From assembly GCA_965199715.1 (NCBI GenBank), contig CBDATA010000001.1:1-64000 (forward strand): a DNA stretch of 64,000 nucleotides, read 5' to 3'. This stretch comes from Vicinamibacteria bacterium. Lineage in GTDB: Bacteria > Acidobacteriota > Vicinamibacteria > Marinacidobacterales > Marinacidobacteraceae. Under the pieces are notes generated by a model. That model did not search any database. It saw nothing but the letters and a program-made list of their open reading frames with translations, and was not told the origin of the DNA. Shown here piece after piece: positions 1 through 64,000 of the stretch. Within the stretch, counting starts at the first letter, position 1. Every line of letters begins with the position of its first letter. A program made the position numbers and the translations under genes.

Positions 1-112
1 CCACCTCGCCGGCGACCGGTCCGCCGCCGGACGCGCCGAAGGAACGACCCCGGAAAACGGCCCCTCCCTCGAGCGCGAGGACGCCGCCGGGATGGGGTTC
101 GTCAGAGGCCAA
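1..112 (-). CDS. carA: Mirror copy of carA 5' end, running off the window
   Basis: Reverse complement of 22531-22642. Confidence 0.8.
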   Translation of the reverse strand, partial: MASDEPHPGGVLALEGGAVFRGRSFGASGGGPVAGEV

Positions 113-247
113 ACTCGCGAAAATCTAGCAGAAATGGGGGTTGCATCCCGCGTAGGCGGGCGCGTAGAATAGTGTGGAGGTTCGCCTCCTATAGGATTGT
201 GGCCCGCATTCGCCCGGCCGCGTTTTGTCGTTCCGACGAGAGACTTC

Positions 248-1747
248 ATGGTCCCCGAAAACCATTCCTCCGCCCTCTGGATTCCGGCCCTTCTCCTCGC
301 CGCGCTGCCCGCTTCCGCGCAGACCCGGGGGGCGGACGGGTTCCTCGAGATTCAGCGAATCGACGCCGACCGCCCCGCGGTCGAAAGCCGCGAGGCGCTC
401 CAGGATCTCTTCGCCTCGGATCCCGCGTCGATCCGCGAGGCGCTCGCCGCCGGCGGCTTCACGGGCGATGCGGACGCGGTTCTCGCGGCTGTGGCCGACG
501 GGCGGTTCGCCGAGACCACGTTCGCGACGGGGCTCGAGATGGAGTGGATGGGCACGCCGACCGGCGCCGCCCGCAAGGTGCGTTTCACCGGTCCCGAAGG
601 GATGCCGGCGTTCGCGCTCGGCCTCACCGAGGGGAACGCGCGCTACCGGTTCGCGATCCCGAAGGAGTCGGGCGCGGTCGCCCTCATCGCCCAGGAACAG
701 ATGGGCGGGGCGCCGCCCACGATCCACTTCGAGGCGTCGGGTCCCTACACCCACGCTTCGGCCCGAATCACCGTGGACGTGCGGCTCGCCGACGGCTCCG
801 AGCTGGAGGTGACCCTCACCGATCCGTCCGGGGAGCGGACCTCGCCGGACATGGACCGCAGCGGAATCCGCTCCAACTGGACGGGTCAGTTGATGGACGA
901 GGGGACGTGGGAAGCCGAGGCGCGAGTGACCCGCTCCGGTTTCGACGCGAGGACCGTCCGCGAGTCGCTGACGCTCAGCGACGGCGCGCCGGTGTGCTCC
1001 GCGAGCCTCTCCATCTCGGATCAGGAGGTCGTGTACGACTCGGCGACGATTGTCGTCAACACTTGCGAGAGCCGCGCCACCACCGGCGAGATCGCGACCG
1101 GCTACGTGCGGATCGAGCGCGACGGCGTCCAGATCGCGTCGCTCGACATGTCCGACAGTTGCGAGCGCAGCTTCATCGTCCCCGGCGGCGGCGACTACAC
1201 GGCGCTCGTGGAGATCGCGGACAGCCGGAACGTGAGGGCGACCTGCGAGGCGAGCGTCGGCGCGACCGAGGTGCACCCGCGCTTCTGGCCGACCCTCGAC
1301 CTCGCCGGCGGGGTGTACCGCTCCGACCGCGACGACATCGTTTCGGATCCGAGTGCGCCGCTCGCCGGCGGGGCGATCGGCGGAGCGCTCGACGTGCGTC
1401 CCGGCCCCGGCGGCGGGACCCGCATCCTGGGCCGCGTGGCGTCGGGGGTCGCGCACAACCGGTGGTTCGGCTCGGCGATCGATCTGGGCATCCTCCAGTA
1501 CGGCGAGTCGGGATTCGTCGGCGGCGGCATCGGGCTGTGGGGCGTCGGCGACGCGGACATCGTGGACGCCGGCATCTTCGGCGCCGGCGGCGTCGGTCTC
1601 CCGTTGTGGACCGCGGCCGGACGGGCGCACCTCTTCACCGAGCTCCGCCTCTTCGGAAAGAAGCTGTCCGCGATTCAGGACAACTACTCGGCGACCGTCG
1701 GGATCCGCTTCGAGTTCCGCCCGGTCCACAGGATCAAGGGCCGATAG
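248..1747 (+). CDS. Secreted/outer-membrane hypothetical protein (copy 1)
   Basis: Signal-peptide-like LLLAALPASAQ; Ig-like middle; Gly/aromatic beta-rich C-terminus ending ...VGIRFEF. Start uncertain (197 or 248). Confidence 0.7.
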   Translation: MVPENHSSALWIPALLLAALPASAQTRGADGFLEIQRIDADRPAVESREALQDLFASDPASIREALAAGGFTGDADAVLAAVADGRFAETTFATGLEMEWMGTPTGAARKVRFTGPEGMPAFALGLTEGNARYRFAIPKESGAVALIAQEQMGGAPPTIHFEASGPYTHASARITVDVRLADGSELEVTLTDPSGERTSPDMDRSGIRSNWTGQLMDEGTWEAEARVTRSGFDARTVRESLTLSDGAPVCSASLSISDQEVVYDSATIVVNTCESRATTGEIATGYVRIERDGVQIASLDMSDSCERSFIVPGGGDYTALVEIADSRNVRATCEASVGATEVHPRFWPTLDLAGGVYRSDRDDIVSDPSAPLAGGAIGGALDVRPGPGGGTRILGRVASGVAHNRWFGSAIDLGILQYGESGFVGGGIGLWGVGDADIVDAGIFGAGGVGLPLWTAAGRAHLFTELRLFGKKLSAIQDNYSATVGIRFEFRPVHRIKGR

Positions 1748-1773
1748 ATTCGGGATCGGGACCGGAGCCCGCC

Positions 1774-1977
1774 GTGACGCGCCGGTCCCTTCTCGCGCTT
1801 CCCGCCGGGGTGGTGCTGGCGCGCCTGCTCGTCGCGCTCGCCCCGGCGGATCCGCTGCTGATCGGCGTTCCCGCCGGCGTGTGGCTCGAGCTCGCCGTCG
1901 TCGCGCTCTCGACGGTCTCGCTCGCGCTCCTGTGCCGGGCGTTCCTTCCCGGATCGACTGAGGCGCCCCCCGAGTGA
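1774..1977 (+). CDS. Small membrane protein, probable SSS transporter accessory subunit (copy 1)
   Basis: GTG start, 67 aa, two hydrophobic segments, GTGA overlap with the symporter gene. Confidence 0.55.
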   Translation: MTRRSLLALPAGVVLARLLVALAPADPLLIGVPAGVWLELAVVALSTVSLALLCRAFLPGSTEAPPE

Positions 1978-3431
1978 CGCTCGCCGTCGTCGGCCTCTAC
2001 CTGGCGCTCGTCGTCGGGATCGGCGTCTTCGCCCGGATGCGCCGCGGCTCGGGCGAGCAGTATTTCCTCGCCGGACGCGCGCTCGGGTCGTTCGTGCTGC
2101 TCATGACGCTCTTCGGCACGAACATGACCGCGTTCACGATCCTCGGCGCGTCGGGCGAGGCGCACCGGCAGGGCCTTCGCGTGTTCGCGCTGATGGCGAC
2201 CAGCTCGGCGGTGGTCATCCCGCTCACCTTCCTCCTGATCGGCGTCCCGCTGTGGCGCTTCGGGAAGCGTTTCGGGCACGCGACGCAGGCCGAGTTCTTC
2301 GCCGACCGCTACGGCTCGCGCGCGCTCGGGACCGTCGTCTTCCTGTGCTCGCTGTTCTGGCTCGTGCCCTACGTGCTGATCGGGGTCAAGGGCGGCGGCG
2401 ACGCGCTGGCGGCGATCGCCGACGCTTCGGTCGCGCCGCCGTCGTGGCTCGGGAGCCTGATCCTGTGCCTCGTGGTCTTCGTGTACGTGGTGCTCGGGGG
2501 AATGCGCAGCACCGCGCTCGTGAACACCTTTCAGACCTCGCTGTTCGTGGGCGTGGCGGTCGTGGCGTTCCTCGTGATCTCGAACGGACTCGGGGGCTTC
2601 GTCCCGGCGATGGAGCGGCTGCGCGACGCGAACCCGGAACTGATGGAGATCGCCTCGACGCGGCGGGACTGGATCCAGATCGCGACCTACCTCTTCGTCC
2701 CGCTCTCGACGTCGTGCTTCCCGCACATCTTCGGGCTGTGGATGGCGGCCCGGAGCGCGGCGTCGTTCCGGCTTCCGATTCTCGCGTACCCGGCGATGAT
2801 CGCGCTGGTGTGGCTCCCGAGCGTCGTGCTGGGCGCGCTCGGCCGGCTCGACGTGGCCTTTCCGCCGGACGGGCCGATCCTGATCCTGCTCATCCGGGAG
2901 CACGTCGGAAGCCTCCTCGCCGGATGCCTCGCCGCCGGCGTGTTCGCGGCGATCATGTCCTCGCTGGATTCGCAGACGCTCACCGTCGGGACCATGCTGA
3001 CGCGCGACGTCGTCGCGCGTTCGGCCCGTTTCGCGCGCCTCGCGGAGGGCAGGGAAGCGCTTTTCGGGCGGGTTTTCGTGGGCCTGTTCCTTCTCGTCGT
3101 GTTCGTGCTCAGCCTGGTCTCCAGCCAGACCGTCTTCAGCTTGGGGATCTGGGCGCTGTCCGGGTATTCGGGCTTCTTCCCGGTGCTCGTCGGGGCGCTC
3201 TACTGGCGCGGAAGCACGGCCGCCGGCGCCGGCGCGGCGATCCTCGTGAGCCTCGCGCTTTGGACCGGGTTCTTCGTGAGCGCCGGGGGCGCGCCCGGCT
3301 GGACCGTGGCGGATTCCGGGGTCGAGCCGGCGGCGGCGATCGTGGCGGCCTCGGCCCTGACCCTGGTCGTCGTGTCCCAGTGGACCCGGAGCCCGGAGCG
3401 GGACCGGGTGCGCCGCTTCTTCCCCGGGTAG
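1974..3431 (+). CDS. Sodium:solute symporter family protein (copy 1)
   Basis: YFLAGR, GGMRS and AAIMSSLDS SSS motifs; many TM helices. Confidence 0.9.
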   Translation: MTLAVVGLYLALVVGIGVFARMRRGSGEQYFLAGRALGSFVLLMTLFGTNMTAFTILGASGEAHRQGLRVFALMATSSAVVIPLTFLLIGVPLWRFGKRFGHATQAEFFADRYGSRALGTVVFLCSLFWLVPYVLIGVKGGGDALAAIADASVAPPSWLGSLILCLVVFVYVVLGGMRSTALVNTFQTSLFVGVAVVAFLVISNGLGGFVPAMERLRDANPELMEIASTRRDWIQIATYLFVPLSTSCFPHIFGLWMAARSAASFRLPILAYPAMIALVWLPSVVLGALGRLDVAFPPDGPILILLIREHVGSLLAGCLAAGVFAAIMSSLDSQTLTVGTMLTRDVVARSARFARLAEGREALFGRVFVGLFLLVVFVLSLVSSQTVFSLGIWALSGYSGFFPVLVGALYWRGSTAAGAGAAILVSLALWTGFFVSAGGAPGWTVADSGVEPAAAIVAASALTLVVVSQWTRSPERDRVRRFFPG

Positions 3432-3444
3432 GATTCGGCCTCTC

Positions 3445-4455
3445 ATGGCCGCATTCCTCGCGTTCGCGCTGCTCGCCGCCGCGTCGCAGACCGAGACCGT
3501 CTTCCATACGTTCTCGATCGCGGCGGTCGATCGCGAAACCGGCGAGGTGGGCGTGGCCGTGACCACCCGCAACCCGTGCGTTGGGAACGGCGTGCCGTGG
3601 GTGCGGGCCGGCGTGGGCGCGGTCGCGACGCAGGCGCGCACGCGGACCCGGTACGGCGCGGAGCTGCTCGATTTGCTCGAAGCCGGCCGCACGCCCGAGG
3701 ACGCGCTCGCCGAACGGCTCGCCGATGACGAGCAGGCCCCGAACCGGCAGGTCGGAGTCGTCGCGCTCGCCGGCGGCGCGGCCCAGCACACCGGCGCGGA
3801 CGCGAGCGCGTGGGCCGGCCACCGAGCCGGGGCCGACTACGCGGCCCAGGGCAACCTGCTGGTCGGACCGGAAGTCGTGGACGCGGTGGCCGAGTCGTTC
3901 GAGAGCACGAGGGGGAGCGGGCTTTCGCTCGCCGACCGGCTGGTCGCGGCGCTCGAGGCGGGGCAGGCGGCCGGCGGCGACGCGCGCCGGGGGCGGCGGC
4001 AGTCGGCTTCGGTGATGGTGGCGGACTCCCGTCCCGACCACTCGCGCCGCGACGACGGCCTTTCGACCCACATCAACGTCTGCGAGCACGCGACTCCGGT
4101 GGCCGAACTGCGGCGCATCCACGACGCGGTCAGCCAGAAGGTCGGGTATCGGACCCTGACTGGATTCACCGGCGGCGACGTCCTCCAGTTGCGGGTTCTC
4201 CTCGCCGAGGCGGGTTGTTCCGCCTCCGTGACCGACGAGGAGCTCGGGGAGGGCCGCACGCGCCGTTACGACGCGGCGCTCATGGAGGCGGTGGACGGCT
4301 GCCGTCGCGACCTGGGCCTCTCCGCGCCCGAGCAGGGGTCCCCGCCGGGCCTCGCCGACGCGGAGTTCGTGGAACGCCTCTGGAGCCGCATCCCCGAGGC
4401 CGACCGGGAGGCCGTGCGGCGACGGCTTGCCCCGCTGCGGCGCATCACGAGGTGA
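3445..4455 (+). CDS. DUF1028 (Ntn-hydrolase-like) protein with peptidoglycan-binding-like C-terminus (copy 1)
   Basis: [44 protein letters not shown]. Confidence 0.85.
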
Positions 4456-4460
4456 CCCCC

Positions 4461-5546
4461 ATGGAACCCACCGCCGCCGGGCGGCCCGTCCGGATCGACC
4501 TGAGAAGCGACACCGTCACCCGCCCGACGGAAGCGATGCGGGCGGCGATGGCGGCCGCGCCGGTCGGCGACGACGTGTACGGCGACGACCCGTCGGTGAA
4601 CCGGCTCGAGGAGCGCACCGCCGAGGCGCTCGGGAAGGAGGCCGCGGTCTTCACGCCCACCGGGACGATGAGCAACCAGATCGCGCTCCGGGCGCAGACC
4701 GAGCCCGGAGACCTGGTCCTCGCCGAGTCCCGCGCCCACCTCTATCTGGTCGAGAGCGGCGGCCCGGCCGCGCTCTCCGGCCTGACGGTCCTCGGCCTCG
4801 AAGGGGAGCGGGGCGCGTTCGCTCCCGAGCAGGTGCGGACGGCCGTGCTCGAGCCGCACCCGATGGTGCCGATGGCGTGCCATCCGCCGGCGCGCCTCGT
4901 CGCCGCCGAGAACACCCACAACGCTTCCAGCGGAACGGTCTGGCCGTTCGAGCGGCTCAAGGCGGTGGGGGAGACCGCGGCGGAGCTCGGGCTCGCGGCG
5001 CACCTCGACGGCGCCCGCCTCTGGCACGCGACGGCGGCTACCGGGATCCCCGAGGCCGAGTGGGCCGCGAGCTTCCAGACGGTGAGCGTCTGCTTCTCGA
5101 AGGGCCTCGGCGCGCCGATGGGCTCCTGCCTCGCCGGTCCGGCGCCGGTGATCCGCCGCGCCCGCCGCTTCCGCCAGTTGTTCGGCGGCGGCTTCCGTCA
5201 GGCCGGAATCCTGGCCGCGGGCGCGCTCCACGCGCTGGAGAACCATCGGGACCGGCTCGTCGAGGACCACGCCCGCGCCCGCCGGCTCGCGGCCGGGCTC
5301 GCCGCGATCCCGGGAATCGACGTGGACCCGCACGCGGTCGAGACGAACATCGTCCGTTTCCGTACGCCGGGGATGAACGCCTTCCGCCTCGCTGAGCGCC
5401 TGCTCGCGGACTGGCGGGTGGCGACGCTGCCCGGCGGCCCGGACGCGATGCGGATCATCCCGCACCTCGGCACGTCCGACGCGGACGTCGAGGACGCGCT
5501 GAAAGCGTTCGCCGCGTGTCTCGCCGCCGCTCCGGTCAGCGCCTGA
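4461..5546 (+). CDS. ltaE: Low-specificity L-threonine aldolase (copy 1)
   Basis: [37 protein letters not shown] (PLP lysine). Confidence 0.92.
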
Positions 5547-5564
5547 GTTCCGCCCGGCTGCGGG

Positions 5565-6371
5565 CTATTCGCACACGACGCCGTCGCCGTCGCCGTCGTT
5601 CATGAACGGGTACGCGACGTGGCCTCGCTTCACCGGCGCGATGCCGTGGCGCCGGGCCTCGGCGCACGTGATCCTCCCGTTCCCGTCATCGTCCCACCGC
5701 GCGATTTCGGATGGGGAACTTGATCGGGGACTTGGGCCTCCAACGGGCGTCGCGCCGCGCTCATACACCACGAGCGCGGTCGATGGACAGGATTGGAGCA
5801 CCCGTTCGAGGGCGTTGGCCTCGCGGCGGTTCACGGTCAGCCCGTACTTCAGCTTCACCGCCACGACCCGGCTTGCGAACCAGCACTTGTTCTTCTCCGG
5901 CAGCCACTCTGCGGCGTCGCTGTCGGACTTCTGGTGACGATTCACGTTCGGGGCCGCGAGAGTCAGATTCAGGAGGTCGCGGGCGAATGTCCGCCGGGTC
6001 GCCCGCGAGGCCGCGCACAGCCCGCTGTCGTGCGCTTCGGATCTCGCGACCATGTGTTCGATATCCGTCTGTGTATCGGAAACGAACCAGCGGCCGGTAT
6101 AGGGCCCGTACACGCCGCCGAGCCGGGCCGTGATCCGATCCTCGACCGACTGGGGATATGGGTAGTCGCGGGCCCGGTACGGCGAACAGCGATTCTCCGG
6201 AGCCACCCTGAGACCTCGCCATAACTCGGACGAGGCTGCATGATTCGCCGAGCCGACCGCGCCGACAAGCAGAACCAGGCAAAGTGCGGCGACCGGCGAT
6301 CGGTGGCCGCATAAATGGAAGCCGAACGTCGTCGCCCGCCATGAAACCGTTTCCGAAGAAGTAACCGACAT
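5565..6371 (-). CDS. DUF1524-type HNH nuclease with C-terminal Excalibur Ca-binding domain (copy 1)
   Basis: DIEHMVARSEAHDSG...NL...VN..KSD..AAEWLP; C-terminal TCAEAR...DGDGDGVVCE; hydrophobic N-terminus. Start uncertain. Confidence 0.8.
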   Translation of the reverse strand: MSVTSSETVSWRATTFGFHLCGHRSPVAALCLVLLVGAVGSANHAASSELWRGLRVAPENRCSPYRARDYPYPQSVEDRITARLGGVYGPYTGRWFVSDTQTDIEHMVARSEAHDSGLCAASRATRRTFARDLLNLTLAAPNVNRHQKSDSDAAEWLPEKNKCWFASRVVAVKLKYGLTVNRREANALERVLQSCPSTALVVYERGATPVGGPSPRSSSPSEIARWDDDGNGRITCAEARRHGIAPVKRGHVAYPFMNDGDGDGVVCE

Positions 6372-6406
6372 TGCGCCATCGACTCTAGAACGTCTGGCGG
6401 AGGCGG

Positions 6407-6589
6407 TCAATCGGCGCAAGACGCCGGACGTCCTGGCGCGAGCGTCGCGTCGCGGCGGAGCCGGCGTCCGCGCCCGTTGCGGGTCACGGCGTCGCCGAGC
6501 AGCCCCGAGTCCATGGCGCGGCGGATGTGCCGAACCGCAAGCCCAGTGATGCCGGACACCTCGTTCGGAGTCAGCGTGGGAGCGTCCAT
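6407..6589 (-). CDS. Small HTH (excisionase/MerR-like) protein, possibly truncated (copy 1)
   Basis: TLTPNEVSGITGLAVRHIRRAMDSG helix-turn-helix pattern. Confidence 0.5.
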   Translation of the reverse strand: MDAPTLTPNEVSGITGLAVRHIRRAMDSGLLGDAVTRNGRGRRLRRDATLAPGRPASCAD

Positions 6590-6647
6590 GGGGGGCGGGA
6601 CTGTAGCGCCGCCGGCCGTTGGAGAAACGGGCGTGGCCCGCCCGCGC

Positions 6648-9605
6648 TCAGCCCTCGCCGAAGACGGAACCCTGCGTGAACGCTTCCGACTGGGACAGCC
6701 GGACGATCTCCGGCCAGCTCTGGACGAGGCGGTTGTACGCGTGCGCCTCCGCCGCCCGGTTCTTCCGGTCGCACAGCGTGTAGACGCGGTAGCAGAGTTC
6801 CCGGGCCGCCTCGCCCTTGCTGCCGAGCTTGGCGACCACTTCGGCGGCGCCCGCCTCGCCGTCCTTGTCGAGGCGGCGGATCAGGTGGTGGACGATCTCC
6901 CAGACGGTCAGCCGATCATCGGTCTCGGGGTCCCATGACTCGTCCAGGTTTTCCGGCCGCAGGATCCACACCTCGCCGCCCTTGGACTTGAGGACGCCCG
7001 CCTCGTCAAGGCCGTCCACGCTGGTGTTCTTCGCCTTCGTGAGCGTCTCGGCGATGCCGTAGTCCCCCCGGTCGAACCCGAACTGCTCGAACCACGCGAG
7101 CGCCCAGCGGGTGTCCGCGTCGAAATCGCCCTCCTGCTCGGCGAGCACCTCGTCGAGCGTGCGGTTGATCGCGGCGAGCGCCTCGCGCACGGACATTGCG
7201 TTCCCTTCGGCGTCGAGCACCTTCCCGTAACGCGTGTACACGGCCATGCCCGGACCGATGGCCGCCTGCGCCAGATCCACCGGGGCCACGTTGCCCGACT
7301 GGAGGAGCCGAAGGGCCTGCGGAAGCTCGGCGCGAAGCTCGGTCAGGAACTCGCGGCGGGTCGCGGCCGGAGCGTCGTCGGGCCGCCGCCGGCAGACCAG
7401 CACGATGGACGAGGCGAGCGCGTTGGCGCCCATTGCGATCCTCCGGTTGCGCAACTCGGTGCGCATCGGCCAAGTTCCGGTGATCGCCAACCCGGACTTC
7501 ATCGCGGCGTCGAGGAACGTCTCCCATCCCGTGCTCGCGACCCCGGAGTCCTCCTTGGTTTCGGACTGCTTGAAGGCGTAGTAGATCGTCACGGGAAAAC
7601 CCGGATGCGCACGTTCCGTCAGCCTTCGTATCGCCCGCGACATGCCGGAGAGAAAGAAAGCCTCCGCCGCGTCCTTGCTTCCATGGCGATACGGCGTCGC
7701 GACGAGTTCCTCGGCCTTCGGAACAGCGACCGTGGCGAACAGCTCTGGAAACACTGACTTGAGCGAGCGTCGTAGCCAGACGTAGAAGAAATCCGACAAG
7801 TCGGCGTAGCCGATGTTGTCGTAGTACGGGGGATCGGTCGATACGACCTTGTCTCCACTCAAATCCTGTTTCTGAGCCGCGGCCGTGACACTGTGTGCAG
7901 GAACGCGAGGCGATAGCCATTCCAATGTCTTCTTGATCCAGCCAATGCCTCCAGCGATGCTCCCCGTCGAATCCGAAAAGGCGTTCGCTTCGGCAAAGTC
8001 CCACGTCATCGGAAAGGCCTGTAGCCCCAAGGTGTTCCGTACCGTTTGACGGCTCGCATCCCACGTGCAGATTGTCGAGCAACGGTCTCCGAGTCTGTTT
8101 ACCGACAGGCCCAGATACAGGGACGCCGCCTCGGCGTAGGCGGTCGCGCCGAGGCCGCCGTCGCGCAGAGGGCGGTCGTCGTCGGGGAGGCCGGCCGAGG
8201 CGGCGTCATCCCGGATTCGCGCGCGGGCCTCGCCGACGAGGTCCGAGAACGTCGTCAGGGCCACGAGCTGGCGATCAGTGAAGAGGTCCGCGAACGTGGG
8301 GAGGCCATAGTTGGGGGTCTTGAAGTCGCGCGGGTTGTCCGGCAACAACATGTCCGGCCGCCAGGTTGGTGATGCGCCCGCAGCAGCCACGGCGTGTCGA
8401 GTGATCGGCGACAGGTAGACTCGCCCCTTGTCCCCTTCGGCGACGACGGCGAGTAGGCGAGCGCCCATTCCGCCCCGTTTGCCCTCGGCGCGAATGTGGT
8501 CGTACGGAACCGGAACGCCGGACATGAGGCAGCGGAATGCGCGACGCCGGCCGGCGGTAGTGCCCAGGTTCGTCGCCGTCCGATCCGTCGGGGGGCCGAC
8601 GCGCACGCGGAACCGGTAGCCCCGTCCCTCGACCGCCGGCTCCACCCACGCCTCCTTCCCCTTCTTCGTCGACAGCATGAACGTCGACGCCAGCGGAACC
8701 TCCACGTCTCCGAACGCCGGGTTCGGGCTCCTTACCGTCCGCGCCCACAGCCACGCGATCACCGTCAGCTCCCGCCCCTCGTACGCCTTCAGGTCCGGGC
8801 GCTCCCGCGCCATCTCCGCCGTGACCTCCACCTTCGGGTACAGACGGCCGATCCGCTTCTCCGCCTCGTCCCGCATCCACTTCCCGTAGTACCGGACGTC
8901 CTCGGCGAGGCCGGTCGCTCCCGGCCACGCCTTCGCAACCACCGTCTGCTTCGCCCGGGAGTCCGGGTTCACCGGCGGCCTCCCCGCGAACTTCGGCGGG
9001 ATCTCGATCATCGCCTTGTTGATGAGCACCGCCACCGGGTTCAGGTCGGAGGCGTGCGCCTCGAGGCCGAGCCGCTGCGCCTCCAGCGGCAGCGCCCCGC
9101 CCCCGGCGAACGGATCGTGGAAGGCCGGGAGCCGGTTCCGGTCGAAGAGCTCGTCCGCCCGGGGGTGGTCCGCGTTCTCGGCGCAGGCTCGCCGCCAGCT
9201 CTCCCGGATCTCCGCCCGCGCCGTCTCCAGCACCGTCTCGTTGGCCGTGTTCTCCCACTTCACCAGGTCCTCGACGATGCGGAAGAGCCGCTGGCGCTCC
9301 CGCTCCGCCGCGACCTCGGCGAGGGCCGTCGGCGTCGCCTCCCGCCCGCGCTTCCTCAACTCCCGCCTCGCGGCCGCCCGCGTCGGGCCGTCCGACAGCA
9401 GCGCGTCCGCGTACTCCGACGGGTCGTCGACCAACTGACCGAAGATCACGGCTCGGGCCACCGCCAGCGGCTTGCGCGACCACCACAGGTGGAGCGTCGA
9501 GGGATGGCCATGACGCACCGACTTCTCGCGGGCGCCGGCGGCGTTGATCTCGTCGAGGGGCAGCGCCACCTCAATGAGCTTGCGGCGAGGACGATCTAGC
9601 GACAT
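6648..9605 (-). CDS. DUF1156 adenine-specific DNA methyltransferase, allele L
   Basis: KLIEVALPL...EKS.RHGHPSTLHLWW.R.PL (DUF1156), DPFAGGG motif I, TDPPYYDNI.YADLSDFFYVWL motif IV. Confidence 0.93.
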   Translation of the reverse strand: MSLDRPRRKLIEVALPLDEINAAGAREKSVRHGHPSTLHLWWSRKPLAVARAVIFGQLVDDPSEYADALLSDGPTRAAARRELRKRGREATPTALAEVAAERERQRLFRIVEDLVKWENTANETVLETARAEIRESWRRACAENADHPRADELFDRNRLPAFHDPFAGGGALPLEAQRLGLEAHASDLNPVAVLINKAMIEIPPKFAGRPPVNPDSRAKQTVVAKAWPGATGLAEDVRYYGKWMRDEAEKRIGRLYPKVEVTAEMARERPDLKAYEGRELTVIAWLWARTVRSPNPAFGDVEVPLASTFMLSTKKGKEAWVEPAVEGRGYRFRVRVGPPTDRTATNLGTTAGRRRAFRCLMSGVPVPYDHIRAEGKRGGMGARLLAVVAEGDKGRVYLSPITRHAVAAAGASPTWRPDMLLPDNPRDFKTPNYGLPTFADLFTDRQLVALTTFSDLVGEARARIRDDAASAGLPDDDRPLRDGGLGATAYAEAASLYLGLSVNRLGDRCSTICTWDASRQTVRNTLGLQAFPMTWDFAEANAFSDSTGSIAGGIGWIKKTLEWLSPRVPAHSVTAAAQKQDLSGDKVVSTDPPYYDNIGYADLSDFFYVWLRRSLKSVFPELFATVAVPKAEELVATPYRHGSKDAAEAFFLSGMSRAIRRLTERAHPGFPVTIYYAFKQSETKEDSGVASTGWETFLDAAMKSGLAITGTWPMRTELRNRRIAMGANALASSIVLVCRRRPDDAPAATRREFLTELRAELPQALRLLQSGNVAPVDLAQAAIGPGMAVYTRYGKVLDAEGNAMSVREALAAINRTLDEVLAEQEGDFDADTRWALAWFEQFGFDRGDYGIAETLTKAKNTSVDGLDEAGVLKSKGGEVWILRPENLDESWDPETDDRLTVWEIVHHLIRRLDKDGEAGAAEVVAKLGSKGEAARELCYRVYTLCDRKNRAAEAHAYNRLVQSWPEIVRLSQSEAFTQGSVFGEG
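8113..8276. repeat. Internal conserved block B, inverted partner at 14355-14518
   Basis: ~164 bp near-identical (DRQLVALTTFSDL...AASLYL) between two divergent regions. Confidence 0.85.
8584..9263. repeat. Internal conserved block A, inverted partner at 13371-14050
   Basis: ~680 bp near-identical (VKWENTANE...RVRVGPPTD) with scattered substitutions. Confidence 0.85.
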
Positions 9606-9753
9606 TCGCCGTTCGGGAGGGAACGGAGCAGGTCAAGCGGTGTCCTGCTAGCGATGCTGTTCCCAACGCGGGCCGTGAGGTCGCGCCGACCGGACGCTTC
9701 CGAGGCTTGATCTTGACGGGGTTCGGGAAGTGTGGATTGGATCGGAGAGCGAG

Positions 9754-10833
9754 TCACGAGGGGCGTATTCTCGCCGGTGGCGGTGGATTCTGAACGGCCT
9801 TCCTGAGAACGATTTGCCCCTCGCTGGCGACCACGCGAAGTGCGTCGCCTTCTCGCAGGCCGGCCTCGGCCAAGACGCTGGCCGGCAGCGTCACCGTGTT
9901 CCCGACGCGCAGCCGCACGGTCTCCACTGCACTCCGTGCACGCGGGGCCCGTGCAACTACGCCGCCGCCCAGCAGACTCGCGACGCAGCCTCCGACCCGC
10001 TCCGCGGCGGCCTCCACCTCGCGGTCGCTCACGTGCGCATAGCGCATCGTCATCCGGGGCTGCGCATGGCCGAGCAGGCGCGAGACCACCGGAAGCGGCA
10101 CGTCGCTCATCACCGCATGGCTCGCGAACGTATGCCGCAGGTCGTGGAGGCGCACGTCCGGGATCCCGGCGGTGCGCCGAACCTTGCGCCAGAGCGACAG
10201 TTCGGCGGCGCGGGGCTGGGTGGAGTCCGCCAGCGACGGGAACACGAACGGACTGTCCGAACGCGGTTGCCGGGCGAGGATCGCCCGCGCCCGCTCGTTC
10301 AGGACGACCGTGCGAGGGCCGGTCTTGGAGTCCACGAGCCGCAGCGCGTCCTCGCCGACCTCCGACCAGCGCAGCCCGACGATCTCTCCCTTGCGGCAGC
10401 CGGTCAGCAGCAGCAGGCGGATGATCTCCGCCTGCTGCCTTCCCGAGCCGCGACCCCGGTGGGCGTCGAGCGCCTGATGGAGGCGGTGGATTTCATCATG
10501 GGAGAGGAACCGGGTGAGCCGCGGCCGCGGATTCCGGCGCACTCCCCGCGTGGGGTTCTTCTTGACGTGGCCGCAAGCGACCGCGTGGTTGAGGATCTGC
10601 CGCAGCACATCGAGCGTCCGGTTCGCGCCGGCGGGGGCACTCTGGCCGTAGCGGTCGAACCAGCGGTGGACATCGCGGCGGCGGATGCGATCCAGCCGCC
10701 GTTTCCCGAACGCCGGCAGAAGTTGGGTCCGCAGGGCGCTGTCCATCCGAACCCGGGTCGAACGCTTACAGCGGTCGTAGCACGCAGTTGTCCACTCGGT
10801 CTCGACGAATCGCCCGAACGTGGGCTCCGTCAC
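9754..10833 (-). CDS. Tyrosine recombinase/integrase with AbrB-like C-terminal extension
   Basis: TGCRKGE, HDLRH, LLGH, MRYAH catalytic set intact; tail GNTVTLPASVLAEAGLREGDALRVVASEGQIVLRK. Confidence 0.9.
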   Translation of the reverse strand: MTEPTFGRFVETEWTTACYDRCKRSTRVRMDSALRTQLLPAFGKRRLDRIRRRDVHRWFDRYGQSAPAGANRTLDVLRQILNHAVACGHVKKNPTRGVRRNPRPRLTRFLSHDEIHRLHQALDAHRGRGSGRQQAEIIRLLLLTGCRKGEIVGLRWSEVGEDALRLVDSKTGPRTVVLNERARAILARQPRSDSPFVFPSLADSTQPRAAELSLWRKVRRTAGIPDVRLHDLRHTFASHAVMSDVPLPVVSRLLGHAQPRMTMRYAHVSDREVEAAAERVGGCVASLLGGGVVARAPRARSAVETVRLRVGNTVTLPASVLAEAGLREGDALRVVASEGQIVLRKAVQNPPPPARIRPS

Positions 10834-11711
10834 GGATGCGGATCAAGCGCTGCTCCGACTGCTTCGGCTGCGTCGCGGATCATCGGATCGGCGACATGCG
10901 CGTATCGGAGCGTCGTCGTGGGATCCAAGTGTCCCAGTAATCGGCCGATGGTGAGGAGAGTCTCGCCCCGGCGCAGCGCGAGGCTCGCGAAGCTGTGGCG
11001 AAGGTCGTGGAGGCGGAGGTCGGGCAGGCCGGCGGCGACGCGGACGACGCGCCAGACGCGGTAGAGCGACTCGTTCGGCATCGCGTCATTCCCCGAGGGT
11101 GCCGGGAACGCCCAGTCGGACGTTCTCGGCAGGGAGTCCAGCAGCGACCGGGCGGAGGAAGACAGCCAGACGGTGCGCGGGCCGACCTTGCTGTCCCGGA
11201 GATACAGGTTCCCTTCCCGATACTCCGACCACTTCAGGGTTCGGAGCTCTCCCTGACGGCATCCCGTCAGCGCCAGCAGCCGGATGAGAGCGATCGGAAG
11301 CGGGGCGGAGTCCTCGTGGACCTCAAGCGCCCTTCCGAGTTGGCGGAACTCCGCCTCGCTGAGGAACCGGGAGCGTCCGCGCTCCCGGAAGCGCCTCAGT
11401 CGCACGCAGGGGTTGCTGTCCTCGGGCCGGTAGCCGTAGAGCTCGGCCTGACGCAGGATCACGGACAGGATCGGGAGCGAACGGTTGGCGGCGGCCGGGG
11501 TCTCTCGCAGGGCGGCGAACCACCGCTCGACCTCCCGGCGGTCGATCTCGCCGACCGGAAGATCGCGGAACCATGGCAGGAGCCGGCTGCGCAGATACGC
11601 CCGATTCACCTTGGCGGTTCGCGGCTTCCAGCGGGAGCCGTAGCGCCGGAAGACCTCCTCCGCGGCGGTCTCGAAGAGGGGACTGCGGGGTTTGGTACGG
11701 TTCGCCGGCAT
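10830..11711 (-). CDS. Tyrosine recombinase/integrase
   Basis: TGCRQGE, HDLRH, LLGH, LRYAH; 4-nt overlap with the downstream recombinase. Confidence 0.92.
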   Translation of the reverse strand: MPANRTKPRSPLFETAAEEVFRRYGSRWKPRTAKVNRAYLRSRLLPWFRDLPVGEIDRREVERWFAALRETPAAANRSLPILSVILRQAELYGYRPEDSNPCVRLRRFRERGRSRFLSEAEFRQLGRALEVHEDSAPLPIALIRLLALTGCRQGELRTLKWSEYREGNLYLRDSKVGPRTVWLSSSARSLLDSLPRTSDWAFPAPSGNDAMPNESLYRVWRVVRVAAGLPDLRLHDLRHSFASLALRRGETLLTIGRLLGHLDPTTTLRYAHVADPMIRDAAEAVGAALDPHP

Positions 11712-11880
11712 GCGAGTGAGAGTGACCGTGTGTCGGGCCCCGCAGCGGGTTCGGGGGCGTCGCCGTCAGGTTGGACGCCCCGTTAGTTCGTGCTGATGCG
11801 AGAGTCGGGCATGGCGGCCCGGTATTCCCTCGCTGCAGGCTCTCCGATCCTCGTAGGTTGGTTCCCGGAGGGCCGTACCG

Positions 11881-13029
11881 GTGCCTGACATGCGGACGCT
11901 CCTTGACCGGATCCGGCACGGCATTTCGGATGGCGCGTACCCCAATGAGGCGGCGGTTGGCAGTCAAATCGTGCTGCCGCTGCTACGTGCGCTGAGTTGG
12001 GACGTGACGGACCCATCCTTCGTGCGCCATCAGTTTCCCCTTCCGCTCAAGGATACGACTCGATACGTGGACTTGGCGTTGTGCGTATCGGGCAGCAATC
12101 CAAGATATATCATTGAGTTGAAGGCCATCGGGAAAGTTCTGAGGGCCACTCGCGGGCTTGGGTCCGAACGCCAGATGTTCGAGTACGCCTTCCATGCCGG
12201 AGCCCCATTGGCCCTGCTGACCAATGGCGCGGAATGGCGCTTCTACTCAGCGCAGAGCGCTGGCACATATGACGAGCGGCTGGTGTGTGCGTTCAACCTC
12301 GTGAACGACGAACACGAACGCATCGTGAACGATCTGGAGCGATACCTCTCGTACGCGAACGTGAAGTCGGGCCACGCGGCTGACTTCGCCCGGGAGGATC
12401 TGAGAATCCGGCACGGTCAGCAGGAGGCGAAGAAGGCCATTCCCGCCGCGTGGGATCAACTCCGCACGGGCGATGTGAACGATCGCTTGGTGGCGCTCGT
12501 GAGCGAGACGACGGCTGCGCTCGCCCAAGGTGAACCGCGACGGGAGGATGTTGCCGAGTTTCTTCGCGGCTTGGCCCCGAGTAAACGCCCGCCGCGTCCG
12601 GTAGTACTCAAGCCGAAGCTTGAGGCGATCGGCCCACGAGAACCACGCCGAGGCGATAGGAAGACGAGTTCGAGCGATGGCTCAGGTTCTGTCCGCTACA
12701 TGCTCCTCGGCGAGGAACGGCGGGCGAAGACTCTGACAGAGGTGTATGTCAAAGTGTTTCGCGCCCTCGCCGAGCGTGATTCGGGTTTTCTGGACCGGGT
12801 GGAGCCAAGGCTCCGTGGCAAGAAGAACCGAGTTGTTGCCCGAACGCGGGATGCGCTCGCCGAGGTCCCGAGGATGAGGTCCACAGCCGTCCAACTACCC
12901 CGCGACTGGTGGTTGCTCACGTGGTTCGGCAGCAAAATGAAGCTTCGGAAGCTGCGCATCGCTTGCGAAGTCGCCGGGATTCCGTTCGACGATCGCTCCG
13001 GACTCAAGATCGACCTGCCGAGCGACTGA
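11881..13029 (+). CDS. PD-(D/E)xK restriction endonuclease-like protein (HsdR_N-like) with SeqA-like C-terminal domain
   Basis: NEAAV..QIVLPLLRAL.WD, VDLAL...IIELK, Q.FEYA, LLTNG.EWRFY; stop lies 14 bp before MTase R start. Confidence 0.8.
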   Translation: MPDMRTLLDRIRHGISDGAYPNEAAVGSQIVLPLLRALSWDVTDPSFVRHQFPLPLKDTTRYVDLALCVSGSNPRYIIELKAIGKVLRATRGLGSERQMFEYAFHAGAPLALLTNGAEWRFYSAQSAGTYDERLVCAFNLVNDEHERIVNDLERYLSYANVKSGHAADFAREDLRIRHGQQEAKKAIPAAWDQLRTGDVNDRLVALVSETTAALAQGEPRREDVAEFLRGLAPSKRPPRPVVLKPKLEAIGPREPRRGDRKTSSSDGSGSVRYMLLGEERRAKTLTEVYVKVFRALAERDSGFLDRVEPRLRGKKNRVVARTRDALAEVPRMRSTAVQLPRDWWLLTWFGSKMKLRKLRIACEVAGIPFDDRSGLKIDLPSD

Positions 13030-13043
13030 AGAGCGGAGCGACC

Positions 13044-15995
13044 ATGGGGCGCAAGCTGATCGAAGTCGCCCTTCCTCTCAAGGCGATCAACGAGGCCTCC
13101 GCACGGGAGAAGTCGATCCGGCACGGGCATCCGTCCACCCTACATCTCTGGTGGGCGCGGCGTCCGCTCGCCGCCGCCCGAGCGGTGATCTTCGGTCAGT
13201 TGGTGGACGACCCGTCGGAGTACGCGGACGTGCTGCTCATGGATCCACCGACCAAACGGTTGGCGCTCAACGAGTTGAAGAGGCGCGGGCAGGAGGCGAC
13301 TCCGGCCGCCCTCGCCGAGGTCGCGGCGGAGCGGGAGCGCCGGCGGCTGTTCGGGATCCTCGAGGCGTTGGTGAAGTGGGAGAACACGGCCAACGAGAAG
13401 GTGCTGGAGGCGGCGCGGGCGGAGATCCGGGAGAGCTGGCGAAGGGCCTGCGCCGAGAACGCGGACCACCCCCGGGCGGACGAGCTCTTCGACCGCAACC
13501 GGCTCCCGGCCTTCCACGATCCGTTCGCCGGGGGCGGGGCGCTGCCGCTGGAGGCGCAGCGGCTCGGCCTCGAGGCGCACGCCTCCGACCTGAACCCGGT
13601 GGCGGTGCTCATCAACAAGGCGATGATCGAGATCCCGCCGAAGTTCGCGGGGAGGCCGCCGGTGAACCCGGAGTCGCGGGCGGCGCAGACGGTGGTTGCG
13701 AAGGCGTGGCCGGGGGCGACCGGCCTCGCCGAGGACGTGCGCTTCTACGGGAAGTGGATGCGGGACGAGGCGGAGAAGCGGATCGGCCGTCTGTACCCGA
13801 AGGTGGAGGTCACGGCGGAGATGGCGCGGGAGCGTCCGGACCTGAAGCCGTACGAGGGGCGGAAGCTGACGGTGATCGCGTGGCTGTGGGCGCGGACGGT
13901 AAGGAGCCCGAACCCGGCGTTCGGAGACGTGGAGGTTCCGCTGGCGTCGACGTTCATGCTGTCGACGAAGAAGGGGAAGGAGGCGTGGGTGGAGCCGGCG
14001 GTCGAGGGCCGGGGCTACCGGTTCCGCGTGCGCGTCGGCCCCCCGACGGACGGGGGCACGAAGACAGGGACAAAGGTCGCCCGAGGCGCGAACTTCCGCT
14101 GCCTGATGTCGGGCACGCCGATCGCGGGCGACTACGTCAAGGCCGAGGGCGTGGCCGGGCGGATGGGGTCGCGGATGCTCGCGATCGTGGCCGCCGGAGA
14201 TCGCGAGCGGATTTACCTCTCGCCGGTAGCGAACCACGAGCGGGCCGCCGTCAACGCCAATCCGGCTTGGCGGCCCACGGAGCCGTTGCCGCATGACCCG
14301 CGGGCGATTTGGGTCGTCCTCTACGGACTGACCGAGTTCGGGCATCTCTTCTCGGATCGCCAGCTCGTGGCCCTGACGACGTTCTCGGACCTCGTCGGCG
14401 AGGCCCGCGAGCGAATCCGGGATGACGCCGCCTCGGCCGGCCTCCCCGACGACGACCGTCCGCTGCGCGACGGCGGCCTCGGCGCGACCGCCTACGCCGA
14501 GGCGGCGTCCCTGTATCTCGCGTTCGTGCTCAGCAAACAAGCTGACCTCGGGAATGCGCTGTGCGCCTGGGAACCAGTAGCCCAATGTCCCCGCCACCTG
14601 TTTGGTCGCCAAGCCATTCCCATGGTGTGGGATTACGCCGAAGGAAACCCTCTCGGCAAGGCCTCTGGCGCATGGCTAGTACTCCTTGAAGGCGTTGTTC
14701 GGGCGTTCTCCAAGGCGTTCGGTTCAATTTATGGCCGAGCGATCGGCTATGCGGAACAACAAGATGCGAGGTTGCAAAATGTTTCCTCGGGCCGAGTTGT
14801 TTCAACGGATCCTCCATACTTCGACAACATCGGATATGCCGACCTCTCCGACTTCTTCTATGTGTGGCTCCGTCGCTCCATGCGGACAGTGTTCTCCAAC
14901 GCGCTAGGCACTGTAGCCGCCCCGAAACAGCCCGAGCTGGTTGCTACGCCGTACCGGCATGGAGGAAAGGAAGCTGCCGAGCACTTCTTTGTAGAGGGGA
15001 TGACCGACGCGATGAGTCGGGTCTCGGCGCAGACGCACGAGGCTTTCCCGACGACGATCTTCTACGCGTTCAAGCAGTCCGAACAACGTGACGAAACGGG
15101 CGCTACAAGTACCGGCTGGGAGACATTTCTTGAGGCGGTAATGCGATCTGGTTTCGCGATTACGGGCACTTGGCCCATGCGGACGGAGAATTCCTCGCGT
15201 CTCGGTGGAATCGGAACCAACGCCCTCGCCTCCTCCATCGTGCTGGTCTGCCGGCGGCGGCCCGACGACGCCCCGGCCGCCACCCGGCGGGAGTTCCTGA
15301 CCGAGCTTCGTTCCGAGCTTCCGCAGGCCCTTCGGCTGCTCCAGTCGGGCAACGTCGCCCCGGTGGATCTGGCGCAGGCGGCCATCGGTCCGGGCATGGC
15401 CGTGTACACGCGTTACGGGAAGGTGCTCGACGCCGAAGGGAACGCAATGTCCGTGCGCGAGGCGCTCGCCGCGATCAACCGCACGCTCGACGAGGTGCTC
15501 GCCGAGCAGGAGGGCGATTTCGACGCGGACACCCGCTGGGCGCTCGCGTGGTTCGAGCAGTTCGGGTTCGACCGGGGGGACTACGGCATCGCCGAGACGC
15601 TCACCAAGGCCAAGAACACGAGCGTGGACGGGCTTGACGAGGCCGGCGTCCTCAAGTCCAAGGGCGGCGAGGTGTGGATCCTGCGGCCGGAAAACCTGGA
15701 CGAGTCATGGGACCCCGAGACCGATGATCGGCTGACCGTCTGGGAGATCGTCCACCACCTGATCCGCCGCCTCGACAAGGACGGCGAGGCGGGCGCCGCC
15801 GAAGTGGTCGCCAAGCTCGGCAGCAAGGGCGAGGCGGCCCGGGAACTCTGCTACCGCGTCTACACGCTGTGCGACCGGAAGAACCGGGCGGCGGAGGCGC
15901 ACGCGTACAACCGCCTCGTCCAGAGCTGGCCGGAGATCGTCCGGCTGTCCCAGTCGGAAGCGTTCACGCAGGGTTCCGTCTTCGGCGAGGGCTGA
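13044..15995 (+). CDS. DUF1156 adenine-specific DNA methyltransferase, allele R
   Basis: ATG at 13044 after GGAG; same DUF1156, DPFAGGG and TDPPY motifs as allele L. Confidence 0.93.
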   Translation: MGRKLIEVALPLKAINEASAREKSIRHGHPSTLHLWWARRPLAAARAVIFGQLVDDPSEYADVLLMDPPTKRLALNELKRRGQEATPAALAEVAAERERRRLFGILEALVKWENTANEKVLEAARAEIRESWRRACAENADHPRADELFDRNRLPAFHDPFAGGGALPLEAQRLGLEAHASDLNPVAVLINKAMIEIPPKFAGRPPVNPESRAAQTVVAKAWPGATGLAEDVRFYGKWMRDEAEKRIGRLYPKVEVTAEMARERPDLKPYEGRKLTVIAWLWARTVRSPNPAFGDVEVPLASTFMLSTKKGKEAWVEPAVEGRGYRFRVRVGPPTDGGTKTGTKVARGANFRCLMSGTPIAGDYVKAEGVAGRMGSRMLAIVAAGDRERIYLSPVANHERAAVNANPAWRPTEPLPHDPRAIWVVLYGLTEFGHLFSDRQLVALTTFSDLVGEARERIRDDAASAGLPDDDRPLRDGGLGATAYAEAASLYLAFVLSKQADLGNALCAWEPVAQCPRHLFGRQAIPMVWDYAEGNPLGKASGAWLVLLEGVVRAFSKAFGSIYGRAIGYAEQQDARLQNVSSGRVVSTDPPYFDNIGYADLSDFFYVWLRRSMRTVFSNALGTVAAPKQPELVATPYRHGGKEAAEHFFVEGMTDAMSRVSAQTHEAFPTTIFYAFKQSEQRDETGATSTGWETFLEAVMRSGFAITGTWPMRTENSSRLGGIGTNALASSIVLVCRRRPDDAPAATRREFLTELRSELPQALRLLQSGNVAPVDLAQAAIGPGMAVYTRYGKVLDAEGNAMSVREALAAINRTLDEVLAEQEGDFDADTRWALAWFEQFGFDRGDYGIAETLTKAKNTSVDGLDEAGVLKSKGGEVWILRPENLDESWDPETDDRLTVWEIVHHLIRRLDKDGEAGAAEVVAKLGSKGEAARELCYRVYTLCDRKNRAAEAHAYNRLVQSWPEIVRLSQSEAFTQGSVFGEG

Positions 15996-16053
15996 GCGCG
16001 GGCGGGCCACGCCCGTTTCTCCAACGGCCGGCGGCGCTACAGTCCCGCCCCCC

Positions 16054-16236
16054 ATGGACGCTCCCACGCTGACTCCGAACGAGGTGTCCGGCATCACTGG
16101 GCTTGCGGTTCGGCACATCCGCCGCGCCATGGACTCGGGGCTGCTCGGCGACGCCGTGACCCGCAACGGGCGCGGACGCCGGCTCCGCCGCGACGCGACG
16201 CTCGCGCCAGGACGTCCGGCGTCTTGCGCCGATTGA
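16054..16236 (+). CDS. Small HTH protein (copy 2)
   Basis: Identical translation to 6407-6589. Confidence 0.5.
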   Translation: MDAPTLTPNEVSGITGLAVRHIRRAMDSGLLGDAVTRNGRGRRLRRDATLAPGRPASCAD

Positions 16237-16271
16237 CCGCCTCCGCCAGACGTTCTAGAGTCGATGGCGCA

Positions 16272-17078
16272 ATGTCGGTTACTTCTTCGGAAACGGTTTC
16301 ATGGCGGGCGACGACGTTCGGCTTCCATTTATGCGGCCACCGATCGCCGGTCGCCGCACTTTGCCTGGTTCTGCTTGTCGGCGCGGTCGGCTCGGCGAAT
16401 CATGCAGCCTCGTCCGAGTTATGGCGAGGTCTCAGGGTGGCTCCGGAGAATCGCTGTTCGCCGTACCGGGCCCGCGACTACCCATATCCCCAGTCGGTCG
16501 AGGATCGGATCACGGCCCGGCTCGGCGGCGTGTACGGGCCCTATACCGGCCGCTGGTTCGTTTCCGATACACAGACGGATATCGAACACATGGTCGCGAG
16601 ATCCGAAGCGCACGACAGCGGGCTGTGCGCGGCCTCGCGGGCGACCCGGCGGACATTCGCCCGCGACCTCCTGAATCTGACTCTCGCGGCCCCGAACGTG
16701 AATCGTCACCAGAAGTCCGACAGCGACGCCGCAGAGTGGCTGCCGGAGAAGAACAAGTGCTGGTTCGCAAGCCGGGTCGTGGCGGTGAAGCTGAAGTACG
16801 GGCTGACCGTGAACCGCCGCGAGGCCAACGCCCTCGAACGGGTGCTCCAATCCTGTCCATCGACCGCGCTCGTGGTGTATGAGCGCGGCGCGACGCCCGT
16901 TGGAGGCCCAAGTCCCCGATCAAGTTCCCCATCCGAAATCGCGCGGTGGGACGATGACGGGAACGGGAGGATCACGTGCGCCGAGGCCCGGCGCCACGGC
17001 ATCGCGCCGGTGAAGCGAGGCCACGTCGCGTACCCGTTCATGAACGACGGCGACGGCGACGGCGTCGTGTGCGAATAG
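16272..17078 (+). CDS. DUF1524-type HNH nuclease + Excalibur domain (copy 2)
   Basis: Identical translation to 5565-6371. Confidence 0.8.
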   Translation: MSVTSSETVSWRATTFGFHLCGHRSPVAALCLVLLVGAVGSANHAASSELWRGLRVAPENRCSPYRARDYPYPQSVEDRITARLGGVYGPYTGRWFVSDTQTDIEHMVARSEAHDSGLCAASRATRRTFARDLLNLTLAAPNVNRHQKSDSDAAEWLPEKNKCWFASRVVAVKLKYGLTVNRREANALERVLQSCPSTALVVYERGATPVGGPSPRSSSPSEIARWDDDGNGRITCAEARRHGIAPVKRGHVAYPFMNDGDGDGVVCE

Positions 17079-17096
17079 CCCGCAGCCGGGCGGAAC

Positions 17097-18182
17097 TCAG
17101 GCGCTGACCGGAGCGGCGGCGAGACACGCGGCGAACGCTTTCAGCGCGTCCTCGACGTCCGCGTCGGACGTGCCGAGGTGCGGGATGATCCGCATCGCGT
17201 CCGGGCCGCCGGGCAGCGTCGCCACCCGCCAGTCCGCGAGCAGGCGCTCAGCGAGGCGGAAGGCGTTCATCCCCGGCGTACGGAAACGGACGATGTTCGT
17301 CTCGACCGCGTGCGGGTCCACGTCGATTCCCGGGATCGCGGCGAGCCCGGCCGCGAGCCGGCGGGCGCGGGCGTGGTCCTCGACGAGCCGGTCCCGATGG
17401 TTCTCCAGCGCGTGGAGCGCGCCCGCGGCCAGGATTCCGGCCTGACGGAAGCCGCCGCCGAACAACTGGCGGAAGCGGCGGGCGCGGCGGATCACCGGCG
17501 CCGGACCGGCGAGGCAGGAGCCCATCGGCGCGCCGAGGCCCTTCGAGAAGCAGACGCTCACCGTCTGGAAGCTCGCGGCCCACTCGGCCTCGGGGATCCC
17601 GGTAGCCGCCGTCGCGTGCCAGAGGCGGGCGCCGTCGAGGTGCGCCGCGAGCCCGAGCTCCGCCGCGGTCTCCCCCACCGCCTTGAGCCGCTCGAACGGC
17701 CAGACCGTTCCGCTGGAAGCGTTGTGGGTGTTCTCGGCGGCGACGAGGCGCGCCGGCGGATGGCACGCCATCGGCACCATCGGGTGCGGCTCGAGCACGG
17801 CCGTCCGCACCTGCTCGGGAGCGAACGCGCCCCGCTCCCCTTCGAGGCCGAGGACCGTCAGGCCGGAGAGCGCGGCCGGGCCGCCGCTCTCGACCAGATA
17901 GAGGTGGGCGCGGGACTCGGCGAGGACCAGGTCTCCGGGCTCGGTCTGCGCCCGGAGCGCGATCTGGTTGCTCATCGTCCCGGTGGGCGTGAAGACCGCG
18001 GCCTCCTTCCCGAGCGCCTCGGCGGTGCGCTCCTCGAGCCGGTTCACCGACGGGTCGTCGCCGTACACGTCGTCGCCGACCGGCGCGGCCGCCATCGCCG
18101 CCCGCATCGCTTCCGTCGGGCGGGTGACGGTGTCGCTTCTCAGGTCGATCCGGACGGGCCGCCCGGCGGCGGTGGGTTCCAT
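17097..18182 (-). CDS. ltaE: Low-specificity L-threonine aldolase (copy 2)
   Basis: Identical translation to 4461-5546. Confidence 0.92.
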
Positions 18183-18187
18183 GGGGG

Positions 18188-19198
18188 TCACCTCGTGATG
18201 CGCCGCAGCGGGGCAAGCCGTCGCCGCACGGCCTCCCGGTCGGCCTCGGGGATGCGGCTCCAGAGGCGTTCCACGAACTCCGCGTCGGCGAGGCCCGGCG
18301 GGGACCCCTGCTCGGGCGCGGAGAGGCCCAGGTCGCGACGGCAGCCGTCCACCGCCTCCATGAGCGCCGCGTCGTAACGGCGCGTGCGGCCCTCCCCGAG
18401 CTCCTCGTCGGTCACGGAGGCGGAACAACCCGCCTCGGCGAGGAGAACCCGCAACTGGAGGACGTCGCCGCCGGTGAATCCAGTCAGGGTCCGATACCCG
18501 ACCTTCTGGCTGACCGCGTCGTGGATGCGCCGCAGTTCGGCCACCGGAGTCGCGTGCTCGCAGACGTTGATGTGGGTCGAAAGGCCGTCGTCGCGGCGCG
18601 AGTGGTCGGGACGGGAGTCCGCCACCATCACCGAAGCCGACTGCCGCCGCCCCCGGCGCGCGTCGCCGCCGGCCGCCTGCCCCGCCTCGAGCGCCGCGAC
18701 CAGCCGGTCGGCGAGCGAAAGCCCGCTCCCCCTCGTGCTCTCGAACGACTCGGCCACCGCGTCCACGACTTCCGGTCCGACCAGCAGGTTGCCCTGGGCC
18801 GCGTAGTCGGCCCCGGCTCGGTGGCCGGCCCACGCGCTCGCGTCCGCGCCGGTGTGCTGGGCCGCGCCGCCGGCGAGCGCGACGACTCCGACCTGCCGGT
18901 TCGGGGCCTGCTCGTCATCGGCGAGCCGTTCGGCGAGCGCGTCCTCGGGCGTGCGGCCGGCTTCGAGCAAATCGAGCAGCTCCGCGCCGTACCGGGTCCG
19001 CGTGCGCGCCTGCGTCGCGACCGCGCCCACGCCGGCCCGCACCCACGGCACGCCGTTCCCAACGCACGGGTTGCGGGTGGTCACGGCCACGCCCACCTCG
19101 CCGGTTTCGCGATCGACCGCCGCGATCGAGAACGTATGGAAGACGGTCTCGGTCTGCGACGCGGCGGCGAGCAGCGCGAACGCGAGGAATGCGGCCAT
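18188..19198 (-). CDS. DUF1028 protein (copy 2)
   Basis: Identical translation to 3445-4455. Confidence 0.85.
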
Positions 19199-19211
19199 GA
19201 GAGGCCGAATC

Positions 19212-20669
19212 CTACCCGGGGAAGAAGCGGCGCACCCGGTCCCGCTCCGGGCTCCGGGTCCACTGGGACACGACGACCAGGGTCAGGGCCGAGGCCGCCA
19301 CGATCGCCGCCGCCGGCTCGACCCCGGAATCCGCCACGGTCCAGCCGGGCGCGCCCCCGGCGCTCACGAAGAACCCGGTCCAAAGCGCGAGGCTCACGAG
19401 GATCGCCGCGCCGGCGCCGGCGGCCGTGCTTCCGCGCCAGTAGAGCGCCCCGACGAGCACCGGGAAGAAGCCCGAATACCCGGACAGCGCCCAGATCCCC
19501 AAGCTGAAGACGGTCTGGCTGGAGACCAGGCTGAGCACGAACACGACGAGAAGGAACAGGCCCACGAAAACCCGCCCGAAAAGCGCTTCCCTGCCCTCCG
19601 CGAGGCGCGCGAAACGGGCCGAACGCGCGACGACGTCGCGCGTCAGCATGGTCCCGACGGTGAGCGTCTGCGAATCCAGCGAGGACATGATCGCCGCGAA
19701 CACGCCGGCGGCGAGGCATCCGGCGAGGAGGCTTCCGACGTGCTCCCGGATGAGCAGGATCAGGATCGGCCCGTCCGGCGGAAAGGCCACGTCGAGCCGG
19801 CCGAGCGCGCCCAGCACGACGCTCGGGAGCCACACCAGCGCGATCATCGCCGGGTACGCGAGAATCGGAAGCCGGAACGACGCCGCGCTCCGGGCCGCCA
19901 TCCACAGCCCGAAGATGTGCGGGAAGCACGACGTCGAGAGCGGGACGAAGAGGTAGGTCGCGATCTGGATCCAGTCCCGCCGCGTCGAGGCGATCTCCAT
20001 CAGTTCCGGGTTCGCGTCGCGCAGCCGCTCCATCGCCGGGACGAAGCCCCCGAGTCCGTTCGAGATCACGAGGAACGCCACGACCGCCACGCCCACGAAC
20101 AGCGAGGTCTGAAAGGTGTTCACGAGCGCGGTGCTGCGCATTCCCCCGAGCACCACGTACACGAAGACCACGAGGCACAGGATCAGGCTCCCGAGCCACG
20201 ACGGCGGCGCGACCGAAGCGTCGGCGATCGCCGCCAGCGCGTCGCCGCCGCCCTTGACCCCGATCAGCACGTAGGGCACGAGCCAGAACAGCGAGCACAG
20301 GAAGACGACGGTCCCGAGCGCGCGCGAGCCGTAGCGGTCGGCGAAGAACTCGGCCTGCGTCGCGTGCCCGAAACGCTTCCCGAAGCGCCACAGCGGGACG
20401 CCGATCAGGAGGAAGGTGAGCGGGATGACCACCGCCGAGCTGGTCGCCATCAGCGCGAACACGCGAAGGCCCTGCCGGTGCGCCTCGCCCGACGCGCCGA
20501 GGATCGTGAACGCGGTCATGTTCGTGCCGAAGAGCGTCATGAGCAGCACGAACGACCCGAGCGCGCGTCCGGCGAGGAAATACTGCTCGCCCGAGCCGCG
20601 GCGCATCCGGGCGAAGACGCCGATCCCGACGACGAGCGCCAGGTAGAGGCCGACGACGGCGAGCGTCAC
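19212..20669 (-). CDS. Sodium:solute symporter (copy 2)
   Basis: Identical translation to 1974-3431. Confidence 0.9.
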   Translation of the reverse strand: MTLAVVGLYLALVVGIGVFARMRRGSGEQYFLAGRALGSFVLLMTLFGTNMTAFTILGASGEAHRQGLRVFALMATSSAVVIPLTFLLIGVPLWRFGKRFGHATQAEFFADRYGSRALGTVVFLCSLFWLVPYVLIGVKGGGDALAAIADASVAPPSWLGSLILCLVVFVYVVLGGMRSTALVNTFQTSLFVGVAVVAFLVISNGLGGFVPAMERLRDANPELMEIASTRRDWIQIATYLFVPLSTSCFPHIFGLWMAARSAASFRLPILAYPAMIALVWLPSVVLGALGRLDVAFPPDGPILILLIREHVGSLLAGCLAAGVFAAIMSSLDSQTLTVGTMLTRDVVARSARFARLAEGREALFGRVFVGLFLLVVFVLSLVSSQTVFSLGIWALSGYSGFFPVLVGALYWRGSTAAGAGAAILVSLALWTGFFVSAGGAPGWTVADSGVEPAAAIVAASALTLVVVSQWTRSPERDRVRRFFPG

Positions 20670-20869
20670 TCGGGGGGCGCCTCAGTCGATCCGGGAAGGA
20701 ACGCCCGGCACAGGAGCGCGAGCGAGACCGTCGAGAGCGCGACGACGGCGAGCTCGAGCCACACGCCGGCGGGAACGCCGATCAGCAGCGGATCCGCCGG
20801 GGCGAGCGCGACGAGCAGGCGCGCCAGCACCACCCCGGCGGGAAGCGCGAGAAGGGACCGGCGCGTCAC
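20666..20869 (-). CDS. Small membrane protein (copy 2)
   Basis: Mirror of 1774-1977. Confidence 0.55.
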   Translation of the reverse strand: MTRRSLLALPAGVVLARLLVALAPADPLLIGVPAGVWLELAVVALSTVSLALLCRAFLPGSTEAPPE

Positions 20870-20895
20870 GGCGGGCTCCGGTCCCGATCCCGAAT

Positions 20896-22395
20896 CTATC
20901 GGCCCTTGATCCTGTGGACCGGGCGGAACTCGAAGCGGATCCCGACGGTCGCCGAGTAGTTGTCCTGAATCGCGGACAGCTTCTTTCCGAAGAGGCGGAG
21001 CTCGGTGAAGAGGTGCGCCCGTCCGGCCGCGGTCCACAACGGGAGACCGACGCCGCCGGCGCCGAAGATGCCGGCGTCCACGATGTCCGCGTCGCCGACG
21101 CCCCACAGCCCGATGCCGCCGCCGACGAATCCCGACTCGCCGTACTGGAGGATGCCCAGATCGATCGCCGAGCCGAACCACCGGTTGTGCGCGACCCCCG
21201 ACGCCACGCGGCCCAGGATGCGGGTCCCGCCGCCGGGGCCGGGACGCACGTCGAGCGCTCCGCCGATCGCCCCGCCGGCGAGCGGCGCACTCGGATCCGA
21301 AACGATGTCGTCGCGGTCGGAGCGGTACACCCCGCCGGCGAGGTCGAGGGTCGGCCAGAAGCGCGGGTGCACCTCGGTCGCGCCGACGCTCGCCTCGCAG
21401 GTCGCCCTCACGTTCCGGCTGTCCGCGATCTCCACGAGCGCCGTGTAGTCGCCGCCGCCGGGGACGATGAAGCTGCGCTCGCAACTGTCGGACATGTCGA
21501 GCGACGCGATCTGGACGCCGTCGCGCTCGATCCGCACGTAGCCGGTCGCGATCTCGCCGGTGGTGGCGCGGCTCTCGCAAGTGTTGACGACAATCGTCGC
21601 CGAGTCGTACACGACCTCCTGATCCGAGATGGAGAGGCTCGCGGAGCACACCGGCGCGCCGTCGCTGAGCGTCAGCGACTCGCGGACGGTCCTCGCGTCG
21701 AAACCGGAGCGGGTCACTCGCGCCTCGGCTTCCCACGTCCCCTCGTCCATCAACTGACCCGTCCAGTTGGAGCGGATTCCGCTGCGGTCCATGTCCGGCG
21801 AGGTCCGCTCCCCGGACGGATCGGTGAGGGTCACCTCCAGCTCGGAGCCGTCGGCGAGCCGCACGTCCACGGTGATTCGGGCCGAAGCGTGGGTGTAGGG
21901 ACCCGACGCCTCGAAGTGGATCGTGGGCGGCGCCCCGCCCATCTGTTCCTGGGCGATGAGGGCGACCGCGCCCGACTCCTTCGGGATCGCGAACCGGTAG
22001 CGCGCGTTCCCCTCGGTGAGGCCGAGCGCGAACGCCGGCATCCCTTCGGGACCGGTGAAACGCACCTTGCGGGCGGCGCCGGTCGGCGTGCCCATCCACT
22101 CCATCTCGAGCCCCGTCGCGAACGTGGTCTCGGCGAACCGCCCGTCGGCCACAGCCGCGAGAACCGCGTCCGCATCGCCCGTGAAGCCGCCGGCGGCGAG
22201 CGCCTCGCGGATCGACGCGGGATCCGAGGCGAAGAGATCCTGGAGCGCCTCGCGGCTTTCGACCGCGGGGCGGTCGGCGTCGATTCGCTGAATCTCGAGG
22301 AACCCGTCCGCCCCCCGGGTCTGCGCGGAAGCGGGCAGCGCGGCGAGGAGAAGGGCCGGAATCCAGAGGGCGGAGGAATGGTTTTCGGGGACCAT
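20896..22395 (-). CDS. Secreted hypothetical protein (copy 2)
   Basis: Mirror of 248-1747. Confidence 0.7.
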   Translation of the reverse strand: MVPENHSSALWIPALLLAALPASAQTRGADGFLEIQRIDADRPAVESREALQDLFASDPASIREALAAGGFTGDADAVLAAVADGRFAETTFATGLEMEWMGTPTGAARKVRFTGPEGMPAFALGLTEGNARYRFAIPKESGAVALIAQEQMGGAPPTIHFEASGPYTHASARITVDVRLADGSELEVTLTDPSGERTSPDMDRSGIRSNWTGQLMDEGTWEAEARVTRSGFDARTVRESLTLSDGAPVCSASLSISDQEVVYDSATIVVNTCESRATTGEIATGYVRIERDGVQIASLDMSDSCERSFIVPGGGDYTALVEIADSRNVRATCEASVGATEVHPRFWPTLDLAGGVYRSDRDDIVSDPSAPLAGGAIGGALDVRPGPGGGTRILGRVASGVAHNRWFGSAIDLGILQYGESGFVGGGIGLWGVGDADIVDAGIFGAGGVGLPLWTAAGRAHLFTELRLFGKKLSAIQDNYSATVGIRFEFRPVHRIKGR

Positions 22396-22530
22396 GAAGT
22401 CTCTCGTCGGAACGACAAAACGCGGCCGGGCGAATGCGGGCCACAATCCTATAGGAGGCGAACCTCCACACTATTCTACGCGCCCGCCTACGCGGGATGC
22501 AACCCCCATTTCTGCTAGATTTTCGCGAGT

Positions 22531-23649
22531 TTGGCCTCTGACGAACCCCATCCCGGCGGCGTCCTCGCGCTCGAGGGAGGGGCCGTTTTCCGGGGTCGTT
22601 CCTTCGGCGCGTCCGGCGGCGGACCGGTCGCCGGCGAGGTGGTCTTCAACACCGGCATGGCCGGGTACGTGGAGACACTCACGGATCCCTCCTACCGCGG
22701 CCAGATCCTCGTCCTGACGTACCCGCTGCAGGGGAACTACGGGGTTCCGCCGCCGCGACCGGCGGGAAGCGTCGAACCGCCGTTCGAGTCGGGACGCATC
22801 CAGGTGCAGGGTCTCGTGGTCCAGCGGCACACGGCCGCGCACAGCCACCACGCCGCCTCCCGCTCGCTCGCCGAATGGCTTCGCGACGAGGGAGTCCCCG
22901 CGATCGAGGGCGTGGACACGAGGTCGCTCACCCGGCTGCTGCGCGAGGCCGGGACGATGGAGGGGACGCTGGCCCCCGACGCCGACGATTCCCGGGCTCC
23001 GGCGCGCGTCGAAATGAAGCGCGATGTCTTCGAGCAGGTCGTCCCCGAGCGCGAGCGCAGCTACGGCGACGGGGACGGCCCGCGGATCCTGCTCCTCGAC
23101 ATCGGGGCGAAGGACAACCTCGTGCGCTCGCTGCTCGGCCGGGGCGCGCGGGTGCGGCGGGTCTCGGGCCTCGGCGACTTCGCGGGGGCGGCGCGGGACG
23201 CCGACGGGATCCTCATCGGGAACGGTCCGGGGAACCCCGAGGATCTGACCGACTTCACGAGCGCGCTCGCCGGACTCATGGAGTGGTTCGAGCGCCCGAT
23301 CCTCGGCGTCTGCCTCGGGAACCAGCTCCTCGCGCTGGCCGCCGGCGCCCGCTGCTTCAAGCTGCCGTACGGCCACCGCAGCGTGAACCAGCCGGTGCGG
23401 GACCTCGTCAGCGGACGCTGTTACATCACCAGCCAAAACCACGGGTTCGCGGTGGACGAGGGGTCGCTTCCCGACGACTGGACCCCGTGGTTCGAGAACC
23501 TGAACGACGGCACCAACGAGGGGATCCGGTCGCTCTCGCGTCCCTTCCGGAGCGTGCAGTTCCATCCGGAAGCGCGTCCGGGGCCCGAGGACACCGGCCC
23601 GCTCTTCGACGACTTCCTCGACGAGTGCCGGAAGCGGCGCGGCTCATGA
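22531..23649 (+). CDS. carA: Carbamoyl-phosphate synthase small subunit
   Basis: GEVVFNTGM.GY.E.LTDPSYRGQI, GVCLGNQ, ITSQNHGFAV, VQFHPEA. Confidence 0.95.
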   Translation: MASDEPHPGGVLALEGGAVFRGRSFGASGGGPVAGEVVFNTGMAGYVETLTDPSYRGQILVLTYPLQGNYGVPPPRPAGSVEPPFESGRIQVQGLVVQRHTAAHSHHAASRSLAEWLRDEGVPAIEGVDTRSLTRLLREAGTMEGTLAPDADDSRAPARVEMKRDVFEQVVPERERSYGDGDGPRILLLDIGAKDNLVRSLLGRGARVRRVSGLGDFAGAARDADGILIGNGPGNPEDLTDFTSALAGLMEWFERPILGVCLGNQLLALAAGARCFKLPYGHRSVNQPVRDLVSGRCYITSQNHGFAVDEGSLPDDWTPWFENLNDGTNEGIRSLSRPFRSVQFHPEARPGPEDTGPLFDDFLDECRKRRGS

Positions 23650-26600
23650 GCGCGAAGCGGCCCCGCCGGGTGCTGGTGCTCGGCTCCGGGGCGCTGCAGA
23701 TCGGCCAGGCCGGCGAGTTCGACTACTCGGGATCGCAGGCGATCAAGGCGCTCGCCGAGGAGGGGGTCGAGACCGTCCTCGTCAACCCGAACATCGCCAC
23801 GATCCAGACCAGCGAGGGCATGGCCGACCGGCTCTACCTGAATGCGGTGACGCCGGACTTCGTCCGCGAGATCGCGATCGCGGAGAAGGTGGACGGCGTG
23901 GCGCTCTCCTTCGGGGGCCAGACCGCCCTGGGTTGCGGCCTCGCGCTCGAGGACTTCTTCAAGGAGACGAGTGTCCAGGTGCTCGGCACGCCGGTGGGGA
24001 GCATCCGGGACACCGAGGACCGGGGTCTGTTCAACGCCCGGCTCGCCGAGATCGGCGTCAAGGTCGCTCGCAGCGAGGCCTGCGACAGCCCCGACGAGGC
24101 GCGGGCGGCGAAGGAGCGGATCGGCCTGCCCGTGATGCTCCGGGTCGGGTTCTCGCTCGGCGGCAAGGGGAGCCGGATCGCCGAGACCGAGGCGGAGTTC
24201 GAGGACGCGATCGCCCACATCTTCGGCGGGCGCGGCGGGGATTCGGCGCAGGTGCTCGTCGAGGAATCGCTGCGCGGCTGGAAGGAGATCGAGTACGAGG
24301 TCGTCCGGGACAGGGAGAACGCCTGCATCACCGTGTGCAACATGGAGAACCTCGACCCGATGGGCATCCACACCGGAGAGTCCATCGTGGTCGCGCCGTC
24401 GCAGACGCTGAACGACCACGAGTACCAGCTGCTCCGGTCGGTGTCGGTGCGGACGATCCAGCACCTCGGCATCGTCGGCGAGTGCAACATCCAGTTCGCG
24501 CTCGACCCGAACCGCGCCGACTACCGGGTGATCGAGGTGAACGCCCGGCTCTCGCGCTCCTCGGCGCTCGCCAGCAAGGCCACCGGGTATCCGCTGGCGT
24601 ACGTGGCCGCCAAGCTGGCGCTCGGCTTCACGCTGCCGGAGCTGAAGAACACGATGACCGGGGTCACGAAGGCGTTCTTCGAACCCTCGCTCGACTACCT
24701 CGTGCTCAAGGCGCCCCGCTGGGACCTCGGCAAGTTCCAGTCGGCCGGGACCCGCATAGGCAGCGAGATGAAAAGCGTGGGCGAGGTCATGGCGATCGGC
24801 CGGACCTTCCCCGAAGTCCTCCAGAAGGCGCTGCGGATGCTGGACGTCGGGGTGCGGGGACTCGACTCGGCGGCGGTCGAGTTCGCGGACCTGCGCGACG
24901 AGCTGGCGCATGCGACCCCGCGGCGGATCTTCGCGCTGGCGACCTGGTTCCGCCGCGCCTGCGACGAGGGCCGCGCGCCCGAAGCGATCCGGGAGGCCCA
25001 CGAGCTCACCCGCATCGATCCGTGGTTCCTCACCGGGATCGCCGAGACGATGGCCACCGAGTCCGAAGTGGAGCGCGGCGGTTGGCCGCTCGGGACGGAT
25101 CTCCTGCGGCGGGCCAAGCGCGAGGGCTTCTCCGACGAGTCGATCGAGGCGCTGGCCGGCCAAGAACGGGGCGTCGTCCGACGGGAGCGGCGCAGGCTCG
25201 GGATCGAGCCGCGGATCGCCCGGATCGACACGCTCGCCGCCGAGTTCCCCGCGGAGACGAACTACTCGTACTCGACGTACCACGCGCAGGAGGACGAGGC
25301 CCTGCCGTCGAGGAACGACTCCCGCCGCCGCATCCTCGTGATCGGCTCCGGCGTTTATCGGATCGGCTCTTCGGTCGAGTTCGACTGGTGCTGCGTGAAC
25401 GCCGTCCAGGCGGCGAGCGAACTGGGTTGCGAGACGCTGATGCTCAACTACAACCCGGAGACCGTGAGCACCGACTACGACATCTGCGACAAGCTGTTCT
25501 TCGACGAGGTGAGCGTCGAGTCGGTGCTGGACCTGGCGCGCAAGGAGCGGCTCGATGGGGTCATCGTCAGCATGGGCGGCCAGATCCCCAACCGGATCGC
25601 GATGCGGCTCCACGAGGCCGGCGTCCCGATCCTCGGGACCCGCGCCGTGGACATCGACCGCGCCGAGGACCGCAACAAGTTCAGCGCGCTGCTCGACCGC
25701 ATCGGCGTGGACCAGCCGCTGTGGACGCACGTGACCGAAGTCTCGGACGCGCCCCGGATCGTCGAGGAGCTCGGCGGCTTCCCGGTGCTGGTGCGTCCGA
25801 GCTACGTGCTCAGCGGGGCGGCGATGTCGGTGGCCCACGAGCCGAACGAGCTCGGGCGCATCCTGAAGAAGGCGAAGGCGGTCTCGCAGGAGCACCCGGT
25901 GGTGGTCTCGCGGTTCGAGGAGGGGGCCCGCGAGATCGAACTGGATCTCGTCGCCCGGACGGCGAAGTCGTGCTCTGGGCGATGACCGAACACGTGGAGG
26001 ACGCCGGGGTGCATAGCGGCGACGCCACGCTGGTGCTGCCGCCCGTCGACATGACCGTGCCCATCCTCGGCAAGGCGAAGCGGATCGCCCGGCTGATCGC
26101 GAAGGAGCTGCGGGTCACCGGCCCCTGCAACATCCAACTGCTCCACCGGGACGGCGCGGTCAAGGTGATCGAGTGCAACCTGCGGGCGTCGCGGAGCCTT
26201 CCCTTCGTGTCCAAGGTGACCGGGCGGAACTACGCTAAGGCCGCGACCCGGATCATGCTCGGCGAGGACCCGGGGATGGACCACCGGCCGCACTACGACC
26301 TCGAGCACGTGGGCGTGAAGGTGCCCCAGTTCTCGTTCTCGCGGCTCATCGGGGCCGATCCGCTGCTGGGCGTGGAGATGGCCAGCACCGGAGAGGTGGG
26401 ATGCCTCGGGGAGACCTTCCACGAGGCGCTGCTCCACGGGATGATCTCGACCGGATTCCGCCGGCCGAAGCGGGCGGTGCTGCTCTCGCTCGGGCCGCAG
26501 CGGTGGAAGGAGCGTTTCGTCGACGCCGCCCGCATGATGGTGGACGAGCTCGGGCTTCGGATCTACGCGACCTCGGGCACGAGCCGGGCGCTCACGCGGT

Positions 26601-26917
26601 ACGGCGTGGAGAACACGCTGGTGGAGCGCGTCCGCAGCCCGCAACGGGCGCTCGGCAAGGGATTCGCGCCGCCGAAGCCGCCCAGCGCGCTCGGCCTCAT
26701 CGACGCGGGCGCCGTGGACCTCGTGGTGAACGTGCCGGTGGCCTACGACCCGGAGGGACGACCGGACGGGTACCTCGTCCGCCGCCGGGCGGTCGATCGG
26801 AACGTCCCGCTCATCACCGACCCGTCACTTGCGATCCACGTCGTCAAGGCATTGGCGGCGTGGCCGGAGGGGTCGCTCCGCCCCGCGGCCTGGAACGATT
26901 TCCTCAGCGACGGATGA
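23646..26917 (+). CDS. carB: Carbamoyl-phosphate synthase large subunit, with 1-bp frameshift near 25957
   Basis: GSGALQIGQAGEFDYSG, IEVNARLSRSSALASKATG; frame switches at GCCCGGACGGC to ...GEVVLWAMTEHVEDAGVHSGDA. Confidence 0.93.
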
Positions 26918-27876
26918 CGGCGCTGATCGGCTGGGCTCTCCTCGGCTTGGCGCAGTCGCCGGCGCTCGAACGCCTGCCCCCGGATCAGCTTGACGTGACG
27001 CCCCCGTCGGCGGCCGTCACGGGCGTTCCCGGCCGGATGCGCGTCCGGTCGGCCCGCTGCCGCGAACTGCCCGTGAACGACACGCGGCGGCGCATCGTGG
27101 ACATCGCGGCGCAGGAATGGGGGTTCTTCGGGTTCTCGGTCGTGGATCAGACGCAGGAGAACTACCGCCGGACCCCGGGCGACTGGCGCCGCTGGCGGCA
27201 GGTGGACCCGGAGGAGGGGGCGCGGGTCGCCGCTTCCATCGCGGGCTACTGGGCCGCGACGCCGCAGGGGGCGTGGATGGTGGACCGCCAGAACGAGCGT
27301 TGGGCCGCGGCGGACGGCCTCCGGCGGCGCTGGCGGGATCCGTGGTCGGCGGCGTTCGTCTCGTGGGTCATGTGCGAAGCCGGACTCGGCGCATCGGCTC
27401 AGTTCCGCCGCGCCATCGCCCACCACGTGTACGTGGATCAGGCCATCCGCGGCGGGGACGCCGCCTTCGTCGCGCACGAGGTCGGGGCCGAGGTCGTGGA
27501 ACCCGGGGACCTCCTGTGCACGAGCCGGCGGAACGCCTATCCGACGCTCGCCGCCCGGAGCCGGCATATCGGCGTAAGCGCCCGCATGCACTGCGACATC
27601 GTGGTCCAGACCGAGCCGCAGCGGGGCCGCATCCTCGCGATCGGCGGCAACGTACGGGGCACGGTCAGCATGAAGATGCTGCCAGCGGCCGGGGAGCGCC
27701 TCGCCCCGACCCGGGCGACGTTCGCGCACCTGAAGCTTCGGGCGGAAAGCATCGGTCCGAACGCTCTGGACGACAGCCCGACGATGGGGGCGCTCCGATG
27801 CTCGTCGAACGTTCCGGTGCCGTCGGCGCTCCGGGCGCTCGCCGCGATCGGAGACGCCGCGGTTCCGGACTGCTGA
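26914..27876 (+). CDS. DUF2272 domain protein
   Basis: PWSAAFVSWVM, HHVY, PGDLLC, HCDIVV, IGGNV. Confidence 0.75.
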   Translation: MTALIGWALLGLAQSPALERLPPDQLDVTPPSAAVTGVPGRMRVRSARCRELPVNDTRRRIVDIAAQEWGFFGFSVVDQTQENYRRTPGDWRRWRQVDPEEGARVAASIAGYWAATPQGAWMVDRQNERWAAADGLRRRWRDPWSAAFVSWVMCEAGLGASAQFRRAIAHHVYVDQAIRGGDAAFVAHEVGAEVVEPGDLLCTSRRNAYPTLAARSRHIGVSARMHCDIVVQTEPQRGRILAIGGNVRGTVSMKMLPAAGERLAPTRATFAHLKLRAESIGPNALDDSPTMGALRCSSNVPVPSALRALAAIGDAAVPDC

Positions 27877-27881
27877 CGGGC

Positions 27882-28345
27882 GTGCAGACCTTCGAGAGCG
27901 GGAACTACCCGCTCCGGAGCGATCGATGGTTCCGTTTCGACAAGCAAACGGTCCCGGGCGCTCGGCTGGAGGACCTGGATCCGCGGCTCTGGGGGCGCTT
28001 CCGCACGCGGCTTGCGTCTGACGACGACCCGACGTTCCTGCAGCGGCTGGGCGCGCCGGAGCCCGACCATGAGGGCATCGTGCGCCCGACGGTAGCCGGA
28101 GCGCGGGTCCTGTCCCGCCGACCGCACCGCTGGATTCCGAAGGCTTGGATCGAGGTCGTCGCGTAGGGGCAAGCGATGGAGATACGGGGCCCGATCGAGA
28201 TGCAAGTCACGGGTGCCTGCGCGTTGGTTGCGAGGAACATGCGACGACGACGGGGGGACGTTCCGCAGTCCGATATGACGGCGGTGTTCGAGGCGATCGT
28301 GAATGCCGTCGTCCACCGGGCCTACTCCATCTACGGGGCCCCGAT
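27882..28345 (+). pseudogene. Remnant of AlbA/Schlafen-associated ATP-binding (RecG C-terminal-like) regulator
   Basis: FDKQTVPGA.LEDLD, PTVAG, in-frame TAG at 28164-28166, then FEAIVNAVVHRAYSIYG.PI; truncated at both ends. Confidence 0.65.
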
Positions 28346-28780
28346 CCTGATCCCCTGGTCCTCCTCCAGCGCGCTCGCGTCCCGGTAGAGCGCGAGAAGC
28401 TGCTTCTGGAGGCGCTCCCGGCCGAGGCGCGTGTGGAGCATGGAGTCCACGTGGACCGCCGACGGCTCCGCCACTCCGCCGAGCGGGTCGGTGAGCGCGA
28501 AGACGGCGTCGGTCTCCTCCTCGGGATTCCAGCGCCCCGCTTGGCTCGCCTCAAAGGTCATCGTCCTCCGATCCCGCCAGAGGATGCGGAAAGCCTCGTC
28601 CGAGAGCTCGTCCTCGATCGTGATCTGCTTCGCCGAGTCCTTGCGGATCGGCGCGTTGATCAACTTGTTCCGCTTGCCGACGTCGAGCAACTGCTTGCCG
28701 AGGCTCTCGACGGCTGCGGCGACCGCCCGCCCGGCCTGGGACTCGGGGCTAGCGGGGGTGCGGGTCTCTGCCTCGCTCAT
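28331..28780 (-). pseudogene. DUF4011 N-terminal fragment (truncated SF1 helicase defence gene)
   Basis: LLDVGKRNKLIN...LHTRL..E.LQK.LL.LYRDA..LEEDQG, then homology stops. Confidence 0.7.
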
Positions 28781-29007
28781 GTGCGCCGGCTATGCAACCA
28801 CGACGGGGGCGACGACGCCCGCTCCGAAATGCGCGCTCACCGTGCACACGGAGCGTGACCGACCACCGCCTGACGTGCACGCGCACGCCCGGACGCCAAG
28901 ACGGTTCCGGCGGCCGACCAGATTGTCCTCATTCGCCTTCACTCTCGCTGCCCCAAGGCCCAGTGGCGCGGACCGCCCCACATGCCCCGTCCTCGCTCGG
29001 GGCAACT

Positions 29008-29365
29008 CCAGCCCGAAGGCTTCAGCACCCGCTCGCACTCGAGGAGTGCGCGGGGCCATCATCATCAGATACGAAAACATCCCCTTGGAGTGCGACCGGC
29101 CCGCAGCGTAGATCAGCGCGTAGAGCGTCCGGTTTTCCAGCTTGAGCCGGTTGTGGTCCAGCAGGTCGATGTCCGATAGCGTCCAGGTGTCCTTGAAGGC
29201 CGCGCCGGCCGCCTCGCTCCCGATGGGGGTGGAGTAATTCGTTTTGGAGTTGAACGGCGGATCGAGATAGATCAGCTCCACGGACGCCGAGTTCATCCCC
29301 CGGAGGACGTGGAGATTGTCCCCCTCGAAGATCGACCGGTGGAGCCCCTGCGGATCGGTGGTCAC
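29008..29365 (-). pseudogene. N-terminal fragment of N6/N4 DNA methyltransferase
   Basis: IFEGDNLHVLRGMNS.SV.LIYLDPPFNS; extra base near 29047 shifts to LLECERVLKPSG, then homology ends. Confidence 0.75.
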
Positions 29366-29508
29366 GGCGTGGGGAGTTCCTCAGAGGCGCGGTCACCGGG
29401 GACGGCGACGCCAAGCGGCACGGAACGTACCAGCGTCGTGGCCGTGGGCCACGAGAGCTGTGCGGTAGGATGTGCGCCGGTTCGCTCTGATTTCGGGGAG
29501 CGGGCCGA

Positions 29509-30132
29509 GTGGGAGGTACCGGGATGGATCATTTCGCGGGCGACCGCGCACCGGAGCAGGCACTGGTACGCATCGGCCCGACGGGTGTCGTGCGCACGCC
29601 GGTGTGGAGGTCCGACGTCTCCGGGTGGCCGCTGCCGATCGTCGCCGAACCGGGGCCGCTATACGCGGCCCAGCGGCTTCGAATCTACGTGGACACGTCC
29701 GTCTTCGGGGGCGGTGACGACCGGGGCCGCCGGGAGTCCTCCCACAGGCTGTTCGGCTGGTTTCGTGAGGGCATCGCGACCATGTTGCTTTCCGACTTGA
29801 CCGTCCGCAAACTTGAAGACGCCCCGAAGGAGGTCCGTGCGCGGCTCAGCGGGATTCCGGAGGCGCACATCGAGCGGATCCCGGAGTCTGAAGCGGCCAC
29901 GCAGCTCGCGGCGAGCTACGTGATCGGCGGGGCGATCCCTCAATCGAGTGGGCCCGACGCTGTGCATATCGCGCTGGCCACGCTCGTTCGCGCCGACTAT
30001 CTCGTGAGCTGGAACGTCCGGCACATGGTGAACCCGCGCCGGATCAGGGCTTACAACGCCATCAACCGACGCTCGGGTCACCAAGAGGTTGACATACGAA
30101 CACCGAAGGCGGTGCACCTTGACGACCTCTGA
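29509..30132 (+). CDS. PIN-domain (VapC-like) toxin
   Basis: IYVDTSVFGG...DAVHIALAT...DYLVSWN.RH.VN...I.TP; true start uncertain. Confidence 0.85.
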   Translation: MGGTGMDHFAGDRAPEQALVRIGPTGVVRTPVWRSDVSGWPLPIVAEPGPLYAAQRLRIYVDTSVFGGGDDRGRRESSHRLFGWFREGIATMLLSDLTVRKLEDAPKEVRARLSGIPEAHIERIPESEAATQLAASYVIGGAIPQSSGPDAVHIALATLVRADYLVSWNVRHMVNPRRIRAYNAINRRSGHQEVDIRTPKAVHLDDL

Positions 30133-30352
30133 CCCAAAGAGCAAGGACTTCGATTGCGTACAGATGATGCGCGAGATCCGAGACAAGATCAGTCAGGAGA
30201 TAGCCGGAATGAGCCACGAGGAATTCGTGGAGTGGCTCGATTCGTACGAGTACCGGGATCCGGTGCTCGCCTACCACGGGAACAAGTTCAAGGAGATGCG
30301 GGCACGGCGTCGCGCCGCCGAGGCCAAGCGGGCGAGCGCGCCGGCCGATTGA
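30119..30352 (+). CDS. Small putative antitoxin paralog 1
   Basis: TTG start overlapping PIN stop; DFDCVQMMREIRDKISQEIAGMSHEE. Confidence 0.75.
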   Translation: MTTSDPKSKDFDCVQMMREIRDKISQEIAGMSHEEFVEWLDSYEYRDPVLAYHGNKFKEMRARRRAAEAKRASAPAD

Positions 30353-30387
30353 AACTGACCCTTGTTCGAACGGCAAGTTGACTCGAC

Positions 30388-30621
30388 GTGACGAGCACCG
30401 ACCCGAACGAGAGGGACTTCGATTGCGTGCAGATGATGCGCGGGATCCGGGACAGGATCGACCGTGAGATCGCCGGAATGAGCCATGAGGAGTACGCCGA
30501 ATGGCTGGATTCCCACGAGTACGAGGATCCGGTGCTCGCGTATCACGCGGAGAAGTGCAAGGAGAAGCGGGCGGAGCTTCGCGCCGCCGAATCCCGACGG
30601 GCGGGCGCGAAGGCTGATTGA
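30388..30621 (+). CDS. Small putative antitoxin paralog 2
   Basis: DFDCVQMMRGIRDRIDREIAGMSHEE. Confidence 0.75.
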   Translation: MTSTDPNERDFDCVQMMRGIRDRIDREIAGMSHEEYAEWLDSHEYEDPVLAYHAEKCKEKRAELRAAESRRAGAKAD

Positions 30622-30649
30622 TCTGGCCGCAGCCCTAAGGAGATTCGCC

Positions 30650-30880
30650 GTGCCGAGCGCCGATCCGAACAGCGGGTTTGACGGCGTCAAGTTCATGCGG
30701 GCCGTGCGAGCCGAGATCGACCGCGAGACGGAGGGGATGAGCCATGAGGAGTACCTTGATTGGATGGATGCTCAGGAGTACCAAGATCCCGTGCTCGCGC
30801 AATACGCGAAGCTGTTTCGGGAAGATCGAGCGCGACCTCGCGCCGCCGAGGCCAAAGAGGCAAGCGCACCGGCTGACTGA
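30650..30880 (+). CDS. Small putative antitoxin paralog 3
   Basis: AAGGAG RBS + GTG; GFDGVKFMRAVRAEIDRETEGMSHEE. Confidence 0.75.
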   Translation: MPSADPNSGFDGVKFMRAVRAEIDRETEGMSHEEYLDWMDAQEYQDPVLAQYAKLFREDRARPRAAEAKEASAPAD

Positions 30881-30883
30881 GCG

Positions 30884-32092
30884 TCAGGAGCCCCCTCGCA
30901 GCGCCGCCTCGATCCGCCCCAGCGCCTCCCGCAACAGGGGACGCGGGCACGCGATGTTCATGCGCACGAATCCCCTGCCCTCCGAGCCGAAGGCCGCTCC
31001 CTCCTTCAGGCGGACCCGCGCCTCGCGCAGCAGGAACGCCGCCGGCTCCGGCCCGGCACGCCGCACCTCCCGGAAGTCGAGCCACGGGAGGTACGTCGCC
31101 TCGATCGGCGTCGTCCGCACTCCGAGCTCGGGCCGATCCTGAAAGAACCGCTGGACCTCGGCGGCGCTGCCGGTCAGGTATTCGAGCACCTGGTCGAGCC
31201 AGTCGTCGCCCTCGCGCCACGCGGCTTCGGCGGCCGCCGCCGACAGCGGGTTGACCCCGTAGGCGCCGGCGCGGATGCGGGCGCGGCGGAACGCCTTGCG
31301 AATCTCGGGGTCGGGGATGACGAGGCAGGAGATCTTGAGTCCGGCGATGTTGAACGTCTTGCAGGGGCTCGTGACCACGACCGACCGCTCGCGGTCGATG
31401 GCGTCGAGGCTGAGCCACGGGGTGAAGCGGGCCCCGTCCAGCGTCAGGTCGGCGTGGATCTCGTCCGCGACGACGAGCACATCGTTCTCGCGGGCGATCC
31501 GGGCGAAGTCGGCGAGTTCGTCCGGCCTCCAGACGCGGCCCACCGGGTTGTGCGGGCTGCACAGGAACGTCATCCGGTTCTCGGGGCGAGCGGCGAGCCG
31601 GGCGAACGCCTCCAGGTCCAGGCGGTAGGGATTCCCCGGCCCCTCGACTCTGCGCAGCGGGCAGGAGACGAGCCGGGCGCCGCCGTGACGGACCGCGGAG
31701 AAGAACGGGTAGTACACCGGCGAATGCACGATCACGCCGTCGTCGGGCCCGAGCAGCGCCCGGACGAGATGCTGGAGGTCGGGGACGACGCCCTCGCTCG
31801 GCTCCACCCACGCGGGGTCGGGTCCGTATCCGTGGCGCCGGCGGCACCATTCGGCGAAGGCGGGCGCGAACCCGGGCGGCTCAAGGCTGTATCCGAACAC
31901 GGGGCTCCGCATCCGCTCGACGACGGCCCTGGTCACGGCCTCCGGGCAGGCGAAGTCCATGTCCGCGACCCACATCGGGATCACGCCGCGGTCGGTCACG
32001 GGCGCGAAGGCGCCGCCCTCCTCCGAGAAATCCCACTTCACCGACGCGGTGTCCCGGCGCGGGACGGCTTCGTCGAGGGGATGTCCGCTCAC
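30884..32092 (-). CDS. MalY/PatB family PLP enzyme (cystathionine beta-lyase)
   Basis: SVKWD, IPMWVADMDF, CSPHNPVGRVW, DEIHADL, SPCKTFNIAGL. Confidence 0.9.
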   Translation of the reverse strand: MSGHPLDEAVPRRDTASVKWDFSEEGGAFAPVTDRGVIPMWVADMDFACPEAVTRAVVERMRSPVFGYSLEPPGFAPAFAEWCRRRHGYGPDPAWVEPSEGVVPDLQHLVRALLGPDDGVIVHSPVYYPFFSAVRHGGARLVSCPLRRVEGPGNPYRLDLEAFARLAARPENRMTFLCSPHNPVGRVWRPDELADFARIARENDVLVVADEIHADLTLDGARFTPWLSLDAIDRERSVVVTSPCKTFNIAGLKISCLVIPDPEIRKAFRRARIRAGAYGVNPLSAAAAEAAWREGDDWLDQVLEYLTGSAAEVQRFFQDRPELGVRTTPIEATYLPWLDFREVRRAGPEPAAFLLREARVRLKEGAAFGSEGRGFVRMNIACPRPLLREALGRIEAALRGGS

Positions 32093-33231
32093 GGGTAGTA
32101 GAGCCAGATCGGGCCGGGAAAGAGCCACGAGAGGCCGATCCGCAACTGATCGCGCCAGTGCTCCCAGTTGTGGCCGTCCGGCGCCTCCTCGAAGCGCACT
32201 TCCATGCCCGCCTCGCGCAGCAGCGGCGCGAGCAGTCGGTTCTCGTGGATCAGCGGGTCGTAGGCGCCGCAGCTCACGAAGACACGCTCGGCCACCCGCC
32301 TCGGCTCCGCCTGGAAGCGGTTCACGAACTCGACGACCGGGTCCAGGAGGCGCGTGCGCGTTCCCGGAGCCGCGTCGCTGAAGGTGAACGAACCCGACTG
32401 GAGCATCAGCCGCCCGAAGAACTCCGGATGCCGCGCCGCCGTGGTGAGGGCGGCCACCGCGCCGAGTCCGGCGCCGATCAGGCCCCGGTCGGCGGGGCGG
32501 TCCGAGATCGGAAACTCGCGGCCGAGCTCGGGGACGAGCCGCTCCCGCAGGAACTCGGCGTGGTCGGGGTTGTTCGCGTACTCGAGGATGCGCTGGTCGG
32601 GGTCCACGAAGGCGGCGATCAGCGGGGGAATCTCGTGCCGGTGGATGAGGTTGTCGAGGACGGTCCGGAACTCGGCCTTCTCGAGGTAGCGGCTTCCGTC
32701 GTGGACGATCAGCAGCGGATAGCTCCGGGTGTCCTTGAAGCTCGCCGGCAGGTACGCGGCGACCCGCCGCATGGGGCGGCGGCGGGGGCGGACTCCGGTC
32801 TCGACGAGCCGCCCGGCGGGCGCGGCCGGGTCGGCTGCGGTCCAGTCGGGGCGCTCGTAGCCCGCCGCGTGGCAGACCGACTGCTCGCCGAACGGATCCT
32901 CGGCCGTGTGCGGGTTGAGCGGATCGAGGATCCAGTCGGCCTCGACCCCGAGGACGCGCTGGAACCGGTACTCGACCCGGGAGCGGGGCGGCAGGTCCAT
33001 CACGAGATACCAAAGATCGGTGCCGGGAATGCGCTCCATGTCCCGCGACGCCGGCGCGCCGAAGAGCCAGTGGCCGAGCCGCACGAGGTTCGCCCGACCC
33101 CGGTACACGAACGTCGTGTGCGGCCCCTCGCGCAGCGGGAACTCGCTCTCCTCGAGGAACGCGTCCACGTCCTCCGCCGCCGGAGCCGACGCGGCGAGCT
33201 CGTGGATGCGCAGGTCCGGCGGGCCGGTCAC
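32089..33231 (-). CDS. Enterochelin esterase-like alpha/beta hydrolase
   Basis: DPLNP, YLP...YPLLIVHDG, SGSF, DGHNWEHW; nucleophile elbow reads GAGLG rather than GASLG. Confidence 0.8.
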   Translation of the reverse strand: MTGPPDLRIHELAASAPAAEDVDAFLEESEFPLREGPHTTFVYRGRANLVRLGHWLFGAPASRDMERIPGTDLWYLVMDLPPRSRVEYRFQRVLGVEADWILDPLNPHTAEDPFGEQSVCHAAGYERPDWTAADPAAPAGRLVETGVRPRRRPMRRVAAYLPASFKDTRSYPLLIVHDGSRYLEKAEFRTVLDNLIHRHEIPPLIAAFVDPDQRILEYANNPDHAEFLRERLVPELGREFPISDRPADRGLIGAGLGAVAALTTAARHPEFFGRLMLQSGSFTFSDAAPGTRTRLLDPVVEFVNRFQAEPRRVAERVFVSCGAYDPLIHENRLLAPLLREAGMEVRFEEAPDGHNWEHWRDQLRIGLSWLFPGPIWLYYP

Positions 33232-34169
33232 GAAAGCGCCTCCCGCTCCTGGACGCCGCCGTCCTCGTCCAGCGCCCTGACCCCCGACCGCGCGCTCCAG
33301 CGGCTCCCGTCCCAGTCGATCCGGTCGCCCGGGTCGAGCAGGACCGCGACCTCGGGACGCACCCGTCCGGCGAGATCGGCGAGGTGCTCCCGGTCGCGCA
33401 GCGCGAGGCGCGCCCCGGCGTCCGGGAAGAACGCCACTCCCGGGAAGAGGCCGAGGCCGTCGCCGAGGATCTCCGGCCGCGCCGATCCCCACGGGAGCCG
33501 GTCGTGGAACAGGACGACCCGGCGGGTCAGCGCCATCGCGCCGGCCGACCACGCCACAATCGGCTTCCGCGCGAGCGCCTCGCCCAGATCGAGCAGCAGC
33601 AGGCGGTTGCGGATCATGGCCACGTGGCCCCCGGTGATCACGACCGCGGCCGCCCGATCGAGAATCTCGAGCGCCTGCTCGCGCTCGGTCTCGAGCGCCG
33701 GGCGCCGCCTCGGTCGGACGCGCCGGCGGAACTCGTCCCAGAAGCTGCGCTGCGACTTGAGGTGGAAGTCGTCGGTCTGGAGCAGCGCCGCCCACGCCTC
33801 GCGCTCGTAGGGGACGCGGTATCGATCAGGGGCCGGCGCCCGGCCGACCGCGTGCGAAGCCTCGACCGCCTGCCGCAGCCGCAGTCCGTAGAGCGCCTCC
33901 TCGGCCCGCACCGCCCGCTGCAGTTCGGCGTGGGCTTCGGCGAGCTCCGGGTCCGCCTCGAAGGCGCGGCGGACGCGCTCGCCGAGGCTCAGCGGCTCCA
34001 ACTCCCACCCGGGAAGCTCGCGCAGCCCGGACGCTTCGAGGTCCGACTCGCGCCAGCCCACGCTGAGCATGGCCACCGGCCCCGGACCCGGCTCGAGCGA
34101 TGCGAGCACCGGGCCGAGAACTTCCGGACCCGGCCCGGGGCCGAGCACCGCCGCCCGCTCCGGGATCAG
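33228..34169 (-). CDS. Type 1 glutamine amidotransferase-like / peptidase S51-like protein
   Basis: VITGGHV...AWSAGAMAL...GLGL; start approximate. Confidence 0.7.
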   Translation of the reverse strand: MIPERAAVLGPGPGPEVLGPVLASLEPGPGPVAMLSVGWRESDLEASGLRELPGWELEPLSLGERVRRAFEADPELAEAHAELQRAVRAEEALYGLRLRQAVEASHAVGRAPAPDRYRVPYEREAWAALLQTDDFHLKSQRSFWDEFRRRVRPRRRPALETEREQALEILDRAAAVVITGGHVAMIRNRLLLLDLGEALARKPIVAWSAGAMALTRRVVLFHDRLPWGSARPEILGDGLGLFPGVAFFPDAGARLALRDREHLADLAGRVRPEVAVLLDPGDRIDWDGSRWSARSGVRALDEDGGVQEREALS

Positions 34170-35008
34170 GATTCCCCCCAGCGGACCGTGAGCGACGCGA
34201 GCAGGATCAGGTCGAGCCGGCCCCTCCGGGTCGGCACGGCGCCTGCGGCCGGCGCGCCGACCGCGGGAGCGAGCGGCACGAGCACGAGCGAAGGGCGCGA
34301 GTCCCAGAGCGCCTGCAGGCTCGGCTGGAACGCGAGGAACTCGCTGATCGGCACCCCGGCCGAAGCGACCGCGTCGAGGCGCAGATCGTCGCGGTTGCGG
34401 AGGTTCCAGACGCCGCTCGAGACCACCGAGACGTCCAGGCTCCCGATCGTGCGGGCGGAGCGAGCGTCGAAGCGGACCCCGAGGGTCGTTCCCGCGGTTT
34501 CGGGATCGCTGATCTCGTCGCGCTGGCCGACGAGCGCGAGGCCGCCGCCGACGTAGTGCGGGCGGTCGTCGTCGTCCGAAGCCTGGCCGAACGCGGCGCC
34601 GAGGCCGGCGGCCAGTTCGAGCCGGGCGGCGACTCCGGCGGGGGCGTCGCGCTCCCATCCGAGGCTGCCGAACCACGAAGGCCGCGGGGCGTCCGAGCTC
34701 TCGGCGCTCGACACGCGGGCGCGGGCCCAGGTCCGATCCGCCTGCACCTCGCGGGTCACGGTGCGGACGATCTCGAAGTCGTCGGGAACCCCGATCGCCT
34801 CGCGGCGGACCGAGTCCGCGCTCGACCGGAGCGCCCCGGCGTCCACCGAGGCCAGCCAGCCGGAGAAGGAACGGCTGGTCTCCAGCCGCACCCCGAGCGA
34901 GCCCGCCGACGAGTTCCCGGACGAGTTCACGAGGCTGGCGCCCGCCTGCCCGGCCCACTGCGCCTGTGCGAACGCGGGGACCAGAAGGGCCAAAACGAGG
35001 AATTTCAC
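34166..35008 (-). CDS. DUF481-like outer-membrane beta-barrel protein
   Basis: Signal peptide, W.G....S....SGNS motif, amphipathic strands ending LTVRW. Confidence 0.65.
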   Translation of the reverse strand: MKFLVLALLVPAFAQAQWAGQAGASLVNSSGNSSAGSLGVRLETSRSFSGWLASVDAGALRSSADSVRREAIGVPDDFEIVRTVTREVQADRTWARARVSSAESSDAPRPSWFGSLGWERDAPAGVAARLELAAGLGAAFGQASDDDDRPHYVGGGLALVGQRDEISDPETAGTTLGVRFDARSARTIGSLDVSVVSSGVWNLRNRDDLRLDAVASAGVPISEFLAFQPSLQALWDSRPSLVLVPLAPAVGAPAAGAVPTRRGRLDLILLASLTVRWGES

Positions 35009-35031
35009 GCGGCGGCGACTAGATTAGTGCC

Positions 35032-37353
35032 GTGCGCCGCCTCGTCGTGCTCGGAGCCGCTCTCGTCGCCCTCGTCGTGGGCGCCGGCGGGATCTTCGTG
35101 CGCGGGCGGCTCGTCGCGAGCCTGCCGATCCTCGACGGCGAGCGCGCGCTGCCGGGTCTCGACGCACCGGTCGAGGTCGAGCGCGACGCTCTCGGCGTCC
35201 CCCGGATCCGCGCCGCCTCGCACCGGGACGCGATGCGGGCGCTCGGCTTCGTCCACGCGCAGGAGCGGTACTTCGCCATGGACCTGCTGCGGCGGCAGCC
35301 GGCCGGCGAACTCGCGGCGCTCTTCGGGGCCGACGCGCTCCCGCTGGACCGGGAGTCCAGGATCCACCGGATGTGGTCCCGCGCCCGGAAGGCGGTCGCC
35401 GCGCTCGCGCCGGAGGACCGCGCGATTCTCGAGGCGTACCGGGACGGCGTCCGCGCCGGTCTCGGAGCGCTGGACGCGCCGCCGCCCGAGTACCTGCTCC
35501 TCGGTCAGGCTCCGGCGCCGTGGGAGCTCGAGGACTCGATCCTCGCGGTGACGGCGATGTACTTCGTGCTGAATGACTTCTCCGGCCTGCGGGACGCCCG
35601 GATCGAGGCGCTCGACCGGAACCTGCCGCCGGAGCTCGTCGCCTTCCTCCATCCGCTCGGGACCGAGTTCGACGCGCCGCTGGCCGGGGCGGCGCTGCCC
35701 ACGCCCGAGATCCCCGGTCCGGAAGCGTTCTCCGCCAACGAGCCGGCGGGGCCGATCGCCGAACCGGCGCCGATCTCGGGGAGCAACAACTGGGCGGTGG
35801 CGCCGCACCGGACGGCCGCGGGCGCCGCGCTCTTCGCGAACGACATGCATCTCGGCCACGCGGTTCCGAACCGCTGGTTCCGCGCGGAGATCCACGTCGG
35901 GGACCGGCGCGCCGTCGGGGTCACCCTGCCCGGCGTGCCGGCGCTCGTGGCTGGGAGCAACGGCTCGGTGGCGTGGGGATTCACGAATTCCAGCGGCGAC
36001 TGGACCGACCTCGTGGACGTCGAGCCGGTCCCCGGCGATCCGGGGCGCTACCGGACCCCCGACGGTCCGCTTCCGTTCGAGACGTTCGAGGAGGCGATCG
36101 AGGTCGCGGGAGGCGCGACCGAGATTCTGGAGGTCCGGGAGACCATCTGGGGGCCGGTGATCCACCGTTCCGGCCGCCCGCAGTCGATCCGCTGGATCGC
36201 GCACGATCCCGAGGGCCTTCGCGGCGGCTACCTGAACCTGCTCTTCGCCGACACCGTGGAAGAAGCGTTCCAGGGCGCCCGGCGCAGCGGCGTCCCGCCG
36301 CAGAACTTCGTCGCCGTGGATCGGGCGGGATCCATCGGATGGACCATCGCCGGGGCGATCCCGCGGCGGCGCGGCCACGACGGTCGCTTGCCTGGGTCAT
36401 GGGCTTCGGGCGAACGGGGATGGGACGGATACCTCGCACCCGACGAGATTCCGGAGCTTCGGGATCCCCCCGACGGGCTTATCTGGACCGCGAACAACCG
36501 CGTGGTCGAAGGTGACGCGCTCAAGCGGATCGGGGTCTCCGGCCACTACGCCCATGGGGGGCGCGCGCGGCAGATCCGGGATCGGCTGCGGGATCTGGAA
36601 GCCGCGTCCGAGGAGTCGATGCTGGACGTCCAGTTGGACGACCGGGCCATCGAGCTCACCGAATGGCGCGAGCTCTTCCTCGAAGCCGGCGGACCCCCGG
36701 AAGCCGTCGCGCTGCTCCGCGACTCGTGGACCGGGCGGGCGTCGGTGGACTCCGTCGGCTATCGGCTCGCGCGGACCGCCCGTCTTGCGCTTTTCGAGCG
36801 GACCTACGGGGAGCTCACCGCCCCCGCGAGCCGCGCGTTCCCCGACTTCGAGCCGAGCGTCTCCACCCAGTGGGCCGGTCCGCTGCTGAAGCTGGCGCGG
36901 GAGCGGCCCGCGCACTGGCGGCCGGCGGGCGCCCGGGACTGGACCGAGGCGCTTTCGGACGCGCTCGCCTCGGCGGCGAAATCGATGGCGGCGGACGGCC
37001 CGCTCCGCGAAGCCACGTGGGGCCGGCGCAACCGGGTGCACGTCCGCCACCCGATGAGCCCGGCCCTGCCCTCGTTCCTCCAGCGCTTCCTCGACGCCCC
37101 GCCGCGGCCGATTCCCGGGGACACGGGCCTCCCCCGGGCCGAAGCCGTCTCCCACGGGGCGTCGGAGCGGCTCGTCGTGTCCCCGGGGCGGGAGGAAAGC
37201 GGGATCTTCCACATGCCCGGCGGCCAGGCGGGGCACCCGCTCGCTCCCTACTACCTCGCCGGGCACGACGACTGGGAGGAGGGCCGCCCGACCCCGCTGC
37301 TGGCCGGCCCGCCGGTCTGGACGCTCCGGCTCAGGCCAGATACGGGATCGTGA
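35032..37353 (+). CDS. Penicillin acylase family (S45 Ntn hydrolase)
   Basis: RDALGVPRI, LGFVHAQER, GSNNWAV, ANDMHL, TANNR. Confidence 0.92.
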   Translation: MRRLVVLGAALVALVVGAGGIFVRGRLVASLPILDGERALPGLDAPVEVERDALGVPRIRAASHRDAMRALGFVHAQERYFAMDLLRRQPAGELAALFGADALPLDRESRIHRMWSRARKAVAALAPEDRAILEAYRDGVRAGLGALDAPPPEYLLLGQAPAPWELEDSILAVTAMYFVLNDFSGLRDARIEALDRNLPPELVAFLHPLGTEFDAPLAGAALPTPEIPGPEAFSANEPAGPIAEPAPISGSNNWAVAPHRTAAGAALFANDMHLGHAVPNRWFRAEIHVGDRRAVGVTLPGVPALVAGSNGSVAWGFTNSSGDWTDLVDVEPVPGDPGRYRTPDGPLPFETFEEAIEVAGGATEILEVRETIWGPVIHRSGRPQSIRWIAHDPEGLRGGYLNLLFADTVEEAFQGARRSGVPPQNFVAVDRAGSIGWTIAGAIPRRRGHDGRLPGSWASGERGWDGYLAPDEIPELRDPPDGLIWTANNRVVEGDALKRIGVSGHYAHGGRARQIRDRLRDLEAASEESMLDVQLDDRAIELTEWRELFLEAGGPPEAVALLRDSWTGRASVDSVGYRLARTARLALFERTYGELTAPASRAFPDFEPSVSTQWAGPLLKLARERPAHWRPAGARDWTEALSDALASAAKSMAADGPLREATWGRRNRVHVRHPMSPALPSFLQRFLDAPPRPIPGDTGLPRAEAVSHGASERLVVSPGREESGIFHMPGGQAGHPLAPYYLAGHDDWEEGRPTPLLAGPPVWTLRLRPDTGS

Positions 37354-38596
37354 TCGGGCCGTGCGGCAGCACGGCGAGCCGCGCCCGCGGTCCGGCGTCC
37401 CGGAGCGCCTCGCGGGCGGCCTCCTCGAGGTCGGAGACCGGCTCGAGATGGGCGGCGCGCACCGACGCCTCCGGCAGCGACGAGAAGAGCCCGACGCGCG
37501 CCTTCTCGAGAATCCGGCAGTGGACCTGCACCTGCCAGTCGTCCGGGCGGCGCTCGGGCGCGCGGCGCAGCGTCTCCCGCACCTCGCCGATGGAGCCCCC
37601 GGCGCGAAGCGCGCGGGCGTAGGCCCCCTCGTCGGGGAGGCCGGAACGGCACTCGGCGGCGCAGAGGATGAGGCCGCCCGGCTTCACGATGAGCGACGCC
37701 GCGGTCATGCCCTTGATGGCCTGATAGAGGTTCTGGTCGAGCGGCCAGCCCGAGTTCGTCGTGACCACCACGTCGAACGGCTCGTCGAGCGCGCGCATCG
37801 CCTCCGCGCGGGAGCGCTCGCGGGCCGCGCGGTGCTCCTCCATGAGGTCGCCTCCGAACGCCCCGGTGATCCGCTTCTCGCCGTCGAGCAGCACGTCGAG
37901 CGCGAAGTCCACCCGGTTCGCCCGCGCGATGGCGCGGACCGCGTCGTGGACAGGATTGCCCTCGACGATCCCGAAAGTCGCGTCGGGATGGCCGATCCGG
38001 TCGTCGTCGTGAAGGTGGAGGATCGTCTCGAGGCTCGCGAGGCCGGGGGCCACCATCTTGGGCCCGCCGGAGAAACCGGCGAAGAAGTGCGGCTCCACAA
38101 ATCCGGTGGTGATCCGAAAGTCCGCCTCCACGAACCGCCGGTGGAGCTCCACCGGGACGCCCGTCCCGCCGTCGGGCGCCCGGACGAGCGAGGCGCGGTC
38201 CCGGCAGTCGTGGCCCAGCACTTCGGTCGCCGCGAAGATCTCGGAACCGACGAGCTCCCGGCGCTGGGCCGCTCCCGGGTTCCGATGGGTGCCGGTCGCG
38301 ACGAGCACCACGACGCGCTCCGGCGGCGTGGGCAACTCCTCGAGCAGCGCCCGCAGCATGGCCTCCCGGGGCTGGGGGCGGGTTCCGTCGCAGATCGCGA
38401 CCGCGACCGTCGCGCCGGCCCGGATCCGTTCGCGCAGCGGCGGTCCCGCCGGCGGACGGCGCAGGACCCCGGCGAGCGCGTCCGAAACGGACGCGACCGG
38501 CGCGCCGAAGCGCGGGCGCACCACCTCGACCGCGCCGGCCCCCTCCGGAACCCGGAACGGAAGGCCGGTCGCGCCGTAATCGAGTCGAACCCGCAT
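37331..38596 (-). CDS. larA: Nickel-dependent lactate racemase (LarA) family protein
   Basis: D.TRP.P, ATGTHR, VEPHFFAGFSGGPK, PLDQNLYQAIKG. Confidence 0.88.
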   Translation of the reverse strand: MRVRLDYGATGLPFRVPEGAGAVEVVRPRFGAPVASVSDALAGVLRRPPAGPPLRERIRAGATVAVAICDGTRPQPREAMLRALLEELPTPPERVVVLVATGTHRNPGAAQRRELVGSEIFAATEVLGHDCRDRASLVRAPDGGTGVPVELHRRFVEADFRITTGFVEPHFFAGFSGGPKMVAPGLASLETILHLHDDDRIGHPDATFGIVEGNPVHDAVRAIARANRVDFALDVLLDGEKRITGAFGGDLMEEHRAARERSRAEAMRALDEPFDVVVTTNSGWPLDQNLYQAIKGMTAASLIVKPGGLILCAAECRSGLPDEGAYARALRAGGSIGEVRETLRRAPERRPDDWQVQVHCRILEKARVGLFSSLPEASVRAAHLEPVSDLEEAAREALRDAGPRARLAVLPHGPITIPYLA

Positions 38597-38617
38597 GGCG
38601 GCTATTCTCCGGCGCCC

Positions 38618-39433
38618 ATGCGTCTGTATCGCCACCGCGACGGCCGGAACGCGGTTTCGGCGGCGCTGCTGGGAGACCGACTCGTCCCTCTCAGCCGGAT
38701 CGCTCCCGAGTTCCCGGACTCGGCGTCGGCGATCCTCGGGCTCGACCGTCTCGAAGCGGCGACCGCCGACATCCGTCCGGACGGCCCCCGGGTCGAGGAC
38801 GTGGAGCTGCTGACGCCGCTCCCCGATCCGCCGAAGATCTGGTGCGTCGGCCTGAACTATCGGGCGCACGCCCGCGACCTCGACGCTCCGCCGCCGACGG
38901 CCCCGGTGGGGTTCATGCGCCCGAGCCAGAGCCTCGTCGGCCCCGGCGCGGCGGTGCAGCTCCCGAGGGATTCGCGCCGGGTGACGGGCGAGGGCGAGCT
39001 GGCGCTGGTGCTCGGGCGCACGGGGCGGGACTTCGGGCCGGCCGAGGCGCGCTCGGCGGTGATCGCGTGGACGCTCGCGGTGGATATGACGGCGGAGGAC
39101 ATTCTGCGGGAGAACCCACGCTTCCTGACCCGCGCGAAGAGCTATGACACCTTCCTCAGCCTTGGCCCCTGCCTCGTGACCGGAAATGGCCTCCCGCCGC
39201 CCGAGCTTGAAATCTCGACGCTCAAGAACGGCGAGGCGGTCCGGACCGCGCCGGTTTCCGAAATGAGCTTCCCTCCCGACTTCCTGCTGGAGTTCTTCTC
39301 CCGCGACATGACCTGGCGCGCCGGCGACGTGCTGCTGACCGGCACTCCGGGCGCGGTTCCGATCGAGGACGGCGACGTCGTCGGGGCGCGGGCGGCCGGG
39401 GTCGGGACGCTCGAGAACCCGGTGCGCCGCTGA
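38618..39433 (+). CDS. Fumarylacetoacetate hydrolase family protein
   Basis: KIWCVGLNYRAH, EGELA, RAKSYDTF..LGP, GDVLLTGTPG. Confidence 0.9.
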   Translation: MRLYRHRDGRNAVSAALLGDRLVPLSRIAPEFPDSASAILGLDRLEAATADIRPDGPRVEDVELLTPLPDPPKIWCVGLNYRAHARDLDAPPPTAPVGFMRPSQSLVGPGAAVQLPRDSRRVTGEGELALVLGRTGRDFGPAEARSAVIAWTLAVDMTAEDILRENPRFLTRAKSYDTFLSLGPCLVTGNGLPPPELEISTLKNGEAVRTAPVSEMSFPPDFLLEFFSRDMTWRAGDVLLTGTPGAVPIEDGDVVGARAAGVGTLENPVRR

Positions 39434-39486
39434 CCGCCCTGGAACTGCGCGCCCCGGTCGGCCCGCCGCTGCGGACGAGGGAGTTC

Positions 39487-40647
39487 GTGGCGCTCGGCGC
39501 GGCCCACACCGCGCTGGTCGCGCTGGCGACCGACGCCGTGCTCCCGGCGCTTCCGGCGGTCGCGGGCGAGCTCGGGGCCCAGCGCGCCAACGACGCCCAG
39601 TTCGTGATCACCGCGTTCTTCGCGGGATTCGCGCTCGCGCAACTCGTCGTCGGTCCGCTCTCCGACCGCATCGGCCGGCGGCGGACGCTCCAGGGCGGCC
39701 TCCTGCTGTTCCTGGTCGGATGTTTCGTGAGCTGGTTCGCCCCAACCTTCGAGATCATGATCTTCGGCCGCGTGCTCCAGGGCGTCGGCGGCGCGGCCGG
39801 ACGGGTGATGGGCCTGACCATCGTGCGCGACCTGTTCGTGGGCCGCGAGATGGCCCGGCTGCTGTCGCTGGTGCTGGCAGTGTTCATCGTGTGTCCCATC
39901 GTGGCGCCGGCGCTCGGTCAGGCGATCGAGACGTCCGGCGGCTGGCGCGCCATCTTCGTCACGTTCGCCGGGTTGACCGCCGCAGTCCTCACCTGGTTCA
40001 CGCTCCGGCAGTCGGAGACGCTGGCGCCCTCGGCGCGCCGGCCGTTCTCGTTCCGCACGATCCTCGGCGGCTTTCGCGAAGTCCTCGGGTACCCGGCCGC
40101 CGTGTCCGCGACGGTCGCCGGAGGCTTCGTCTTCTCCTCGTTCCTGTCGTACCTGAGCACGGCGCCGCAGATCTTCCGGGAGGGCTACGACACCGGCGCC
40201 CTCTTCCCCTTCTGGTTCGGCGTCAACTCGTTCACGCTCGGCTGCGCCGCCATCGCCAACACCAAGCTGGTGATGCGCTTCGGGCGCAGGCGCCTGATCC
40301 GGTTCGCGGGGATGTTCCAGGCCGTGGCGTCGATTCTCGCGCTCGGCCCCACGTTTCTCTACGAAGGGCTGCCGCCGTTTTGGTTCTTCATGGTCTGGAT
40401 GACCTGCATGTTCCTCAGCGCCGGGCTCCTGATGGGCAACCTGAACGCGGTCGCGATGGAGCCGCTCGGACGTCTCGCCGGCCTCGGAGCGGCGTTCGTG
40501 GGAACGGGCAACATGTTCATCGCGCTCCCGCTGGGCGGGCTCGCGGGTCAGTTGTTCAACGGGCGGATGTACTCGGTGATGGGGATCTACGGGTTCTGCG
40601 GCCTGGCCTCGTGGACGGCGATGCGCTGGGGCGCGGCCCGCGCCTAG
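39487..40647 (+). CDS. Bcr/CflA-type MFS transporter
   Basis: D..LPALP, GPLSDRIGRR, RVLQG.G, VRDLF; start approximate. Confidence 0.85.
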   Translation: MALGAAHTALVALATDAVLPALPAVAGELGAQRANDAQFVITAFFAGFALAQLVVGPLSDRIGRRRTLQGGLLLFLVGCFVSWFAPTFEIMIFGRVLQGVGGAAGRVMGLTIVRDLFVGREMARLLSLVLAVFIVCPIVAPALGQAIETSGGWRAIFVTFAGLTAAVLTWFTLRQSETLAPSARRPFSFRTILGGFREVLGYPAAVSATVAGGFVFSSFLSYLSTAPQIFREGYDTGALFPFWFGVNSFTLGCAAIANTKLVMRFGRRRLIRFAGMFQAVASILALGPTFLYEGLPPFWFFMVWMTCMFLSAGLLMGNLNAVAMEPLGRLAGLGAAFVGTGNMFIALPLGGLAGQLFNGRMYSVMGIYGFCGLASWTAMRWGAARA

Positions 40648-41630
40648 AGCTCCACCACCGTACCGAACCCGAGCTCCTCGGCGCGGGCGAGCGCGGCGGC
40701 GCCCACCGCGACGTCCTGCGCCGCGGTTCCCACGGTCTTGAAGAGCACCGGACCTCCCTCGGGGCGGGGCGCGGTTCCCGCCGCGATCTCGCCGATTTCG
40801 GCGAGGACGTGCGACTGGTCGATGAGCCCGGCGTCGCGGGGGCGGATGAGGTCGCCGGCCTCCTCCCAGCAGGACTCGCGGTGGTCCACCACGACCCGCG
40901 CCCGCGCCACCGTCTCCGGCGGGATGATCTGCATCTCGGGAGTGAACGAGCCCACGGCGTTGACGTGGGCCGTGGAACGCAGCGCGCCGTCCGGGAACAC
41001 CGGCGTCGTCGCCGTCGTGGCCTCGGCGATCACGTCCGCCGCCGCCACGGCGTCGGCCGCGCTGGAAGCGGGCTCCACCGGAATCCCGAGGCGCTCGCCC
41101 ATCTCGGCGGCGAACGCCGCGCTGGCCGTCGGAACCACGTCGAAGACGAACACCCGACGGATCGAGGGGCGGGCGGTCACCATCGCCTCCAACTGGGTGC
41201 GCGCCTGCACGCCGGCGCCCAGCACCGCCGCGGTCGCGACGTCCTCGGGAGCCAGCTCGGCGGTCGCGACTCCCGACGCCGCGCCGGTGCGGATCGCGGT
41301 CAGGGTTCCGCCCTCGAGCGCGCCGAGCGGAACTCCGGTCGCGGCGTCGAGCACGAGCACCAGCGCGTGGATCGTGGGGAGCGACGGCGCCAGCCCGGGA
41401 TTGCCGGGAAAGACCGAGACGATCTTGGTCGCGAGTTGCCCGGGTCCTTCCAGATACGCGGGCATGTGAAGGCTGATCCCGCCGCTCGGCGCGATCGGGA
41501 TCTGGGTGCGCACCGGCATCGCCGCACGCCCGGCGGAAAGCTCGATGAAGGCTTCGCGCACGATGCGGATGGCGTCCGCCATGGGCAGCGCCCGGCGGAC
41601 TTCGGCGGCGGAGAGCAGTCGCAGTCGCAT
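40644..41630 (-). CDS. Ornithine cyclodeaminase/mu-crystallin family protein
   Basis: LTAIRTGAASG.AT, GAGVQA, HVNAVGS, FKTVG.A.QD. Confidence 0.9.
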   Translation of the reverse strand: MRLRLLSAAEVRRALPMADAIRIVREAFIELSAGRAAMPVRTQIPIAPSGGISLHMPAYLEGPGQLATKIVSVFPGNPGLAPSLPTIHALVLVLDAATGVPLGALEGGTLTAIRTGAASGVATAELAPEDVATAAVLGAGVQARTQLEAMVTARPSIRRVFVFDVVPTASAAFAAEMGERLGIPVEPASSAADAVAAADVIAEATTATTPVFPDGALRSTAHVNAVGSFTPEMQIIPPETVARARVVVDHRESCWEEAGDLIRPRDAGLIDQSHVLAEIGEIAAGTAPRPEGGPVLFKTVGTAAQDVAVGAAALARAEELGFGTVVEL

Positions 41631-41679
41631 GGCCGGGTTCTATCAGAAGCGCGTCCGCGCCCGTGCGATAATTCGAGCG

Positions 41680-42564
41680 ATGCGCGGCGTCTATTCGGTC
41701 CTTCCCACCCCCTTCTCACCCGACGGGTCGTTCGACGAGGCTAGCCTGGGGCGCGTCATCCGGCTCTTCCTCGACGACGGCGTCTCCGGGTTCACCGCGC
41801 TCGGCGTGACGAGCGAGGTCGCCCGAATCTCCGACGACGAGCGGGCGCGCATCCTCGACGCCAGCATGCGGGCCGTGGACGGCGCGGTTCCGGTGATCGT
41901 CGGCGCGACCGGGCCGGGACTGGACGTCTCGAGGGAGCGCTGCCGGCAGGCGGAGCGAGCCGGGGCCGCCGGAGTCATGGTCTCGCCCCCGCGCGCGCCT
42001 CGGTGCAACTCGGCGGGCGTGCTGCGCCACTTCCGGGAGCTGGCCGAGGCCATCGACATCCCGATCGTGATCCAGGACTTCCCGCCGATCTCCGGGTTCC
42101 ACATGGAGGCCGAGCTCCTCGCGCGGATCTGCCGCGAGGTTCCGTCGGCGCGGATCATCAAGCTGGAGGACGCGCCGACTCCCTACAAGGCGGCGCGCAT
42201 CCGGGAGCTGACGCCGGACCTGAAGATCGGGATCTTCGGCGGGCTCGGCGGGGCGTATCTGCTGGAGGAGCTCATTTCCGGCGCCACCGGGGCCATGACC
42301 GGCTTCGCCTACCCCCGGTTCCTCGTCGAGATCGTGAACCAGTGGGACGCCGGGGACCGGGACGGCGCCGCCGTGACGTTCTACAGGTACGCGGCGCTCA
42401 TGCGGTTCGAGTTCCAAGAGGGCGTCGGGATGCCGATCCGCAAGGAAATGCTCCGCCGCCGGGGCGCGATCGCCCATCCCGGCGCCCGGGTTCCGGCGCC
42501 GACGCTGGACGCGCCGACGGTCGAGGCGCTCGACCGCATCCTGGCGCATTTCGGGCTGGACTGA
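41680..42564 (+). CDS. Dihydrodipicolinate synthase family protein
   Basis: GVY..LPTPF..DG, G.TSE, IIKLED. Confidence 0.85.
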   Translation: MRGVYSVLPTPFSPDGSFDEASLGRVIRLFLDDGVSGFTALGVTSEVARISDDERARILDASMRAVDGAVPVIVGATGPGLDVSRERCRQAERAGAAGVMVSPPRAPRCNSAGVLRHFRELAEAIDIPIVIQDFPPISGFHMEAELLARICREVPSARIIKLEDAPTPYKAARIRELTPDLKIGIFGGLGGAYLLEELISGATGAMTGFAYPRFLVEIVNQWDAGDRDGAAVTFYRYAALMRFEFQEGVGMPIRKEMLRRRGAIAHPGARVPAPTLDAPTVEALDRILAHFGLD

Positions 42565-42583
42565 TTCCTGGACGGAGCCTGGG

Positions 42584-43486
42584 ATGGCGCTCCTGAACCG
42601 GCTGGTCGTCAACGTCCTGCCGATCCTGCCGAGGGCGGCGGTCGCGCCCTTCGCCCGGCCGTACGTCGCCGGCGAGTCGGTCGCGGACGTGGTGCGCGTG
42701 ACGAAGGAACTGAACGATCAGGGGCTCCATGTCGCCCTCAGCCAGCTCGGCGAATTCGTGACCCGGCGCGAGGAGTCCGAGAGCGCGGTCCGCATCTACC
42801 TCGACCTTCTGGACGAGCTGGAGCGGCAGGGGCTCAAGGCGTACGTGCACGTGAAGCCGACGCACCTCGGGCTGGAGCTGGACTACGGCTTCTGCCGGGA
42901 GCAGGTGCGGGCGGTGCTGGACCGCGCCCGGGAGCGGGGCGGGCGGTTCATCCGCATGGACATGGAGGACAGCCCCCGGATCCAGCCGACGCTCGACCTG
43001 TACCGGGATCTGCGGCGCGAGTTCGAGAACTTCGGTGTGGTGCTGCAAGCGCGGATGCGGCGGAGCCTCGCCGACGCCCGCGACCTCGCCGCGCTGGGCG
43101 CCAACGTGCGCGTGTGCAAGGGCGTCTATCTGGAACCGCCGGACCTCGCGCACCAGGACCCGGACACGATCCGCGAGAACTACCTCTCGATCCTGCGGGA
43201 ACTGCTCGCGGCCGGTTGCGAGGTCGGAATCGCCACCCACGACGAGTGGCTGGTGCTGCGGGCGGAGCGCATCCTCGAGGAACTGGGGACCCCGCCGAAG
43301 CGCTACGAGTTCCAGATGCTCCACGGCGTGCGTCCCGGGTTCCGCAAGGTGGTGCGCGAGGCCGGGCACCGGATCCGGGTCGGAGTCCCCTTCGGACCCG
43401 ACTGGCTGCCCTACTCGCTGCGGCGACTGCGCAAGAACCCGGACATCGCCGGCCACGTGATGCGCGCCGTCTTCTCGCGCGGCTGA
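42584..43486 (+). CDS. Monofunctional proline dehydrogenase
   Basis: YVAGE, RMDMED, VRVCKG.Y.E, IATHD, EFQML.G. Confidence 0.88.
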   Translation: MALLNRLVVNVLPILPRAAVAPFARPYVAGESVADVVRVTKELNDQGLHVALSQLGEFVTRREESESAVRIYLDLLDELERQGLKAYVHVKPTHLGLELDYGFCREQVRAVLDRARERGGRFIRMDMEDSPRIQPTLDLYRDLRREFENFGVVLQARMRRSLADARDLAALGANVRVCKGVYLEPPDLAHQDPDTIRENYLSILRELLAAGCEVGIATHDEWLVLRAERILEELGTPPKRYEFQMLHGVRPGFRKVVREAGHRIRVGVPFGPDWLPYSLRRLRKNPDIAGHVMRAVFSRG

Positions 43487-43519
43487 GCGTCCCGGCCGGA
43501 CGGATAGACTGGCCGGCCC

Positions 43520-44500
43520 ATGGTGCTCATCCTTTCGGAACGGGACGTCGCCGAGGTTCTCTCGATGGGAGACGCGGTCCGGCTGCTCGAGGAATCCTTT
43601 CGGCAACACGCGCAGGGGCGGACCTCGCTCGCGCCACGGCTGGTCATGCCGCTCGAGGGCGACGCGGGCAACTTCCGCATCATGGCGGCGGTGCTCCCCG
43701 ACCGGAACGCCTTCGGGCTGAAAACGCTCACCGGCACTCCCGGCAAGCGCGCCCCCGAGGACACCTGGTTCGCGTTGCTCCATTTCGACTGGACGACGGG
43801 CGCACTGCGCGCGGTGATCCCCGGCGGGACCATCACCGGCACCCGTACCGGCGCGGCGAGCGGGGTCGCGACCCGACACCTGGCGCGGGAGGACGCCTCG
43901 ACGCTCGGGCTCATCGGGGCCGGCTTCCAGGGCCGGAACCAGGTGGCGGCGGTGCGCGAGGTCCGCGACATCCGCCGGATCCGGATCCATGACGCGGTTC
44001 CCGCCGCGGCGGCCGCATACGCCGAGGAACTGCGGGCGGACGGGGTCGAGGCCGAAGTCGTGGACACGGCCGAGGAAGCGGTCCGGGGCAGCGACGTCGC
44101 GTGCGCCGCGACCACGACGAAGAAGCCGGTGATCGAGGCGGATTGGCTCGAGCCCGGCATGCACGTGAACTCGGTCGGCGCCAACGCGCCGGTGAAGCGC
44201 GAGGTCGCGGGAGCGGTCTTCGCCCGCTGCCGGGTCGTGCCCGACTTCCAGGCGCAGGTGCTCGAGGAGGCCGGCGACCTCATCGCCGCGGTGCGCGACG
44301 GCGACTTCGCGGTCTCCGACATCCACGCCGAACTCGGAGACGTGGTCGCGGGCAAGGCGCCCGGCCGGGAAGGCGACGAGATCACGCTCTTCAAGTCGGT
44401 GGGCGTGGCCATCGAGGACGTGGCGTGCGCGGCGCACGTCTACGAGCAGGCGCTCGCCCGGGGCCTCGGCCAGCGGGCGGACCTCAAGGGCGGCGCGTGA
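43520..44500 (+). CDS. Ornithine cyclodeaminase/mu-crystallin family protein
   Basis: ITG.RTGAASG.AT, GAG.Q, HVNSVGA, FKSVG.AIED. Confidence 0.9.
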   Translation: MVLILSERDVAEVLSMGDAVRLLEESFRQHAQGRTSLAPRLVMPLEGDAGNFRIMAAVLPDRNAFGLKTLTGTPGKRAPEDTWFALLHFDWTTGALRAVIPGGTITGTRTGAASGVATRHLAREDASTLGLIGAGFQGRNQVAAVREVRDIRRIRIHDAVPAAAAAYAEELRADGVEAEVVDTAEEAVRGSDVACAATTTKKPVIEADWLEPGMHVNSVGANAPVKREVAGAVFARCRVVPDFQAQVLEEAGDLIAAVRDGDFAVSDIHAELGDVVAGKAPGREGDEITLFKSVGVAIEDVACAAHVYEQALARGLGQRADLKGGA

Positions 44501-45969
44501 TGTCCGGCTCCCCGGCGCGCTTCAGCTCGACGTGGGCGGTGCTGCTCGCCACCATCGGCATGGCGGTGGGGACCGGGAACATCTGGCGTTTCCCCCGCAT
44601 CGCGGCGCAAAACGGCGGCGGCGAGTTCCTGATCCCGTGGCTGATCTTCCTCGTGCTGTGGGCGATCCCGCTGCTGCTCGCCGAGTTCGCGCTGGGGAAG
44701 CGATCCCGCCGCAGCCCGTCCGCCGCGATCGGCCTCGCCGCGGGCGGCGGGCGGAATTGGATGGGCCTGTTCGTGGGGTTGGTGACCGTCCTGATCACCT
44801 TCTATTACTCGGTGGTCGTGGGCTGGTGCCTGAAGTACCTCGTGGCGTCGGCCAGCGGGCAGCTCCGGGGCGCCGACATGGAAGCCGTCTGGGACGGATT
44901 CCGCCTCGGGGGCGTGGAGCCGCTGCTCTACCACGGGGTCGCCGTGGCGGTCACGTCGCTCATCATCTACCGCGGGGTCTCGGGCGGCATCGAGAAGGTG
45001 AACCGATTCCTGATCCCGACGCTGTTCGTCCTGCTCGTCGGGGCGGCGATCCGGGCGCTCACCCTCCCCGGCGCCGCCGAGGGGCTCCGGTTCCTCTTCG
45101 TGCCGGATCTCGCCAACCTCGCCGACTACCGGATCTGGCTGGCCGCGCTGACGCAGACCGCGTGGAGCACGGGCGCCGGGTGGGGTCTGGTGATCGTGCT
45201 CGGGAGTTACGTCCGCAGCGATCAGGGCTTCGTACGCACCGGGATCCTCTCCGCGCTCTCGAACAACGTGGCCTCGCTGCTCGCCGGGGTCGCGGTCATC
45301 GGCTCGGTGTACGCGCTGAGCGCGTCGGACGAGGCCCGCGCGGCGGCCTTCGGCGCCGGCAACGAGGGGCTGACCTTCCTGTGGTTGCCGCGGCTGTTCG
45401 AGGCCATGCCCGGCGGCGGGATCATGCTCCCGCTGTTCTTCCTCGCGCTCTCCTGCGCCGCCATCTCGTCGTTCGTGACGCAGCTCGAACTCGTGAACCG
45501 GATGGTCATGGACCTCGGCGTCCCGCGGAAGCGCTCGGTGCCGGCGGTGGCGGTCATCACCTTCGCCTGCGGGATCCCGTCGGCGATCGCCGTTGGGTTC
45601 TTCAACAACCAGGACTGGACCTGGGGGGCCGGGCTGATGGTGTCCGGGCTGTTCGTCGCGCTCACCGTGGTCCGCGCCGGCGCCCCGAAGTTCCGCCGGG
45701 AGTACCTGAGCGGGCCGCACGAGGAATGGCGGGTCGGCCGGTGGTTCGACGTCCTCATCACGTGGGTCGTGCCGCTCGAGTTCATCGCGCTCATCACCTG
45801 GTGGGTCATCGAGGCCGTGCGGGGATCGGGGGGAGACTGGATGGATCCGTTCGGGCTCACCGTGGGCACGGTGGCGGTCCAGGTGGGTCTCCTCGTGGGG
45901 CTTTGCCTGCTCGTGAACCGGCCGGTCTGGAACCGCGTGCGCACGGCCTCGTCCGAAGCCGACGACTGA
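44500..45969 (+). CDS. Sodium-dependent transporter (NSS/SNF family)
   Basis: GMAVGTGNIWRFP..A.QNGGG.FLIP. Confidence 0.92.
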   Translation: MSGSPARFSSTWAVLLATIGMAVGTGNIWRFPRIAAQNGGGEFLIPWLIFLVLWAIPLLLAEFALGKRSRRSPSAAIGLAAGGGRNWMGLFVGLVTVLITFYYSVVVGWCLKYLVASASGQLRGADMEAVWDGFRLGGVEPLLYHGVAVAVTSLIIYRGVSGGIEKVNRFLIPTLFVLLVGAAIRALTLPGAAEGLRFLFVPDLANLADYRIWLAALTQTAWSTGAGWGLVIVLGSYVRSDQGFVRTGILSALSNNVASLLAGVAVIGSVYALSASDEARAAAFGAGNEGLTFLWLPRLFEAMPGGGIMLPLFFLALSCAAISSFVTQLELVNRMVMDLGVPRKRSVPAVAVITFACGIPSAIAVGFFNNQDWTWGAGLMVSGLFVALTVVRAGAPKFRREYLSGPHEEWRVGRWFDVLITWVVPLEFIALITWWVIEAVRGSGGDWMDPFGLTVGTVAVQVGLLVGLCLLVNRPVWNRVRTASSEADD

Positions 45970-45973
45970 GCCT

Positions 45974-47245
45974 TTGCGGCTCGCCGAACCGGACCGGGCG
46001 GCGCTCGCCGGCGATCGCGGCGAGGCCGCCCGGCTCGCGATGCGGATCCTCGTGCGGATGGCCGAGGTGCGCGGCGCGAAGGCCATGCTGGACATCGAGG
46101 GCGCCCACATCGACAGCACGATCTACGTCGGGGACGCCGGGCTCGAGTTCGCCGAGCGGCTCGCCGGCCTCGGCGCCCGGGTGGCGGTGCCCTCGACGCT
46201 GAACGTGAGCGGCCTCGACGAGCACCACTACGGCGACTGGCCCGTTCCCGAGGACTGGGCGGACCGCTCGGCGCGGCAGATGCGGGCCTACGCGTCGATG
46301 GGGACGATCCCGACCTGGACCTGCGCCCCCTACCAGACCGGCCCCCTGCCCCGGTTCGGACAGCAGGTCGCCTGGGGCGAATCCAACGCGGTCTGCTTCG
46401 CCAACTCGGTGATCGGCGCCCGCACCGAGCGCTACCCCGACTTGCTGGACATTTGCGCCGCGATCACGGCCCGGGCGCCCGCCGTCGGCCTGCACCTCGA
46501 GGAGAACCGGCGCGCCACGCGGGTGCTGGAGCTTTCCGGCGCGCCCGAATCGCTCGCCCGGACGGACGACTTCTGGCCGGTGCTCGGCCACGTCCTCGGC
46601 GGATTCGCGGAGGAGGCCGTCGTCGCGCTCGACGGGCTGCCGGCGGCGCCCGACGAGGACCAGTTGAAGGCGCTCGGCGCGGCGGCCGCCTCGTCGGGGG
46701 CGGTGGCGCTGTTCCACATTCCGGGCGTGACCCCCGAGGCCCCGACGCTCGGGGACGCGCTCGGCGGGCGCTCGCCCGACGTCGTCCGGAGGGTCGGCCG
46801 CGAAGCGCTCGTCGAGGCCCGGCGCGAGCTCGGGGGCGACGACGACGGCCCGCTGGACATGGTCGTGCTCGGCAGTCCGCACTTCTCGCTCGCGGAGTTC
46901 CGGAAGCTGGCCGCCGAGATCGACGCCCGGGGCGGCGAGCGGAGCCCCGGATGCGAGTTTCTCGTGACCACGAGCCGCATCGTCCGGGACTTGGCCGAGC
47001 GCGCCGGGTTCCTCGAGCCGCTGCGCCGTTTCGGCGGGAAGCTCACCGTCGATACCTGCATCCTCGCCACGCCGATGCTCGCGAGCTCGGTGCGCCGGAT
47101 CATGACCAACTCCGCGAAGTACGCCTGGTACGCGCCGGGGCTGCTCAGCACGGGCGTGGCCTTCGGCGGCCTCGGCGAGTGCGTGGAGTCGGCGAAGCGG
47201 GGCCGCGTCGTGCGCGAGCCCGGGCCGTGGAACGGACCGGAATGA
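45974..47245 (+). CDS. Aconitase X catalytic subunit (DUF521)
   Basis: AHID, TCAPY, AWGESNAV.FANSV.GART, GSPH.S, DTC, TNSAK. Confidence 0.9.
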   Translation: MRLAEPDRAALAGDRGEAARLAMRILVRMAEVRGAKAMLDIEGAHIDSTIYVGDAGLEFAERLAGLGARVAVPSTLNVSGLDEHHYGDWPVPEDWADRSARQMRAYASMGTIPTWTCAPYQTGPLPRFGQQVAWGESNAVCFANSVIGARTERYPDLLDICAAITARAPAVGLHLEENRRATRVLELSGAPESLARTDDFWPVLGHVLGGFAEEAVVALDGLPAAPDEDQLKALGAAAASSGAVALFHIPGVTPEAPTLGDALGGRSPDVVRRVGREALVEARRELGGDDDGPLDMVVLGSPHFSLAEFRKLAAEIDARGGERSPGCEFLVTTSRIVRDLAERAGFLEPLRRFGGKLTVDTCILATPMLASSVRRIMTNSAKYAWYAPGLLSTGVAFGGLGECVESAKRGRVVREPGPWNGPE

Positions 47246-47670
47246 AGCGCGTCAGGCGCAGCGTCAGGGGCAAGGCGGTGGTCGCCGGCCGAGCGAAGGG
47301 AGCGGTGCTCCACGCTACCGAGCCGCTCAGCTTCTGGGGCGGGTACGACGCCGCGACTGGGCGGATCACCGACACGCGCCATCCGCTCGCCGGGCGTTCC
47401 GCCGCCGGGGCGGTGCTCGCGATTCCGGCGACGCGGGGCTCCTCCACCACGACCGCCGTGCTGCTCGAAGCCATCCGCCGGGAGACCGCGCCGGCGGCGC
47501 TCGTCACCCGCGAGGTCGATTCCTTCCTCGCGCTCGCCTGCATCGTCGGCGAGGAGCTCTACGGATGCTCTCCGGCGGTGGTCGCCGCCGGAGCGGCGTT
47601 CGACGCGCTCGCCAACTGGGGCGAAGCGGTTGTCGAGGACGGCGCGATCGAACGCGCCGACCGTCCATGA
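47242..47670 (+). CDS. Aconitase X swivel subunit (DUF126)
   Basis: PLSFWGG.D..TG.I.D..HPL.G, RGSS. Confidence 0.88.
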   Translation: MKRVRRSVRGKAVVAGRAKGAVLHATEPLSFWGGYDAATGRITDTRHPLAGRSAAGAVLAIPATRGSSTTTAVLLEAIRRETAPAALVTREVDSFLALACIVGEELYGCSPAVVAAGAAFDALANWGEAVVEDGAIERADRP

Positions 47671-47675
47671 CCCGA

Positions 47676-48263
47676 TCACGCCGGGGTCCACGCGCCGGCG
47701 CGGCGGCGTTCGAGCCGGATGCGGCCGGTGACCCCGAAGATCACGACCGCATAAGCTGCGCCGGCGCCGCTGACGACGATGCGCCCCGAGCCGGACGTGC
47801 CGAACGGCGTGAAGGAAACCATGTCGGCGAACCCGATCTGGCGGCCCGGAGCGGCTTCGCCGCCCTCGTCGTCGGCGGGAGCCCCGAGGCGGACTCCCGG
47901 GTAGCGGTCGCTGAACCGCCATGGCGGGACCAGCGCTCGCTCGACCCCGGCCTCGATCTCGCGGCGGGAGACGCCGTTCGCGTTCGCGTCCAGATAGACG
48001 CCGATCCACGGGCTCTCCGGATCTTCCGGTCCGGGTTGTCCGGGCGGGTCGAACACCACGGCGACGTTCGCGGCGCGGGAGCCGGCCTCGGCGCGCGCCT
48101 TCTGGAACAGCGTGCGGAGCCCGAGCGCGGCGGCGTGGACCCGCTGCGCCCGGAGCCCGTCGAGGATCGGCGGCAGGGAGATTCCGGCTAGCGTTCCGAG
48201 CACCGCGAGCGCGACCAGCAGTTCCGTGAGCGTGAACCCGCTGGACCGGCCCGGCCCGGTCAC
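47676..48263 (-). CDS. Prepilin-type (GspH/FimT-like) protein
   Basis: GFTLTELLVALAVLG N-methylation motif. Confidence 0.8.
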   Translation of the reverse strand: MTGPGRSSGFTLTELLVALAVLGTLAGISLPPILDGLRAQRVHAAALGLRTLFQKARAEAGSRAANVAVVFDPPGQPGPEDPESPWIGVYLDANANGVSRREIEAGVERALVPPWRFSDRYPGVRLGAPADDEGGEAAPGRQIGFADMVSFTPFGTSGSGRIVVSGAGAAYAVVIFGVTGRIRLERRRAGAWTPA

Positions 48264-48559
48264 CAGCCGTCGTCGCCGGCGGAGTCCCCCACCTTGACGT
48301 GGGGCCGGATGCGCTCGAACGTCCGCTCGCCGATCCCCTGCACGTTCATGAGCTCCTCGATGCGTGAGAACGGACCGTTCTCCTCGCGCCACTCGACGAT
48401 CCGCAAGGCCGTCACCTTGCCGACCCGCGGAAGCTCGACGAGCTCCTCGGCGGTGGCGGTGTTGATGTCGATGGGCTGCGCCGGTTGGAACGCGGAGGCC
48501 CCAGCGGCGAGCGAAAGGGCGAGGACGACTGCGCCCGCCAGCATGAAGATCCGATGCAT
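48260..48559 (-). CDS. comEA: ComEA-family helix-hairpin-helix DNA-binding protein
   Basis: IDINTATAEEL..LP.VG...A.RIV..R..NGPF...EEL..V.GIG. Confidence 0.88.
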   Translation of the reverse strand: MHRIFMLAGAVVLALSLAAGASAFQPAQPIDINTATAEELVELPRVGKVTALRIVEWREENGPFSRIEELMNVQGIGERTFERIRPHVKVGDSAGDDGW

Positions 48560-48776
48560 GAACTCCTCCTCGGGAATCTCGGAATGGGATGCGCCGGAAT
48601 GTCCGGCCATGCTGGATGCGCAACCGGCGGACCAGTCGCGGTCGATTCCTTCAAATCATTGACACGGAGTGTCTTGCGGACATCTCGCGCCGCCCTCGGC
48701 GGAGGCCGGCATCAACCGATGTTGACGGCTTGCGTCAAGCGCAGTGGACGACCGTCCACGCCGGTTGACGAAGCGG

Positions 48777-50075
48777 CTATTCGGCATCGACGGCGGCGGC
48801 GCGCCCGGTGCTTGGGGGCGACCCGGCGCGCAGCGACGCCCACAGCGCGTCCCGGCGGGCCTCGAAGTCGGCGCGATGCTCCTCGGCGATCGGCGGCCCC
48901 TCGGGCAGGATGTTCGCCCTGGGGTTGATGGGACGGCCGTCCTTGTAGAGCCGGTAGTCCACGTGGGGACCGGTGGAGGTGCCGGTGGAGCCGACATACC
49001 CGATCACGTCCCGCTGCCGGACCTTGCGCCCGGGCCGGATTTCGCGGGGGATGCGCGAGAGGTGCAGGTACTTGGTCTGGTATCCGCCCGGATGGCGGAT
49101 CGTCACCATGTTGCCGTTCGGCCCGCGCATTCCGGCGTCGGTGACCGTGCCGTTCGCGGTCGCCACGACCGGGCGTCCGTGCGGAGCGGCGTAATCGACT
49201 CCGTAGTGCGGGCGATACACCCGGTGCACCGGGTGGAGCCGCCGGCTCGTGAACCCGCTGGAAATGCGCGTGTAGCGCACCGGACTCGCGAGGAAGGGCC
49301 GCTGGAGCACCCGGCCGTTCTCGTCGTAGTACCCCGAGGAGCCGTCGGGGAATTCGTAGCGGAAGGCCAGAATCTCCTCGCCGTCGTTCAGGAAGCGCAC
49401 GGCGTGGGTGTCTCCGTATCCGATGGTTCCGCCGTCCGCTCGGAGCTTGTCCACGAGCACGGTCCACGTGTCGCCGCGCCGGGTGTCCCGTCGGAGATCC
49501 AGTTGGTACTCCAGCACGGTGCCGATGAGCACGGCGAGGTCGGGACGCTCGCCCGCGTCGATCATGCTCTCGTAGAGGCTCGTGCTCACGGTCCCGGCGA
49601 CCAGCTCCCGATGCATGACCGGCTTCGCCTGCGACTCGCTCGCCTCCCAGGCGCCGTCGGCCGTGCGCATCACGCTCACGACCCGCCAGTCCCCCATCTC
49701 GAGGTCCACGCGCGTCGGCTGCCCCTCGGGGTCGCGATGCACCCAAAGCGTCTGGCCGGTGCGCAGCCGGCGCAGGTCCAGCACCGACGCCAAGGCCTCG
49801 TTCGCCGCCGCGCGGTCCGCCGCCGAGAAGCCGTTGCGGTGGAGGACGCCCGCGAGCGCGTCGCCGCGGCCCAGCCGGTCGGGGACCGAATCGATGCCTG
49901 GCTCCGGCCCGGGCGGGAGCGCGGCCGCCGCCGGTTCGGGCGGACTCTGGACCTCGGGAAGCGGGAACCGCCAAGCCTGGACAGCGAAGAGGAACAGCGC
50001 GGCGTAGCCGAACAGCCCCGCGGCGAGCGCCGCGGACGCGCCGACGCCGCCCTGATCGCGGGGAATCGGATTCAT
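48777..50075 (-). CDS. M23 family metallopeptidase (murein DD-endopeptidase)
   Basis: HYGVDYAA, YLHLS, GSTG.STGPH. Confidence 0.9.
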   Translation of the reverse strand: MNPIPRDQGGVGASAALAAGLFGYAALFLFAVQAWRFPLPEVQSPPEPAAAALPPGPEPGIDSVPDRLGRGDALAGVLHRNGFSAADRAAANEALASVLDLRRLRTGQTLWVHRDPEGQPTRVDLEMGDWRVVSVMRTADGAWEASESQAKPVMHRELVAGTVSTSLYESMIDAGERPDLAVLIGTVLEYQLDLRRDTRRGDTWTVLVDKLRADGGTIGYGDTHAVRFLNDGEEILAFRYEFPDGSSGYYDENGRVLQRPFLASPVRYTRISSGFTSRRLHPVHRVYRPHYGVDYAAPHGRPVVATANGTVTDAGMRGPNGNMVTIRHPGGYQTKYLHLSRIPREIRPGRKVRQRDVIGYVGSTGTSTGPHVDYRLYKDGRPINPRANILPEGPPIAEEHRADFEARRDALWASLRAGSPPSTGRAAAVDAE

Positions 50076-50088
50076 GACGGCGAGGATG

Positions 50089-51015
50089 CTAGCCGGAATC
50101 GGCCCATAGCATACGGGCGACGCCCTCGTCCAGCGCAGTTCGGGCGCGGAAGCCGAGGATCCGCGCCGCCCGGCGGACGTCGGCGCGGGCGTGGCGGACG
50201 TCGCCGGGACGCAGCGGGGCGAACTTCGGCTCGGCCGTCGAACCCGACGCCCGGGCGATCCGCCGCCACAGGTCCAGCACCGAGGTCGATGCGCCGGTCC
50301 CGACGTTCACGACGGCGCCGCCCTCGCCCGACCGCGCCTTCGCGAGCGCGAGCCGCAGCGCGTCCACGACGTCCTCGACGAAGACGAAGTCGCGGGTCTG
50401 GCCGCCGTCGCCGTGGATCTCGGGGCGCTCGCCGATCCGCGCGACGTGGGAGAAACGGGCGAGGACTCCGGAGTACGAGCTGTCCGCCGGCTGGCCCGGC
50501 CCGTACACGTTGAAGAAGCGCAGCGCGACCGCGGACGGCCCGCCGGTGCGGTCGTGGAGGAGGACGTGCCGTTCGCCGGCGAGCTTGGTTGCGGCGTACG
50601 CCGACTCGGGGAAGAGCGGGGCGTCCTCGGGGATCGATCCGCCGTCGAAGCCGCCATACACCGCGCAGGACGACGCGTACGCGAGCGCCCGCACGCCCGC
50701 ACGCCGGGCTTCCTCCAGCACGACGAGGGTGCCGGCGACGTTCGAGCGGGCGGCGACCGCCGGCTCGAACTCGGCCCGGGGAACCGACGCCAGCGCCGCG
50801 AGGTGCGCCACTTCGGACACGCCCCGCATCGCCGCCCGCACCGCGTCCCGGCAGGCGACGTCCCCCTCCGCGATCTCGACGCCCGGGATCCCGTCGAGCC
50901 GCTCCCGGCTTCCCGTGGAAAAGTCGTCGAGCACCCGTACCGGGCCGCCCTCGCCCGCGATGCGCGCGGTGAGCGCCGACCCGATGAACCCGGCGCCGCC
51001 GGTGACGAGCGTCAC
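50089..51015 (-). CDS. NAD-dependent epimerase/dehydratase
   Basis: VTGGAGFIG, YAATK, RFFNVYGP, DG.QTRDF. Confidence 0.9.
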   Translation of the reverse strand: MTLVTGGAGFIGSALTARIAGEGGPVRVLDDFSTGSRERLDGIPGVEIAEGDVACRDAVRAAMRGVSEVAHLAALASVPRAEFEPAVAARSNVAGTLVVLEEARRAGVRALAYASSCAVYGGFDGGSIPEDAPLFPESAYAATKLAGERHVLLHDRTGGPSAVALRFFNVYGPGQPADSSYSGVLARFSHVARIGERPEIHGDGGQTRDFVFVEDVVDALRLALAKARSGEGGAVVNVGTGASTSVLDLWRRIARASGSTAEPKFAPLRPGDVRHARADVRRAARILGFRARTALDEGVARMLWADSG

Positions 51016-51030
51016 GCCGGCCGAATGCGG

Positions 51031-51392
51031 CTCGAGTCGCCCGTAAGCCGAATTCTGTTCTCCCCGGGAGGAGCGACGGTCATGCATCTAGCCCGGAGGT
51101 TGCCCCCCGGATCCAGCGACCTACCCGGAAGCTCGGACAGGCTGCCCTCGGGCGCTTCCCTATTTGGTCTTGCTCCGCGCGGGGTTTGCCGTGCCCCGGA
51201 CATCACTGCCCGAGCGGTGCGCTCTTACCGCACCTTTTCACCCTTGCCGCTTCCCGGAGGAAGAGGCGGTTTGTTTTCTGTGGCACTTTCCTTCCGGTCA
51301 CCCGGACTGGGCGTTACCCAGCGCGCTGCCTTGCGGAGTTCGGACTTTCCTCCCGCCCGCGAACGGGCCGGCGACCGCCTGGACGACTCAAG
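51031..51392 (-). ncRNA. rnpB: RNase P RNA (bacterial type A)
   Basis: Minus strand GAGGAAAGTCCG...GGAAAGTGCCACAGAAAA...GGGTGAAAAGGTGCGGTAAGAGCGCACC...GGCAAACCCC...GAGCAAG...ACAGAATTCGGCTTA; P1 pairing GAGTCGTCC/GGGCGACTC. Confidence 0.97.
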
Positions 51393-51404
51393 CCGGGGCG
51401 AATG

Positions 51405-52184
51405 CTACCGCTTCGCCTCGCAGCCGGAGCCTTCGCAGACGACCGACACGGCGCCGCCGCACCCCTCGGCCACGATTCGAAGCTCGAGCGGCTCCGCGCC
51501 GGTCTCGAACCCCTCCGCCGGCCAGAAGACGTCCATCTCGTGCGCGAGGGACCCGGCGTCCCGCCGGACGCGCCAGCCGAGGATGCCGAACGCGGCCGAC
51601 GGCTCCGAGAACGCGTCGGCGTAGGGGCCGAGCAGGTCCAGCGCGGCGTCCTCGGCCCGTGGGTCCACTCCGATCGTGAGCGACGCCCGGTCGAACCGGT
51701 CGTCTTCGATGGAGACCGGGGCCGTCCCTCCGACCCGGACTCCCGGACACGCTGGGTACGGACCGTCCTCGATCACGACCCCGAGCGGCGCGGGCAGCGA
51801 ACCCGAGACTCCCGGGGACTCGGGGACGAGCGAGAGCCGCAACGTCTCCTCGCCCTCGGTGAGGAACGGGTCCGGAAGCGCCTCCAGCAGGACCCGCAGG
51901 TCGCCCCGGAGGTTCGCGCCCGACGGGATCGTCAAGGTTTCCGGCGCGAGCGTCCAGTCGTCCGCCGAAGCCGAGCCGGCGGCCGTGAGGCGCAGCGTCG
52001 CCGGCGCCGCCAGACTCGCAACCTCCCACGACACGCCGATTTCGGCCGTCTCGCCCTCGCCGAGTCGAACCTCGGCGGAGTCGAAGCGGACCGAGAACGA
52101 CGTGGACGGCGGAGCGGGCGCGGCGGGGCCGGCGCCGTCCCCGCAACCCAGCAGGAAGACGAGCGCGACCGGCGCGAACCTCAC
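51405..52184 (-). CDS. Putative lipoprotein with Calx-beta-like region
   Basis: Lipobox LLGC; GSA..DD, D...EGEET..L.L pattern. Confidence 0.6.
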   Translation of the reverse strand: MRFAPVALVFLLGCGDGAGPAAPAPPSTSFSVRFDSAEVRLGEGETAEIGVSWEVASLAAPATLRLTAAGSASADDWTLAPETLTIPSGANLRGDLRVLLEALPDPFLTEGEETLRLSLVPESPGVSGSLPAPLGVVIEDGPYPACPGVRVGGTAPVSIEDDRFDRASLTIGVDPRAEDAALDLLGPYADAFSEPSAAFGILGWRVRRDAGSLAHEMDVFWPAEGFETGAEPLELRIVAEGCGGAVSVVCEGSGCEAKR

Positions 52185-53287
52185 GGTTCAACCTCCTCCG
52201 GCAGGGCGCGCAGCCGGATCGCGCCGGCGTCGCTCGTCTGGCCGGCGGCCACCGCGACCGGAGTCAGGAGGAACGTCTCGGCGGCGCCGAGGGTCATCCC
52301 CGCCCGGTAGAGGTCCCCATGCGCGCCCGGGTGCGTCGCGGAGCCGGCGGCGAGCAGGTACTCGCCCGGGGGCAGGCCCTCGATCGCGAAGGTTCCGTCC
52401 GCCCCGGCGAAGGCGGCCGCCGCCTCGCCGAGGCTCTCCCCCGCGATCCGGGTCGCCGTGACGCGTACGAACCGAGCCGGCGCCCCGTCCATCTCCACGA
52501 TCCCCGAAAGGCTTCCGACGGAGTTCCGCCAGCCCGGCGCCGGGCGCAGCAGGGACGCCCCGATCCGGTCGTCCGGAGTCAAGGAGACGCCCGACCCATA
52601 GGACATGACCGGATCTTCGGGGAACAGCGCGCTCGCGTCGGTGAGCTGGCCCCACTGGATCATCCGGGCGCTGAACGTGGGCAGCGTTCCGGCGTGCGAG
52701 AGGCCGATGCAGTGGCCCAGCTCGTGCGTCAGGACGCTCAGCGACACGTCCCGGTCCGAGAAGGCAAGCTGCCGGGGGTGCAGGTTGAGGTCGCACTCGC
52801 CGATCTCCCAGCGCTCGCCCGTCCACAGCCAGAGGATGGACGCGAACGAAAAGCCCAGATCCCACTCGGGGTCGTCCTCCCGGACGAGGCGCAGCATGTT
52901 GACGCGGTCGGCGGCGTTGCGGCGGTCCGGTTGGAGGCCGGAGTCGGTCCAGCGAACGTCCGCCGTGGGGATCGACGACCATTCCTCCATCCCGGTCCGG
53001 ACGAACCCGAGCGCCTCGTCCAGGCTCGAAAACGGCGGGTCCGTCATCGTCCCGTCCTCGCGCGTCCACGGGCTCGTCCATCCCGAACTCTCAGCGATTT
53101 CGAACGAGATCGAGCCGCCCGGCGGCCACGCGAGCTCGAGCCAGCGGCCGGCGGCGGCCGCGGCGGGAGCGTCCGGAGCCTCTCCGGCCCAAAAAAAGCG
53201 ATAGCCGGGCGCCTCGGCCGGAACCGACGCGAGGAGGAGCAGGACGGCGGCCCCGAGCGTCTTTCGCACGGTCTGAGGATAGGGCAA
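52181..53287 (-). CDS. Secreted metzincin (matrixin-like) metalloprotease with C-terminal beta-sandwich
   Basis: HELGHCIGLSH, Met-turn PVMSY, DG.F.IEGLPPG.Y. Confidence 0.82.
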   Translation of the reverse strand: MPYPQTVRKTLGAAVLLLLASVPAEAPGYRFFWAGEAPDAPAAAAAGRWLELAWPPGGSISFEIAESSGWTSPWTREDGTMTDPPFSSLDEALGFVRTGMEEWSSIPTADVRWTDSGLQPDRRNAADRVNMLRLVREDDPEWDLGFSFASILWLWTGERWEIGECDLNLHPRQLAFSDRDVSLSVLTHELGHCIGLSHAGTLPTFSARMIQWGQLTDASALFPEDPVMSYGSGVSLTPDDRIGASLLRPAPGWRNSVGSLSGIVEMDGAPARFVRVTATRIAGESLGEAAAAFAGADGTFAIEGLPPGEYLLAAGSATHPGAHGDLYRAGMTLGAAETFLLTPVAVAAGQTSDAGAIRLRALPEEVEP

Positions 53288-53308
53288 GTACCATCCTCGC
53301 CCTCATCC

Positions 53309-54160
53309 ATGCCCCGACCCGCCATCGCCTACCAGGGAGTCCCGGGCTCGTGGTCCGATCTCGCCTGCCGCGAGCGCTACCCGGACCATTATCCGCTCCC
53401 GTGCGCCACCTTCGCGGCGGCGGTGGCGGCGGTCCGGGGGAAGCGCGCCGCGCTCGCGATGATCCCGGTGGAGAACTCGGTCGCCGGGCCGGTCGCCGAG
53501 ATCCACCGCCTCCTTCCCGCGTCGGACCTCGTCGTCGTCGGGGAGAGGTTCCAGCCGGTGCGGCATCAGCTTCTCGGACTGCCGGGCGCTTCGATCGAGG
53601 GGCTGCGGACCGTCCACAGCCACGAGCACGCGCTGGCGCAGTGCCGCAAGCTGATCCGGCGGCTGGAGCTCGCCCCGGTGATCGAGGCCGACACCGCGGG
53701 CGCCGCGGCCCGGGTCGCCGCCGGCGGCGATCCGTCGCAGGGCGCGCTCGCCTCCCCGCTGGCGGCCGAGCTCCACGGTCTCTCGATCCTCGAGGCGGAC
53801 GTGGCCGACTCCCCCACGAACACCACCCGCTTCCTCGTGATGGCGCGCGAGGCCGCGCCGCTCGCGCCCGGAGAGGCCATACTCACGAGCCTCTCCTTCG
53901 AGGTGCGGAACATCCCGGCCGCGCTCTACCGGGCGCTCGGCGCGTTCGCGACGAACGGCGTGAACATGGTCCGCCTCGAGAGCACGATGCTCGACCGCTC
54001 GTTCGCCTCGACCCGCTTCTTCTGCGAGATCTCCGGCGGTCCGGCGGACCCCGAGGTCGGGCGGGCGCTCGAGGAGCTGTGCTACTTCTCTACCTCGGTG
54101 ACGGTGCTGGGCTCCTATCCGGCCGACCCGATCCGCGGCCGCAACGCCGGAAGGACCTAG
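53309..54160 (+). CDS. pheA: Prephenate dehydratase
   Basis: AYQG.PG, IPVENS, SH..ALAQC, N.TRFLV, ACT domain. Confidence 0.9.
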   Translation: MPRPAIAYQGVPGSWSDLACRERYPDHYPLPCATFAAAVAAVRGKRAALAMIPVENSVAGPVAEIHRLLPASDLVVVGERFQPVRHQLLGLPGASIEGLRTVHSHEHALAQCRKLIRRLELAPVIEADTAGAAARVAAGGDPSQGALASPLAAELHGLSILEADVADSPTNTTRFLVMAREAAPLAPGEAILTSLSFEVRNIPAALYRALGAFATNGVNMVRLESTMLDRSFASTRFFCEISGGPADPEVGRALEELCYFSTSVTVLGSYPADPIRGRNAGRT

Positions 54161-55521
54161 GCGAGCTTCCGGTCGAGCTCCGCGACCGGAATCCCGAGGC
54201 TCGCGGCGGCGCGCTCCCGGTCGCCCGCGCAGTCGGCGAGGCGCCGCTCGACGAATCCCCGCTCCGCTCGCGCCAGCCAGGCGTCGAGCCGCTCGTCCGA
54301 CTCGGACGCGGGGATCATGTCGAGGTGCTCCCGCACGTCCTCCTCGGCGACCTCCTCGCCCGGGGCCAGGATCAGCAGGCGCTCCACGAGGTTGCGCAGC
54401 TCGCGCACGTTCCCCGGGAACCGGTGCCGGGCGAGGAGCTTCATGGCGCCGGGCGCGAAGCGGCGCGGCTCGGCTCCTTCCGGGGCCAGGAGCGCGGCGG
54501 AATGGGCGACGAGCAGCGGGATGTCCTCCGGACGCTCGCGCAGCGACGGCATCCGGATGGGCACGACTTCGAGCCGGTGGAGGAGGTCGTTGCGGAACGC
54601 GCCGCCGCGAAGGTCCTGGTTGGTGGCGGAGAGCACGCGGACATCCACCTCGATGCTCCGCGAGCCGCCGACCCGGCTGATCCGGCTCTCCTCCAGTGCG
54701 CGCAGCACCTTGGCCTGGGTTCGGGCGCTCATGTCGCCGACCTCGTCGAGGAAGAGCGTGCCGCCGTTCGCCTGCTCGAACTTGCCGATGCGCTGGCGGT
54801 GGGCCCCGGTGTAGGCGCCCCGTTCGGCGCCGAACAGCTCGCTCTCGATGAGCTCCTCGGGGATCGCCGCGCAGTTCACCTCGACGAACGGCGCGTCGGC
54901 GCGGGGGCCGCCATCGTGGATCAGACGGGCGACGACCTCCTTCCCGGTCCCCGACTCGCCGGTGACGAGCACGCGGACGTCCACCGGAGCCACCCGGCGG
55001 ATCCGCTCGCGGACCGCCTCCATGGCCGCGGACGCGCCGACTAGGCGGCGGCGGGCGCCCTCCCGGCTGCGGTGCGCGTCGAGTTCCCGCTCCAGCTCGC
55101 GCTTCTCCTCGGCGAGCCGCTTCCGCTCGAGGACCGCCGCCTTCTCGAGCGCGACGCGAAGGCGCGCGCCGATGTCGCCGCTGCACCCCTTCTCCAGGAA
55201 GTGCGCGGCGCCGGCGTCGATGGCGCGCACCGCGGTCTCGATGTCCCCGTGGGCCGTGTGCATCGCCACCGCGATCGACGGGTCGCGCTCGCGGATGCGC
55301 CGGAGCACCTCCATCCCGTCCATTCCGGGCATCTTGACGTCGAGCACGACGAGGTCCGGGACCTCCTTGTCCAGCGAGGCGAGCGCCTCGGCTCCCGACG
55401 CGGCCTCGGCGACCCGCCACCCCTCGTAGCGGAGCCGGCGCCGCAGCGACCTCCGGATCATCGCCTCGTCATCGACCACGAGCACGAGGATCTCGGACTC
55501 CGCCGCCGGTCGGTCGGGCAT
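54157..55521 (-). CDS. Sigma-54-dependent response regulator (NtrC/NtrX-like)
   Basis: REC domain, GESGTGKE, ESELFG, GAYTGA, LFLDEV, PGNVREL, Fis-type HTH. Confidence 0.92.
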   Translation of the reverse strand: MPDRPAAESEILVLVVDDEAMIRRSLRRRLRYEGWRVAEAASGAEALASLDKEVPDLVVLDVKMPGMDGMEVLRRIRERDPSIAVAMHTAHGDIETAVRAIDAGAAHFLEKGCSGDIGARLRVALEKAAVLERKRLAEEKRELERELDAHRSREGARRRLVGASAAMEAVRERIRRVAPVDVRVLVTGESGTGKEVVARLIHDGGPRADAPFVEVNCAAIPEELIESELFGAERGAYTGAHRQRIGKFEQANGGTLFLDEVGDMSARTQAKVLRALEESRISRVGGSRSIEVDVRVLSATNQDLRGGAFRNDLLHRLEVVPIRMPSLRERPEDIPLLVAHSAALLAPEGAEPRRFAPGAMKLLARHRFPGNVRELRNLVERLLILAPGEEVAEEDVREHLDMIPASESDERLDAWLARAERGFVERRLADCAGDRERAAASLGIPVAELDRKLA

Positions 55522-55540
55522 TCCGAAATGGTAGGGCGGG

Positions 55541-56527
55541 CTAGCGGTCGCGCGCGACCACGTATTCCGCGACCGCGGCGAGCGCGTCCCGGAACGGGGA
55601 CGGCGGGATCGCCGCCAGCGAGTCCCCGGCGGCGCGGGCGTATTCCGCGGCCACCCGGCGCGCTTCCGCGAGCCCCCCGGTGCGCTCCACGAGGTGGAGG
55701 ATGCGCCCGGCGTCGTCGTCGTCCAGCTTGCCGCTCCCGACGACCTCCTCCACGAGGCCCGCCGACTCGGGCTCGCGCTCCAGCGCGTGGAGCACCGGGA
55801 GGGTGAGGTGTCCGTCCTTCAGGTCGGAGAGCACCGGCTTCCCCACGTCCGCCGCGCGGGCGGTGAAGTCGAAGAGGTCGTCGGCGACCTGGAAGGCCAT
55901 CCCGAGATTCATGCCGTAGTCGCCGAGCGCGTTCTCGGTCGCGGCGTCCGCGCCGCCGACCACAGCGCCGATGCGCCCGCAGCCCTGGAAGAGGTACGCG
56001 GTCTTGAGCTGGAGGATCCGCAGGTGCTCCTCGCGGGTCAGCCCGATGGCCCCGCCCCGCATCATCTCCAGCAGCATGCCCTCGATCATCCGCTTGGTCA
56101 GGTCGCACACCATCCCGACGATCCGCAGATCCCCGGCGTCCGCCGCCATCGCGATCGAGCGGATGTAGAGGTAGTCGCCGATCAGGACGGTCAGGTCGTC
56201 GCCGAGCATGTGGTTCAGCGAGTCCTTGCCGCGGCGGGTGTCCGCCTGGTCCACGATGTCGTCGTGGACCAGCGTGGCCGTGTGGCACATCTCGACCACC
56301 GAGCCGTACAGCGCGGCGCGCCGGCTGTCGCCGCCCACGGCCTTCGCGGCCAGCACCACGATCATGGGCCGGAGGCGCTTGCCGCCGCTGCGGTGGATGT
56401 AACGGTTGGCTCCCTCGATGAGCTGGAGCCGGCTGCCCACGATCTTGGCGAGGATGCGATCGACCTCGGCCAGTTCGCCCTCGAGCGCGGCCTCGATCTG
56501 CGGAAGCGGGTTGACCGGGCCGGACAT
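55541..56527 (-). CDS. Polyprenyl diphosphate synthase
   Basis: GGKRLRP, HDDIVD...RRG, FQVADD. Confidence 0.92.
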   Translation of the reverse strand: MSGPVNPLPQIEAALEGELAEVDRILAKIVGSRLQLIEGANRYIHRSGGKRLRPMIVVLAAKAVGGDSRRAALYGSVVEMCHTATLVHDDIVDQADTRRGKDSLNHMLGDDLTVLIGDYLYIRSIAMAADAGDLRIVGMVCDLTKRMIEGMLLEMMRGGAIGLTREEHLRILQLKTAYLFQGCGRIGAVVGGADAATENALGDYGMNLGMAFQVADDLFDFTARAADVGKPVLSDLKDGHLTLPVLHALEREPESAGLVEEVVGSGKLDDDDAGRILHLVERTGGLAEARRVAAEYARAAGDSLAAIPPSPFRDALAAVAEYVVARDR

Positions 56528-56539
56528 CGGAGGCCGCAA

Positions 56540-57376
56540 TTATCGCCGCGGAGAGCCGTTCGGCCCGTCCAAGAGACCGAAGAAACGCGAGAAATTCGCG
56601 TCGGTGGCCGCTTCCAGCTCGTCCGGCGCGAGCCCCGTCGCCGCCGCGAGGACGCGAGCCGTCTCGACGACGCGCATGGGTTCGTTCCGCCGCCCCCGGA
56701 ACGGCGCCGGGGTCAGGTACGGGCAGTCGGTCTCGACGAGCAGCCGCTCGACCGAGACCGCGGCCGCGATCTCGCGCAGGTCCCCGGCGTTCCGGAAGGT
56801 CAGGATTCCCGAGAACGAAATCAGGAACCCGCGCTCCACCGCGGCGTCGGCGAGCCGCCTCGTGGCGGTGAAGCAATGCATGATGGCCCCGGCGTCGGCA
56901 AGTCCCTCCTCGTCGGCGATCCGCAGGAAGTCGTCCTCGGCGTCGCGGTGGTGCACCACGACCGGAAGCCCGAGCTCCCTCGCGACCCGGATCTGGCGGC
57001 GGAAGGCGTCGCGCTGCTGCGGCCGCGGACTCAGGTCGTAGTGGTAATCGAGCCCGACCTCGCCGATCGCGAGCAGGCGCGCCCGGTCCGCCCGGCGGGA
57101 GAGGGCCTCTTCCCCGCCGGTCTCGTCGAAGCGGCTGGCGTCATGCGGGTGGCAGCCGACCGTGGTCCATAGCTCGGGAAGCTCGGGGTCGCCGTGGTCC
57201 TCGCCGTCCGGATGCAGGCGATCCACGAGGCCGAAGGCGCGTTCCCAGCTCTCGCGCTCGTCCAGCATGCCGATGGAGACGATGCGCCCGACTCCGGCGG
57301 CGCGGGCGTTGCGCAGCACGTCGTCGCGGTCGGCGTCGAACTCCGGGGCGTCGAGATGCGCGTGCGAATCGGTCAT
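56540..57376 (-). CDS. tatD: TatD family hydrolase
   Basis: DSHAHL, GCHPH, IGEVGLDY, HCFT, ETDCPY. Confidence 0.92.
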   Translation of the reverse strand: MTDSHAHLDAPEFDADRDDVLRNARAAGVGRIVSIGMLDERESWERAFGLVDRLHPDGEDHGDPELPELWTTVGCHPHDASRFDETGGEEALSRRADRARLLAIGEVGLDYHYDLSPRPQQRDAFRRQIRVARELGLPVVVHHRDAEDDFLRIADEEGLADAGAIMHCFTATRRLADAAVERGFLISFSGILTFRNAGDLREIAAAVSVERLLVETDCPYLTPAPFRGRRNEPMRVVETARVLAAATGLAPDELEAATDANFSRFFGLLDGPNGSPRR

Positions 57377-58551
57377 GCGTCCAGCGTTCCGGCGGCGGTC
57401 AGCGCGAGGCGGTACACCTCCTTCAGGGGAACCCCGGAGGCCGCGGCGAGCGCCCGGCAGTCCTCGTGCTCGGGAGCCCGGTTGACGAGCCGCCCGTTCC
57501 GCAATCCGAGCTTCACCCGCACCTCGCCCCAGGGAGTCGAGACCGACGCGATCCGGCGCTCGAGGATCTCGCGCTCGACGGCGCGGAACCGGAGGCCGAG
57601 GGTGCTGCTCTCGTCGAAGAGCGCCGCGGCGACCGCCTCCCGTCGGCTCTGGGGGACGAGCGCTGACGCGACCATGCCGGGGCGGCCCTTCTTCATCTGG
57701 GCCGGGGTGAGCCAGGCGTCCACGGCGCCGGCCTCGAGCAGCCGGTCCAGCAAGTGCGGCGCGATCTCGGGGAGAAGGTCGTCCAGATTGGCCTCGATCA
57801 CGACCATGCCGCTTGGTTCGCCCCCGTCCGACGGATCGTCCGGCCCGGCGCCGAGCACCATCCGCAGCGCGTTCGGACGCTCGGAGCGGTCGGCGACGCC
57901 GAGGCCGTAGCCGATGCGGCGCGGCGTGAATTCCGGCCAGCCGGTGAAGGCGTCCACGAGCCCGGCGAGGACCGCTCCAGTGGGGGTCGTCCGCTCGAAG
58001 CCGGAGCCGTCCGAAAACGTCGGGACTCCCTCGAGCAGGAGCGCCGTCGCGGGCGCGGGAATCTGAAGCCTCCCGTGCTCGGTCGTCACCGAGCCGCTTC
58101 CGACGTTGACGGCCGTCCCGACCACGCGATCGGGCCGCAGTGCGCGGACTCCGGCGACGGACCCCACCACGTCCACGAGCGTGTCCAGCGACCCGAGTTC
58201 ATGGAGGTGGACCTCGTCGGGCGCCTTGCCGTGGACGCCGCCCTCGGCCTTGAAAATCCGGCGCAGGAGGCGGGCCGAAGTCTCGCGGACCCCGTCGTCG
58301 AGCGCGCTCTCGTCGAGCGCTCCGAGGAAGTCGGACAGGTGGCGGTAGCCGCGGTCGCCGGGCGCCTCGACGGTGACCTTGAGGCCGCGGATTCCGCCCC
58401 GCGACGACTCGGAGACCGCGATCGAAGCCGGAACGCCGAGCGCCGCGACCGTCTCCCGCAGCTCCTGAAGCGGCCAGCCGACATCGAGGAGCGCTCCCAG
58501 CATCATGTCGCCGGAGAGCCCGGCCGAGCCGTCGATCCACAGAATCCGCAT
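57373..58551 (-). CDS. larC: Nickel-pincer cofactor biosynthesis protein
   Basis: G.SGDM.LGAL, VH.HE.G..D...D, PAPAT, TPTGA, NLDD, MKKGRPG. Confidence 0.92.
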   Translation of the reverse strand: MRILWIDGSAGLSGDMMLGALLDVGWPLQELRETVAALGVPASIAVSESSRGGIRGLKVTVEAPGDRGYRHLSDFLGALDESALDDGVRETSARLLRRIFKAEGGVHGKAPDEVHLHELGSLDTLVDVVGSVAGVRALRPDRVVGTAVNVGSGSVTTEHGRLQIPAPATALLLEGVPTFSDGSGFERTTPTGAVLAGLVDAFTGWPEFTPRRIGYGLGVADRSERPNALRMVLGAGPDDPSDGGEPSGMVVIEANLDDLLPEIAPHLLDRLLEAGAVDAWLTPAQMKKGRPGMVASALVPQSRREAVAAALFDESSTLGLRFRAVEREILERRIASVSTPWGEVRVKLGLRNGRLVNRAPEHEDCRALAAASGVPLKEVYRLALTAAGTLDA

Positions 58552-58639
58552 CTACGTTCGCGGGGATTCTAGAGAGGGAACCGGGCCGGATACGCTATGC
58601 GCCGTTGCCGAACCCCTGCATTCCGGCCTGGCGGACGCG

Positions 58640-59116
58640 GTGACGGGCCCCACCGAGGGAGCGGCCCGAGTTCGCGAGGAGGCCTTTCTCCGTCTCCGCG
58701 CCTTCACGAGGCGGCGCGAGCTCAAGAACTCGCAGCGGCGGGACCTGATCCTCGACTGCTTCCTGACGCTGCCGGGTCACGTCTCGGCCGCCGACGTGCA
58801 CGATGCGATCCGGCGCGAGCACCCCTCGATCGGACGCACGACGGTGTATCGGGCGCTGCGGGTCTTCTGCGAGGCGGGGATCGCGACCTCGCTCGAGCTT
58901 CGGGACGGGGTCGCCCGCTTCGAGCCGGCGCTCTTCCGCGGGCACCACGACCACCTGATCTGCCTGAAGTGCGGGCGCATCGACGAGTTCCTGTCCCCCG
59001 AGGTGGAGCGCCAGCAGGAGGAGATCGCGGAGCGACAGGGGTTCCGGCTCGTGTCCCACCGCCACCAGCTCTACGGCGTGTGCGGCGCCTGCCGGCAGGC
59101 CGAGCCCGACGCCTGA
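58640..59116 (+). CDS. Fur family transcriptional regulator
   Basis: H.SA, TVYR.L, HHDHLIC..CG, YG.C..C; start approximate. Confidence 0.9.
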   Translation: MTGPTEGAARVREEAFLRLRAFTRRRELKNSQRRDLILDCFLTLPGHVSAADVHDAIRREHPSIGRTTVYRALRVFCEAGIATSLELRDGVARFEPALFRGHHDHLICLKCGRIDEFLSPEVERQQEEIAERQGFRLVSHRHQLYGVCGACRQAEPDA

Positions 59117-59118
59117 CC

Positions 59119-59844
59119 TCAGAGGAGCCCCGCCTCCCCGAAGCTGTACCAGTCGCCGCATCCGAGCACGATGTGGTCGAGGATCGGGATCCCGACCAGC
59201 TCCCCCACCTCGCGCAGCCGGTCGGTGATCCGGCGGTCGGCGTCCGAAGGGCTCGGGTTGCCCGACGGGTGGTTGTGGAACAGGACGACGGACGCGGCCT
59301 GATACGCCACCGCGATCCGGAACAGGTCGCGCGGATGCACGAGGGCGCCGGTGAGCGACCCCTTCGAGATGATCTCGCAGCGGACGAGACAGCCGCGGGT
59401 GTCGAGCAGCAGGACGCCGAACTCCTCCACGTCCCCGTTGCCGTACCGGGAGATGAGGAACTCGGCCGCCTCGCGCGGACTCCGGAAGCACGGCACCCGC
59501 CCGTCGCTGCTCCACGCGGCGCGGCGGCCCAGTTCGAGCGCGGCGGCGAGCCGCACGAGACGGCCCCGCGAAACCCCGCGAAACCTCGCGATTTCCGCGA
59601 GCGGCGTCTGTCCGAGCCGGTTCACGCCGCCGCAGTGTTCGAGGATTTCCCCGGCGACGCCGGACTCGGCGGCGCCCAGCACGAGGTTCAGCAGATCCTC
59701 GTTGCCGAGCGAGCCAGCCCCCTGCTCGAGGAGACGGTCCGACGGGGCGTCGGGCGCCCAACGGCGGCGGCGCTTGGGGGGCCGCGAAGGCCAGACGGGA
59801 GTCCTTTCGAGGACTCGCTTGACGGCGGGGCGGGCCTTCCGCAC
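59119..59844 (-). CDS. radC: RadC-family JAB domain protein
   Basis: VHPRD.F, HNHPSG.P.PS..D, LDHIV. Confidence 0.9.
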   Translation of the reverse strand: MRKARPAVKRVLERTPVWPSRPPKRRRRWAPDAPSDRLLEQGAGSLGNEDLLNLVLGAAESGVAGEILEHCGGVNRLGQTPLAEIARFRGVSRGRLVRLAAALELGRRAAWSSDGRVPCFRSPREAAEFLISRYGNGDVEEFGVLLLDTRGCLVRCEIISKGSLTGALVHPRDLFRIAVAYQAASVVLFHNHPSGNPSPSDADRRITDRLREVGELVGIPILDHIVLGCGDWYSFGEAGLL

Positions 59845-59918
59845 GGGCAGCGCTCTCCGATGACGGGCGACGCCGTTCGGGGCGCCGAGGATTTCCTTTT
59901 TCTGGAGGCGCGTCGGAG

Positions 59919-60479
59919 TCAGGCCCCGGCGGCGCGGGCGCGGAGACTATCGCAGACCCGCCGCCGGTACGCCCCGGCCGTCGAGCACAGCCCGGTCATC
60001 CACTCCCGATAGGGTCCGGCGTCGGCGGCCCGTTCGAACCCGCACCGCAGGAGGACCCGAGCCGAGGCGTCGTTGCCGGGCGCGACGAGCCCGAAGACTT
60101 CCGACTCCGGGGCCTTCCGGGCGAGGAAGTCGAGGAGCGCGCGGACGGTCTCGGTCGCGTATCCGCGTCCCCAGGCCGGGCGGGAGAGCACGTATCCGAT
60201 CTCGATGCGGCCGGGCGCGCGGCGGTGGATCGCCGCTCCCCCGCAGAGCGTCCCCGTGGCGCGCTCGACGATGGCCAGGTCGAGTTCCCGGGACGCGGGG
60301 TTCCGGGCGTTGCGGGAGGCCCGCACGACGAACCGGCGGGTCTCCTCGGGGTCGTTCGGCCCCCAGCGAAGGTAGCGCACGACCTCCGGATCGCCGGCGT
60401 ACTCCTGCACCGCGGGGAGGTCCGAAGGACGGAACGGGCGCAACCGCAACCGCTCCGAGAGCAGCTCGATCGGGGTCAT
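59919..60479 (-). CDS. GNAT (RimJ/RimL-like) N-acetyltransferase
   Basis: ERLRLRPF...D, EIGY, WGRGYATE, N.AS.RVL. Confidence 0.85.
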   Translation of the reverse strand: MTPIELLSERLRLRPFRPSDLPAVQEYAGDPEVVRYLRWGPNDPEETRRFVVRASRNARNPASRELDLAIVERATGTLCGGAAIHRRAPGRIEIGYVLSRPAWGRGYATETVRALLDFLARKAPESEVFGLVAPGNDASARVLLRCGFERAADAGPYREWMTGLCSTAGAYRRRVCDSLRARAAGA

Positions 60480-61789
60480 TCCGGGACGCGCCGGAAGCGC
60501 GTGCGGACTCCGCCCGCGGAGACGTGGAGGTCCTCGCCGCACTCGACGAGCCGGAAGGGGTCGCGTTCGGGATGGAATCGACCGTCCCCGACCGGGACCA
60601 GCCGGGCGCCGAACCCGCGGAGCTCGCCGTCCTCCACTGCGAGCGTCACCGGCGACCGGCCCGAGTTCCAGGTTCCGGCGCACGCCTCGAGTTCGTCGGG
60701 AGAGACCTCGACCTCCGCGACGACCGGTTGCGGCAAACCGAGGACCTCGCGGGCGATCCGGTTCTCGAGGAGGCCGGGCCGCGCGGAGCCGGCGTTCGCC
60801 AGCACCGCGATCCCGAGCTGGACATCGGGATACCACGCGAGCTGCGCCCGGAACCCGTTGATTCCGCCGCCGTGCGAAATCTTCGCCAGGTCGTGCTCGC
60901 GGCCCAAGCCGAGGCCGTAGCCGTAGTCGATCGGTTCGCCCCCGATCAGCTCGCCGCGGGCGGTCATCCGGTCCCGGCTCTCGGGGCGCACGGCGCGGCC
61001 CTCGACGAGCGCCCGCTGCCACGCGAGGAGGTCGAGGACCGAGGAACCGAGCGAGCCCGCGGCGTAGGGCAGCCGCATGCTCACCGGGTCGTCGTTGCGG
61101 AACCCGCCGCCGGGAAGCGCCTCGTAGCCCTCGGCCCGGCCGGGGATGATCGGATCGTTGTCGAGGTAGTGAGTGTCCCGAAGCGCCAGCGGCTCGAAGA
61201 ACCGTTTCTCGAGGAACGCCGCGTAGCTCGCGCCGGAGAGTCGTTCGAGGAGGACGCCGAGCAGGTAGTAGCCGGAGTTGTTGTACTGGTAGCGGTCGCC
61301 CGGCTCGAATTCGAAGGGAGGCGCGGAGAAGAGGTCCATCATCTCCCGGTGGTCGAGATCGAGCCGGGCCCGGCTCCAGAACTCGGGCATCTCCGTGTAC
61401 CCCTTGATCCCCGACGTGTGGTTCAGCAACCGCTCGACCGGAATCCGGAAGCCGCGGGCGTCGTAATCCGGCAGGTAGTCGGTGAAGTCGGCCGCGAGGT
61501 CCAGCTTCCCCTCCTCGACGAGCAGCATGGCCGCCGCGGCGGTGAATTGCTTGGTGACCGACCCGATCCGATAGACGGTCGCGGCGGTCGCGGGAACCTC
61601 GTTCTCGAGGTCGGCGAACCCGAATCCCTCGGCGAAGAGGACCTCCCCCGCGCGCTGGACCGCAACCGAGACGCCGGGCGAGGGGTCTTCGGCCATCGCC
61701 TCGAGGACGAGCCGCCGGATCCCTTCGTCGATCGCGCGCGGGGGCGCGCCGCACCCGAGGAGGATCAGGACCGCGGGAACCCAGCGCAT
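60476..61789 (-). CDS. Serine hydrolase, beta-lactamase family (probable lipoprotein)
   Basis: SVTK, LLNHTSG, YNN, HGG; LLGC lipobox. Confidence 0.88.
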   Translation of the reverse strand: MRWVPAVLILLGCGAPPRAIDEGIRRLVLEAMAEDPSPGVSVAVQRAGEVLFAEGFGFADLENEVPATAATVYRIGSVTKQFTAAAAMLLVEEGKLDLAADFTDYLPDYDARGFRIPVERLLNHTSGIKGYTEMPEFWSRARLDLDHREMMDLFSAPPFEFEPGDRYQYNNSGYYLLGVLLERLSGASYAAFLEKRFFEPLALRDTHYLDNDPIIPGRAEGYEALPGGGFRNDDPVSMRLPYAAGSLGSSVLDLLAWQRALVEGRAVRPESRDRMTARGELIGGEPIDYGYGLGLGREHDLAKISHGGGINGFRAQLAWYPDVQLGIAVLANAGSARPGLLENRIAREVLGLPQPVVAEVEVSPDELEACAGTWNSGRSPVTLAVEDGELRGFGARLVPVGDGRFHPERDPFRLVECGEDLHVSAGGVRTRFRRVPE

Positions 61790-61810
61790 GGCCGCCGATG
61801 ATAGGCGCGG

Positions 61811-63688
61811 TCAGGAACGAATCCGGCGGACGTTCCCGACCCGCAGGGTGACCCGCTCGCGATCCAGCCACTCGAGGAGCGGGATGGCGCGCTTCCGGCT
61901 GAGCCCGAACCGCTCCTTGAACCAGGCCACGTCGATTTCGGCCCCGGCGCGCTCGGCGAGCGTCCGGCGAAGCCCCTCGATCGCCGCCGCGTCGAAGTGG
62001 AGGTCGGGGCTGACGGCGACCGCCCGGCCGTCGGCGACGAGGAGCCGCCGCAGCGCGTCCAGGAGCGCGACCGACGCGCCGACGGTCCGGGCCGCATCGG
62101 AAAGCGTCGGCGGCTTCAGGCCCGACTCGGCGAGCAGCGCGGCGTAGCCGTCGAGGACGGCGCGCTCGGCCGGCGTCAGCTCCACTTCCCGCCCGGCGGT
62201 GCGGACCGCGCCGCCTGCGATCTCGATCCGGCCCGCCCGCCGCAGCCCGTGGAGGATGCGGTCCGCGGTGGCGGCTGCGACTCCCAGGCGCTCGCGAAGC
62301 TCTTCGACCCCCATGCCGGCCCGCAGGCGGTGCTCGCGCTCGAGGCGGGCGAGCCGGGCCAGAAGGCGCTCCTCCAGCAGGCGCGTGGCCGAGGTCGCGA
62401 GCAGCACGTCCCCGTCGTCGGCCTCGCCCGCCTCCACGAGCGTCCGGACGACCCCGGCGGCGCTGGCCAGCCCGAGCCGCCGGGCGAGGTCTTCCGGGGT
62501 CATCCCGGACGGCCCGGCCTCCTCCAGAAACCGCAGACCCACGTCCGTCGGGCCGGCGCGCAGCGCCTCGACCGCCCGAAGCTGGCCTTCGCTCCTCGGC
62601 GAGCGTTTCGGGGGAAGCGCGTCGAGGACGAGCCCGCCGCCGATCGTCACCACCGGGGAGTAGCGACGGATGATGAACCGGTCCCCGCGGGCGGCGACGA
62701 GCGGCGACTCCAGCCGAAGCTGCGCCGGCGCGGTCCCGCCCGGCGGCAGCGCGCGGCGGCCGCCCAGAAGGCGCACGCGCGCCAGTACGGCCGCCGCCCC
62801 GAGGTGGAGGTGGACCCGCGCCTCGTCGGCGACGGGCGCGGAGGCCCAGTCCACGACCTCGAGGTCGGCGTCCAGCATCCGGGTGGCCCGCAGCGCGTCC
62901 GGCGCGGCGACGACCGATCCCCGGGCGACGTCGATGCGCGACGCGCCCGCGAGGTTCAGCGCGGCGCGCTGGCCGACGGAGGCGCCCTCGACCGGCGATC
63001 CGTGCACCTGGACGCCCCGCACCCGCGCCCGTCCGCCGCCGGGCAGCACGGCGACCTCGTCGCCGGCGCGAACCCGCCCGGAAACGAGCGTCCCGGTGAC
63101 CACCGCTCCGAAGCCGCGGACCGAGAACACCCGGTCCACGGGAAGCCGGAACGGCCCCTCGGGATCGCGCCGGGGCGCTCGGTCCGCCGCCTCGACGAGC
63201 GCCGTCCGCAGGCGACCCAGCCCCTCGCCGCTGGCCGACGACACGGGCAGGATGGGCGCGTCCTCGAGCGGGCCGCCGGCGAGCGCGTCGGCGACCTCGA
63301 GGCCGACGAGCTCCACGAGATCGGGATCGTCCACGAGGTCCACCCGGGTGAGGGCCACGACCGCCGCGGTGACCCCGAGCAGCCGGCAAATGGACAGGTG
63401 CTCGACCGTCTGCGGCATGACCGACTCGTCGGCGGCCACCACGAGCAGCATCACGTCGAACCCCGCCGCGCCGGCGAGCATGTTGCGGACGAACTTCTCG
63501 TGGCCAGGCACGTCCACGAACCCGATCCGGAGGTCGCCGAGGTCGAGATGCGCGAACCCGAGGTCGATCGTGATGCCCCGCGCCTTCTCCTCGGCGAGCC
63601 GGTCGGGGTCGATCCCGGTCAGCGCCCGCACCAGCGAGCTCTTGCCGTGGTCGATGTGACCCGCGGTCCCGACGACGACGTGGCGCAT
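61811..63688 (-). CDS. selB: Selenocysteine-specific elongation factor
   Basis: [33 protein letters not shown]-terminal winged helix GLSRK.AIPLLE.LD. Confidence 0.95.
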
Positions 63689-63710
63689 TCGGGTGAAGAT
63701 AATCCGCTCC

Positions 63711-64000
63711 ATGATCCGTCGCGCTCTCGTTTTCCTGCTCGCCGCTGCTCCGGCGCTCGGCCAGACCGGTCCGCAACTGGGACCCGAGCGGGGGTCGCTC
63801 GTCATCGTCGGGGGCGCGCTCCGGAGCGCGGAGATCCTCGAGCGGTTCATGGACCTCGCCGGCGGCCCCGAAGCGCCGCTCGTCATCATTCCGACCGCCG
63901 GCGGCGAGGAGGAGTACGACGAGTGGTACGCCGGCGCCCGCCGCTTCCGCGACATGGGGGCGACCGACGTCACCGTGATCCACACGAAGGATCGGGGCGA
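63711..64000 (+). CDS. Cyanophycinase-like peptidase S51 (partial, runs off window)
   Basis: Manual translation, absent from ORF track: signal peptide then GSLVIVGG...RFMDLAGG....VIIPTA. Confidence 0.75.
   Translation, partial: MIRRALVFLLAAAPALGQTGPQLGPERGSLVIVGGALRSAEILERFMDLAGGPEAPLVIIPTAGGEEEYDEWYAGARRFRDMGATDVTVIHTKDRG

Follow-up and report, generated by a model that had tools for sequence, protein, structure and literature searches.

Among defence methyltransferases, programmed inversions are known for PglX, DrmMI and type IIG enzymes, according to the available text of PMC9881135. In BREX type 1, pglX inversions were seen by long reads at loci of Lacticaseibacillus rhamnosus and Brevibacterium casei, and Table 3 of the same source gives programmed inversions for class 1 DISARM drmMI and Cj0031-like type IIG loci (PMC9881135). 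Inversion loci of type I hsdS genes are represented in the accessible parts of the literature by the pneumococcal SpnIII/ivr locus with its recombinase PsrA (PMC4948785; PMC7096588). The Hma system comprises the helicase HmaA, the methylase HmaB and the DUF499 ATPase HmaC (PADLOC; PMC8565338; PMC12839542; 10.1101/2024.01.29.577857), and HmaB has been described as closely mirroring the BREX type 3 methyltransferases (PMC12839542). Hma and other DUF499-centred systems are widespread, little-studied relatives of BREX. Text searches of the available versions of 10.1101/2024.01.29.577857 and PMC12839542 returned no mention of inverted hmaB copies, recombinases or inversions. A sequence-only reading of the DNA studied here had known of no description of a phase-variable DUF1156 system. 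This has to be narrowed, as inversions in defence methyltransferases are already in print (PMC9881135); for DUF1156/Hma, the accessible literature yielded neither a report of programmed inversion nor a printed account of specificity switching, and the supplementary target lists of PMC9881135 may include DUF1156 genes.

The window analysed here comprises the first 64,000 nt of contig C2 of a Vicinamibacteria bacterium genome and carries hmaB genes close to its start (Table 1). Inverted repeats within the coding sequence and an inverted paralogue, together with nearby recombinases, make up the layout of a gene-altering inversion locus. We consider it likely that this is an HmaB cassette-switching locus (shufflon) in which the second full-length gene and a 7.4-kb mirror flank are most probably products of assembly.

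Table 1. Features of the hmaB locus (window coordinates; for inverted features, left copy / right copy)
Feature	Position	Strand or orientation	Size or identity	Remarks
hmaB copy Wa	6648-9605	-	985 aa as assembled	part left of 7434 in the suspect arm
rec1	9754-10833	-	359 aa	Phage_integrase, E 2.8e-23
rec2	10830-11711	-	293 aa	Phage_integrase, E 6.9e-15
HSDR_N-domain gene	11881-13029	+	382 aa	nuclease-like, directly upstream of Wb; HSDR_N, E 1.7e-07 (Pfam)
hmaB copy Wb	13029-15995 (ORF 12909/13029-15995)	+	full length	joined to a flank backed by public contigs
166-nt element	16032-16197	+	166 nt	after the Wb stop; public contigs branch at its end
GmrSD_C/Excalibur gene	16224-17078			inside right arm of perfect repeat (Pfam)
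beta-eliminating lyase gene	17097-18833	-		inside right arm of perfect repeat (Pfam)
685-aa ORF	18852-20909		685 aa	inside right arm of perfect repeat
Block A	8584-9362 / 13272-14050	inverted	779 nt, 96%
Cassette V1	8311-8583 / 14051-14320		46-65% nt identity (60-nt windows)	aa 341-443
Block B	8113-8310 / 14321-14518	inverted	198 nt, 93%
Cassette V2	7435-8112 / 14519-15208		38-76% nt identity (60-nt windows)
DPPY islet in V2	7717-7847 / 14796-14926		131 nt, 71% (weak)	splits V2 into V2-I and V2-II
Block C	right copy from 15209			inner tip of the perfect inverted repeat; reaches the hmaB 3' end

Wa and Wb both matched DUF1156 (PF06634, Pfam; E 1.6e-25 and 2.7e-26, respectively) and the PADLOC HmaB profile PDLC00660 (1506 and 1487 bits, profile positions 8-956 of 967). 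Judged by this profile coverage, they are full-length HmaB/DUF1156 proteins. With the NCBIfam model DUF1156_antiphage, which has a cut-off of 1000 bits, the score was 116.5, too low for that equivalog. Motif I (FAGGG, aa 166-170) and motif IV (DPPY, aa 591-594) are invariant across Wa, Wb and C1a, another copy from the same genome, and are kept in all 78 aligned homologues. The closest Atlas clusters of the HSDR_N protein consist of stand-alone HSDR_N proteins (score 0.97), and no family was assigned to it by PADLOC or NCBIfam profiles. The sequence-only reading had described two oppositely oriented DUF1156 methyltransferases enclosing two intact tyrosine recombinases and a nuclease; the Pfam and PADLOC matches on both strands, with two Phage_integrase domains and one HSDR_N domain between them, agree with this gene content. 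The 166-nt element is 84% identical to C2:293732-293895, a same-strand sequence that precedes hmaA at the contig's other end, and corresponds to no known RNA in an Rfam scan of 15500-17000. Promoter and terminator scanning of 6400-16300 gave results at the level of shuffled sequence.

rec1 and rec2 are about 45% identical to each other, as estimated from cross-matches. Alignment of rec1 to a XerC-like solved structure places its motifs at hdlrhtfa, llgha and mryahv (HxLRH, LLGH...RY), and alignment of rec2 to the solved XerA structure gives hdlrhsfa, llghl and lryahv; both proteins have an HxxR box, an LLGH box and the catalytic tyrosine. The C-terminus of rec1 includes a MazE/AbrB-like stretch (MazE_antitoxin in Pfam, E 1.1e-05). 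Neither recombinase reaches the XerC or XerD equivalog cut-offs of NCBIfam. Adjacent pairs of tyrosine recombinases occur in some transposons too.

The similarity of the inverted repeats A and B is far above chance, and that of block A goes on at 77% in 9382-9584 / 13050-13252. Inverted-repeat comparison put the block borders within about 100 nt of those proposed earlier. Since FAGGG is in block A and the DPPY islet is inside V2, V1 and the initial stretch of V2 (aa 498-588) sit between the two motifs, as the sequence-only reading had it. The second half of V2 follows DPPY and falls beyond the classical recognition region, which counts against the shufflon reading. Their position suggests that the cassettes determine the target, in which case exchanging them would alter specificity. 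An AlphaFold2 model based on the 78-sequence alignment was poor (mean pLDDT 64.9, pTM 0.38, methyltransferase core below 50), none of the 160 Foldseek matches listed for it against PDB had E <= 0.001, and phmmer found no match among PDB sequences, so there was no solved recognition domain on which to place the cassettes.

Pairwise 24-nt scans of blocks A, B, C and the DPPY islet revealed no shared short motif; the best matches (17-19 out of 24) look like chance in DNA of 70% G+C. RecA-type exchange could account for the homogenised blocks. Such a lack of a common crossover motif fits static paralogues, that is, old inverted duplications subject to occasional RecA-dependent gene conversion, with recombinases that belong to a resident mobile element and no switching at all. 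We regard this explanation as unlikely in view of what is found in other genomes.

The A/V1/B/V2/C layout was present in all six gene pairs compared: the window and C1 loci of this genome and the pairs in G003, G008, G014 and G002. In these pairs, windows in block A reach 95-100% nucleotide identity and block B is mostly at 93-100% (80% in G014), while V1 and V2 drop to 35-70%. Between genomes the proteins share only 60-70% identity, and the pattern within pairs suggests concerted evolution of the blocks. The block borders are sharp and common to the genomes, which counts against static paralogues. Inverted DUF1156 pairs around integrases had been suggested as a search target, and among the 80 best HmaB loci in genome contigs nine have an inverted second copy, each accompanied by rec1 and rec2 homologues (60-73% identity). 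The remaining 71 lack the recombinase pair, three of them carrying only weaker single integrase matches below 50%. The combination of inverted blocks, resident recombinases and cassettes that diverge in the recognition region recurs, and the recombinase pair is shared, in loci that by record title come from Vicinamibacteria, Bryobacterales, Thermoanaerobaculia, Longimicrobiales and other MAGs; this recurrence across bacterial groups also speaks against a static origin.

Recombinases with at least 60% identity to rec1/rec2 were located solely beside inverted HmaB copies, both in the 80 best HmaB loci and in the 80 kept loci of rec1-like matches from JGI metagenomes, an association that counts against static paralogues. 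In the JGI set only the L109 match exceeded 50% (72%), which makes it the one true relative there; the L109 recombinase has an inverted HmaB fragment on one side and a full HmaB on the other. None of the 80 kept JGI loci came from a near-identical strain with a different orientation, and the exact 47-nt V2a pattern had no matches in JGI metagenome contigs. In seven of the nine inverted loci the second copy ends at aa 793-800, which is what a silent cassette would do and another regularity at odds with static paralogues. As the C-terminal 190 aa are usually on one copy, relatives appear to have one expression site and one silent cassette, and the earlier idea of two expressed genes is not supported for most of them. 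Block identity of just 78-90% in L103, L055 and L030 counts against the shufflon reading and would suit static paralogues.

This genome has five hmaB copies: Wa, Wb, C1a, C1b and C2e, the last three forming two loci beyond that of the window. C2e is a truncated inverted copy that ends at aa 793 at the far end of C2 and has the same recombinases. It adjoins C2:294407-302759, where HmaA (1568 bits) and HmaC (1085 bits, the only DUF499 match of the genome) are encoded with embedded HEC-01 genes. The window locus, as assembled, has no HmaA or HmaC alongside, and both ends of C2 are unreliable. The additional loci, like the perfect repeat treated below, were absent from the sequence-only reading.

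Block A is 95-100% identical among the five copies, which change their nearest relative at the block borders. Thus C2e matches C1a at 100% in the 5' block A, and over alignment columns 1500-2000 it matches C1b at 99-100%. The public protein P0001, encoded on an 18-kb contig, is 100% identical to C1a in V1, but its V2-I and V2-II are 87% and 96% identical to Wa versus 42% and 67% to C1a. By these identities P0001 is a natural V1/V2 chimera, with V1 of one allele and V2 resembling that of another. A protein search gave no chimera of Wb (the best match besides the window's own protein was 69% identical). The coding sequences of C1b and C2e change frame near aa 383-437, which counts against the shufflon reading and is in keeping with static paralogues.

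The inverted repeat that ends inside Wa and Wb (1-7434 / 15209-22642) is 7,434 nt long, 100% complementary and spans the GmrSD_C/Excalibur, beta-eliminating lyase and 685-aa reading frames. What had been described as a block C running to the stop codon is in fact the inner end of this repeat, the left arm of which stops exactly at base 1 of the window and of contig C2. The opposite end of C2 is of the same sort: its last 3,600 nt are 100% identical to C1, with the switch inside block A. Evidence from public runs came from Logan contigs and approximately 2-4x raw short reads. In all three contig runs single contigs pass from 16168 unbroken over 22642/22643, and contigs extend from the 3' side of Wb into 16168-27434. 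Also in all three, contigs end at 16168-16197, about 200 nt past the stop, where depth drops. Within the left copy of V2 public contigs link 7841 to 8111 with a different sequence between. The word depth of the arm relative to the core was 1.25 (X1), 1.7 (X5) and 2.8 (X6), without a constant value of 2; contig word depth is a rough guide that gives no copy number.

Two other origins were rejected. A true inverted duplication ending at 22642 conflicts with the single public contigs that cross there in 3/3 contig runs. An integrated element with a direct target duplication, as a source of the second copy, conflicts with the inverted orientation of the copies and the conserved layout.

Because contigs cross the outer end of the repeat and the depth does not fit two arms, the left arm and the claim of two full-length genes are suspect. 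Two HmaB reading frames do exist, as originally claimed, but the 3' end of the left one lies in the contig-start repeat and lacks public-contig support. The left arm 1-7434 is probably a fold-back at the contig start with no second genomic copy. It is improbable that the window is correct as assembled, with two full-length expressed hmaB genes in a perfect inverted duplication that measures 7.4 kb or more. A repeat of 100% identity over 7,434 nt that stops at the contig start is out of line with 96% in block A and 93% in block B; the ratios for X1 and X5 are below the 2 needed for two arms, although that for X6 is compatible with it; public contigs branch shortly after the stop and no further out; the other end of C2 shows a comparable exact copy; and the second copy is truncated in most related loci. 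In favour of the assembled arrangement, the exact Wa protein is recorded on two contigs, and in L054, a Bryobacterales MAG, both copies are full-length, an HSDR_N gene accompanies them and the repeat continues at 98% for 1.3 kb beyond the stops, taking in a GntR/FCD gene. Given L054, the window may yet hold a genuine two-gene form.

The fold-back may have arisen from two inversion states, or strains, joined by assembly. The fold-back contig and the varying core-to-flank depth are no more than indirect hints of alternative orientations. The same flanks in both orientations were found neither among Logan contigs, which break inside the blocks and give no phasing across them, nor in the 2-4x short reads, and this absence of a direct sight of inversion is in keeping with static paralogues.

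In the cassette-switching reading that we favour, the fixed core would consist of rec2, rec1, the HSDR_N gene and the 5' ends of both hmaB copies, and the invertible part of blocks A, B, the DPPY islet and C, which separate cassettes V1 and V2. Crossover between the two copies of one block would invert all that lies between them. Inversion at A or C would swap entire cassette sets between the sites, while inversion at B, perhaps also at the DPPY islet, would re-pair V1 with V2. The expected outcome is a set of alternative methyltransferase alleles; should the cassettes determine the target, methylation and defence specificity would change along with them. The assembly probably merged, via the shared core, reads that place Wa beside the right flank with reads that place Wb beside that flank, a result to be anticipated if the sample held both inversion states or two strains that differ by the inversion.

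A broader version, which we put forward tentatively and consider rather doubtful, is that a Xer-like heteromer inverts segments within loci, the three loci trade cassettes via their long shared blocks and the ends of C2 are footprints of population rearrangement. One locus would then lie in the Hma operon and two orphan loci would serve as cassette stores. Each end of C2 stops in an exact copy of sequence present elsewhere, and this copy starts either within a conserved methyltransferase block or on its border, which would fit this version.

If true, a conserved switch run by two dedicated recombinases would bring programmed specificity switching to another defence family, and the natural allele pairs would be a compact set for learning DNA recognition by DUF1156 proteins. 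Such loci can fold contigs in long-read metagenome assembly, which calls for caution wherever a contig ends in two complete genes of this kind.

In the R64 shufflon the Rci recombinase acts with short conserved sfx crossover repeats. As there, multiple inversions would re-sort gene segments behind a constant part; unlike R64, with its one recombinase and short repeats, the present locus has repeats of 130-780 nt and no common short site. The drmMI and Cj0031-like loci resemble it in that big single-chain defence methyltransferases are hit by gene-altering inversions. They differ in protein families and partners, and a dual recombinase is not mentioned in the available text on them. As for described Hma systems, Wa and Wb are, by profile coverage, full-length HmaB, and the same contig has HmaA, HEC-01 genes and HmaC next to C2e.

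Like pglX, as far as the accessible descriptions go, the locus combines a defence N6-adenine methyltransferase with an inverted partial copy, nested inverted repeats that would exchange the middle part, constant N- and C-termini and a tyrosine recombinase within the locus. Unlike pglX, it belongs to the DUF1156/HmaB family, has two tandem paralogous recombinases instead of one and an HSDR_N gene in the core, and shares cassettes among several loci of one genome; pglX inversion was shown by long reads, whereas inversion here is proposed from the layout. In hsdS loci, in the parts of the literature available, the gene that is shuffled encodes a specificity subunit of its own, with two recognition domains, while here the cassettes lie within the catalytic methyltransferase itself. 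Both have inverted repeats between expressed and silent cassettes and a resident tyrosine recombinase, and the outcome at hsdS, a switch of methylation specificity, is the one that we propose for HmaB.

Both hmaB copies of the window, Wa (left) and Wb (right), encode DUF1156 N6-adenine methyltransferases of the Hma defence system. An ORF scan found them to be divergent in orientation, and both products cover the PADLOC HmaB profile nearly end to end. Alignments to solved Xer-type structures place HxxR, LLGH and RY(A)H motifs in the products of both rec1 and rec2. The rec1 product has a C-terminal MazE/AbrB-like stretch (aa 313-349, E 1.1e-05) that rec2 does not have. In the Atlas, the HSDR_N protein is closest to clusters of stand-alone HSDR_N proteins.

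The two genes alternate near-identical blocks (A, B, C) with divergent cassettes (V1, V2). The sequence-only reading described this layout, and its genes, cassette positions and blocks A and B stand, the last two being recovered by the repeat finder; its block C, said to end at the stop codon, is actually the inner tip of a 7,434-nt perfect inverted repeat. In the protein alignment motif I (FAGGG, aa 166-170) lies within block A and DPPY (aa 591-594) on a conserved islet within V2. V1 (aa 341-443) and the initial portion of V2 (aa 498-588) thus fall between the two motifs, as had been proposed.

Features of the hmaB loci (window positions unless C1 or L002, the region C2:290000-308411, is named)
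Feature	Position	Strand/orientation	Description
Wa	6648-9605	-	985 aa; Pfam DUF1156 E 1.6e-25; PADLOC HmaB 1506 bits
Wb	12909/13029-15995	+	Pfam DUF1156 E 2.7e-26; PADLOC HmaB 1487 bits
rec1	9754-10833	-	tyrosine recombinase, between Wa and Wb
rec2	10830-11711	-	tyrosine recombinase, between Wa and Wb
HSDR_N ORF	11881-13029	+	HSDR_N nuclease-like domain, between Wa and Wb
Block A	8584-9362/13272-14050	inverted	779 nt, 96%
Block B	8113-8310/14321-14518	inverted	198 nt, 93%
Weak islet	7717-7847/14796-14926	inverted	131 nt, 71%
C1 locus	C1:756397-765329		inside 2.35-Mb contig; differing flanks on either side
Hma defence island	L002 4408-12760		HmaA, embedded HEC-01B, HEC-01A, HmaC; far end of C2

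The genome (two contigs, C1 and C2; 2.66 Mb, 71% G+C; C2 of 308,411 nt) carries five HmaB copies in three loci. The C1 locus repeats the gene order of the window: a minus-strand copy (C1a), rec1, rec2, the HSDR_N gene and a plus-strand copy (C1b). C1a resembles the family only up to around aa 903 (profile position 885 of 967), and C1b is in two frames, split near aa 410-437. A 305-nt element (L001 8098-8402, in the C1 locus region) adjoins the 3' end of C1a, has a 96% copy at C1:568412-568725 and may be a small repeat or an insertion remnant that truncated C1a. The third locus lies directly behind a canonical Hma system at the end of C2 (HmaA, 1568 bits; embedded HEC-01B and HEC-01A; HmaC, 1085 bits), upstream of which is a SIR2/pAgo-like ORF with weak PADLOC matches (L002 2489-3865). 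Its copy, C2e, is inverted, convergent with hmaC, and terminates at aa 793; C2 itself breaks off about 95 nt short of the next block A. A frame change near aa 383-437, where V1 ends, occurs in both C1b (L001 14329-17354) and C2e (L002 12769-15191); these may be natural two-part enzymes, pseudogenes or the result of sequencing errors.

Compared in 100-nt windows, all five copies agree at 95-100% over alignment columns 500-1100, 1500-1600 and 2400-2600, and identity drops to 50-65% in the intervening stretches. The nearest relative among them switches at block borders, and C2e equals C1a (100%) in its 5' part and C1b (99-100%) in columns 1500-2000. The left copies are alike in the first 300 nt (Wa/C1a, 92%), while Wa and Wb share just 72-83% there; this pattern suggests that exchanges take place distal to that point.

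Cassette exchange is also visible in a public protein, P0001 (962 aa; encoded on an 18-kb contig in a different assembly), the best database match to the variable part of Wa. It follows C1a in V1 (100%), block A (99%) and the C-terminal tail (99%), whereas its V2-I and V2-II match Wa at 87% and 96%, against 42% and 67% for C1a. Re-assortment of V1 and V2 at blocks B and C therefore does occur in nature; the chimera shows exchange over evolutionary time, not within-clone switching. The exact Wa protein is recorded on two contigs and the exact Wb protein on one.

HmaB was found in 18 of the 41 related genomes searched. In four relatives assembled into one or two contigs (G003, G008, G002 and G014), HmaA and HmaC adjoin one full hmaB, one inverted copy and a rec2/rec1 pair; the inverted copy mostly terminates near aa 796 (850 in G008). 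High identity in A, low in V1, high in B, low in V2 and high in C was seen in all six gene pairs compared. In the relatives G006 and G011, HmaB matches are numerous (11 and 16); several of these (e.g., G011:C1:144498-147421) form neighbouring ORF pairs, one N-part (profile 4-461) and one C-part (455-959), divided at block B, recalling the split pglX described in PMC9881135.

Searching genomes for inverted DUF1156 pairs flanking integrases, a check proposed in the sequence-only reading, gave an association with the recombinase pair. Among the best 80 HmaB loci of genome contigs (flanks up to 10 kb, some contigs short), nine have an inverted second copy, and all nine carry both recombinases (60-73% identity); the pair was not found in the other 71, three of which have weaker single integrase matches. 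The nine are named as MAGs: Vicinamibacteria, three Bryobacterales, Acidobacteriota, Thermoanaerobaculia, an Acidobacteria bin, Longimicrobiales and Candidatus Multivorans. Among these, L030 shares its layout with G003 and may represent the same locus; this census and the four relatives are therefore not additive. The inverted copy ends at aa 793-800 in seven of the nine; in L055 it keeps the 3' end and lacks the 5' end. Of 80 rec1-like loci kept from JGI metagenome contigs, L109 (72%) alone is closely related; there the rec1 homologue has an inverted HmaB fragment on one side and a full HmaB on the other.

The perfect inverted repeat of the window (1-7434/15209-22642, 100% complementary) also spans a GmrSD_C/Excalibur gene, a beta-eliminating lyase gene and a 685-aa ORF. 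Since window base 1 is base 1 of C2, it stops exactly at the contig start. The last 3,600 nt of C2 are 100% identical to C1:758739-762338, and all 11 mismatches of the 4,279-nt C2-end/C1 match lie within its first 679 nt, in block A. At each end, C2 thus passes into an exact copy of sequence present elsewhere; the inner edge of block C is where one copy begins, and the other begins within block A. Both the mirror-image left arm and the pair of full-length genes that depends on it are probably assembly products. An overlap assembler would build such a fold-back from reads with Wa by the right flank and reads with Wb by the same flank, a joining to be expected because both read types overlap perfectly in the core. 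With a fold-back origin, the sample would have contained the two inversion states together, or a pair of strains that differ by the inversion. The Bryobacterales MAG locus L054 has two full copies and an HSDR_N gene, and its inverted repeat (1479-3596 / 12187-14303) extends 1.3 kb beyond the stops over a GntR/FCD gene at 98%. Either this is a real large inverted duplication, so that a true two-gene form exists, or the short contig is a second fold-back from two strains.

A 166-nt stretch after the Wb stop (window 16032-16197) has an 84% same-strand match upstream of hmaA (L002 3733-3896), and one of its frames resembles the beginning of a small HTH-type protein. This stretch may mark both borders of the Hma island, in which case the two ends of C2 would belong together. 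A 233-nt unit occurs three times in direct orientation at window 30120-30880 (later copies 79% and 64% identical to the first; spacing 269 and 259 nt).

The central stretch is present in seven of the ten public runs listed, and window 7435-27434 was compared with Logan contigs of X5, X6 and X1 and raw short reads of X8. Single contigs from 16168 span 22642/22643 in all three contig runs, so the outer end of the repeat is no biological boundary. Contigs also end at 16168-16197, about 200 nt past the Wb stop, in all three, and depth falls there (X5, 215.8 to 146.7; X6, 285.3 to 248.7; X1, 83.3 to 61.1), which is consistent with a graph branch. For two arms per core, the flank/core depth ratio would have to be 2 or more in each run. 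Depth is about 86 (X5), 87.5 (X6) and 43-50 (X1) for core contigs (9528-13337) and 146.7, 248.7 and 61-62 for flank contigs; the resulting ratios of 1.7, 2.8 and about 1.25 are indicative only, as contig word depth is not copy number. Contigs that link 7841 to 8111, and 14087 to 14156, with different sequence between show alternative sub-cassettes in these samples, which could derive from paralogous loci. X8 has a depth of about 2-4x, and contigs of the other runs break within the conserved blocks.

Overall, we consider it reasonably likely that the locus is an HmaB shufflon. The core and both hmaB 5' ends would be fixed, and all sequence between two copies of one block invertible. Inversion at A or C would bring a whole cassette set to the site with the full C-terminal domain, while inversion at B, perhaps also at the DPPY islet, would re-pair V1 and V2, so that two cassettes of two kinds could give four alleles at the expression site. 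The comparisons establish the architecture, its conservation, the exclusive link to the recombinase pair, block homogenisation and natural chimeras. Presumably, rec1 and rec2 catalyse the inversions, both would be needed, and the cassettes are expected to determine the methylated motif. The interpretation given in the sequence-only reading is therefore upheld in its conserved architecture with a recombinase pair and weakened in its two full-length genes. Counting against a shufflon are the two frame-broken copies (C1b and C2e), block identity of just 78-90% in some relatives and the lack of a common short site within the blocks; no inversion was seen directly.

Our literature search on DUF1156, and on DUF499 with inversion, recombinase or methyltransferase, found no earlier report of Hma/DUF1156 inversion among the papers listed. 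The available text of the two Hma sources (10.1101/2024.01.29.577857; PMC12839542) does not mention recombinases, inversion, shufflons or phase variation, apart from a passing integrase mention concerning embedded genes and one reference title; "Hma" is absent from the main text of PMC9881135, whose supplementary tables may list such genes. According to PMC12839542, HmaB is structurally close to BREX type 3 methyltransferases and has its recognition insert after core strand 2. In BREX type 1, programmed inversion exchanges the central segment of the methyltransferase between an expressed pglX and its inverted partial copy; further described cases are DISARM DrmMI, Cj0031-like type IIG enzymes and hsdS (PMC9881135). 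The HmaB locus would therefore add to an already known kind of system, from which it differs in its conserved recombinase pair and in the presence of several cassette-sharing loci in one genome.
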